Source: Acaryochloris marina MBIC11017 (GTDB lineage: Bacteria > Cyanobacteriota > Cyanobacteriia > Thermosynechococcales > Thermosynechococcaceae). From it: DNA of 32,000 nt. Location of the stretch: positions 5,010,001 to 5,042,000 of the forward strand of contig NC_009925.1 in assembly GCF_000018105.1 (NCBI RefSeq). The letters run 5' to 3'. A program made the position numbers and the translations under genes. Below, piece after piece: positions 1 to 32,000 of this stretch (position 1 is the stretch's first letter; every line of letters starts with the position of its first letter). The notes beneath the pieces are model-generated. The model was given only the letters and a program-made list of their open reading frames with translations. It ran no database searches and was not told where the DNA came from.

Positions 1-1
1 C

Positions 2-1324
2 TCTAATGTCAGCGCTTCATCTAACTTATTTCCAGGTGGGAATGGAAAAGGTGGGAATATAGAAATATTCGCATCAGAAATTGTTCATATATTTGGCGTT
101 TCTAAGCTAGTAGGCCCATTTGAAGGATTCTCTAGTGGACTTTTCACAACTACGGATGAAGGAGCGATTGGTCCCGCTGGTAAAATCACTGTTACGACCG
201 ACATCTTTCGCATAACTGATGGTGCAAGTGTTAGTGCCCAAACATTCAACGCAAGCACTGGTGGTGATATAACCATAAACGCCAGGATTTTTGAAGCACT
301 CAGGGGCGGTCAACTTGTTACCACCACAAGCAGTATTGGTGATGCAGGGAATATTAGGCTGAATGTTTCTGAGTCAATTTTACTTTCTGGCGATGATCCC
401 ACATTTTTTGTTCGTAAAGCAAAATTCCCTGATATAGTCCAAAATGAAGGATCGGCTAGCGGACTATTTGCTACCAGCCGTCCCAATTCAACGGGAAAAG
501 CTGGGAGTATCATAATTGATCCTCAATCATTCTTTATTAGCAATGGGGCACAAATTGCTGTAAATAGCCAAGGCAATAGCCCTGCAGGTAATGTAAACCT
601 GCAAGCAGGAAACTTAACACTTGACAAGGGAAAAATACTGGCTACCTCAACTAGTGGACAAGGTGGAGATATAAACCTTGATATTGATAATTTCCTCTTT
701 TTAACCAATGGCAGTCAAATTTCTGCAACTGCTGGCAATCAAAATACTAGTGGTGATGGTGGCAACGTCACCATCAATACGGAACTTCTAGTGGCTCTCA
801 ATAATAGTGATATCACTGCAAACGCCTTCACAGGAAAGGGAGGTAATATTCAAATTACTACCCGTGGTTTGTTTCAATCCCCTGATAGTAATATTACTGC
901 TAGCTCGGAAAGTGGTGTAAACGGTCAAGTTATTATCAATAACCCTGAAGTTGACCCTAGTGAAAGTTTGTCAGAACTACCCGAATCTGTAGAACCTCCT
1001 CAAGATATTGCCAAGGGGTGTCGCCCAGGTCAGACTCTTGGGGACAGTAACTTCGTTCATGTTGGGCGTGGTGGTCTTCCCCCAGGTCCCCACGAAGCCC
1101 AAACTCCATCCACCGTATGGAAAGACCTTCGCGCTAACAATCTCCAACCCTCTTACACAACCACTGTAGATACTTCGCCTACGCCTTCAGCCCCTGAAAT
1201 CTCTAAAGTGGGTCCTGATATCGTAGAAGCAAAAGGCTGGAGCAAAGATTCCCAGGGTCGCATTTACCTAACCGCCAACGTTCCCCAACCTGTTAACAGC
1301 CCCCAACCCATTGCAACTTGCTAG
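2..1324 (+). CDS. Filamentous-haemagglutinin-like beta-helix repeat exoprotein, C-terminal part (5' end lies upstream of the window)
   Basis: Frame 2 is open from nt 2 to TAG 1322-1324; the ORF track lists it only from an internal start at 791. The translation is a degenerate beta-helix repeat (GKGGNIEI, AGKITVTT, GGDITINA, AGNIRLNV, AGSIIIDP, AGNVNLQA, GGDINLDI, GGNVTINT, GGNIQITT). It ends with FVHVGRGGLPPGP, a C-terminal motif I recognise from cyanobacterial FHA-family proteins. Confidence 0.8.
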   Translation, partial: SNVSASSNLFPGGNGKGGNIEIFASEIVHIFGVSKLVGPFEGFSSGLFTTTDEGAIGPAGKITVTTDIFRITDGASVSAQTFNASTGGDITINARIFEALRGGQLVTTTSSIGDAGNIRLNVSESILLSGDDPTFFVRKAKFPDIVQNEGSASGLFATSRPNSTGKAGSIIIDPQSFFISNGAQIAVNSQGNSPAGNVNLQAGNLTLDKGKILATSTSGQGGDINLDIDNFLFLTNGSQISATAGNQNTSGDGGNVTINTELLVALNNSDITANAFTGKGGNIQITTRGLFQSPDSNITASSESGVNGQVIINNPEVDPSESLSELPESVEPPQDIAKGCRPGQTLGDSNFVHVGRGGLPPGPHEAQTPSTVWKDLRANNLQPSYTTTVDTSPTPSAPEISKVGPDIVEAKGWSKDSQGRIYLTANVPQPVNSPQPIATC

Positions 1325-1386
1325 ACACCCCAGATTGACCGAAAATAAATGTCTAAATCGAGAAACTGGGCATTTGTCATTCGTTT

Positions 1387-2805
1387 GTGAACATGGGCAA
1401 AAGAATCTGGAAAAGCATCACACCATCAACAACCGTGAGGAAGGGAACATTAATGCTTCAAAGAAAGGCTCGAAGACTACTGCCTCTTACTCGTAAAAGA
1501 TTACGCTGGGTGGGAGTGGCCCTTTGCAGTACCTGCCTAGTCCTTGGTCTCAGCCTTGGGCAACGTCCCGCCCACTCAACCTCAACTCTCCCCACCGCGA
1601 ACCAACTAACCATCAGCACTCCCACAACCCCTCACCCACGTCTGGCTAACAACCCAACCCAACTAGTGGAACAAGGGAAAGCCTTTTACCAAGGGGGACA
1701 GTACGCCGCAGCCGCAGAAGCCTGGTCACAAGCTGCCCAAGCTTATAAAGGTCAGCCCCTAAATCAAGCCATCGTCCTCAATCAACTTAGCCTTGCTCAA
1801 CAAGAACTGGGGCAATGGTTAAAGGCCCAAGATAGCCTAAGTAAAAGCTTAGATATTGTTGGCGACCCTCCAGCCCCAGAATATTTATCTATTTATGCCC
1901 AAGCCTTAAATGCTCAAGGCAGTTTGAACCTATCCCAGGGTGATCCCAAAAAGGCTATGAATACTTGGGGGAAAACAGCCAAAATCTATGCTCAACTGGG
2001 GGATGAAATTGGTCGCATTGGTAGCTTGATTAATCAGGCCCAGGCCCAGCAAGTGATGGGGCTCTACCTACAATCTCGCAAAACTCTGGAAAAAGTTACC
2101 GCTGAATTGGACCAGCAGGCTAATCCAGAAATCCGGGCCACTGGATATCGCAGCTTAGGGAATGTTTTGCGCTTAGTGGGTGATCTGGAAGAAGCAGAGA
2201 AATCCCTACTGCTAAGCTTACAGAACGCCGAAGCAACCGACGCGCCCCAAGAAGTAAGCATGACCTTACTAAGCTTGGGAAATACCGCTCGCGCCCGGAA
2301 ATCCTATGACCTTGCCATTGACTATTACCAAAAAGCAGCCCAGTCTCCCATCCCTTCTACCCAACACCAGGCACGGCTGAATCTGCTCAGTGTATTAATC
2401 GAGAAACAGGATTGGTCCCAAGCTCAGAAACTCTGGCCACAGATTGAAACAGAATTGGCTGGGCAGCCCCCCAGTCGCCGTAATATCTATAGCAAGGTGA
2501 ACCTTGTCAAAAGTCTGGTAAAGCTCAATCAAGACTCTCCTAGCCAGACACCAACTATTCTCGATATTGCCAAAATAACGGCAAAGGCAATTCAGCAATC
2601 TAACGACATTGATGATCCAAGAGCACAGGCATATGCGTTAGGCAATTTTGGACATCTCTATGAACTAAGCGAACAATGGTCAGAAGCTCGCAAGTATACA
2701 GAACAAGCTTTATTTATTGCCCAAGCCACTAATGCCAGCGAGATCATCTACCAGTGGCAATGGCAATTGGGGCGAATTATGGATGCCCAAATGGAAATTG
2801 ACTAA
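1387..2805 (+). CDS. TPR-repeat N-terminal fragment of a TPR-CHAT protein, ended by an in-frame TAA (see findings; probably a pseudogene half)
   Basis: 472-aa ORF. It has an N-terminal signal-anchor-like segment (RLRWVGVALCSTCLVLGLSLG) followed by many TPR-like helical pairs (GKAFYQGGQYAAAAEAWSQAAQAY, LGNVLRLVGDLEEAEKSL, LGNTARARKSYDLAIDYYQKA, LGNFGHLYELSEQWSEARKYTEQAL). The start is uncertain: GTG 1387, ATG 1393 or ATG 1453. Confidence 0.7.
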   Translation: MNMGKRIWKSITPSTTVRKGTLMLQRKARRLLPLTRKRLRWVGVALCSTCLVLGLSLGQRPAHSTSTLPTANQLTISTPTTPHPRLANNPTQLVEQGKAFYQGGQYAAAAEAWSQAAQAYKGQPLNQAIVLNQLSLAQQELGQWLKAQDSLSKSLDIVGDPPAPEYLSIYAQALNAQGSLNLSQGDPKKAMNTWGKTAKIYAQLGDEIGRIGSLINQAQAQQVMGLYLQSRKTLEKVTAELDQQANPEIRATGYRSLGNVLRLVGDLEEAEKSLLLSLQNAEATDAPQEVSMTLLSLGNTARARKSYDLAIDYYQKAAQSPIPSTQHQARLNLLSVLIEKQDWSQAQKLWPQIETELAGQPPSRRNIYSKVNLVKSLVKLNQDSPSQTPTILDIAKITAKAIQQSNDIDDPRAQAYALGNFGHLYELSEQWSEARKYTEQALFIAQATNASEIIYQWQWQLGRIMDAQMEID

Positions 2806-2928
2806 GCCACCTCAGCTTATCAAGGGGCTTACCAAACCTTAGAGTATCTCCGCAAAGATCTAGTTGCCACCAATCCAGAAGCCCAATTCTCTTTCCGTGA
2901 GAGTGTAGAGCCGGTTTATAGAGAGCTT

Positions 2929-4080
2929 GTGGATCTGTTGCTGCGAGGAGGTAATCCTAGCCAAGAGAATCTGAAAAAAGCCCGTGAGGTGATGGAATCT
3001 CTCCAATTGACGGAACTGGACAATTTCTTTCGTTCTGCCTGTTTGGATGGCCAAATTATCAGTATCGAAGACATTGACCAACAGTCAGCAGCGGTGGTGT
3101 ATCCCATTCTGCTGAAGGATCGCATTGAGCTGATAACCAGTTTGCCTCAGCAGGAAGACTTACAGCATCAATCGATGCCCATTCCTCAAGCAAAGGTAGA
3201 AGAGACCATCCAGCGATTTCGTGATGAGATTGGAAAACCCTACACTCATAATGAAACCAAGGTGTTAGGCCAAGTTATCTACAACTGGCTGATTCAACCC
3301 CTCCAAGCTGACTTAGAAGACAGCCAGGCTGATACCTTAGTGTTTGTATTGGATGGAGTCCTCCGTAACCTGCCTCTCGCGGCATTATACGATGGTGAGA
3401 ATTATTTGATCGAGAAATATGCCCTAGCGTTAGCCCCAGGTATGCAGTTGATCAATACTGAGCCTCTACAAGGGCGAGAACTCCAAGTGATTGCAGCAGG
3501 GATTAGTGAAGCACGAGGTCCTTTTCCAGCCCTGAAATTTGTCAAAATAGAATTAGATAAGATTAGCAGATTGGTTACCAGTGAAGTGCTGCTGAACCGC
3601 GATTTTACCAGTACTGCCCTACAAGAACAAATCCAGTCCTTGCCCTATCCCATTGTGCATCTTGCCACCCACGGTAAATTTAGCTCTGAAGCAGAGAAAA
3701 CCATTCTGCTGGCTTGGGACAAAGAAATCAACGTCAATCAGCTTAATGAGCTACTTCGTAGCAGTGAACAAGTCCGACCGGAACCTATCGAACTCCTGGT
3801 TCTCAGTGCCTGTGAAACGGCAGCAGGCGATGACCGAGCTGCTTTAGGTCTTGCGGGGGTTTCTGTTCAGGCTGGAGCCCGGAGCACCCTGGCATCCCTT
3901 TGGAGCCTAGATGATCAATCCACAGCCTCGATCATTGGAGAATTTTACGATCAGCTCGTTCAAACTGGTTCGTCGAAAGCGAAAGCGCTGCAGAAAGCTC
4001 AGGTCGCTATGATCCAAGATCCAGATTTCCGTCACCCGGCCCACTGGTCAGCGTTTGTGCTGGTGGGGAACTGGCTGTAA
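2929..4080 (+). CDS. CHAT (caspase-like peptidase) domain, C-terminal fragment of the same TPR-CHAT gene
   Basis: It lies in the same frame as 1387-2805, and no stop occurs between 2806 and 2929. CHAT hallmarks are present: VFVLDGVLRNLPLAALYDG, the His motif IVHLATHGKF, the Cys motif LLVLSACETAAGD, SLWSLDD and HPAHWSAFVLVGNW. The true coding continuity starts at 2806, directly after the TAA. Confidence 0.75.
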   Translation: MDLLLRGGNPSQENLKKAREVMESLQLTELDNFFRSACLDGQIISIEDIDQQSAAVVYPILLKDRIELITSLPQQEDLQHQSMPIPQAKVEETIQRFRDEIGKPYTHNETKVLGQVIYNWLIQPLQADLEDSQADTLVFVLDGVLRNLPLAALYDGENYLIEKYALALAPGMQLINTEPLQGRELQVIAAGISEARGPFPALKFVKIELDKISRLVTSEVLLNRDFTSTALQEQIQSLPYPIVHLATHGKFSSEAEKTILLAWDKEINVNQLNELLRSSEQVRPEPIELLVLSACETAAGDDRAALGLAGVSVQAGARSTLASLWSLDDQSTASIIGEFYDQLVQTGSSKAKALQKAQVAMIQDPDFRHPAHWSAFVLVGNWL

Positions 4081-4099
4081 TTTAGCTTTCATAAAAAAA

Positions 4100-4172
<73 letters not shown>

Positions 4173-4386
4173 GCGGTTAGTAACTTTTGACCTTTGTCAT
4201 CGTAGCGAACTTATTACCACTTGGCAACCACAAACTTCTCTTAACTTTGAATTCGGTCCAGTCAGTTCCCAGTATGGGTTGCCCCTGACCTTTCATTTGA
4301 CTGGGCCGCATTGGCACTACGACATTCCCATGGGAGAGATTCAGTACCTCCCATAGGGGGATAACGAAAGATTGCCCGCAATATTA

Positions 4387-5709
4387 CTACTGGGAAGAGG
4401 AGGATTGCAGATTGCCGTTATTATTGGCCAGAATTTTCTCGTTGAGCACAGACAGGGCTTTGGCATATTGAGGGTCGGCTAGGGTACCAATTTTGTCTCG
4501 GTCCTGCGAGAGGGCTTCTCGCTGATCATCTGTGAGTTTAACCTCGATATCCGGTTCAATTCCTTTTTTATTGATATCTCGACCGCTAGGGGTAAAGTAT
4601 TTGGCAACGGTCACTGCTAGGCCTGAGCCATCTTCTAAAGGATGTACGGATTGCACCAACCCTTTCCCAAAAGTCTTCGTGCCAATAAGAACAGCGCGCT
4701 TGTTGTCCTGCAGGGCACCCGCCAAAATTTCGCTGGCGCTGGCTGATCCGCCATCTACGAGAATGACGAGAGGTTTATCGGTGAGGGTGTTTTTCCCAGA
4801 GGTGAGCTTGTCTTCACCACCTTTCCGGTCAACAGTGGAAACAATGGTGCCTTTACCCATCCACATGCGGGCGATCTCCGCACTGGAGTAGAGTAGACCC
4901 CCTGGATTCGAACGCAGGTCAAGGATAAAGCCTGCCACCTTTTGTTTCTTCAACTCTTGAATCGCTTCGCGCATTTCCGAGGAGGCATTGTTGCTGAACT
5001 GATTGAGGCGAATATAGCCCACATTGCCAGCTGAATTCTTCTGGTTGGAAAAGCGGACGGGATGAATTTCAATCCGGGCTCGCTTAATCTTGAAACTGAG
5101 TTGTTCTTTATCCCGCAGAACGGTGAGGGTAACGTCTGTGTTGACGGGACCCCGAATTAAGCTGACAACACCATTAATATCCATTCCTTTGGTGCTTTTG
5201 TTGTCAACTTTGATGATGACATCCTTAGACAAAAGTCCAGCGTCGGCGGCTGGACTCCCTTCAATGGGGGAAATAACGGTGATTTCTTTGGTCTCTTCAT
5301 CCTGGGTGATTTGAATCCCAACCCCCGTCAGCTCACCGGAGGTATCAATTTGCATACTTTTGAATTGCTCTGGATCCATGAAGCGAGTGTAAGGATCTTC
5401 CAGCTTGTCTAGCATTTCCCGGACGGCTTTATAGGCTTCGTCCCGAGAGGTGTAGTTGCGATTTAAATACTGGTTGCGGATGTCGCGCCAATCATTGCCA
5501 TTGAAAGTGGCGTCAACATAGTCATGATTGATGACTTGCCAAACCTCGTCCACCACTTCTTTCGGACTTTCTTTGAACACTGCCCAGCTGGACTGCCAAA
5601 GGTTTGCACCAATGACTACAACGCCCGCTCCAACAAGGGCTGTTGTTCCTAATACTAATCCGTCTTTTGAATTCGCCATAAGCCTAACCCAATTGGTTTC
5701 GTGAGGCAC
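4387..5709 (-). CDS. Carboxyl-terminal processing protease, S41 family with PDZ domain (cyanobacterial Ctp family; paralogue A/B/C not resolvable)
   Basis: 440-aa ORF. It has an N-terminal membrane anchor, a PDZ-like GVGIQI...ISPIEGSPAADAGLLSKDVIIKVD, and the S41 motifs LDLRSNPGG, VDGGSASASEILAGAL (Ser nucleophile) and TFGKGLVQS (Lys). An alternative start is the second Met at 5679. Confidence 0.9.
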   Translation of the reverse strand: MPHETNWVRLMANSKDGLVLGTTALVGAGVVVIGANLWQSSWAVFKESPKEVVDEVWQVINHDYVDATFNGNDWRDIRNQYLNRNYTSRDEAYKAVREMLDKLEDPYTRFMDPEQFKSMQIDTSGELTGVGIQITQDEETKEITVISPIEGSPAADAGLLSKDVIIKVDNKSTKGMDINGVVSLIRGPVNTDVTLTVLRDKEQLSFKIKRARIEIHPVRFSNQKNSAGNVGYIRLNQFSNNASSEMREAIQELKKQKVAGFILDLRSNPGGLLYSSAEIARMWMGKGTIVSTVDRKGGEDKLTSGKNTLTDKPLVILVDGGSASASEILAGALQDNKRAVLIGTKTFGKGLVQSVHPLEDGSGLAVTVAKYFTPSGRDINKKGIEPDIEVKLTDDQREALSQDRDKIGTLADPQYAKALSVLNEKILANNNGNLQSSSSQ

Positions 5710-5811
5710 TATCTCTTTTTTTATACAACAAAGAGACAGTGAGGTACGCCCACTCTAGCACAAGCATCTAGAAGGCTACATGAGTTTGAAATGAGTTTTG
5801 GATGATGCCAT

Positions 5812-7548
5812 TTATTCTTGCTGTTGCCAGGTCTGAATTTGGAGTTGGGCAGAGTCATAGACACGACTATTACTCGGGATTTTTTGTGCGATCGCAATAG
5901 CTGCATCCCGATCCGCTAACGCCTGTCCCCGAGCCATATCTAGCAATTGCTCAGACCAGTTATCAATGGAAATTTTGGCCTGAAATTGGGCGGGGGACTC
6001 CGGGGCAATCTGATTGGCTTGTTCAATCGCGGCTGCTAAAGCTTTGGGGGTCCCTTGGCTGGCAATGGTTTCTGCACTCTTCAGCAGTTGATCGGGACCG
6101 TTTGTGGGTACCGTCTGTAGAGGCTCATCTAGAGGCGTACTTTCTGGGGGTTGCAGCTGATATTGCCAGTCCGAAATCCGAAGTTGGGCTTCATCGTATA
6201 ACGCTCGCCCAGGTCGTATCCTTTGAGCTTCCGCAATAGCGGCTTGCAGATCTGTCGGTCCACCTTGTAGAGCCAATTGATCGGCTCGGTCAAGGATGGG
6301 TTGATCTTCCCGGAACTGAATTTGAGATTGCCACTGGTCAATCTCTTGTTGGGCTTCTTGCCAACGATCACTCTGGGATGAGATTTGCTGGGCTTGAGCA
6401 ACCGCGGAGGTTAAATCGCCAATGTCTCCCGTTTGGGCTTGCATCTGAGCCGTTTGCAAAAGCTGGATATTGGTAATTTCTTGCTGCCAATGGGAGATTA
6501 AAGTTTGGGCCTTGCCATAAAGAGGACTGTTGATATCCAATTTACTAGCCTGGTTAATGGCTTCTTCGAGATTCACAATAGTGCCATTCCAGGCAGAGGC
6601 GCTGGCCTGGGCAATCTTCATAAAGTCTTGGGCTTGCGTCCAGACTGGCGTATCTTGCGGAATCAACTGCAAGGCATCCATGCTGGCATGGTAGTTGCGG
6701 CGCTCTAATGAATACTCCGCAATGGTAATCAGCTTGCGGGCTATGGTGTTTTGGGTCTTGCGAGCAGAGCGACGATAGACGCTATCTGAAATCAGCTCCT
6801 GCACGAGTCCTAGGGATTCCGATAGATTCTCCAGTCCCCCTCGTCGCATTAAGCGCTTGGCTTTGACCAATTTACGCTCATCTTTCTGGGCGACGATGAT
6901 TTTCTCAGTCATAGAATCAAACTGGGTGCCAGACCAGTAGCGATTATCGACCTGCACCAGCTTGATCATAATGCCGTAGGCTTTGCGCCATTCCTCATTA
7001 TTAAGGGCAGCCTCAGCTCTTTTATAGATGTCTTCTCCCTCTGCCCAAACCTGCTGCCATTCTTCTACCCGCTCTTTCACCACTTTATAGGCGGTGGTTT
7101 GGGCAGGGATACGCTGGGCATATTCAATGGCGCGGTCTAACTTACCTGCATGAAAGGCTTTTTCGGCCAAATCCAACGCTTGGGTGGACCATTGCTCAAT
7201 GAGAGGATTGATGGCTGGACGCAGGGGATGGTTCGCATCGAGGGCATCCACTAATGCGATCGCAGCAAACAAATCTTCCAGCGTCTGCTTACTCGCTTTT
7301 TCTTGGGCGCAGTAAACCCGCAACGAACCGGATGCAAAGGGCCAAAAGACTTGAGCACAATTGGGCTTTGCAGGTTGGTGTAAAAGCAGTCGGTAGGAGC
7401 CAAAGCTAACCCCACCGGATAGTGCGATCGCCACCATGCCCCAAATAGGCCAATACTTTAAAAACTTAAATCGGCTGGCACCTCGATAGGGCACAGCTTC
7501 AGAGCTGATAGAAGAAGCAATAAGATTGGCTTTAGAATCAGTCGTCAT
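5812..7548 (-). CDS. Membrane-anchored protein with tandem helical repeats of roughly 35 aa, function unknown
   Basis: 578-aa ORF with one N-terminal hydrophobic helix (WPIWGMVAIALSGGVSFGSY). It then carries at least 6 copies of a motif AIxxAQxIxxxSxxYxxAQxxIxxWQ, listed in the findings. Confidence 0.75.
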   Translation of the reverse strand: MTTDSKANLIASSISSEAVPYRGASRFKFLKYWPIWGMVAIALSGGVSFGSYRLLLHQPAKPNCAQVFWPFASGSLRVYCAQEKASKQTLEDLFAAIALVDALDANHPLRPAINPLIEQWSTQALDLAEKAFHAGKLDRAIEYAQRIPAQTTAYKVVKERVEEWQQVWAEGEDIYKRAEAALNNEEWRKAYGIMIKLVQVDNRYWSGTQFDSMTEKIIVAQKDERKLVKAKRLMRRGGLENLSESLGLVQELISDSVYRRSARKTQNTIARKLITIAEYSLERRNYHASMDALQLIPQDTPVWTQAQDFMKIAQASASAWNGTIVNLEEAINQASKLDINSPLYGKAQTLISHWQQEITNIQLLQTAQMQAQTGDIGDLTSAVAQAQQISSQSDRWQEAQQEIDQWQSQIQFREDQPILDRADQLALQGGPTDLQAAIAEAQRIRPGRALYDEAQLRISDWQYQLQPPESTPLDEPLQTVPTNGPDQLLKSAETIASQGTPKALAAAIEQANQIAPESPAQFQAKISIDNWSEQLLDMARGQALADRDAAIAIAQKIPSNSRVYDSAQLQIQTWQQQE

Positions 7549-7859
7549 CCTGGATTTACAAGACTAAGGTCTGCAATACCCAACAACACAGATCACCCTG
7601 TGATCCTACAACTTTGTTAAGGAGGATGTCCAAATGAACCTCGCTGATGAATTCACTAATTAATAATGTGGCCTGGTGAGGAAAAAAAGAAGTTGATTCT
7701 TCTTTAACCCTGTAATTAGTTCTCCCATGTTAACCAATGTAAACATCATCTAGGGTGATCTTGGCAACATAACGCTCTAATGTATCTACTTTCCAAGGCT
7801 TCACTTGAAGTTCATTGCAGTACAATTAAAAAGATTTATTAAGAACCTGTAGGGATTCT

Positions 7860-8759
7860 ATGGCCGACCAACTTATTCGAGCCACAGCTGCTGATGATGG
7901 CATCCGAGCAGTTGGTGTGATCACCACTCGTTTAACCGAAGATGCAAGACAACGTCATGGCCTCTCCTATGTCGCAACTGCTGCTTTAGGCCGGACTATG
8001 TCTGCTGGATTATTGTTGGCGTCCAGCATGAAACAAGCAGAAGCAAGGATTAATCTCCGTATTCGTGGGGATGGGCCATTGCAAGGCATTTTAGTGGATG
8101 CTGGCTTAGACGGTACGGTCCGCGGATATGTCACCAATCCTGGGGTAGAACTCCCCCCCAATGCGAAGGGCAAGCTGGATGTGGGAGGGGCTGTCGGTAA
8201 AGGTTTTCTCTATGTGATACGGGATATGGGATATGGATACCCCTATTCCAGCACGGTGGAATTAGTCTCCGGTGAGATAGGCGAAGATGTTACTCACTAT
8301 CTGGTCACTTCAGAGCAAACCCCATCTGCTCTTGCTTTGGGGGTTTTTGTCGGGGCTCAAGGAGTCACTGCGTCTGGGGGACTGTTGATCCAAGTTTTAC
8401 CAAAAGCAGCTGAAGATCCGGCCCTTGTGGAATTACTAGAGTCTCGCCTTGCTCACTTGCAAGGCTTTACTCCCTTACTGCAAGCTGGCAAAACGCTTCC
8501 TGATATCTTTACGGACTTGCTAGGGGATATGGGACTTAAGATATTTCCCCAAACTCAAATGGTGCAATTCCAGTGCCGCTGCTCAACTGAGCGAGTGCTC
8601 GGGGCCTTGAAAATGCTCGGGCAAGATGAACTGCTAGACATGATTGAAAAGGATGATGGGGCAGAAGCAACTTGTGATTTTTGTGGTGAGGTCTATCAGG
8701 TTACCAGCGATCAGCTAGGAAAACTGATTGATGATTTAAAAACCGAAGCAGGGGCCTAG
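7860..8759 (+). CDS. hslO: Hsp33 redox-regulated chaperone
   Basis: 299-aa ORF. The N-terminus DQLIRATAADDGIRAVGVITT is typical of Hsp33. The C-terminal zinc centre CRCS...CDFCG (CxC...CxxC) is present. Confidence 0.9.
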   Translation: MADQLIRATAADDGIRAVGVITTRLTEDARQRHGLSYVATAALGRTMSAGLLLASSMKQAEARINLRIRGDGPLQGILVDAGLDGTVRGYVTNPGVELPPNAKGKLDVGGAVGKGFLYVIRDMGYGYPYSSTVELVSGEIGEDVTHYLVTSEQTPSALALGVFVGAQGVTASGGLLIQVLPKAAEDPALVELLESRLAHLQGFTPLLQAGKTLPDIFTDLLGDMGLKIFPQTQMVQFQCRCSTERVLGALKMLGQDELLDMIEKDDGAEATCDFCGEVYQVTSDQLGKLIDDLKTEAGA

Positions 8760-8816
8760 TTCTAGACCCCTGTCTTATTTCAAGCTAGAGACAGAGTAGA
8801 ATCCCGTCTCTGTTCT

Positions 8817-10736
8817 CTAGATTTGAATGCTGCCCCCATCATAGAGGGGAACGGTCATTGTAAAGTTCTCTCCGTAGGTCAGCTTTTGCTCTTCTAAAAT
8901 GCCGATCGCAATCTTTTCGCCTAATCGTAAGGATTCGATGTAATCGGTGAAGTAATGCACGCCAGCCCAATCCCGTCCAATAGAGATGTTAGCTGCAATC
9001 TTATTCAACTCACCTTCCACTGTGAGAGGGCAATCTAAAAGAACTTGTTGAAGACTGCTCCCATCTTGATTAGGTTCGTAGGATATGTATTTCCCATTCG
9101 CCATACCCAAATTCAGTTGCCAACCATGATCAAAGAAAGCTTTAAGCATAGTGACACAAGCTCCAGCCACAGTTGCATGTCCTGCACCATAACTAGGGTG
9201 CATAGGAGATCCTTCTGGGAAGGCCATTGGTAGGAAGTAATTATCCCCTGCGCTGGAAGGATCGCCACTGCGGTCAAGATTCTGATTTTGGAGTTGATTA
9301 TGGGCTACAACTTTGCTGAGGAGACCAACATTCTCTAGCGCTTCAACTAAGGCTGCAACGGGTTTAAGTTCATCACCCGCACCTTTACCATGCTTATAGC
9401 GATCAACTAAACCACCTAGAGCTTCAGGGCGTAAACGACGATGAACATTGAACTTTTGGAAACGAACTGCTTTTAACCCTCTTGTTGCGGCCTCACAAAC
9501 TAGGGTTAAGATTTGCGGTCCTCCAAAGTGGGCAAACCCTTGCTGTTTATCTTCCACATCAGGTTTTTGGAACGGAATACCGGGGTCGAAAGGAGCTCCC
9601 ATACCCAGCAAAATCAAGCAAGCGTTTAAATAAGCTTCATATAGTGCATCGTAGTGAACATAGGTTGCTAAGTCCCGAGGTGTAGTGATGACTCGATAGG
9701 CTGGGAATTCACGACATTTTCCCGGATCAGCGTCAACGTAGGTTTCTAGACCTCGCAAATCTGCACCATTTTGCACATCTAACCAAGTTTCGAAGTTAGT
9801 CATGAAGTCTTTGCAGGGGGTAGCCTTTCTGACTCGCTGATCAATTCGTATTGCACCATATCCGATATGGCCGGCTTCTTGCCCAAATACCCCACCTCCC
9901 AGCGCATTATTACCAATCAGCAGAAACTGGGATAGATAGGGACCGACATCATCTCCAGGTGCGATGCCACGAAAGATATTTTGTCGAGTTACGAGTGGTC
10001 GCTGACGAGCCTGCTCATCATCTGTGAGATCGCAACAATTGGCAGAGAACCAATTTTGGCCTTCAATCTGGACAGTATTTAGAATATCTATTGCTTCATA
10101 AATAGAAAGTTGGGTTGGGCAAGAATCACAGGCATTCACTTGATCTCCCAAGCCAGGATCTCGTAATTGAGAGAAATGAATGTCCCGGAGCAATGCTTGT
10201 GAATAAACTTCTGCGATTTCTGAAGTAAGCTCTGGACTTTCTAATCTCGGAGCAGGGGGCATTGTTACTGCCTGGGCATCGGGACCTTCTAAGTCAAAAA
10301 CTAAACCAGCCCCCGCACTTTCCCAAGCCCTAAGCTTGGCTCCATCACCACCCGCAGCTCCTTGAGCAATTTGTGACTTCCAGAATCCAGAACGGTGGTC
10401 ATCATCACAGTCAATCTTTTGTTTGCTCAAACAACCATGAACTTTAGGTAATTCGGCAGGACCTAATGGGGTTCGAGCAAAATCCGTCGTGTCTCCAGAT
10501 TGAATGCCTAAGACGAACTGGTCATAGTCGGCGGAATTGAGTAATAAGCCTGTATGTTCGTCGTGAGGCAACCCCTTGGTGAAATTAGCAATGTGGCTAG
10601 GCTCGTTGCCGTCTTTTTTAGGGCGGCGATATTCGTATTCCTCTTTATTATTTATATGTTGTGGGTGAGGTCGATTAGCAGCTAATTCAGCGGCATTATT
10701 GCGGATGTTTTGGGCTTGTTGTCGCCTAGTATTCAT
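8817..10736 (-). CDS. Vanadium-dependent haloperoxidase (bromoperoxidase-like)
   Basis: 639-aa ORF carrying the three vanadate-site motifs of the VHPO/acid-phosphatase superfamily: KFNVHRRLRPE (Lys and Arg 8 residues apart), PSYGAGHATVAG, and IGRDWAGVHYFTD. The N-terminal FTKGLPHDE resembles algal VBPOs. Confidence 0.85.
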   Translation of the reverse strand: MNTRRQQAQNIRNNAAELAANRPHPQHINNKEEYEYRRPKKDGNEPSHIANFTKGLPHDEHTGLLLNSADYDQFVLGIQSGDTTDFARTPLGPAELPKVHGCLSKQKIDCDDDHRSGFWKSQIAQGAAGGDGAKLRAWESAGAGLVFDLEGPDAQAVTMPPAPRLESPELTSEIAEVYSQALLRDIHFSQLRDPGLGDQVNACDSCPTQLSIYEAIDILNTVQIEGQNWFSANCCDLTDDEQARQRPLVTRQNIFRGIAPGDDVGPYLSQFLLIGNNALGGGVFGQEAGHIGYGAIRIDQRVRKATPCKDFMTNFETWLDVQNGADLRGLETYVDADPGKCREFPAYRVITTPRDLATYVHYDALYEAYLNACLILLGMGAPFDPGIPFQKPDVEDKQQGFAHFGGPQILTLVCEAATRGLKAVRFQKFNVHRRLRPEALGGLVDRYKHGKGAGDELKPVAALVEALENVGLLSKVVAHNQLQNQNLDRSGDPSSAGDNYFLPMAFPEGSPMHPSYGAGHATVAGACVTMLKAFFDHGWQLNLGMANGKYISYEPNQDGSSLQQVLLDCPLTVEGELNKIAANISIGRDWAGVHYFTDYIESLRLGEKIAIGILEEQKLTYGENFTMTVPLYDGGSIQI

Positions 10737-11069
10737 AGTTGAATGCTCCGTTAATTCAGGTAACGCTGGGTTTGAGGCAACACACGAAAAAAAGAAATAA
10801 TTTTTCTCTAATTAGTGAGAAATAATTAATTTTTGCTAGATTTAAGCATCAAGACTGTCATAGATCTATCGGTAGTCAGAAATACTTTTATGCAAAGAAT
10901 AATTTGCGTTATTTCTGGTTGAATTAAGTTTCATCCTGTAGCCATTTGTACGGTTTTGCTGTGACATTGATTGGACATAACGGTGAGCCACCAGACTGTA
11001 AAGCTGTGATCGGTAGCACAGGTATAGCTTGTTTGGGGAATACTAACGCCAGCATTTATTCAGGCAACT

Positions 11070-12260
11070 ATGTCCTCTACTGACGGTTTTCAGCCTTCCC
11101 AGTCCCTCGCTCATTTAAGAGAATCTGCTGCCAGTAGGTCCGTAGAAGCGATGACCCAGCTTTTAAATCAAACTTTGGCTCACAAGCAGATTGAAACTGA
11201 AGTTTGGTTGGAAGCGGATGAACTACATATCTATCTACAGGGGGAACGGACACCAGATGAAAAGAGTTCGGTGATGTTGTGCTGTCGTGAAATGGTTCAG
11301 TGGCATTTACCAGGCGCACAAATTTTGTTGATTTCAGGTCAAGAGAATGGGGCTAGGGAGTCGTCCTGGTGTTGGCAGTTAAGCTTTCTAGCAAGTGATG
11401 GACAGATGCCAACACTGAATCAAGCTGCGAATGGAGAGCTTTGGCGACGGCCTAAGTTAGAGAAAACAAGTTGGGAACCCAACAGCCCACCAGATGATCT
11501 CTGGGAGCCACAATCTATTGAGCCGGAAGGATGGAAAGCGATCGCAGCCGGTATCGTTTTGGCTCTTCTAATTTTGGCATCTCAACAAGTGACTTTTCTT
11601 TTGAGCCCTGTCATCACTCTCGTCCATGAGCTAGGCCATACCCTAACCAACTGGATCTTTGGATATCCAGCGATTCCTGCTTTCGATTTTATGCATGGGG
11701 GTGGTTTTACGTTCAATGTTGAACGGATGCCGTTTTTAATGGGGTTGATGTATTGCGGATTTGGGTATCTGTTTTATGTGTATTGGCAGAATTATTTGAC
11801 GGCGCGAGTGTTGTTGGGGGTTGCGATCGCATATACATTTTGTGCTTTTACAGGTATCCATGAGTTCTTTGTAATCGCTATGGGTCATGGATTTGAACTG
11901 ATTTTTGGCGGAATTTTCTTAGCACGGGCAATGAGTGGATATGCCTGCCGCTATTCAGCGGAGCGCCCGCTGTATGCCATGTTGGCAGCTTATGTTATCT
12001 TCTACGATATTCAATTCAGCTGGCGACTCATTTTTGACCAAACCAACCGTGCTATCTATAACCAAGGTAAAGCGGGGATTGATCACGATCTTGTTCGAAT
12101 TGCTGAGGATGTATGGAATGTTGATTTGAGCTTAGTGGCAAGTGGAATGTTGTTGGCAACATTGTTGACTCCTTTCGTGGTGTGGGGAATGCATCGATAT
12201 TGGCGATGGATTGTTTACGGTATCAATCGGCTGTTTAGCTTGAGAGTGGCCCGTTCCTGA
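11070..12260 (+). CDS. Polytopic membrane protein with an HExxH zinc-metalloprotease motif, family unassigned
   Basis: 396-aa ORF. A soluble N-terminal region of about 160 aa is followed by several hydrophobic helices. VHELGHTL sits at the end of the first helix. No further family-defining motif was recognised. Confidence 0.6.
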   Translation: MSSTDGFQPSQSLAHLRESAASRSVEAMTQLLNQTLAHKQIETEVWLEADELHIYLQGERTPDEKSSVMLCCREMVQWHLPGAQILLISGQENGARESSWCWQLSFLASDGQMPTLNQAANGELWRRPKLEKTSWEPNSPPDDLWEPQSIEPEGWKAIAAGIVLALLILASQQVTFLLSPVITLVHELGHTLTNWIFGYPAIPAFDFMHGGGFTFNVERMPFLMGLMYCGFGYLFYVYWQNYLTARVLLGVAIAYTFCAFTGIHEFFVIAMGHGFELIFGGIFLARAMSGYACRYSAERPLYAMLAAYVIFYDIQFSWRLIFDQTNRAIYNQGKAGIDHDLVRIAEDVWNVDLSLVASGMLLATLLTPFVVWGMHRYWRWIVYGINRLFSLRVARS

Positions 12261-12473
12261 CTTCATACCAATTCATTCTCTTGTCTGTGGTAAACAAAGG
12301 TTTGCCATCATGGACATGGTTGGGAGAAGGATCTGCAAGTTTCTATTGATTTTTATGGCGGTGAAGACGTCCTTCTCGATCTGACTGGGATAATCAGGTC
12401 AGAGTTATTACTCGCGCGGATTCAAGGCCAAATTACTCCCTAGACATGTGTTATTTAATCTCTGGAGGCTGCT

Positions 12474-12830
12474 ATGAGTTGGGTTAAGGTTTTATCAGAA
12501 AGTGAACTCGACCCAGGGGATCGTCAAATCGTTAAGGTCGAGAAAGAAAAGATTCTTCTGGTTAATCATGGTGGAAGCATTTGTGCAGTCAAGAATGCTT
12601 GCCCACATTTAAAAGCGCCACTCAGCAAAGGAAAAATTACGGCAGATGGGGCAATTGTCTGCCCTTTGCATCGAAGTGCTTTTGACCTCGCTACAGGGAT
12701 ACCCAAATCTTGGATTCCCTGGCCGCCAGGGCTTGGTAAGCTCCTAGGGGCGATCTCAAAGGAAAAGCCATTACAGGTATATCCAACCCGCGTGGAAGAG
12801 GGGGATATTTGGGTAGAAATCGCTGAATAA
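12474..12830 (+). CDS. Small Rieske [2Fe-2S] domain protein
   Basis: 118-aa ORF with CPHLKAPL...CPLHRSAF (CxH...CxxH). A GGAGG lies 7 nt upstream of the ATG. Confidence 0.85.
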   Translation: MSWVKVLSESELDPGDRQIVKVEKEKILLVNHGGSICAVKNACPHLKAPLSKGKITADGAIVCPLHRSAFDLATGIPKSWIPWPPGLGKLLGAISKEKPLQVYPTRVEEGDIWVEIAE

Positions 12831-13225
12831 TTTGCTGGGCTGGATTCTAGTTTTTCAGTAACCCACATGGTAACGGGGGTGTTTTACTTTTTAGGAAGTG
12901 AATTAAATTCTTAAGGGCTTCATGAGTTTAAACCACTACTAAATCAATGGGTTTGAGCATAGCCTAAATATTCGCTCAAAAGGGTGATACACTCCCGAAC
13001 TTAATATTAGTAATACTAGATAATTTTGATTTTGTAGTTATATAACTATTTGTCTAATCTAAAGTAGTTCTGAATAAAAGATTTTAGTCCAGATTTTGAT
13101 AAATAGCTAGAACGATCATTGCGCCAGCACTGTTTGAGTCTTAAAGTGAAAGGAATGGTGAGTAGATAGTTCCTATCGGAAAATTACCCAGCTATATATG
13201 TGTCATTTTTATTAAAGGGGGGAAG

Positions 13226-14221
13226 ATGGTGCAGATTAGTGATGTCCGGATTTTGATGATTGAAGATGATGAACAGGATGTAGAAATCATCAGAGAATTA
13301 CTAGAGGGCCGTCATAGTTTCCCTGCAGCTCTTGAGCATCGAAGTTCACTTGCAGAAGGGATAGCCCGACTCCATCACGAACCTGCCATTGACCTTGTGC
13401 TTCTTGATCTATCTTTAACGGATGCTAGTAATCTAGAAGCGTTTCAACACATTCAACTTGTGTTCCCAGAAATGCCCCTCATTATTCTTAGTGGAAATTT
13501 AGATCCATCTAGAGCATTATATCTATTGCAGAAAGGTGCACAGGATTGTCTATTTAAAGGGCATTTTGATGCTACTATCTTACGCTGCTCGATTCAATTT
13601 GCTCTAGAAAGGCAGAATCTTTGGTTGGAGTTAAGAGAAAAGAATAAAATTTTAGAGAAACTTTCTAATGAACTCAAAGTAGCTAACCATAAACTCGAAA
13701 AGATTTCAGCTATAGATAGCTTGACCCACATTAATAATCGACGTCGCTTTGATTCGATATTTCTAGCAGAATGGATTCGAATGATGCGAGAAAGGCAGCC
13801 CCTGTCTCTGATTCTCTGCGATGTCGATCACTTTAAGGCCTATAACGATACCTATGGACATCCTGCGGGAGATAAGTGTCTACAGCAGGTTGCTCGAGCC
13901 ATCTCTACGGTTGCCAAGCGTTCTGCAGACTGCGTGGCTCGTTACGGTGGAGAAGAATTTGTCGTAGTATTACCTAACACCGATCAATCCGGAGCGGTTC
14001 ATGTTGCCGAAGCCATTAGAACGGAAATTGAAGCGCTCAGTATTCCCCATTGTTCTTCCACTGTAAGTCAGTATGTCAGCCTTAGCTTAGGGGTAGCCAG
14101 TATCATTCCCAGCAAAGCAATAGCTCCATCTCAGTTGATTGAGCTGACAGACCAAGCTCTATATATGGCTAAAAAGCGAGGTCGCAATCGCACTCACACT
14201 ATGGAACTGATTCAAACGTAA
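13226..14221 (+). CDS. Response-regulator receiver + GGDEF diguanylate cyclase (predicted active)
   Basis: REC motifs are ILMIEDDEQD, DLVLLDLSL and CLFKG. A coiled linker follows. The GGDEF domain has DVDHFKAYNDTYGH, an I-site RSAD five residues before RYGGEEFVVVLP. Confidence 0.9.
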   Translation: MVQISDVRILMIEDDEQDVEIIRELLEGRHSFPAALEHRSSLAEGIARLHHEPAIDLVLLDLSLTDASNLEAFQHIQLVFPEMPLIILSGNLDPSRALYLLQKGAQDCLFKGHFDATILRCSIQFALERQNLWLELREKNKILEKLSNELKVANHKLEKISAIDSLTHINNRRRFDSIFLAEWIRMMRERQPLSLILCDVDHFKAYNDTYGHPAGDKCLQQVARAISTVAKRSADCVARYGGEEFVVVLPNTDQSGAVHVAEAIRTEIEALSIPHCSSTVSQYVSLSLGVASIIPSKAIAPSQLIELTDQALYMAKKRGRNRTHTMELIQT

Positions 14222-14261
14222 TTTTTGACTTTGACCTTTACTGGCTGCTGTATTCATGCTT

Positions 14262-16076
14262 CTAGGGTGAAAGACATGCATCTAAATTAGTAAGCCATCG
14301 GTGAGGGTTGCTACTGATGTACTGTTCAAGGGGAAGGGACTGTTCAAAATGATTCCCTTGGGCATAGTTAATTCCTAAGTTATCTAGCGAGTTAAGGGTC
14401 ACCTCTGATTTAACTTGCTTGGCAATAATTTTTGAATTCATAACATCAGCCACACGCTTTATTGACCCTACAATTCCATGCAATATGGGATCTGTAGTAA
14501 TGCTTTCAACCAATTCTCCGTTGATTTTTATGTAATCTGCGTTCATCGGTCTAAGCCGTCTAAGCGTCTTGAAATCTACACCAAAATCATCTATGGCAAT
14601 CTGACAGCCTAATGCTTTAAGGGATTGTGCCAGCTGCACTGCTGAGGATAAATCCTTCAAGGCGACTGATTCTGAGATTGCAAAGCAAAGGTGATTCGCT
14701 GGGAAATCGTATAGATTGAGCTGTTGTTGTACCAGCTCAGATAGATTTCCTGCCTTACAGGTTGCTGCTGAGAGTTTAATAAAATAAACAGCGTCAAACT
14801 TTCTATTTGAATAAATCTGTGTATGTTCTAATAACAAGTTCTCAATCACCCACTGGTCAATCTGAGCCATAAAATCATACTGTTCAATCCTGGGCAGAAA
14901 CATTTCGGGTGCATAAGCTCTGCCTGATTGATCACAGAGTCTGAGTAAGATGTCGAGACGCTCTATGCTACTTGTTCTATTTAATGGGTGAATGGGTTGA
15001 ACATAGAGCTGAAACAGATCGTTTTGTAATGCCTGATGTAACTTGCTCACCCAATGTAATGTTTGGCGAGTGTATAACTCCGATTTGATGTCCCGAATGG
15101 TTTGCCAATTGACCTGATGCCTTCCACGCGCTTTAGCGCCTATCAATGCTTGGTGTGCAGCTTCAATCAATAAAGAGGGCGCTTCTGGATGCCTTGGGAT
15201 ATGGCCTGTGACTCCAAAACTGAGGGTGATGGGTTGATGGTATGGGCTAGAAAGATAAGCTATGCCAAGTTTTTGAACTTGAATGCGGATGGCTTCTGCA
15301 ATGAAGGTTGCTCCCAAAATATCAGTATTGGGTAACAAGATTACAAATTGATTTTCACTATATCGAGCGACACAATCTGCTGGACGCTTAATGGTGTGGA
15401 ACATGATCTCAGCGATTTTATGCAACGTATGATCTTCCCAGGTTGTTGAAACTGGATCCATCTCAGTCGCTATCGGGTCTAGCTCGCAAAGAATGAGAGC
15501 TAAGGGTTGTTCTTCTCGCTGTAGTCTTTTCCATTCAGATAGGAAAACGTCATCAAACTGAGTTCGATTATAAAACTTAGTTAGAGAGTCAATTGTTTTA
15601 AGTTTCTTGATTTCAGCCTGAGCTATTTCTAGTTGTTTCGATAATGATTGAAGAGTACTATTCTGAAGCTCTAGCTCTAGTTTTTGTTTCTGGAGTTCTA
15701 AAGCATGTTGAATGGAGTAACATAAAGAGGGGCTATCGAAAGTTCCTTTAATTAAGAAGTCTACTGCTCCCTCATGTAGGGTTTTTTTAATGATTTCTGG
15801 GTTTGAATTGCCACTCAGAATGATCAGAGGCTTTTGTGGAAAAGCTTGATGAATTTGATGGAATGTATCTAAACCTTTGGCATCAGATAAAGTGAGATCT
15901 AGTAGGATTAGATCAATAAAATCGTTGTTTTGTAAAACATGGATGCCTTCCCGTACAGTGTGCTTATGTTGGAGTATTAACGGTAGTTGAGGCATGTTAT
16001 CTAAATAACGGCGAACGATATTGGCATCTTGTTCGTCATCTTCAATGATTAATACATGTATTTTTCTTGATCGCAT
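14262..16076 (-). CDS. REC + degenerate GGDEF + degenerate EAL protein (predicted catalytically inactive c-di-GMP sensor/adaptor)
   Basis: It has the same architecture as the neighbouring gene, but GGEEF is replaced by SENQF and the DxDHFKxYND segment by ELDPIATEMDPV. EAL-site residues are replaced too: EIL to DIL, INLS to IKLS, EISES to AISES, KID to KIN, AEYVES to AKQVKS. The I-site RPAD is retained. Confidence 0.85.
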   Translation of the reverse strand: MRSRKIHVLIIEDDEQDANIVRRYLDNMPQLPLILQHKHTVREGIHVLQNNDFIDLILLDLTLSDAKGLDTFHQIHQAFPQKPLIILSGNSNPEIIKKTLHEGAVDFLIKGTFDSPSLCYSIQHALELQKQKLELELQNSTLQSLSKQLEIAQAEIKKLKTIDSLTKFYNRTQFDDVFLSEWKRLQREEQPLALILCELDPIATEMDPVSTTWEDHTLHKIAEIMFHTIKRPADCVARYSENQFVILLPNTDILGATFIAEAIRIQVQKLGIAYLSSPYHQPITLSFGVTGHIPRHPEAPSLLIEAAHQALIGAKARGRHQVNWQTIRDIKSELYTRQTLHWVSKLHQALQNDLFQLYVQPIHPLNRTSSIERLDILLRLCDQSGRAYAPEMFLPRIEQYDFMAQIDQWVIENLLLEHTQIYSNRKFDAVYFIKLSAATCKAGNLSELVQQQLNLYDFPANHLCFAISESVALKDLSSAVQLAQSLKALGCQIAIDDFGVDFKTLRRLRPMNADYIKINGELVESITTDPILHGIVGSIKRVADVMNSKIIAKQVKSEVTLNSLDNLGINYAQGNHFEQSLPLEQYISSNPHRWLTNLDACLSP

Positions 16077-16194
16077 TTTCTCCCCCTTAAATGCAAATCT
16101 ACATTCAATAAAAAAAGACCTGCTTCCTATTCTCTGTTTTATGCGGTTTTTGATGCATTTGGAAGTAAGGTACTTCTCATTTCGGATGGAACGA

Positions 16195-17997
16195 TTAACT
16201 TTCGGCTCCTTGACGAAATGGAATAGATTGATAAGTCACTAAGGTTTCAATCAGGGGTTGGGCTTGGGCATAATAATGACCTTGAGCAAAATCGATCCCA
16301 AAACTGGATATTGTGTCGAGGATAAGCTCAGATTCCACATACTCCGCAATTGTTTGCATACCCATACTTTTTGCAAGTCGATGGATGGCTCCGACAATTT
16401 CTGTAGCCACTGGATCAGAGCCTATATCTTTGACAAAGGAGCCATCAATTTTAAGATAGTCCGCGGGAATAGACTTAAGATGCATGAAAGAAGATAAGCC
16501 ATTACCAAAATCATCTAGGGCAACTTGACAGCCGATTGCGTTTAACTCGTTACTGAGTTTGGCTGCATTGGCTATGTTCTTCAGGGCAACGCTTTCACTA
16601 ATTTCAAAACAAAAGTCTTCTGGATATAAGTTGAAACGAGTGAGCTGTTGTTGCAAAAATTCTATAAGTTGTCCATTATTACAGCTTCTGGCCGATAAAT
16701 TAATAAAAAATTGAGTATTTTGCTCCATAGTTGCTTTAATTTTCTGGAGATCTGCAAATAGATGCTCAATAACCCAATGATCGATGCGATTCATATAGCC
16801 ATTTTGTTCTGCGATGGGTAAGAACAAACCAGGTGTTATGACTGTGCTGGGTTGATCACATAGGCGCAGTAAAATTTCAAAACATTGTTTCTCTCGATTT
16901 TGGCTGAGGGGGTGGATAGGTTGAGCATAGAGCTGGAAATAATCTTTTTCCAAGGCTTGCTCTATCCTCCGGGTCCACAATAATGTTTGGTTGGCTAGTT
17001 GTCTGGGATTTGTAGAATCAGATGTGTTTGCGGTGACCTGGTTTCGACCAAGATCCTTAGCTGTATACAAGGCTTGATCTGCAGATTGAATCAGGCTTGA
17101 AGCGGGAATGTCTTCGTTTGGTATTAGGCTGGCAACTCCCAAACTGAGGCTGATGTGCTTACTCACTGATGAATTGCGGTGGGGAATGTTGAGTTCCTCA
17201 ACTTCTTCCCGAATTGCTTCTGCAACGTGTAATGCCCCAGAAAGATCCGTGTTAGGGAGCAACACTACAAATTCTTCGCCCCCGTAGCGGGCTACACAGT
17301 CTGCGGGACGTTGGGCAATTCTAGCAATGGCTTGAGCAACTTGCTGTAAACACTGGTCTCCTGCTTGATGGCCATAAGCATCGTTATAGGCTTTGAAATG
17401 ATCGACATCGCCCAGAATTACTGATAGCGGTTGCTCTTCACGACATAAACGATGCCACTCTCGTTCAAAGACAGAATCGAACTGACGTCGATTATAAACT
17501 CGTGTTAACCCATCCATGGTAGCCAACCGTTCTAGTTCACGATTGGCAATTTCTAGTTGTTCTGAAAGGGCTAATAATGTTGTGTTTTTATACTGCAGCT
17601 CTAGTTGCTGTTTTTGTCTTTCTAATGCATATTGAATGGTGCGAGATAGAAGAGTGCTGTTAAAGCGTCCTTTGACTAAAAAGTCTTGAGCCCCATCCTG
17701 CATTGCTTCTATAGCTATCGTTTCATCTGTATTCCCAGAAAGGATAACCAGTGGCAGACTGGGGAACATTTCGTGAATCTTATGAAATGTTTCTAGACCC
17801 TGGGTATCTGATAGACAAAGATCCAATAAGACCAAGTCAATGGAGTTAACTTCATGTAGAAAGGTAATTCCTGTGGAGAGTGTCCGACGATGTTTGAGTG
17901 TAATTGCGCTTTTGTTTAAACTCAGCAATTTTCTAACAATTTCTACATCTTGGTCATCATCCTCAATGATCAAAATTTGAGTCCCACCAGCATACAT
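16195..17997 (-). CDS. REC + GGDEF + EAL protein (both catalytic motif sets intact)
   Basis: REC motifs are ILIIEDDDQD and DLVLLDLCL. GGDEF motifs are DVDHFKAYNDAYGH and RPAD-x5-GGEEF. EAL motifs are QPI, FEILLRL, INLS, EISES, LDDFGNG, LKIDGSF, AEYVES and AQGHYY. Confidence 0.9.
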   Translation of the reverse strand: MYAGGTQILIIEDDDQDVEIVRKLLSLNKSAITLKHRRTLSTGITFLHEVNSIDLVLLDLCLSDTQGLETFHKIHEMFPSLPLVILSGNTDETIAIEAMQDGAQDFLVKGRFNSTLLSRTIQYALERQKQQLELQYKNTTLLALSEQLEIANRELERLATMDGLTRVYNRRQFDSVFEREWHRLCREEQPLSVILGDVDHFKAYNDAYGHQAGDQCLQQVAQAIARIAQRPADCVARYGGEEFVVLLPNTDLSGALHVAEAIREEVEELNIPHRNSSVSKHISLSLGVASLIPNEDIPASSLIQSADQALYTAKDLGRNQVTANTSDSTNPRQLANQTLLWTRRIEQALEKDYFQLYAQPIHPLSQNREKQCFEILLRLCDQPSTVITPGLFLPIAEQNGYMNRIDHWVIEHLFADLQKIKATMEQNTQFFINLSARSCNNGQLIEFLQQQLTRFNLYPEDFCFEISESVALKNIANAAKLSNELNAIGCQVALDDFGNGLSSFMHLKSIPADYLKIDGSFVKDIGSDPVATEIVGAIHRLAKSMGMQTIAEYVESELILDTISSFGIDFAQGHYYAQAQPLIETLVTYQSIPFRQGAES

Positions 17998-18606
17998 TGG
18001 AATAAACCTGGATTTCGTAATAATGTCTTAAGGTATAACGCAATATCATGAGGAAAATAACCGCAGGAGTACGCAATTCTGTTTATGCTTTACCCTCCAT
18101 CTCCTCCGTAAAACTAACTATTCTAGCTTCTTGATCTCATATAAATAGTTGACTGACCTCAGTGATAGTACTTATTTTTTAGCCTGATTTTTTGAAAAAA
18201 CACTAGTCAGGACATGAATCAATTTCAATGGCGGAAAAATATCTATTAGCTAAGCTCCATTTGTTATTAACTTCTTATGGATAGAGAATTTTAATTACTG
18301 GTGGATGAAGAAAAAATATCGAGTTTTATAGTTTATGTTTCTTAGATTTGATTTTGTTAAATCTTTGAAATGGAAATATTCTCTTGAGATTTTTTTAGTG
18401 TGTGAAGATATAATATTTAGTCAATCAGGAAAGAATATAATGGTGTTTTATTGAAAATAAAATGACTTAAATTTGTGCCATGTATTGAACCTGTATTGAG
18501 TGCTGTTGGTTTTAGGTTTTCTCTATAAAATAGGTTTGATAAGGCTCATCGAAATCACCTGCTGCTTTACGAATCAAGCTTGATTTTCTGTTCGAGAATG
18601 ACTTGA

Positions 18607-19461
18607 CTACATTCCATTTTGGATGGCCTGCACCAAGCCAATGTAGATGGACTCTAGGAACTCTAGGTTGAGGGTGGCAATGGTATCACTGGGTTTGTGG
18701 TAGTGGGGATTCCTGGAGTCGGCTGTATCCGTCACCATCACTGCAGAATACCCATAATCCCAGAATGAGGCATGATCGCTACGGCGGGTATCGGGAATGG
18801 GAGTGCCGCGTAAGGGGACAGGAAGCCACTCGCAAGGTGCACCATTACGCTTGAAGTGAGTGGACATTTTGAACATGGTGGGAATGGAGCGAAGATTGCC
18901 AAGCAGGGCAATGAAATTGCCAGTGGAAGGATACAAATACTTAAGTCCCGGAGGATATCGCTGAGTATGCTTTCTTGCGTCAATATAGCCCAGCATCTCT
19001 AGGCTGATCATGGTGGTGATGCGGGTGTTGGTTTGCCTGAGTTCTTGGGCATAGGCTTGGCTCCCCAATCGTCCATATTCTTCTAGATCAAAGCCAATTA
19101 TGTGGATGGGATGACGAGCGGGATGGTGATGGAAGTGCTGAGCGAGTTCTAGGAGGACGGCGACTCCGGTGGCATTGTCATCTGCTCCAGGCGATCCGGG
19201 GACGCCATCAAAATGAGCGCCAATCAGTATGGGGGGCAGAGACTGGCGGCCCGGTAAGGACAAGATCAGGTTTTCATGAATACTTTTGGCAACTTTTTTG
19301 AGGGTTCTAAAGGAATGGCGACGCACGGTTCCCCATTGACTGAGTTCTTGGTAGATGTACTCTTTGACAAAAAAATGTCCAGCTGTTGCGAGATAGGGAT
19401 CGCGTTCTCGCGCTAGGTGAGATAAATGTTGTAGGAGCCGTTTTTGTAGGGGACTGCCCAT
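18607..19461 (-). CDS. M28-family zinc aminopeptidase
   Basis: 284-aa ORF with LIGAHFDGVPGSPGADDNATGVAVLLELA, FDLEEYGRLGS and RSDHASFW, the M28 metal-ligand motifs. It starts 15 nt after the stop of the upstream CHAT gene. Confidence 0.85.
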   Translation of the reverse strand: MGSPLQKRLLQHLSHLARERDPYLATAGHFFVKEYIYQELSQWGTVRRHSFRTLKKVAKSIHENLILSLPGRQSLPPILIGAHFDGVPGSPGADDNATGVAVLLELAQHFHHHPARHPIHIIGFDLEEYGRLGSQAYAQELRQTNTRITTMISLEMLGYIDARKHTQRYPPGLKYLYPSTGNFIALLGNLRSIPTMFKMSTHFKRNGAPCEWLPVPLRGTPIPDTRRSDHASFWDYGYSAVMVTDTADSRNPHYHKPSDTIATLNLEFLESIYIGLVQAIQNGM

Positions 19462-19476
19462 AGACCGTCACCTGAT

Positions 19477-20883
19477 TTACCAAGGACTACTGATCATCGT
19501 AAAGCCTGACCAATAGAAGGGGTGGGTGAAATCGATATTGGAAATATCTGAAACTTCGCTGGGTAAAGATAAAGGCGTATTGGAAAGGGTGAGTTGTCCA
19601 TTTTGGGCTTGAATTTGACCTCGAAGCATCCGCAATTGGGCTTGACGCAGGGCTTCTGATTTGGTCTTGTGGCGAGGCAACTGTTGATAAAATTCGCTCA
19701 TAATGGCTAGGGTGCCGACATCACTGACGTACCAGAGGCTTCCTAAAGCTGTTTTAACCCCTGCTTTGAGGGCGATACCAGCAAATCCTAACTCGGCAGT
19801 TTGATCCCCTAGTGCTGTTTTACAGGCACTTAGAACCAAGAGATCGAGGCTGGGCTTGGACCAGTCTAGGGTATTCATTTGGTCTAATCGGAGTTGGGTA
19901 TCTCGGAACTGGATAAATGACTGGTGGGGTTGACCAGGATTAAATTCGGCATGGGTGGCGAGATGAATAATATTGTAGGTTTGCTCGCTTAACTGAGTTT
20001 TGAGGTTCTTGAGGGTGAAATTGCGATTGAGTAAGGCTTGGCCCTGCCACTGGGATTGGTTTGGAAGACGGGCCTGGAGAAAGGTCAAAATAGCTGCAAT
20101 TTCTGTGGGAACGGATGGTAAAGACTCTAGTTGCAAAAATTCTGAGGCTCCACCGGCTAAGATTCTTCCCTGATTACGAGGGGTATATTCGGTTTGAATT
20201 AAGTTGAAGGCCGGAATATTGGTGAGGCTATACTGCTCGACGAGGTATTGTTCGCCATCGTGTAAGGCGGCTAAAGGTAGGCCTCGGAGTCCACTGCCTA
20301 AGCAAAACAATAAGGTATCAATATTGGCTGCTTGAAGATGCTCTTTTTCAAAGGGGGCAATCAGCCACTCATGAAGCTGTTGAGCAGGTGCTAGGTCCCA
20401 CTGACCAGGATCTTTGGCTTGTTCTCGGAAGGTCGCGACGGTTTTCAGAAGTTTTGCGCGTGGGACATCGTAGAGATCTCGAATAATGGGCTGGCCGCCG
20501 GGTAATAGCAAGACTAGATGTAAATGATCTTCACGAGGCATGATCCACAAGACCCCTGGATGGGTTCCAGTGGTTTGACTAATACGGCTCAGGGTTTGGG
20601 CAACTTCTGTCGGATCTTGGGTAACATCTGCGAGATCTTCGCCAAAGTAAGTTTCAAATTCTTTTTCGAAGCTCCGCTCCATGGCCAAGAAATTTTGGGT
20701 GACTTTGGGAGGGATAAATGGGCGGTTATATTCGGCTGAACTTGGCAGAGCATAGGTCCAGATACTGCAGAGGCTAATCAGGCCAATAAGGCGGGGAAGA
20801 TGAACTTGAAATTGGAGGAATCGTTGGTGCGATCGCATCCCCCTTCGTCTGGCTTGATTAAGGGTCGGATTCTGGCCCGGCAT
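19477..20883 (-). CDS. Secreted/periplasmic CHAT-domain (caspase-like) protein
   Basis: 468-aa ORF with a signal-peptide-like N-terminus (LIGLISLCSIWTYALPSSAEY). CHAT motifs are LFCLGSGLRGLPLAALHDG, IIHLATHAEF, LLVLSACKTALGD, SLWYVSD and HPFYWSGFTMISSPW. An alternative start is Met16 at 20838. Confidence 0.85.
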   Translation of the reverse strand: MPGQNPTLNQARRRGMRSHQRFLQFQVHLPRLIGLISLCSIWTYALPSSAEYNRPFIPPKVTQNFLAMERSFEKEFETYFGEDLADVTQDPTEVAQTLSRISQTTGTHPGVLWIMPREDHLHLVLLLPGGQPIIRDLYDVPRAKLLKTVATFREQAKDPGQWDLAPAQQLHEWLIAPFEKEHLQAANIDTLLFCLGSGLRGLPLAALHDGEQYLVEQYSLTNIPAFNLIQTEYTPRNQGRILAGGASEFLQLESLPSVPTEIAAILTFLQARLPNQSQWQGQALLNRNFTLKNLKTQLSEQTYNIIHLATHAEFNPGQPHQSFIQFRDTQLRLDQMNTLDWSKPSLDLLVLSACKTALGDQTAELGFAGIALKAGVKTALGSLWYVSDVGTLAIMSEFYQQLPRHKTKSEALRQAQLRMLRGQIQAQNGQLTLSNTPLSLPSEVSDISNIDFTHPFYWSGFTMISSPW

Positions 20884-20980
20884 ATCTAAACCCCGTGTAA
20901 AGTCTTACTTCTCAGTTTAAGGGTAAAGGCATGGCTAGACGATTCCAAATGGCGTCGTGAAGGATGAACCCTTGCAGATG

Positions 20981-21023
20981 GGGAACAAAAGAAATTCCCT
21001 GTAGGCTTTAAGCCTACAGGGAA
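20981..21023 (-). terminator. Intrinsic terminator (or attenuator) between the sigma-factor gene and the CHAT gene
   Basis: Perfect palindrome ttCCCTGTAGGCTttaAGCCTACAGGGaa at 20995-21023, with a stem of about 11-13 bp. On the minus strand it lies 32 nt after the sigma-factor stop and is followed by AAUUUCUUUUGUU. Confidence 0.6.
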
Positions 21024-21054
21024 GATGCATGTCCTATGTTTAGAGAGGAAGTGT

Positions 21055-21855
21055 TTAGTGTTCCGTTTGCAGAGCGTTAGGCTGTTGCTGTTGGAGTAAA
21101 TCGATTAGCTTGTCGATGCCCTTCTTCATGTTGCGAGTAACAGTGACGGAGCTGACACCGATGCGCTTGGCCACTTCTTGGCGAGAGAGCTGCTGGAAAA
21201 AGACGGACTCAATCATAATTCGGGTCCGATCTTCGAGCTGGTTTAAGGCTTGCTGAAGTTCGATGCGATCTTCTTGGTTGGCCTGCAGGATTTGGCTATG
21301 AACATCCATCAGGGTGTCACCTAGGGTCATAGCGGAGTCAGACTGAGAGTGACCAGAGGAGACCCGAGCGTTGAGGCTAAGGGGAACGCGATTGGTGGTG
21401 GCGAGTTTAACCGAACGCCATTCTTGCATGGAGAGGCTAAGGGCATCAGCGATTTCCTGATCGTTGGGCTGACGACCCAATTCCATGGTAAGGGCTTGTC
21501 TGGCTTTGGCAGCATCCCGGCTGAGCTGTTGCCAGCGGCGGGGGATGCGAACGGTGTTAGCACGGTCGCGAAGGAAGTGGAGGATTTCGCCGCGAATGTA
21601 AGGCACTGCGAAGGAACTGAAGGCATATCCTTGGGAGGGGTCAAAGCGCTCGATGGCAGTAATCAAACCTAGAAATCCGCATTGCTCTAGATCTTCGTAG
21701 GGCTCAGCGCACTGGTGGGTCAGACGGTGAGCGACCTTGCGAACGAGACCCATATTCAATCGCACGAGGCGGTTTCTGAGCTGAACGGAAGGCTTTTGGC
21801 GATAAGCGACCAGAAGTTCCATGGTTTGCGATTGAAGAGAAGTTTGATAAGCCAT
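21055..21855 (-). CDS. Group-3 sigma-70 family sigma factor (SigF-type)
   Basis: 266-aa ORF without region 1.1. Region 2 is DLEQCGFLGLITAIERFDPSQGYAFSSFAVPYIRGEILHFLRD. Region 3 is VRIPRRWQQL. The region 4 HTH is LSRQEVAKRIGVSSVTVTRNMKKGIDKL. Confidence 0.85.
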   Translation of the reverse strand: MAYQTSLQSQTMELLVAYRQKPSVQLRNRLVRLNMGLVRKVAHRLTHQCAEPYEDLEQCGFLGLITAIERFDPSQGYAFSSFAVPYIRGEILHFLRDRANTVRIPRRWQQLSRDAAKARQALTMELGRQPNDQEIADALSLSMQEWRSVKLATTNRVPLSLNARVSSGHSQSDSAMTLGDTLMDVHSQILQANQEDRIELQQALNQLEDRTRIMIESVFFQQLSRQEVAKRIGVSSVTVTRNMKKGIDKLIDLLQQQQPNALQTEH

Positions 21856-22111
21856 CGTTTTTTAAAGTCCTGTTTTCCTGTATCTGAAAATCATTATGAA
21901 GATCCTGAACTCGGAAAACCATCGTTAAAACACGGGAATATCAAACTTTTTGGGTTGTGATTTTTCCGCATTTCTACGGAGCTTTGCATGAATATGAATC
22001 ATGAGCTGAAAATAAGAAGATCCTGAAAAGCTTGTGAGAACTGGCATAGGGGGATCAGCGAACAATTTTATTTGGATAGAATAAAGGAAATGCAAGGAAA
22101 AAAAATTTTTA

Positions 22112-23455
22112 ATGAAGTTTAGGTTTCGCTGGTTAATCCTGGCTATTTTATGGCCCATTGTGATTTTTTTGAGTCAGGCTAGTCCGGCGTGGCCGTTTTA
22201 TTTAGGGGGAACTCAGGTTAATGAACCGGATGCATCCGTTTGGGTAAAGGAACTGAAATCAGCGGATATGAATACGGTGGAGGTGACGGTCTACGCCACC
22301 CAAGCCGAATGGGATTCACCTAACCTCAGATATGACGCTGAAGATGAGGGGGTGCTGCAAGAAATTCGGGCGGCTAAAGCGGCGGGACTAAATGTCGTTT
22401 TGATTTTGCGGCTGGCCTTGGATCATGCCTATCCTCACAATAATTTCATCTGGCATGGACTAACGATGCCGGAGACGGATGCCCAACTGGCTGATTGGTT
22501 TGAGACCTACACCACATTTGTCGCCCAATGGGCGGAAATTGCAGAAGCGGAGGGGGTCGATATGGTGGGAATTGGTAGTGAAATGAATGCCTTGACTTCC
22601 ACGTTGCCAGTACAGGATGTGCCGGATTTAGAGCGCTACTACCTCGACCCAATTGAGCAGCGGGCGCTGATCCATAATCTGCTGAAGTATAAAGATCGGA
22701 TTCCCTTTGCCGAACTGCAGCTGAAAGGGGGGTATCAATTTCCCACTTTAGAAGCGTTTTTAGAGGAGCGACTGAAGGCTTGGCAAGCCTGGGCTAAACA
22801 GGTGAGTTATCCAGGGGAAGTGGATCCGATTGCTGCGATTAACCGTCGTCGGCAACGTTTGGATCGGCACTGGCGGCAATTGATTCAGCACACTCGCCAG
22901 ATTTATTCTGGCAAACTCACCTATGCAGCGAATTTTGATCAATATCAGTCGGTGGGGTTTTGGGATGCTTTGGATGTGATTGGGGTGAACGCGTATTTTC
23001 CGTTGCGATCGCAACCTCAATTCCGAAATCAACGCCAGTTAAAGCAGCAGCTCTCGTCAGGATGGCGGAAAATTCTGGGGGATATGGATGCCTTTCGCCG
23101 AGACCAGTCTATTCGAAATAAGCCTGTGATTTTTACGGAGTTAGGCTACACTCGCTGGGACCAAAATACTCTCGCTCCTTGGAGTTATAGGGGCTTTTCC
23201 TTAGTTGGGAAGCCAGGGCAACAAGAGGTGATTTTATGGACGATGCAGCCTACGAATGATCAGGAACGGGTATTGGCGGTGCAAGCCCTCTATCAAACCG
23301 TCAAAAAGCACTATCCCAATTTGCTGCAGGGCATTCTGTACTGGAAAATATCTACCCAACCCGATCACCAATCCTTGGAGCCCTTTGTGCTGATTTTGAA
23401 TGACTCACCTGTCGATCCATTGCAAAAAATCTTGCAGAAGTTTTTGAAGAAGTAG
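22112..23455 (+). CDS. Secreted TIM-barrel glycoside-hydrolase-like protein (clan GH-A-like; family unassigned)
   Basis: 447-aa ORF with a signal peptide (LILAILWPIVIFLSQASPA). The alternating beta/alpha pattern has candidate catalytic Glu residues in GIGSEMN and VIFTELGY. The functional call is tentative. Confidence 0.55.
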   Translation: MKFRFRWLILAILWPIVIFLSQASPAWPFYLGGTQVNEPDASVWVKELKSADMNTVEVTVYATQAEWDSPNLRYDAEDEGVLQEIRAAKAAGLNVVLILRLALDHAYPHNNFIWHGLTMPETDAQLADWFETYTTFVAQWAEIAEAEGVDMVGIGSEMNALTSTLPVQDVPDLERYYLDPIEQRALIHNLLKYKDRIPFAELQLKGGYQFPTLEAFLEERLKAWQAWAKQVSYPGEVDPIAAINRRRQRLDRHWRQLIQHTRQIYSGKLTYAANFDQYQSVGFWDALDVIGVNAYFPLRSQPQFRNQRQLKQQLSSGWRKILGDMDAFRRDQSIRNKPVIFTELGYTRWDQNTLAPWSYRGFSLVGKPGQQEVILWTMQPTNDQERVLAVQALYQTVKKHYPNLLQGILYWKISTQPDHQSLEPFVLILNDSPVDPLQKILQKFLKK

Positions 23456-23572
23456 ATCACCCAGCAAGAGGGGGGCTGCAGGATGTGGAATATTTTCTTC
23501 TAGCTAAACAGCCCAGATTGGGGTGATTTGAGCCCATTTAGTCCTTTCTTTGGTTCCCACCTTCGAGAGGGT

Positions 23573-24820
23573 CTAATCAACACGTATCGTGAGTTTACTC
23601 AGCTCAGAACTGGGGACAACGGCCTGAACTGTGAAATTAAACCGTCCAAGGCGGGCACCTTGTAAATTTGCTTGCAGTGGATCAACGTTAATGGAGATAT
23701 CACTGTCATAGACAATTGCAGTACAGGATTGTCCCACTAAATCATTGAGTTGAGCATTGCCTAAGGGCTGAATGTTCAGGACTTCATCGAGATTGGTTTG
23801 AGGCAGATTCCCAGCTAAAAAATCATTGAGGGATAAGGGGCCGTTTTGACCATTCAAGGTCTGGGGCAGAGAAAAGACACCTTCATCGCCTGTTTGCCCA
23901 GTGGGGATAGTCACGATGTCTCCGGTATAGCTGGTATTCCAGAGAAAAGTAGGATTCCCTAGCTGGGTCGGGTTATTTTTATTAATCAAGGCATTCACGC
24001 TAATGCCTTTGTTTTGGGCAGCGTCTTGAATGGTGGGGATATCGCTGTCTATGCTGTCTTCATCCATGACTAGAAGACATGCAGTTGAATTGGTTGTCCC
24101 CAATGAAGTTCCAGAAGTCTGGGCAAATTCTAGGGCACGGATAGCGGTTGTGGAGCTATATCGGTAAGTATCCGTTTGCGCCAAGACTTTGTTAATTCTG
24201 CCGGTTTGATAGACTTTGGCGATGTCGCCCGTGGCATTAACGCAGACATAGAATCCAGGGGTGCCCGAACCGACCCAGTTGGTTTCACAGGTGGGCAGGG
24301 AGCCTTCACTTTCAATCAGATCAATGAGGGGCTCATGGGGCCATTGGGTTGGGGCATCAGGATTGATATAGGTCCCCTGATCGTCATAGGCAGGCCCCCA
24401 CCGATAGATTGCTTTAGGACCCTGCCAAATACCGTTAGGGGGTGTAGCGAGATAGTAGACGATGGGGATGAGGTTGGTCTGAGCCATTCTTAGCATCAGG
24501 ACGGGCTGAACTTGGGATATGTCTGGGCTGATACCTGACAAGAATTCGATGGGTTGTTCAGAACTGATAGAGGCATCCTGGACAATTGTGGCGGCTGTTC
24601 TGATTTCCTGGGCTATAAAGTCTCCAGCTCGATTCAGTTCTACGCGACGTTCGTTTTGAGCGTTGGTGGTGGTGCTGGTGGTGATGATGGAGACCAAACC
24701 ATAGCCACTTAGGGTGATGAGAAAAAAGCTGATGACACCCCCCACCAACAACTCCGTTAGGGTAAATCCTGCTATCGATGGACGGTCGATTTGCCTTTTA
24801 TGCACGGGCTTGATAGCCAT
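23573..24820 (-). CDS. Prepilin-type N-terminal cleavage/methylation domain protein (large minor-pilin/pseudopilin-like)
   Basis: 415-aa ORF with a class III signal: a basic leader (KPVHKRQIDRPSIA), then G/FTLTELLVGGVISFFLITLSGYGLV. The C-terminal region of about 350 aa has no motif I recognise. Confidence 0.8.
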   Translation of the reverse strand: MAIKPVHKRQIDRPSIAGFTLTELLVGGVISFFLITLSGYGLVSIITTSTTTNAQNERRVELNRAGDFIAQEIRTAATIVQDASISSEQPIEFLSGISPDISQVQPVLMLRMAQTNLIPIVYYLATPPNGIWQGPKAIYRWGPAYDDQGTYINPDAPTQWPHEPLIDLIESEGSLPTCETNWVGSGTPGFYVCVNATGDIAKVYQTGRINKVLAQTDTYRYSSTTAIRALEFAQTSGTSLGTTNSTACLLVMDEDSIDSDIPTIQDAAQNKGISVNALINKNNPTQLGNPTFLWNTSYTGDIVTIPTGQTGDEGVFSLPQTLNGQNGPLSLNDFLAGNLPQTNLDEVLNIQPLGNAQLNDLVGQSCTAIVYDSDISINVDPLQANLQGARLGRFNFTVQAVVPSSELSKLTIRVD

Positions 24821-24897
24821 AAAATATTATGCCAAGAGAGTATAAAAGTAGATTTATTAAAGAGCGAATCGTTGTTGCTGATTTTTTTAGCTTTTTT

Positions 24898-24950
24898 AGA
24901 ATAGCTAGATTTATTTTTTTGTGCCTTGAGAATAGCTGGATTTATTTTTT
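24898..24950. repeat. Two 22-bp direct repeats, 31 bp apart, in the divergent promoter region between the pilin-like gene and the cassette
   Basis: agaatagctAgatttatttttt (24898-24919) and agaatagctGgatttatttttt (24929-24950) match at 21 of 22 positions. A third partial copy, tagatttatt, is at 24849-24858. Confidence 0.7.
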
Positions 24951-25284
24951 GCACCCTCTTCGATTGAAAAATGCCTATTAAATATGGAGTTGTGCAATCC
25001 GTTGTGAAGTGAAGAAGACGTTAACTTAAATGCTGGTTGCTATCCCTTGTGAGTAGGTTGATTGGATAAATGACTGTGTGGTACAGAGATGAATAAGTTT
25101 GGGAATTGGATGGGGATTGAGGGCTGAATTCTACTGGGCGTTTGCTATCAATATCCGTGCAAATGAATTAATGTCGCGACTCTGATCTTCTGAAGACTTT
25201 AAACGGTCTAGGTTTGCATATATTCTGAAAAAAAGACTGATAAGTCTTGGGTGATGTGACGGAACTGGAGGTTGTGGGGACTCG

Positions 25285-27474
25285 GTGAGAAAAATCCTGA
25301 TTTTGGCAGCCAATCCTAAGAACACCAATCAGCTCAGATTGGATGAAGAGGTGCGGGAAATTCAGGAAGGGCTGCAGCGATCGCGCAGTCGAGACCAGTT
25401 TGAAATTGTGTCTCGGTGGGCGGTTCGTCCCAGCGATTTACGACGGGCGCTGTTGGATTATGAACCGCAAATAGTCCATTTCTGTGGCCATGGGGCTGGG
25501 GCTGAGGGATTAGCCCTGGAGAACAATGCGGGGCAGATAAAGCTGGTTACTGGGAAGGCGCTGGGCGGACTGTTTAAGCTGGTGCAAGCAAATGTGGAAT
25601 GTGTCTTGCTTAATGCCTGCTATTCAGAGGCTCAATCGAAGGCGATCCACAAATATATTAGCTATGTGATTGGTATGAGTAATGCCATCGGCGACCGGGC
25701 GGCCATTGAGTTTGCTGTGGGGTTTTATGATGGCTTGGGCGCAGACCGCTCCTACGAAGATGCCTTTGAATTTGGGTTGTCGGCCATTGCCCTGGAAGGG
25801 ATTGACGAGACGGCTACGCCGAAGTTGAAATCGCCAGGACCAGGCTCCTCCCCAAACTCTGTTCAACGGATTAACCCGTCATCTGCGCAAAAGCCTGAAT
25901 CTGAGAATAAGACTGCCAACAACCCTTTGTCGGGGGAGGGAAAAGCCCGGATTTTTATCAGCTATAAACGGGATGCTGTACCGGATGAACAGTTGGCTTT
26001 GGCGATTTATCAGCATTTGGGCCAAAGCCATGAAGTGTTTATCGATCAGAGCATGGCGGTGGGCACAAAGTGGGCCGAGAAGATTGAGCGGGAACTCCGA
26101 CAGTCGGATTTTTTGATTACGTTATTGTCGGCTTCGGCGGTGGGAAGTGAGATGGTTCAGGGGGAGGTGGAAACGGCGAATCGGCTGGGAAGTGAATTGG
26201 GTAAGCCTGCGATTCTGCCTGTTCGGGTCAATTATCGGGAGCCGTTTACCTATCCCCTCAGTGCTTACCTAAATCCAATTAACTGGGCGTTTTGGGAGCA
26301 GTCGGAAGATACGCCCCAATTATTGGCAGAACTGGAGCGGGCCATTGCTGGCGAATCCTTGTCGATTGCTTCGGATAGGGCCAAACAAGATCTGGTCCAA
26401 CTGCCGACGGCAGATAAGGCTGAGATTCCGCAGCCCCTGCCTTCGGCCCAACCCCCAACGCTGGAAATGCCGGAGGGGTCGATGGACCCGGAGTCGCAGT
26501 TTTATGTGGAGCGCCAGGGGGACCAGATTGCCTTGGCAGCAATTCAGCGGCAGGGAGTGACAGTGACGATTAAGGGACCGCGCCAGATGGGCAAGAGTTC
26601 CTTGCTGCTAAAGACCGTCGATCAGGCGATTCAGGCAGATAAGCGAGTGGCTTATATTGATTTTCAGTTGTTTGATGATGCGGCTTTGGGGGATGCGGAT
26701 CGGTTTTATCAGCAGTTTTGCCTGACGATTACAGAGCAGTTGGAACTGCCAAACCGAATTGAGGACTTTTGGCAGGATGAGTTGGGGAATAACCAGCGCT
26801 GTACTCGGTATATGCAGACTTATGTGCTGCGGGAGCTAAAGCATCCGTTTGTGCTGGCGATGGATGAGGTGGATCGGATTTTTGATCGCAAGTTTCGGTC
26901 GGATTTCTTTGCCATGTTGCGGAATTGGCACAACAATCGGGGGTTACCTTTGCCCGCGATGAAGGTGTGGAAGCAGTTTGATCTGGTGCTGGTGACAGCG
27001 ACGGAGCCCTATCACCTGATCGCAGATTTGCACCAGTCGCCCTTCAACGTGGGGGAAGTGATTTCTCTGAAAGACTTTACGGCGGCGCAGGTGGCGGATT
27101 TGAACCAACGGCATGGTTCGCCTTTAACCGCCGAACAGGAGCGGGCGTTATTTGCTCTGCTGAATGGCCATCCCTATCTAATTCGCAAGGCGCTTTATCT
27201 GGTAGCCAGTGGTCAAAAGTCGATGGATCAGGTGTTGGCGAAGGCAGATCGGGATGATGGACCCTTTGGTGATCATCTGCGGTATCACTTATTTCGAATA
27301 TATGATCGGCCCGAACTGGTGCAGGGGATGTTGGGGGCGGTTCAGAAGAATCGATGCGAGGATGAGCGGATTGTACGGCTGCTCTGTGCGGCGGGCCTAA
27401 TTCGCCAGGAGGGGAAAGCAGAGTTGCCCCGCTGTCAGCTTTATGGGGACTACTTTAAGGCACATCTGGAATAG
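25285..27474 (+). CDS. Three-module protein: compact CHAT/caspase-like domain + TIR domain + AAA-like (AAA_35-type) P-loop ATPase
   Basis: The start is GTG 25285; the frame opens after TGA 25252-25254 and has no earlier start codon, and GGAGG lies at 25267-25271. aa 1-170 carry KILILAANP, LRLDEEVREIQ, IVHFCGHG (His69, nt 25489-25491) and VLLNACYS (Cys112, nt 25618-25620). aa 221-300 carry RIFISYKRD...VFIDQ...KWAEKI...FLITLLSASAVGSEMVQGEVE. aa 400-729 carry FYVERQGD, Walker A GPRQMGKSS (Lys437, nt 26593-26595), Walker B FVLAMDEVD, SPFNVGE and NGHPYL. Confidence 0.85.
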   Translation: MRKILILAANPKNTNQLRLDEEVREIQEGLQRSRSRDQFEIVSRWAVRPSDLRRALLDYEPQIVHFCGHGAGAEGLALENNAGQIKLVTGKALGGLFKLVQANVECVLLNACYSEAQSKAIHKYISYVIGMSNAIGDRAAIEFAVGFYDGLGADRSYEDAFEFGLSAIALEGIDETATPKLKSPGPGSSPNSVQRINPSSAQKPESENKTANNPLSGEGKARIFISYKRDAVPDEQLALAIYQHLGQSHEVFIDQSMAVGTKWAEKIERELRQSDFLITLLSASAVGSEMVQGEVETANRLGSELGKPAILPVRVNYREPFTYPLSAYLNPINWAFWEQSEDTPQLLAELERAIAGESLSIASDRAKQDLVQLPTADKAEIPQPLPSAQPPTLEMPEGSMDPESQFYVERQGDQIALAAIQRQGVTVTIKGPRQMGKSSLLLKTVDQAIQADKRVAYIDFQLFDDAALGDADRFYQQFCLTITEQLELPNRIEDFWQDELGNNQRCTRYMQTYVLRELKHPFVLAMDEVDRIFDRKFRSDFFAMLRNWHNNRGLPLPAMKVWKQFDLVLVTATEPYHLIADLHQSPFNVGEVISLKDFTAAQVADLNQRHGSPLTAEQERALFALLNGHPYLIRKALYLVASGQKSMDQVLAKADRDDGPFGDHLRYHLFRIYDRPELVQGMLGAVQKNRCEDERIVRLLCAAGLIRQEGKAELPRCQLYGDYFKAHLE

Positions 27475-27487
27475 GTAGAGGGAGGGT

Positions 27488-30400
27488 ATGGGGACTGAGA
27501 TTTATACCGTTGGCGGTACCGTGCAGGCGAATGCCCAGGGGCTGTATATTCCTCGGCAGGCGGACCAAGACCTGTTGCAGCTTTGCCGAGACTCGACTTT
27601 TGCCTATGTGTTGACGCCACGGCAGATGGGCAAGTCCAGTTTGATGATGCGGACGGCAGAAACGCTCTATGAGGAAGGTATTGCTGCTGTAATTATTGAC
27701 CTGACTACAATTGGGACTCAGTTGACGGCGGACCAATGGTATTTGGGATTGTTAACTGAAATTGCTGATCAGTTGGTGCTGTCGGTGAATGTCTATCAGT
27801 GGTGGCAAGCGCGTCAACATTTGGGAGGGACCCAGCGGCTGAGTCATTTTTTTGAGCAAGTGGTGATCCCAGAAACGACTGACCCGGTGGTGATCTTTAT
27901 TGATGAGATTGATACCACGCTGACTTTGGGTTTTGCGGATGATTTCTATGCAGCAATCCGGGGATTATATGTGGCTAGGGCGAAACAGCCAGTGTTACAT
28001 CGACTGTCCTTTGTGTTGATTGGGGTGGCAACGCCGAGTGATTTGATTAAAGACGCCAAGCGGACGCCTTTTAATGTGGGAGAACGGGTGGAGCTAACTG
28101 ATTTTACCCAGGCTGAAGTGTTGCCAATGGCGACAGGTTTGGGATTAGAAAGTCAGCAGGCAGAGCAAGTATTGGGGTGGGTGTTGAAGTGGACGGGGGG
28201 ACATCCTTACCTCACCCAACGGCTGTGTAAGGCGCTGGTAGATGAGGGGAAGCAGGATTGGCAAGAGTCGGATGTGGATCGGATAGTTCGCCGCACATTT
28301 CTGGCGGAGGAAAGCGAAAAAGACAATAATCTGCAGTTTGTGCGGGATATGTTGACGAAGCGGGCACCTGAAGATTTAGAAGAAGAGGTCCTCAAGTCTT
28401 ATCGGGTAAAAGTTCTCAAGACCTATCGGGAGGTGCAAAGTGATAAGTCTCCTGTTAAAGATGAAGAGCAATCTCTGGTGATATCTCATCTGAAACTCGC
28501 TGGGGTGGTGAGAAAAGAGGGTGAACTACTTAAAAATCGTAATCTTATTTATATAACTGTTTTTGATAGGAGGTGGATTCAGCAACATTTACCAGAGAGT
28601 TTGTGGCAAAAACTCAAGCCAGCGATGCCATTGATTGCTTTTTTGTCAACTGTATCAGTTGCAGTGTCAGGCTTAGCAGTTTATGCGATTAATCAAAGGA
28701 ATGAAGCTAGATTGGCAAAGAGTGAAGCTCAAAAATCTGAAGTAAGAGCTGAACAAAAAGCTAATGATGAAGAATATGCCAAAAAACAAACTGAAATTGC
28801 CCTTGAACAATCTCGCCGGAATGAAAAAGCAGCTAAAAACGCAGCGCGCGAAGCTCAACGGCAAAAGAAATTTGCTCAAAAGTCAGCGTTACTTGCAAAG
28901 CGTCGATTGCAGCAAGTGAATTCAGCACGCAAAGCGGAAGTTATAGCGAGAGAAAAAGCTCAAAAAGCCCAAAACTTAACTGAACGTCTACTAACCGAAG
29001 CTGAATTCCAGAAAAGCTTTGCAATCACACAAAGTGAAATAGCCAATCAAGAAAGAGCTGAAGCTGAAAAAGCAACAAAAATAGCAAAATACCAGACTGG
29101 CTTGGCCGAAATGAGGCAGCATAATGCTGAACTTTTAGCAGCAGCACTCAATGCTGAGAAACTTTTTGGAAGTGGGTTGGAGATTGCTTCACTAGTTGAA
29201 AGCCTCAAAGTAGCCCAAAAACTTAAGGATTTAATTGAGCTAAAACAAGTTCAACCTAGGGTGAGAATTCAGTCTATTGCGATCCTTAAAAATATTGTAT
29301 ATGGAATTAAAGAGCAGAATCAATTAACCGGTCATAGAGTCGGGGTCCGGTCCGTAACATTCAGCCCCGATGGCCAGACCCTCGCGTCCGGGAGTGCTGA
29401 CGGCACCGTGAAGCTGTGGGATAGACAGGGCAAGGAACTGGCTTCTTTCACAGGCACGGGATATGGCACTAGCATCAATTCCGTGGTCTTCAGTCCCGAT
29501 GGTCAGACCCTTGCTTCCGGGGGGTGGTTCGGCACCGTAAAGTTGTGGGACAGACAGGGCAAGGAACTGGCCTCCTTCAAGGGACATGGCAATTCGGTCA
29601 TGTCCGTGGTCTTCAGCCCCGATGGTCAGACCCTCGCATCTGGGAGTAGAGACGGCACCGTAAAGCTGTGGAATAGAAAGGGCAAGGAATTGGCCTCCTT
29701 CACCGGACACTTCACTGGACGTTCCTGGTTGCATAGTAATGTGGTCAATTCTGTGGTCTTCAGCCCCGATGGCCAGACCCTCGCGTCTGGGAGCTCTGAC
29801 GGCACCGTGAAGCTGTGGGACAGACAGGGCAAGGAACTGGCCTCCTTCACAAAACGTGGCGCTAGCATCAATTCCGTGGTCTTCAGCCCCGATGGTCAGA
29901 CCCTTGCCTCCGGCAGTACTGACGGCACCGTGAAGCTGTGGAACAGACAGGGCAAGGAACTGGCTTCCTTCACAGGACATGGTGATGCGGTCATGTCCGT
30001 GGTCTTCAGCCCTGACGGCCAGACCCTTGCCTCCGGGAGTAGAGACGACACCGTGAAACTGTGGGACAGACAGGGCAAGGAACTAGTCTCCTTCACTGAA
30101 CGTGGTGATTCGGTCATGTCTGTGGCCTTTAACCCCGATGGTCAGACCCTCGCTTCCGGGGGGATTAGAGGTGTTGTGAAGCTGTGGGATAGACAGGGCA
30201 AGGAACTGGCCTCCTTCAAGGGACATGGCAATTCGGTCAGCTTTGTGGCCTTCAGCTCCGACGGTCAGACCCTCGCCTCCAGGAGCACTGACGGCATCGT
30301 GAAGCTGTGGGGCAGACAGGGCAAGGAACTGGCTTCCTTCACGGGCGGTAGGGCCAAATCCGTGGCCTTCAGTCCCGATGGCCAGACCCTTGCCTTCGAG

Positions 30401-31315
30401 GATTCTGAGGGCACCATGAAGTTGTGGGACAGACAGGGCAAGGAATTGGCCTCCTTCAACGGACATGGCAATTTGGGCATGTCTGTGGTCTTCAGCCCCG
30501 ACGGTCAGACCCTCGCCTCCGGGAGTCATTATGGCTCCGTGAAGCTGTGGGATAGACAGGGTAAGGAACTGGTTTCCTTCAAGGGACATGGCAATTCGGT
30601 CAATTCTGTGGCCTTCAGCCCCGATGGTCAGACCCTCGCCTCCGGGAGTGTTGACGGCACCGTAAAGCTGTGGGGCAGACAGGGCAAGGAACTGGCCTCC
30701 TTCAACGGACATGGCAATTCGGTCAATTCTGTGGTCTTCAGTCCCGATGGTCAGACCCTCGCCTCCGGGAGTAGAGACGGCACCGTAAAGCTTTGGAATA
30801 GACAGGGCAAGGAATTGGCCTCCTTCAAGGGACATGGCGATTCGGTCATGTCCGTGGCCTTCAACCCCGATGGTCAGACCCTCGTCTCCGGGAGTACTGA
30901 CGGCACTGTGAAGCTGTGGGATAGACAGGGCAAGGAATTGGCCTCTTTCACTGGACATAGCTCTTCGGTTAATTCCGTGGCCTTCAGCTCCGACGGTCAG
31001 ACCCTCGTTTCTGGGAGTGATGACCGCACCGTGAAGCTATGGAATATGGACCTCGAACACTTAAGAGAATTGGGCTGCCAATGGTTAGGCAACTATTTTG
31101 CCAACAATCCGACTGGTCAAAAGCAGAGAGAAGTCTGCAATGGCGTTACAGGATCATCTCAACTTCAAGATAGCCAAGCAAAATTTTTCTCGGTTCATCA
31201 AATTCCTTTCCAGCTAGCAATGCAATTGCAGAACTTACCCATGCATATAACTGAGAGCTACAGAAACTTAGAAACTTCGTTGAAATTACTTGAATTTCCT
31301 CACTCCAAATCTTGA
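27488..31315 (+). CDS. AAA-like (AAA_35-type) P-loop ATPase + hydrophobic helix + coiled coil + 14 WD40 repeats
   Basis: ATG 27488 lies 13 nt after the stop of the upstream gene and is preceded by GAGGGAGGG. aa 1-370 carry YTVGGTV, YIPRQADQDL, TPRQMGKSS, VVIFIDEID, TPFNVGE and GGHPYL. aa 378-401 are PAMPLIAFLSTVSVAVSGLAVYAI. aa 402-560 are a K/E/A/Q-rich heptad-like region. aa 614-1186 are 14 WD40 units (GHxxxVxSVxFSPDGQTLASGSxDGTVKLWD). The C-terminal LGCQWLGNYFANNP...C motif is typical of cyanobacterial WD40 proteins. Confidence 0.9.
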   Translation: MGTEIYTVGGTVQANAQGLYIPRQADQDLLQLCRDSTFAYVLTPRQMGKSSLMMRTAETLYEEGIAAVIIDLTTIGTQLTADQWYLGLLTEIADQLVLSVNVYQWWQARQHLGGTQRLSHFFEQVVIPETTDPVVIFIDEIDTTLTLGFADDFYAAIRGLYVARAKQPVLHRLSFVLIGVATPSDLIKDAKRTPFNVGERVELTDFTQAEVLPMATGLGLESQQAEQVLGWVLKWTGGHPYLTQRLCKALVDEGKQDWQESDVDRIVRRTFLAEESEKDNNLQFVRDMLTKRAPEDLEEEVLKSYRVKVLKTYREVQSDKSPVKDEEQSLVISHLKLAGVVRKEGELLKNRNLIYITVFDRRWIQQHLPESLWQKLKPAMPLIAFLSTVSVAVSGLAVYAINQRNEARLAKSEAQKSEVRAEQKANDEEYAKKQTEIALEQSRRNEKAAKNAAREAQRQKKFAQKSALLAKRRLQQVNSARKAEVIAREKAQKAQNLTERLLTEAEFQKSFAITQSEIANQERAEAEKATKIAKYQTGLAEMRQHNAELLAAALNAEKLFGSGLEIASLVESLKVAQKLKDLIELKQVQPRVRIQSIAILKNIVYGIKEQNQLTGHRVGVRSVTFSPDGQTLASGSADGTVKLWDRQGKELASFTGTGYGTSINSVVFSPDGQTLASGGWFGTVKLWDRQGKELASFKGHGNSVMSVVFSPDGQTLASGSRDGTVKLWNRKGKELASFTGHFTGRSWLHSNVVNSVVFSPDGQTLASGSSDGTVKLWDRQGKELASFTKRGASINSVVFSPDGQTLASGSTDGTVKLWNRQGKELASFTGHGDAVMSVVFSPDGQTLASGSRDDTVKLWDRQGKELVSFTERGDSVMSVAFNPDGQTLASGGIRGVVKLWDRQGKELASFKGHGNSVSFVAFSSDGQTLASRSTDGIVKLWGRQGKELASFTGGRAKSVAFSPDGQTLAFEDSEGTMKLWDRQGKELASFNGHGNLGMSVVFSPDGQTLASGSHYGSVKLWDRQGKELVSFKGHGNSVNSVAFSPDGQTLASGSVDGTVKLWGRQGKELASFNGHGNSVNSVVFSPDGQTLASGSRDGTVKLWNRQGKELASFKGHGDSVMSVAFNPDGQTLVSGSTDGTVKLWDRQGKELASFTGHSSSVNSVAFSSDGQTLVSGSDDRTVKLWNMDLEHLRELGCQWLGNYFANNPTGQKQREVCNGVTGSSQLQDSQAKFFSVHQIPFQLAMQLQNLPMHITESYRNLETSLKLLEFPHSKS
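29327..31045 (+). repeat. Intragenic tandem DNA repeat, 14 units with a basic period of 123 bp (the WD40 array)
   Basis: The anchor agaCagggcaagg (or agaAagggcaagg) recurs at 29423, 29552, 29675, 29822, 29945, 30068, 30191, 30314, 30431, 30554, 30677, 30800 and 30923. Spacings are 123 bp, except 129, 147 and 117. Long identical nucleotide runs persist through synonymous sites. Confidence 0.95.
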
Positions 31316-31647
31316 TAAAGCATTTCAAACCCAGAACGGTCTATTCTACGATTACCCTGTTTTGGAGAACGTTACCATCTGTACAATTTCAAGGCAATCA
31401 ATGGCTGCTGAGTTGCGTTCAGAGGATGCTTGGCCTTATAGGTAATAAGCTGAAGGGCTAGGGAGAAAAACCTTTTTTGGTATAAAAATGGAGTCTGATG
31501 GCCCTTACCCTACCAATCTTGGGAGAGGGACTTTTAAGACTTCATTCTTAGAGAATGGAAAAAGTGTTGCCAGTTGCGCAAGAAACGGGTGGTTTTTACC
31601 GCTCAAGATCGATACCGTAGACGGAGAAAACTGACTGACTCAACACC

Positions 31648-32000
31648 ATGCCTCCTCCAAATACCATTGCCAGCGAGATAGACACCTACGATCGCATCTC
31701 CGATGCCATTACTTTTATTCGCCAGCATCACCTAGAGCAGCCCAATCTTTCAACCATCGCCCAGCACGTCAACCTCAGCGACTATCACTTTCAGCGATTA
31801 TTCACCCAATGGGCAGGGATTAGCCCCAAACGCTTTCTCCAATACCTGACTCTAGACTATGCAAAATCGAGAATCGATCAGTCCCAGAATCTGCTAGCCC
31901 TAACCGCCGAGTCAGGACTATCCAGCCCAGGACGACTCCACGACTTATTCATCACCCTAGAAGCCATGTCTCCCGGTGAATACCGAGCAGGAGGGGCTGG
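31648..32000 (+). CDS. AraC-type HTH protein, Ada/AdaA-methyltransferase-like N-terminus (3' end beyond the window)
   Basis: The frame is open from ATG 31648 to the window end. The AraC HTH is LSTIAQHVNLSDYHFQRLFTQWAGISPKRFLQYLTLDYAK, followed by SGLSSPGRLHDLFITLEAMSPGEYRAGGAG. I recognise that pattern from AraC-fused methylated-DNA-protein-cysteine methyltransferases. This ORF is not in the supplied track because it has no stop. Confidence 0.6.
   Translation, partial: MPPPNTIASEIDTYDRISDAITFIRQHHLEQPNLSTIAQHVNLSDYHFQRLFTQWAGISPKRFLQYLTLDYAKSRIDQSQNLLALTAESGLSSPGRLHDLFITLEAMSPGEYRAGGA

Follow-up and report, generated by a model that had tools for sequence, protein, structure and literature searches.

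Do two adjacent genes of Acaryochloris marina MBIC11017, one with two putative effector domains and the other with a WD40 array, encode the halves of a single NLR-like switch? They lie in a 32,000-nucleotide stretch of contig NC_009925.1 (positions 5,010,001 to 5,042,000; hereafter the window, in whose numbering all coordinates are given). Gene A (25285-27474, + strand) has a GTG start and encodes 729 residues up to a TAG stop at 27472-27474, while gene B (27488-31315, + strand) starts with ATG and encodes 1275 residues. The 13-nt intergenic spacer (27475-27487, + strand; GTAGAGGGAGGGT) holds the purine-rich GAGGGAGGG, which is likely the ribosome-binding site for gene B. An earlier note on this DNA had reported two co-directional ORFs 13 nt apart; its coordinates, with the TAG stop and the ATG start that it gave, agree with the ORF calls, and all the motifs it quoted are found in the two proteins. 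We think it fairly probable that the two genes are a single operon and that their products make up a split NLR-like switch, whose NTPases belong to the AAA_35 branch of the STAND/Orc-Cdc6-like group.

Protein A, the putative executor, combines CHAT, TIR and A-type AAA_35 domains. As had been predicted, all three (CHAT, TIR_2 and AAA_35) are significant Pfam matches, and homologs with the same layout number more than 120 (57-100% identity). The caspase-like CHAT protease domain (aa 1-182; 25285-25830, + strand) was recognized both by Pfam (aa 9-158, 8.1e-9) and by the PADLOC model 'chat' (7.5e-20). It also matches SAVED-CHAT 8tl0 (4e-14) in an alignment that places GHG and NAC against HFIGHG and LNAC, and Foldseek gave an rmsd of ~3 Å. 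Its catalytic dyad, H69 (25489-25491) and C112 (25618-25620), is invariant among homologs. The TIR domain (aa ~221-355; 25945-26349, + strand; TIR_2 at aa 223-340, 2e-18) found SPARTA and SARM1 TIR domains in Foldseek searches. Its S288-E-M-V-x-x-E294 segment, including the candidate catalytic Glu E294 (26164-26166), is invariant in homologs and aligns to SDWCWDE of the Cat1 TIR, although this match is weak (E 0.16). Judging by these alignments with solved CHAT and TIR structures, the catalytic residues of both domains appear to be intact, as the earlier note had supposed. The A-type NTPase module (aa 395-729; 26467-27471, + strand; AAA_35 at aa 395-725, 2.9e-114) carries Walker A K437 (26593-26595), Walker B D527/E528 (26863-26868) and GHPYL (628-632). 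Its nearest folds are 2qen (TMt 0.60) and 2fna (0.55); for full-length protein A, the best match in the fold search was the TIR-NLR RPP1.

Protein B, the putative sensor (27488-31315, + strand), follows the order already described for it, in which a helix comes after the B-type AAA_35 module and leads into a coiled coil and the 14 WD40 repeats; its AAA_35 and WD40 matches are significant. The NTPase module (aa 1-372; 27488-28603, + strand; AAA_35 at aa 17-253, 5.3e-35), for which 2057 homologs were found, has nucleotide-binding, helical and winged-helix-like parts. It contains Walker A K49 (27632-27634), Walker B D139/E140 (27902-27907) and GGHPYL (237-242). K49, like C112 and K437 of protein A, had been singled out for mutation, and all three residues are invariant among homologs. 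With the AF2 model of this module (pLDDT 80.6, pTM 0.79) as query, the top Foldseek matches were ORC2 1w5t, SSO1545 2fna and PAB2304 2qen, and MalT, CED-4 and Avs3/4 ranked lower. The proposal that the ATPase is neither NACHT nor NB-ARC is borne out, the nearest relatives by fold being archaeal Orc/Cdc6 and SSO1545/PAB2304-type ATPases.

The module is followed by a hydrophobic, transmembrane-like helix (aa ~378-401; 28619-28690, + strand; Kyte-Doolittle 2.03 for the best 19-mer) and a coiled-coil-like helical stalk (aa 405-600; 28700-29287, + strand). The stalk was assigned by its charged composition (61% A/E/K/Q/R, a single Pro) and has no Pfam match. The WD40 region (aa ~612-1195; 29321-31072, + strand), the putative ligand sensor, gave 13 Pfam stretches (1.3e-161), 14 countable repeat anchors and, in Tandem Repeats Finder, 13.5 copies of a 123-nt unit; the 14 repeats probably form two 7-bladed propellers. 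Identity between repeats averages 71%, and most of the variation falls in the D-A loop and on the residue just before the B-C turn Asp, positions predicted to lie on the top, ligand-binding face. The 80-residue C-terminal tail (31073-31312, + strand) has no recognized domain and no Pfam match listed.

The idea that effector and sensor arms sit on separate polypeptides, each with its own copy of the same ATPase, is upheld by the paralogy of the two modules (31% identity across 245 aa, E = 4e-31). Is their adjacency meaningful? Pairing was seen at 3/3 loci of A homologs and at 4/4 loci of B homologs, Acidobacteria included. We also surveyed the best 80 of at least 523 B-type loci in species-representative genomes. 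An A-type neighbor was present at all 78 testable loci, so the recurrent coupling of effector-AAA_35 with AAA_35-sensor genes that the earlier note had envisaged is real. Within this sample the pairing is family-wide and obligate, and the pair is evidently widespread, with members in several phyla. Two pairs are divergent and 76 lie on the same strand. The stop and start overlap by exactly 8 nt in 57 of these 76, indicating translational coupling, whereas A. marina has the 13-nt gap instead. Natural fusions occur in both orders (B::TIR-A in L079, Trypsin-TIR-A::B in P0326), and double-AAA_35 chains were found in P0350, P0368 and P0376. Moreover, the distance matrices of the A and B ATPases co-vary (r = 0.84, a value reached in 0/999 Mantel permutations). 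Fusions, translational coupling and co-variation together support physical co-assembly, presumably as an A/B hetero-oligomer. That two independent AAA_35 proteins became neighbors by chance, for which one could cite only the complete NTPase module in each, is effectively refuted by the pairing, the overlaps, the fusions and the mirror-tree, and we regard it as vanishingly improbable.

The strict pairing and translational coupling would also suit a toxin and its antidote. In such a scheme the AAA_35 module of B would cap that of A and keep it inactive until a signal, or loss of B, freed A to homo-oligomerize and kill the cell. Protein A alone indeed has every part required of a self-activating TIR-STAND but the sensor, and in the aligned SPFNVGE/TPFNVGE motif one invariant residue is Q584 in A but R192 in B, which hints at asymmetric roles. 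However, antidote genes usually precede toxin genes in operons, and B comes second. In addition, Walker A and Walker B motifs are intact in both NTPases, and fusions in both orders fit a working hetero-assembly more easily than inhibitor release. We therefore rate this scheme as distinctly improbable.

Both ends of the system are exchangeable. Effector swapping, anticipated in the earlier note, is seen in A-type heads of relatives: TIR alone, CHAT-TIR, C14 caspase, Pkinase (Ser/Thr kinase; in L090, Pkinase-AAA_35 precedes AAA_35-WD40), Trypsin_2 (occurring with Trypco1), PNP_UDP_1, Metallophos, a cyclase (Guanylate_cyc), SEFIR, the adaptors EAD1/4/7, TCAD9, Response_reg (REC) and HTH_31. The C-termini of B-type modules comprise WD40, CHASE2 with three extra TM helices and with or without Pkinase (1e-63), a lambda-lysozyme-like module (3e-23) that lacks the catalytic Glu, PEGA/CarboxypepD_reg and pentapeptide repeats.

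These alternative C-termini bear on the location of the sensor. The helix of B had been noted, but not that it is a conserved transmembrane-like segment with a positive-inside bias. Of 178 B homologs, 160 keep it at the same place; its uncharged stretch has a median length of 23 aa, and its Kyte-Doolittle values are ~2.0-2.9. The net charge is ~+2 on the N-terminal flank and ~0 on the C-terminal one. In WD40-type proteins the values are +2.0 and -0.29; the N-terminal flank is the more positive one in 64 proteins and the C-terminal flank in 2, although the significance of a sign test is overstated because the sequences are related. After the helix, homologs carry extracytoplasmic types of domain (CHASE2, the lambda-lysozyme-type peptidoglycan module, PEGA/CarboxypepD_reg), and in the CHASE2 type the three TM helices and a cytoplasmic kinase are topologically consistent with a sensor outside. 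From the conserved helix, the charge bias and these domains, we infer that protein B is probably a single-pass receptor whose WD40 array lies outside the cytoplasm (periplasmic or lumenal).

The picture implicit in the earlier note was a cytoplasmic one. There, the WD40 array would sense a phage or invader protein inside the cell, in the manner of Apaf-1-like and Avs proteins, the helix would be a peripheral or in-plane tether or an oligomerization element, and A would be recruited through the paralogous ATPase. Those bacterial STANDs with WD40 sensors that have been described to date (Apaf-1-like) do indeed carry them in the cytoplasm (PMC13581612). Protein B lacks an N-terminal signal peptide, the stalk C-terminal to the helix is highly charged, no cysteines occur in the WD40 region, and exporting ~870 residues from an internal signal-anchor would be demanding; the A-B pairing fits equally well. 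Against this stand the helix, its charge bias and the homologous sensor domains, and we consider a cytoplasmic array unlikely. The NLR comparison, in its sense of an intracellular receptor, is likely wrong for B.

Our preferred model, which we judge on balance probable, is a split switch of membrane receptor B and cytosolic executor A that leads to growth arrest or death. The cytoplasmic NTPase of B would be linked through one membrane-spanning helix and the ~190-aa stalk to the 14-blade, most likely extracytoplasmic, array. A ligand binding to the WD40 top face would be signaled through stalk and helix to the B NTPase, prompting nucleotide exchange. The B NTPase would then nucleate a mixed A/B AAA_35 oligomer that brings the TIR and CHAT domains on A molecules together, and by induced proximity the TIR would cut NAD+ and CHAT protein targets. 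Both the direction of signaling, from B to A, and the enzymatic outputs of A are predicted.

We found no published account or PADLOC system covering the pair. As the earlier note expected, PADLOC-DB v2 assigns no system to genes A and B; the matches are confined to its generic models for chat and TIR, plus P-loop-only hits to PDC-S01 (E ~1e-4). The claim that no characterized system has this composition needs one qualification, since the concept of an operon with two STANDs was already put forward for nSTAND2 by Kaur et al. 2021 (PMC8195603); this is the closest published idea but concerns a different family. The pair appears to be a so far uncharacterized member of the STAND/NLR-like conflict-system kind.

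Is its role immune? No defense genes adjoin the pair in the window, where housekeeping, c-di-GMP and peptidase genes are found instead. At 19 Nostoc loci the context is ordinary chromosomal synteny with housekeeping-type flanks (FtsW/RodA, LPG-synthase TM, DUF6658), not a defense island. The ATPases keep 57-67% identity between cyanobacterial orders, an unusually high level for a gene in an arms race, the kinase, cyclase, REC and HTH heads are ordinary signaling outputs, and no phage-borne copies were found. CHASE2 and inactive lysozyme sensors suggest small-molecule or peptidoglycan cues. A and B might then be a general receptor-ATPase switch responding to cues from the envelope, peptidoglycan or environment, and act for instance in cell death during development or stress or in regulation by TIR-made nucleotides, rather than as an anti-phage device. 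We find this reading rather doubtful, because many heads (TIR, CHAT/caspase, trypsin with Trypco1, PNP, Metallophos, EAD1/4/7, TCAD9) are typical of conflict systems catalogued by Kaur et al. 2020/2021, and the WD40 repeats are internally conserved yet vary at ligand-face positions. Also against it, the presence of the module in several phyla suggests horizontal spread, single genomes hold several copies, and some copies are plasmid-borne with recombinases at their flanks. An immune or programmed-death switch is the probable role of the pair.

Gene A (25285–27474, + strand) starts with GTG and encodes 729 aa up to a TAG stop at 27472–27474; gene B (27488–31315, + strand) encodes 1275 aa. Both open reading frames (ORFs) lie exactly where the earlier note had read them from the DNA, and that observation is confirmed in full. 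Moreover, the CHAT, TIR_2, AAA_35 and WD40 families that it expected from profile searches all gave significant Pfam matches. In the gene A product, a CHAT domain (aa 9–158; Pfam 8.1e-9, PADLOC 'chat' model 7.5e-20) and a TIR_2 domain (aa 223–340; Pfam 2e-18) precede an AAA_35 module (aa 395–725) that matches the full-length Pfam model with 381.8 bits (2.9e-114). The AAA_35 module of gene B (aa 17–253) covers model positions 10–246 with 121.2 bits (5.3e-35), and both scores exceed the 27-bit gathering score of Pfam AAA_35 (PF14516). The two ATPase modules are paralogs with 31% identity over 245 aa (E = 4e-31), and A-type and B-type denote the two classes that they represent.

The pairing of an A-type with a B-type gene is the defining property of the family. 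Three distant homologs of gene A (Nostoc, Scytonema and Leptothoe) all have a B-type AAA_35 gene immediately downstream, and an A-type gene lies immediately upstream of four out of four homologs of gene B, including Blastocatellia (Acidobacteria). A scan with the B-type ATPase profile, covering one genome per species, gave at least 523 confirmed B-type loci; pairing was analyzed in detail in the best 80 of these (about 71 from cyanobacteria, 6 from Blastocatellia, 1 from Chloroflexia and 2 unclassified), using our own ORF calls and module HMMs. An A-type gene is directly upstream on the same strand in 76 of the 80. The remaining four are two loci at contig starts, which are untestable, and two with a divergent adjoining TIR–AAA_35 gene confirmed by Pfam. 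Thus, all 78 testable loci are paired, which answers in the affirmative whether AAA_35–sensor genes recurrently have an effector–AAA_35 partner, a check that the earlier note had asked for. The stop of A overlaps the start of B by exactly 8 nt in 57 of the 76 same-strand pairs, as is characteristic of translationally coupled genes. In the window, a 13-nt spacer (GTAGAGGGAGGGT) separates the gene A stop from the gene B start; this junction, with GAGGGAGGG, is a minority variant.

Across 63 loci, A-type and B-type pairwise distances correlate with r = 0.84 (0 of 999 Mantel permutations as high), a correlation to which species phylogeny contributes. The two modules also occur on one chain. Among representative homologous proteins, P0326 has the architecture Trypsin–TIR–AAA_35(A)–AAA_35(B), P0350 is AAA_35–AAA_35–WD40, and P0368 and P0376 contain two AAA_35 modules each. 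At locus L079, a gene A1 comes first, then one gene that joins a B-type AAA_35 to TIR and A-type AAA_35, and finally B2. Fusions of A and B occur in both orders. In the Blastocatellia MAG that carries it, L079 spans 1754–10029 and reads as TIR–AAA_35, the 891-aa fusion gene and AAA_35–TM–WD40, with an 8-nt overlap at both junctions. No third conserved gene was found across the 80 loci, which showed only lineage-specific synteny; cutting the ATPase trees into two clusters left the CHAT–TIR and TIR-only classes unseparated; and a promoter/terminator scan gave counts equal to the shuffled expectation and was uninformative.

The effector end of the A-type genes is modular. The 76 same-strand partners comprise 38 CHAT–TIR–AAA_35 genes, 29 TIR–AAA_35 genes, 8 frameshifted or contig-truncated A genes and the single B::A fusion of L079, and at a further locus (L090) a Pkinase–AAA_35 gene is followed by an AAA_35–WD40 gene. 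Paired loci thus show the swapped effector domains that had been considered the ideal outcome of a neighborhood survey. When the ATPase module of gene A was compared with 1.84 billion representative proteins, it matched 8,926 clusters at E ≤ 1e-3, of which 2,049 passed E ≤ 1e-30 (representative clusters at 50% identity, covering both paralog types). The AAA_35 module nearly always forms the C-terminus, preceded by an N-terminal part of between 0 and ~1170 aa. In the 72-member subset of 150 representatives used for a Pfam tally, these heads were TIR_2 (39, one protein having three TIR stretches), Pkinase (10), Trypsin_2 (3) and EAD1 (3), and further EAD4, EAD7, TCAD9, CHAT, Peptidase_C14, PNP_UDP_1, Metallophos, Guanylate_cyc, SEFIR, HTH_31 and Response_reg; at L091, a Trypco1 gene stands ahead of the trypsin-headed fusion. 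EAD, TCAD and Trypco belong to the adaptor vocabulary of conflict systems (Kaur et al., PMC7159879, PMC8195603), and by sharing it the AAA_35 family plugs into the network described there.

The enzymatic residues of gene A are well conserved. The CHAT dyad, H69 (GHG) and C112 (NACYS), is invariant in an alignment of 36–41 homologs and lines up with HFIGHG and LNAC of the solved SAVED-CHAT protease 8tl0 (4e-14; 26–28% identity), which the domain fits by Foldseek with an rmsd of ~3 Å. The TIR motif S288-E-M-V-x-x-E294, invariant among the same homologs, lines up with SDWCWDE of the CRISPR-associated TIR protein Cat1 in a weak PDB match (E 0.16), which puts E294 at the catalytic-Glu position as a candidate; as a domain, the TIR is strongly supported by Pfam. 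Walker A and Walker B are invariant in homologs of both genes, reading G431-PRQMG-K437-S and D527-E528 in gene A and T43-PRQMG-K49-S and D139-E140 in gene B. The residues that the earlier note had named by number, C112 and K437 in A and K49 in B, are all invariant. The AF2 model of full-length A (pLDDT 82.1) consists of three domains joined by low-confidence linkers (186–218 and 375–389, pLDDT < 50), and its top Foldseek match is the plant TIR-NLR RPP1 (7dfv/7crc).

The closest folds to both AAA_35 modules are those of archaeal Orc/Cdc6, SSO1545 (2fna) and PAB2304 (2qen), with Foldseek TM-scores of 0.48–0.60, and MalT, CED-4 and Avs3/4 rank lower. The AF2 models, which for B cover residues 1–381 (pLDDT 80.6, pTM 0.79), end in a helical bundle and a beta-hairpin; together with the Foldseek matches they display the tripartite layout of STAND NTPases in the sense of Leipe et al. 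2004 (nucleotide-binding, helical, winged helix). SSO1545, PAB2304 and Orc1/Cdc6 share this layout, but their identity to AAA_35 is only 12–16%, they lack an effector or sensor, and Orc1/Cdc6-type roles are in replication initiation. Both A and B have the intact Walker A (GxxxxGK[ST]) and Walker B (hhhhDE) of STAND proteins. It takes both genes to assemble the STAND combination of effector and repeat sensor, as A supplies the effector and B the sensor; relatives include single-chain versions (P0326, P0350). Pfam gave no match to NACHT (PF05729) or NB-ARC (PF00931) in A at E ≤ 0.01 or in the first 600 aa of B at E ≤ 0.1. By the fold ranking, AAA_35 appears to stand at the boundary between STAND proteins and their sister AAA+ clade Orc/Cdc6 and is neither NACHT nor NB-ARC; with the profile result, this bears out the ATPase type named in the earlier note.

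AAA_35 may be the 'MNS / Npun2340-2341' family of Leipe 2004 and Aravind's group, which takes its name from a pair of neighboring genes of Nostoc punctiforme. We also considered nSTAND1, for which the tabulated architectures include 'nSTAND1+TM+BetaPropeller' (Kaur 2021, PMC8195603). No nSTAND family was among the Pfam matches listed for A or the N-terminal 600 aa of B, a result that is suggestive only, as the presence of an nSTAND1 model in our Pfam copy is unconfirmed. The invariant residue preceding the SPFNVGE/TPFNVGE motif is Gln in A-type (aa 584, nt 27034–27036) and Arg in B-type modules (aa 192, nt 28061–28063), a difference that may mark asymmetric roles in a mixed oligomer.

Directly after its ATPase module, gene B encodes an uncharged hydrophobic stretch (aa ~378–401; Kyte-Doolittle 2.03). 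Of 178 B sequences, 160 have a hydrophobic helix in the corresponding position, with a median score of 2.14 and a median length of 23 aa. Among WD40-type B proteins, the net charge is +2.0 on the N-flank and −0.29 on the C-flank, where N>C holds for 64 proteins and N<C for 2, counts that come from related sequences and are not an independent-sample statistic. The flank charges obey the positive-inside rule for an N-in/C-out orientation. Thus, the helix that the earlier note had seen in B is present, whereas its conserved TM-like nature, evident from the 160 sequences and the charge bias, had been missed.

The C-termini of B-type proteins differ widely. WD40 is the majority type, and the others are CHASE2, lambda-lysozyme-like, PEGA/CarboxypepD_reg, pentapeptide repeats, TPR-like repeats, DUF4062 or a coiled coil alone. 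CHASE2 domains (1.9e-52 and 1e-63) are followed by three more TM segments, and in Nostoc cf. edaphicum (L066) a cytoplasmic Ser/Thr kinase stands C-terminal to CHASE2–3xTM, a topology that requires the first helix to span the membrane. The AAA_35–TM–CHASE2–3xTM architecture occurs at L066, L025, L050, L069, L074 and L088; a short tail with KISKSL..KLE, at a guess ribbon-helix-helix-like, ends the protein at L025, L050, L074 and L088, though not at L069. The B C-terminus of Leptolyngbya sp. Heron Island J (L083), like that of P0207, is a homolog of phage lambda lysozyme (1am7/3d3d, 3e-23). The catalytic Glu of the latter, which we take to be E19 of the AWSEGT motif, is replaced by Leu or Ile in these B-type proteins, and the domain looks inactive; the substitution suggests a non-catalytic, peptidoglycan-binding sensor. 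PEGA/CarboxypepD_reg domains likewise follow the helix in some B homologs.

In gene B itself, the helix is followed by a coiled-coil stalk (aa 405–600; 61% A/E/K/Q/R) and the 14 WD40 repeats. Judging from position homology with the extracytoplasmic modules of homologs and from simple hydropathy, both stalk and blades most likely lie outside the cytoplasm. The extracytoplasmic domain types (CHASE2, lambda-lysozyme-like, PEGA) occur after the helix in homologs and not in the window's gene B, and a rival reading makes its sensor cytoplasmic. Taking the conserved helix, its charge bias and these homologs together, we lean somewhat towards B being a transmembrane receptor.

In the WD40 array (Pfam 1.3e-161; 14 repeat anchors), Tandem Repeats Finder counts 13.5 copies of a 123-nt unit at the DNA level, and the 14 repeats share 71% identity on average and up to 93%. 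The differences cluster in the D-A loop (repeat columns 2, 5, 6 and 9) and in column 25, which precedes the Asp of the B-C turn; in WD40 propellers, these positions make the ligand contacts of the top face. The WD40 sensors of fungal NLRs combine internally conserved repeats with variable contact sites, and the gene B array shows the same pattern, which suits a diversifying ligand sensor. Two long antisense ORFs inside the array with a repeat pattern of their own, 29324–29980 (−, 218 aa) and 30083–30958 (−, 291 aa), were dismissed as shadows of the 123-nt tandem repeat. At many loci (for example L016, L018, L027–L029 and L033; L022 and L035), the B gene is truncated by a contig end or has N runs masking part of its WD40 array, and public annotations of B are consequently often 'partial', with underestimated repeat numbers.

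The earlier note expected a defense-system scan to assign no system and knew of no characterized system of this composition; both expectations held. PADLOC-DB v2.0.0 assigned none and has no model for either NTPase, and a literature search found no paper naming AAA_35 or PF14516 or describing the A–B pair. Gene A matched only the generic chat, SAVED_CHAT and TIR models of PADLOC, its similarity to PDC-S01 being confined to the P-loop (E ~1e-4), and the sole PADLOC match of gene B was a WD40-containing HEAT-ARM_XIII model. Among published concepts, the nSTAND2 two-gene operon comes closest: its products both carry a STAND core and are predicted to form a toroidal hetero-multimer with variable effectors (Kaur 2021, PMC8195603, Fig. 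6C). Like the A–B pair, it has two adjacent genes with a STAND module each; the nSTAND2 operon is mobile. However, one nSTAND2 module has eroded NTP-binding motifs, whereas both are intact in A–B; the nSTAND2 effectors are GT4 or HEPN rather than CHAT/TIR, the operon is found mainly in Proteobacteria, and the supplement rows consulted for it contain no TM–sensor arm. The equation of the two was also rejected by hhalign, which gave the B-type profile a probability of 0.12% (E 0.47) against WP_094198012.1, an nSTAND2 protein listed in the supplement of that paper and without an AAA_35 Pfam match.

Avs1-7, bNACHT and the cyanobacterial Apaf-1-like caspase–STAND–WD40 protein are single-chain bacterial STAND/NLR-like immune proteins (PMC13581612). 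They share with the pair an N-terminal effector (such as TIR or a caspase-like protease), a central STAND-class NTPase and C-terminal TPR or WD40 repeats, and they are activated by ligand-induced oligomerization, whereas the function of A–B is predicted. Unlike them, A–B consists of two polypeptides, each with its own NTPase, which is AAA_35 instead of NACHT, NB-ARC or Avs-type, and a TM-like helix is conserved in its sensor arm. Neither A nor B matched an Avs or NLR model of PADLOC. SAVED-CHAT (8tl0), a protease associated with type III CRISPR/CBASS, resembles gene A in its homologous CHAT domain with the same His/Cys dyad, and it becomes active by oligomerizing into filaments. It is, however, triggered by a cyclic-oligonucleotide-binding SAVED domain instead of an NTPase, and it lacks both TIR and a partner sensor gene. 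No SAVED or TPR-CHAT/Csx29 region was matched in A, the PADLOC SAVED_CHAT match being limited to the CHAT part (model positions 289–455). As for Thoeris, which combines a ThsB-type TIR with a ThsA effector (SIR2/Macro-SLOG), the ThsB models stayed below cut-off in A (Pfam ThsB_TIR 17 bits against 21.2, NCBIfam ThcB4 31.5 against 220), and the window contains no ThsA-like gene.

Among eukaryotic systems, the plant paired NLRs RRS1/RPS4 and RGA5/RGA4 divide labor between sensor and executor in a hetero-complex, as would A and B, and in the RPP1 resistosome the TIR is activated by NOD-driven oligomerization, as we propose for A. The likeness is one of analogy and not of orthology, as plant pairs use NB-ARC, are usually divergently arranged and cytosolic or nuclear, and normally have LRRs on both members. 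Toll-like receptor or PknB-type logic, with an extracytoplasmic sensor, a single TM helix and a cytoplasmic death or signaling module, also resembles that proposed for B; in A–B, though, the AAA_35 switch stands between sensor and TIR, the TIR is on a second protein, and the topology is predicted. TM helices with CHASE2 are also described on caspase-containing conflict proteins, as in EACC2–caspase–CHASE2 (Kaur et al., PMC8195603, section 9).

Taken together, it is highly probable that A and B are the executor and sensor of a split system, and the best-supported model is a split STAND-type switch. B would sense a ligand, probably outside the cytoplasm, upon which its NTPase would change state and template joint oligomerization with A by way of the paralogous AAA_35 modules; clustering would then activate the TIR (NAD+ cleavage) and CHAT (proteolysis) domains of A. 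Induced proximity is an established way of switching on TIR and caspase-like domains, known from TIR-NLR resistosomes, SARM1, SPARTA, apoptosomes and SAVED-CHAT filaments, and by analogy it may extend to A–B. A rival to this sensor/executor arrangement is a guard or antitoxin relation of B to A. More tentatively, the split switch could be a Toll-like receptor/NLR hybrid. In such a hybrid, a transmembrane AAA_35 receptor would survey the periplasm or envelope (through WD40, or CHASE2 or inactive lysozyme in relatives) and nucleate a hetero-oligomeric 'resistosome' with a separate TIR and caspase-like executor, a previously unrecognized envelope-surveillance cell-death class.

Pattern recognition in plants, animals and, according to recent work, also bacteria relies mainly on STAND/NLR proteins as receptors. 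To our knowledge, the characterized bacterial examples are all single cytoplasmic polypeptides. The A–B pair is real, widespread and uncharacterized, and unusual in its obligate paired NTPase and probably extracytoplasmic sensor. An obligate sensor/executor pair built on paralogous NTPases would offer a simple bacterial model of plant paired NLRs, and the likely transmembrane arm, if true, would mean that NLR-type switches can report on extracytoplasmic events. The pair also provides a first functional hypothesis for AAA_35, with its 8,926 representative clusters, and connects TIR with caspase-like effectors in cyanobacteria, a group in which programmed cell death has been observed and its mechanism is poorly explained. 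If real, the envelope-surveillance class would be found in cyanobacteria, Acidobacteria and Chloroflexota, where species-representative genomes hold at least 523 loci.

As to what the switch is for, a specifically anti-phage role is in our estimate less probable than the transmembrane receptor, and its rival is a non-immune signaling role. The window is no defense island: the pair lies amid GH113-like, pilin-like and sigma-70 genes, peptidases, three REC-GGDEF(-EAL) genes, Hsp33 and others. None of the phage records searched carries an AAA_35 module. Nineteen Nostoc TIR-only loci (L018, L027, L029 and 16 others) share flanking LPG-synthase TM-like, DUF6658 and two unknown ORFs, and a separate eight loci from Tolypothrix, Scytonema, Brasilonema and relatives share a flanking FtsW/RodA gene; such common flanks point to vertical, chromosomal inheritance. 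The metagenomic locus L009 has the same flanks as the Nostoc loci. On the other hand, several genomes hold two or three copies of the pair, and the module is found in several phyla. On the 103-kb Abditibacteriota plasmid pIAD-21, a 60%-identical pair (L092, 5458–9844; 513 aa, then 950 aa, 8-nt overlap) lies between two XerC tyrosine recombinase genes, which hints at occasional mobility, and further copies reside on Ca. Chlorohelix megaplasmids. In one of these, from Ca. Chlorohelix allophototropha (L093, 552–7251), the order appears reversed, with a 1490-aa 'AAA-like domain' protein followed by a 738-aa protein whose C-terminus is an A-type module; the record has four matching places.

Other genes of the window deserve mention. 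A 415-aa ORF (23573–24820, −), the immediate upstream neighbor of gene A and opposite to it in strand, has a prepilin-like N-terminus (FTLTELLVG) and no Pfam match. Three genes form a c-di-GMP cluster: REC-GGDEF at 13226–14221 (+), and REC-GGDEF-EAL at 14262–16076 (−) and 16195–17997 (−). A 468-aa CHAT protein (19477–20883, −; 7.5e-64) has an M28 peptidase next to it and a sigma-70-type factor upstream (neighbors 18607–19461, −, and 21055–21855, −). A TPR-repeat protein of 472 aa (1387–2805, +) immediately precedes another CHAT protein of 383 aa (2929–4080, +; CHAT 1.3e-58), an arrangement that recalls other conflict or death systems. With gene A, these two bring the CHAT proteases of the 32-kb window to three.

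Follow-up and report, generated by a model that had tools for sequence, protein, structure and literature searches.

In a stretch of 32,000 nucleotides from Acaryochloris marina MBIC11017 (NC_009925.1:5010001-5042000; below, the window), an array of 14 WD40 units is probably the module for ligand recognition in a two-gene NTPase system of cyanobacteria (we put the probability at about 0.68). The array is encoded by an intact open reading frame on the plus strand (27488..31315; 3828 nt, 1275 aa). This cyanobacterial array is related to the WRAP propeller of Nostoc punctiforme (Npun_R6612; PDB 2YMU) and is likely the sensor end of an ATPase/TIR/caspase-like system. The scaffold of its units is under purifying selection (omega ~0.3), whereas the binding-face hotspots and an adjacent loop residue carry an excess of amino acid replacements (omega ~8).

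Organization of the gene pair

The upstream partner gene (25285..27474, plus strand) encodes a protein of 729 aa, which was characterized by Pfam, PADLOC and motifs in its translation. It consists of a CHAT caspase-like protease (aa 3-169; Pfam E = 8e-9, PADLOC chat E = 7.5e-20), a TIR domain (aa 223-340; TIR_2, E = 2e-18) and an AAA_35 NTPase module (aa 395-725; E = 2.9e-114). In the translation, the dyad-like motifs HFCGHG and LNACYS are visible, and Walker A and Walker B read PRQMGKSSL and LAMDEVD. This protein is presumed to be the effector half of the pair. A 13-nt spacer (27475..27487, plus strand; ...TAG GTAGAGGGAGGGT ATG), which contains GGAGG, separates it from the array gene and indicates operon-like coupling of both genes. 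The partner gene is also present upstream in the related loci L002, L003 and L004, and in L002 the spacing between the two genes is equal (7987/8001). Genes of the motility and hormogonium type lie near the pair in the window, namely sigF, an HpsC-like pseudopilin and GGDEF/EAL regulators.

The sensor protein starts with its own NTPase module (aa 1-372; 27488..28603, plus strand; Pfam AAA_35, E = 2.1e-34), which comprises a P-loop domain, a helical domain and a winged-helix-like hairpin. The AAA_35 modules of sensor and partner share 31% identity and are paralogous. In the sensor, the Walker A residues G48-K49-S50/51 and the acidic pair D139-E140 are invariant or nearly so. AlphaFold modeled the module with a pLDDT of 89.9 and a pTM of 0.87, and its Foldseek neighbors include SSO1545, Orc1/Cdc6, MalT, Avs3 and plant NLRs. 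The module is assigned to the AAA_35 family, which may be of the STAND type or of the Orc/Cdc6-like AAA+ type. Apart from AAA_35, the Pfam scan of the sensor protein gave weak generic AAA matches only, and neither NACHT nor NB-ARC was detected. The initial annotation had recognized a signature of fungal NLR-type proteins, but the context is cyanobacterial and the module is AAA_35.

The NTPase module is followed by a predicted single transmembrane helix (aa 380-401, MPLIAFLSTVSVAVSGLAVYAI; 28625..28690, plus strand). This call is based on Kyte-Doolittle hydropathy (the region contains the most hydrophobic 19-mer of the protein, 2.0) and on homologue conservation, an equivalent segment being present in 97 of 121 homologues. 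Composition and AlphaFold define a helical stalk and linker up to the array (aa 402-612; 28691..29323, plus strand). The stalk is rich in Lys, Glu, Ala and Gln and is a probable coiled coil, and AlphaFold places linker helices at aa 565-584 and 590-608. Behind the array, a C-terminal cap and tail (aa 1192-1275 and the stop codon; 31061..31315, plus strand) was delimited by the family consensus, which past the last blade reads LxxLxxxGCxWxxDYLxxN...C. The tail carries this conserved GCxW...C motif with Cys1197 and Cys1217, and a Cys pair at a spacing of about 21 is found in 53 of 132 homologues. Pfam gave no match in the tail, and AlphaFold predicted helices with low confidence past aa 1220. 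Because of the conserved predicted transmembrane helix and the Cys pair, the propellers may be located outside the cytoplasm. The predicted helix fits poorly with a simple cytosolic NLR-like picture.

Structure of the array

The 14 units (aa 613-1191; 29324..31060, plus strand) were identified by translation, Pfam, Tandem Repeats Finder, AlphaFold and Foldseek. Pfam WD40 matched with E = 1.3e-161 over 13 stretches, and Tandem Repeats Finder reported 29360-31046 with a period of 123, 13.5 copies and 72% matches. Translation of the reading frame reproduced the 14-unit in-frame array with its 123-, 129-, 147- and 117-bp classes that the initial annotation had described. In order, the units measure 38, 43, 41, 49, 41, 41, 41, 41, 39, 41, 41, 41, 41 and 41 aa (mode 41), unit 1 being N-truncated. 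Three units carry loop indels, all indels are multiples of three and the frame is open throughout. As noted before, F, DGQTL and KLW are invariant in the 14 units and GKE-L is found in 13 of them; altogether, 13 of the 41 columns are invariant. The residue preceding the conserved Asp reads A, W, R, S, T, R, I, T, S, H, V, R, T, D from unit 1 to unit 14, exactly as listed earlier, and the variable segments before SVxF as well as the units without GH or Asp (GGWFG, GGIRG, FEDSEG, GSHYG) are all present. The conserved Asp is gone in units 2, 7, 9 and 10 and the conserved His in units 2, 5, 7 and 9. Four blades lack tetrad residues and are modeled at lower confidence. These losses could mean incipient decay.

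The AlphaFold model of the array (pLDDT 78.7, dropping in blades 8-10) contains 56 strands, grouped by fours into 14 blades, which are predicted to form two 7-bladed propellers. This arrangement, proposed initially from the unit number, fits the best structural and sequence match. Foldseek returned 2YMU first (E = 2e-63, 55% identity, TM 0.78, 580 columns), and a phmmer search against the PDB placed 2ymu_A first (E = 2.2e-207), with designed WRAP variants ranking next.

Mean pairwise identity of the units is 79% at the nucleotide level (63-93), 74% at the amino acid level (49-93; median 74%) and 71.5% at third positions. The array goes back to a 41-residue blade that was amplified, and its units resemble one another at synonymous sites (inter-unit dS ~0.48). 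However, its description as highly homogenized was overstated, and amino acid identity is below the benchmark of about 85% for the WD repeats of fungal NLRs (PMC4986451). Likewise, identical nucleotide runs do occur but they are modest in length (11 runs of at least 30 nt, the longest exact repeat being 49 nt). At the protein level, single units are nearly as close to unrelated cyanobacterial WD40 units as to one another, and 19% of the retrieved homologues with at least six units are at least as similar internally as this array.

Sequence variation and selection among the units

The hypervariable codons are found at unit columns 17, 18 (R1-2), 20 (R1) and 36 (D-1). R1-2, R1 and D-1 are the top-face hotspots according to Wu et al. 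2012 (PMC3419727), and columns 18, 20 and 36 were fixed a priori from this published definition. The strand assignment of the AlphaFold model agrees, locating them to the D-A loop/start of strand a and to the B-C turn, so that the earlier placement of the variable columns at the propellers' top face holds. These three columns are among the top four by entropy (P = 3.8e-4). The proposed concentration of substitutions at a few columns was also borne out: the distribution of minimum amino acid changes over the columns is over-dispersed (index 1.97, p = 0.0003) and four columns hold 37% of all non-synonymous differences.

dN/dS and codon modeling indicated the suspected excess of non-synonymous change at the top-face columns. 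Pooled dN/dS was 3.4 at the hotspots versus 0.28 elsewhere, and for the bottom A-B loop we obtained 0.06. At hotspot codons, pN (0.61) was about double pS, and synonymous differences were not raised there (pS 0.29 vs. 0.36 elsewhere). Minimum-change counts gave N:S ratios of 17:1 at the hotspots and 47:39 elsewhere (Fisher p = 0.001). Fixed-effects codon models, each run on a single tree (NJ, UPGMA or star) and assuming one tree, no gene conversion and single-nucleotide steps only, yielded a hotspot omega of 7.7-9.6 and about 0.3 elsewhere (likelihood-ratio p < 1e-11). Per column, omega was 3.8 (column 18), 5.4 (column 20) and 19 (column 36), and 0.21 for the conserved Gly of column 38. A conservative count against strict neutrality gave p = 0.085. 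A consensus built from 47 unrelated homologues likewise has 'x' at the columns that vary here. Since the same columns vary in any WD40 family, part of the variability pattern is ordinary relaxed constraint. Hotspot diversity has been described for highly repetitive WD40 proteins (Hu et al. 2017, PMC5587647), for which whole-repeat dS and omega but no site-specific omega were given, and the fungal HET-E/NWD repeats show positive selection at these same positions (PMC1805685).

Concerted evolution of the units had been suggested initially. A mosaic test was significant for the sum of squares (p = 0.0045) and the most similar units are non-adjacent, but the signal is weak and the longest tract was inconspicuous (p = 0.73). 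Thus, ongoing exchange between units is weakly indicated, and since these data come from one genome, exchange and a single amplification with subsequent divergence are inseparable. A search for paralogous or orthologous arrays with the same unit type found none.

Comparison with related strains and known systems

When the window was compared by blastn with the locus L002, positions 19580-29025 and 31484-32000 aligned at 80-87% and nothing aligned between them. The strain-variable cassette defined in this way (29025..31484, plus strand) covers the stalk end, the entire array and the tail as well as 170 nt of downstream sequence. In its place, the otherwise collinear L002 contains 659 nt with one WD unit of a different flavor and a different tail. 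Judged by this alignment, the C-terminal module is swapped between related strains (14 units here, one in the syntenic locus), and N-terminal relatives of the sensor protein carry 0, 1, 3 or many units. For a rapidly evolving sensor, as envisaged by the initial annotation, identical orthologues would have been the adverse result; the locus of the related strain instead differs completely in repeat number and sequence.

The closest described system is WRAP (Chaudhuri 2008; Dunin-Horkawicz 2014; Afanasieva 2019, PMC6805158; Pereira & Lupas 2022, PMC9218822). As in our protein, 14 blades of 41 residues form two 7-bladed propellers at the C-terminus of an ATPase protein, and the operon includes an upstream partner with a TIR domain, a caspase-like domain and a paralogous ATPase. 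In the published WRAP-type operons, the upstream ATPase gene has an N-terminal TIR domain, plus a caspase-like domain in some cyanobacteria (PMC9218822). A non-synonymous bias among blades and rapid propeller turnover between relatives are also shared. Three WRAP-type Nostoc proteins with KLWNRNG units (P0057, P0062, P0085) match the first 613 aa at 47-48% identity, with a coverage of 99-100%. However, the blades of WRAP hardly differ from one another (10 point mutations, none of them synonymous), and the near-identical blades with essentially no synonymous differences that characterize recent amplification in WRAP are not seen in our array. Its unit identities (79% nt, 74% aa) and dS of about 0.48 indicate that the amplification is much older or less homogenized. 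Moreover, the loop indels in three units and the absence of the conserved Asp from four blades distinguish it from WRAP, and the host is Acaryochloris rather than Nostoc.

Highly-Repetitive WD40 proteins are defined by at least six of eight contiguous repeats with all pairwise identities at or above 0.7 (Hu et al. 2017, PMC5587647). Units 1-6 (every pairwise identity 0.74-0.85) place our protein in this class, in its lowest band (0.7-0.8), and it shares the combination of a conserved scaffold with diverse hotspots. The fungal NACHT-WD NLRs of the Podospora HET-E/HET-D/NWD family (Paoletti 2007, PMC1805685; Dyrka 2014, PMC4986451) resemble it in their internally conserved WD repeats, repeat-number polymorphism, coupling to cell-death-type effectors and top-face replacement excess flanking the conserved Val (R1-2, R1) and before the conserved Asp. 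The fourth fungal selected site (D+1) corresponds to the conserved Gly of column 38. Besides the fungal host, the fungal proteins differ in having NACHT or NB-ARC instead of AAA_35 and higher internal identity (about 85% vs. 74% aa). In our system, the effector is located on a separate partner protein and a predicted transmembrane helix separates NTPase and repeats. For the fungal family, concerted evolution extends across paralogues, the repeats grouping by genome rather than by orthology. Bacterial STAND receptors (Avs, bNACHT, Apaf-1-like WD40 STANDs; PMC13581612) share the C-terminal repeat sensor, TIR/caspase-like effectors and cyanobacterial enrichment, and MalT, Avs3 and plant NLRs are structurally near the predicted NTPase-helical-winged-helix module. 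Unlike these receptors, effector and sensor are split here over two proteins with paralogous NTPases, and the sensor is predicted to be membrane-anchored and has no PADLOC model.

Possible function and alternative explanations

We suggest that a ligand (candidates are a phage protein, a foreign cell or a self signal) would bind to the variable top faces of the propellers. Binding would induce nucleotide-dependent oligomerization of the AAA_35 modules, probably including the paralogous module of the partner, and oligomerization might activate the TIR and/or the CHAT effector in the manner of NLR- or Avs-type immunity or of programmed cell death. We infer an immune function of the pair. In PADLOC, the partner gene gave chat, SAVED_CHAT and TIR matches at the domain level only, and the sensor gene yielded a generic repeat match (HEAT-ARM_XIII) and matched no defense-system model.

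A rather unlikely alternative is that one blade was amplified fairly recently and the copies have been diverging since, their loops varying as structurally unconstrained rather than ligand-selected segments, in a protein that may be heading to decay, a fate that has been suggested for many of the highly repetitive propellers. The consensus variability of the same columns, the Asp and His losses, the lower pLDDT in blades 8-10, the outcome of the neutrality count and an internal similarity that is not unusual for the family are compatible with such drift, and Pereira & Lupas (PMC9218822) reported frequent decay of such propellers. It accounts poorly for an omega significantly above 1 at hotspots chosen a priori, obtained with three tree shapes, for their twofold excess of pN over pS, for the constrained scaffold and for an intact 3828-nt frame in which all length variants are in frame. 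Quite unlikely, too, is a non-immune role in membrane signaling or scaffolding, in which the propellers would assemble or sense endogenous envelope, motility or developmental partners and the CHAT-TIR protein would serve regulated proteolysis or signaling. The predicted transmembrane helix and stalk kept in the family, the neighboring motility-type genes and the missing defense-model match for the sensor gene would suit this role, but endogenous partners would favor neither hotspot diversification nor replacement of the sensor module between collinear flanks, and a TIR domain, a caspase-like protease and paired NTPases make up a typical conflict-system set (PMC9218822; PMC13581612).

There are two further explanations. 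Unit number or order might be wrong because of collapse, expansion or shuffling of short reads; many database homologues are indeed 'partial', their contigs breaking off within the WD array, and L004 stops at the first unit. Such an artefact is very unlikely here, as units with nucleotide differences of 7-37% and no exact repeat longer than 49 nt can be bridged by ordinary 100-150-nt reads, the frame is open with all indels in multiples of three, and unique sequence flanks the array on both sides in one contig. Targeted hypermutation of the variable codons by a diversity-generating retroelement or a local mutational hotspot is extremely improbable. In multicellular cyanobacteria, retroelements of this type are reported to diversify putative sensors (PMC10907252, PMC7517822). 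However, no reverse transcriptase was detected by Pfam among the scanned window ORFs of at least 100 aa, tblastn found neither a template repeat nor anything resembling a unit outside the array, the hotspot codons show no elevation of synonymous differences, and the variable codons occupy fixed positions in every unit instead of one variable repeat.

Taken together, we favor ligand recognition by the array within the two-gene NTPase system. Arrays of this kind have already been described, and the A. marina locus adds one more example.

Architecture of the sensor protein and of its operon

The sensor gene (27488..31315, + strand, 3828 nt) encodes a protein of 1275 amino acids, the N-terminal 372 of which constitute an AAA_35 NTPase module (E = 2e-34). 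Both of its Walker motifs, A and B, are preserved and do not vary within the family. In the AlphaFold model of this module (pLDDT 89.9), a P-loop domain, a helical domain and a winged-helix-like hairpin can be distinguished, and the structural neighbors include the archaeal ATPase SSO1545, Orc1/Cdc6, MalT, Avs3 and plant NLRs. The NTPase module is followed by a hydrophobic 22-mer (aa 380-401), a charged helical stalk, the WD40 array and a cap that carries two cysteines. Directly upstream, the partner gene (25285..27474, + strand) encodes a CHAT domain, a TIR domain and a second AAA_35 module, which is paralogous to that of the sensor (31% identity, E = 4e-31). Only 13 nt, with a GGAGG within, separate the end of the partner gene from the sensor ATG. 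These data establish the architecture of both proteins and the operon coupling of their genes. PADLOC has no model for this sensor family.

The surroundings of the operon are cyanobacterial and include a SigF of the PRK07408 type and an HpsC-like pseudopilin. These genes, together with the finding that all close homologues are cyanobacterial, contradict a fungal origin, and the initial annotation, which saw a signature of fungal NLR-type proteins, named the wrong taxon. The HpsC-like gene (23573-24820, − strand), which lies between GH113 and the operon, encodes a protein of 415 amino acids whose N-terminus resembles a prepilin; its match to the hormogonium polysaccharide pseudopilin HpsC is weak (E = 1e-12, below cut-off), and its counterpart in the collinear locus L002 of a related strain is a 432-aa gene. 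Three CHAT (caspase-like) genes are present in the 32 kb, one of them directly after a TPR-repeat gene (coordinates of this group: 1387-2805 (+), 2929-4080 (+), 19477-20883 (−), 25285-27474 (+)). The TPR-repeat gene and the CHAT gene that follows it may be another small sensor/protease pair. Elsewhere in the window, three genes for response regulators that contain GGDEF, alone or together with EAL (13226-14221 (+), 14262-16076 (−), 16195-17997 (−)), indicative of cyclic-di-GMP signalling, adjoin an M28 peptidase gene.

Repeat units and their degree of homogeneity

Tandem Repeats Finder detected a 123-bp period at 29360-31046 (13.5 copies). When the invariant KLW was used as anchor, 14 units were delimited, which span aa 613-1191 (29324..31060), and the Pfam WD40 model matched the sensor protein with E = 1.3e-161. 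Eleven of the 14 units comprise 41 amino acids and the variants 43, 49 and 39; the first unit lacks the leading strand. These translated lengths match the unit classes of 123, 129, 147 and 117 bp described initially, and the residues listed there ahead of the conserved Asp (A, W, R, S, T, R, I, T, S, H, V, R, T, D) and the four units without this Asp were reproduced exactly. The His and the Asp of the WD40 tetrad are both missing in units 2 (29438-29566), 7 (30083-30205) and 9 (30329-30445); in unit 10 (30446-30568) the Asp alone is absent, and in unit 5 the His alone. The AlphaFold model is less confident for blades 8-10 and around the 8-residue insertion of unit 4. Tandem Repeats Finder also listed periods of 246, 270 and 369, but this higher-order periodicity was rejected, the identity-by-lag profile being flat (0.78-0.81). 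Two antisense ORFs run through the array (29324-29980 (−), 218 aa; 30083-30958 (−), 291 aa). Both are repetitive, show no sign of being genes and appear to be by-products of the repeat codon composition. Promoter and terminator scans yielded counts that did not exceed the shuffled expectation and they were left out of account.

The array had initially been called highly homogenised, but this description goes too far. Averaged over all pairs, the units share 79% of their nucleotides (63-93%) and 74% of their amino acids (49-93%), and identity at third codon positions averages 71.5%; pooled dS is about 0.48 and overall dN/dS 0.38. This dS is of the same order as the values of 0.48-1.1 obtained for four flanking genes against the nearest collinear strain. 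The longest exact direct repeat measures 49 nt, which makes repeat collapse during assembly unlikely, and only 11 runs reach 30 nt. All pairwise identities among units 1-6 are at least 0.74, so that the array is 'Highly-Repetitive' in the sense of Hu et al. 2017 (PMC5587647). Its identity lies above the 60% cut-off of Pereira & Lupas 2022 (PMC9218822) and below the approximately 85% applied to fungal NLR repeats (PMC4986451). In contrast, the Nostoc WRAP blades are near-identical and free of synonymous changes (PMC9218822), and the present array is far from that state. Among 131 retrieved homologues with at least six units, 19% are at least equally similar internally.

The blades were amplified from one common blade; unit 14 is an outlier and nearer to the terminal units of other proteins. 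A Sawyer-type permutation test for mosaicism gave p = 0.0045 for the sum of squares and p = 0.73 for the longest tract, which suggests some mosaicism among the units. The proposal that the array underwent concerted evolution is overstated.

Location of the variable positions and selection on them

Thirteen of the 41 aligned columns are invariant and the minimum number of changes per column is over-dispersed (p = 0.0003), the four columns of highest entropy being 36, 17, 20 and 18. Wu et al. 2012 (PMC3419727) derive the top-face hotspots of WD40 propellers from the pattern [VLI]-R1-R2-[VLI]: R1-2 precedes R1 by two positions, and D-1 comes just ahead of the tetrad Asp. Applied to our units, this definition assigns R1 to column 20, R1-2 to column 18 and D-1 to column 36. 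These a priori hotspots hold three of the top four entropy ranks (P = 3.8e-4), and the variability that had been placed on the top face is located correctly. R1 is mostly a two-state Asn/Met position (6 N, 5 M, plus R, S and K) and D-1 takes nine states; the Asn and Met unit types are interspersed and do not form blocks.

The AlphaFold2 model of aa 560-1275 (pLDDT 78.7) contains 56 strands, with strand a at columns 19-24, b at 30-35, c at 39-44 and d at 49 plus 1-5. When columns were assigned to structural classes by strand topology and homology to 2YMU, at the level of secondary structure, dN/dS amounted to 1.55 in the D-A loop and 1.83 in the B-C turn (both top), 0.06 in the A-B loop (bottom) and 0.14-0.23 in strands b, c and d.

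Pooled Nei-Gojobori dN/dS was 3.4 at the three hotspot columns versus 0.28 elsewhere. Minimum-change counts gave nonsynonymous to synonymous ratios of 17:1 at the hotspots and 47:39 elsewhere (Fisher p = 0.001), but when the same hotspot count was compared with strict neutrality, only p = 0.085 was reached. We also fitted a fixed-effects codon model, for which kappa and branch lengths were estimated from the 38 remaining codons, with all synonymous rates set equal. Under its assumptions of one tree and single-nucleotide steps, the hotspot omega was 8.1, with a likelihood-ratio statistic of 49 against omega = 1, and it varied between 7.7 and 9.6 across NJ, UPGMA and star trees. Site by site, omega was 19 at column 36, 5.4 at column 20, 3.8 at column 18 and 3.0 at column 17, and no other column exceeded 1.2. 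Synonymous differences are not elevated at the hotspot codons, which counts against a purely mutational cause of their variability. A diversity-generating retroelement was rejected, as a Pfam scan of ORFs of at least 100 aa in the window showed no reverse transcriptase and no template repeat was found outside the array. Taken together, the scaffold of the blades is under purifying selection and the contact positions carry a replacement excess. The site-wise test is possible because these older blades contain synonymous differences, which the near-identical Nostoc WRAP cannot offer.

The three canonical contact positions with replacement excess are those selected in fungal allorecognition NLRs. 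The parallel drawn initially to these proteins therefore holds for the mechanism, which involves the same codon positions (PMC1805685), but not for family membership, since the protein contains neither NACHT nor NB-ARC, its host is bacterial and its repeats are less alike.

Relation to the WRAP-type systems of cyanobacteria

The best PDB match of the array is 2YMU (sequence E = 2.2e-207; fold E = 2e-63, 55% identity, TM 0.78 over 580 columns), the WRAP domain of Nostoc punctiforme Npun_R6612, whose 14 blades form two 7-bladed propellers (PMC9218822). With 14 units in our array, this match bears out the predicted double propeller. The following statements on Dunin-Horkawicz et al. 2014 (J Mol Biol) reflect its content as summarised by PMC9218822 and PMC6805158. 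According to PMC9218822, these authors described WRAP as the C-terminus of a STAND ATPase, the gene of which is coupled to that of a second STAND ATPase that has a TIR domain at its N-terminus; the partner ATPase of other cyanobacteria bears a caspase domain as well, and the fast turnover of the propeller was taken to suggest a role in innate immunity. The published WRAP-type operon is the operon found in the window. A search with the N-terminal sequence returned 2948 matches, nearly all of them cyanobacterial and sharing the architecture, and three Nostoc matches with WRAP-type units were 47-48% identical over the entire non-repeat part. A conserved scaffold with diverse hotspot residues has been described for highly repetitive WD40 proteins (Hu et al., PMC5587647). 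The array is a moderately diverged new member of a described cyanobacterial family and nothing new in kind.

Turnover of the array between strains

The closest N-terminal relatives of the sensor protein are 74-77% identical (best local alignment), and 84-89% over the first 382 amino acids, with very different C-termini. P0001 carries a single WD unit and P0006 none, P0018, from Acaryochloris marina MBIC11017, has three units of a different flavour, and in P0002 the contig ends within the first unit. The P0001 locus (L002, L003) is collinear with the window (CHAT, sigF, GH113, 432-aa gene, CHAT-TIR-AAA_35, sensor). Nucleotide homology to L002 extends over 19580-29025 and resumes at 31484 (80-87% identity), and in place of the intervening 2459 nt of the window, L002 has only 659 nt of unrelated sequence. 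These conserved flanks around an unrelated middle indicate that the sensor module is swapped as a cassette between strains. The initial attribution of rapid evolution to the array was right.

The exact sequence of the sensor protein had no counterpart among recorded proteins. An orthologous array of the same unit type was not found in genome contigs, in a WD-array protein search or in metagenome scans. The N-terminal 613 amino acids retrieved from the genome contigs only one distant locus (Leptolyngbya PCC 6406, 58%), and the best matches of the WD-array protein search were 38-55% identical overall. In metagenomes, the unique pre-array linker gave no match and the unit DNA motif recovered 120 loci, all at most 72% identical to the array at the nucleotide level and thus generic WD40 genes. 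The further homologous locus L004 (8001-9859) is a contig end of Acaryochloris marina NIES-2412, and many homologue entries are labelled partial. Homologous genes in public assemblies very often stop at a contig edge where the WD array begins, so that database repeat numbers are systematically unreliable for this family.

Possible mechanism and membrane topology

By analogy with NLR, Avs and apoptosome systems (PMC9218822, PMC13581612), the variable top faces of the propellers would bind a ligand, the paired AAA_35 modules would then mediate NTP-dependent oligomerisation, and the TIR and/or CHAT effector would be switched on.

The hydrophobic segment between the NTPase and the stalk (28625-28690, + strand) is a predicted transmembrane helix. 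It is kept in 97 of 121 homologues, and the net charge of its flanks, about +1.6 N-terminally and about 0 C-terminally, favours an N-in/C-out topology. The NTPase module is necessarily cytoplasmic; should the helix cross the membrane, the stalk and the two propellers would be extracytoplasmic. Of the four cysteines of the sensor protein, two belong to the NTPase module and two to the cap that follows the array (31076-31078 and 31136-31138, + strand); the 579-residue array itself has none. A cysteine pair with a spacing of about 21 is present in 53 of 132 homologues, and this conserved pair could form a disulfide. From these sequence features, we give a probability of roughly 0.35 to the tentative reading that the 14 blades are displayed outside the cytoplasm, which would make the system a bacterial analogue of a Toll-like receptor and the blades not an intracellular NLR-like sensor.

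If the blades are indeed displayed outside, a variable, cassette-swapped repeat ectodomain would relay its signal through the membrane to an NTPase in the cytoplasm, which would recruit a TIR/caspase-like partner, and the ligands would be cues met in the periplasm or at the surface, for example phage tail proteins or adjacent cells. The locus adds a well-resolved member to the cyanobacterial WRAP-type two-gene systems, which are thought to be prokaryotic relatives of the NLR/apoptosome machinery, and it is a reasonable candidate for tests of ligand recognition and membrane topology.
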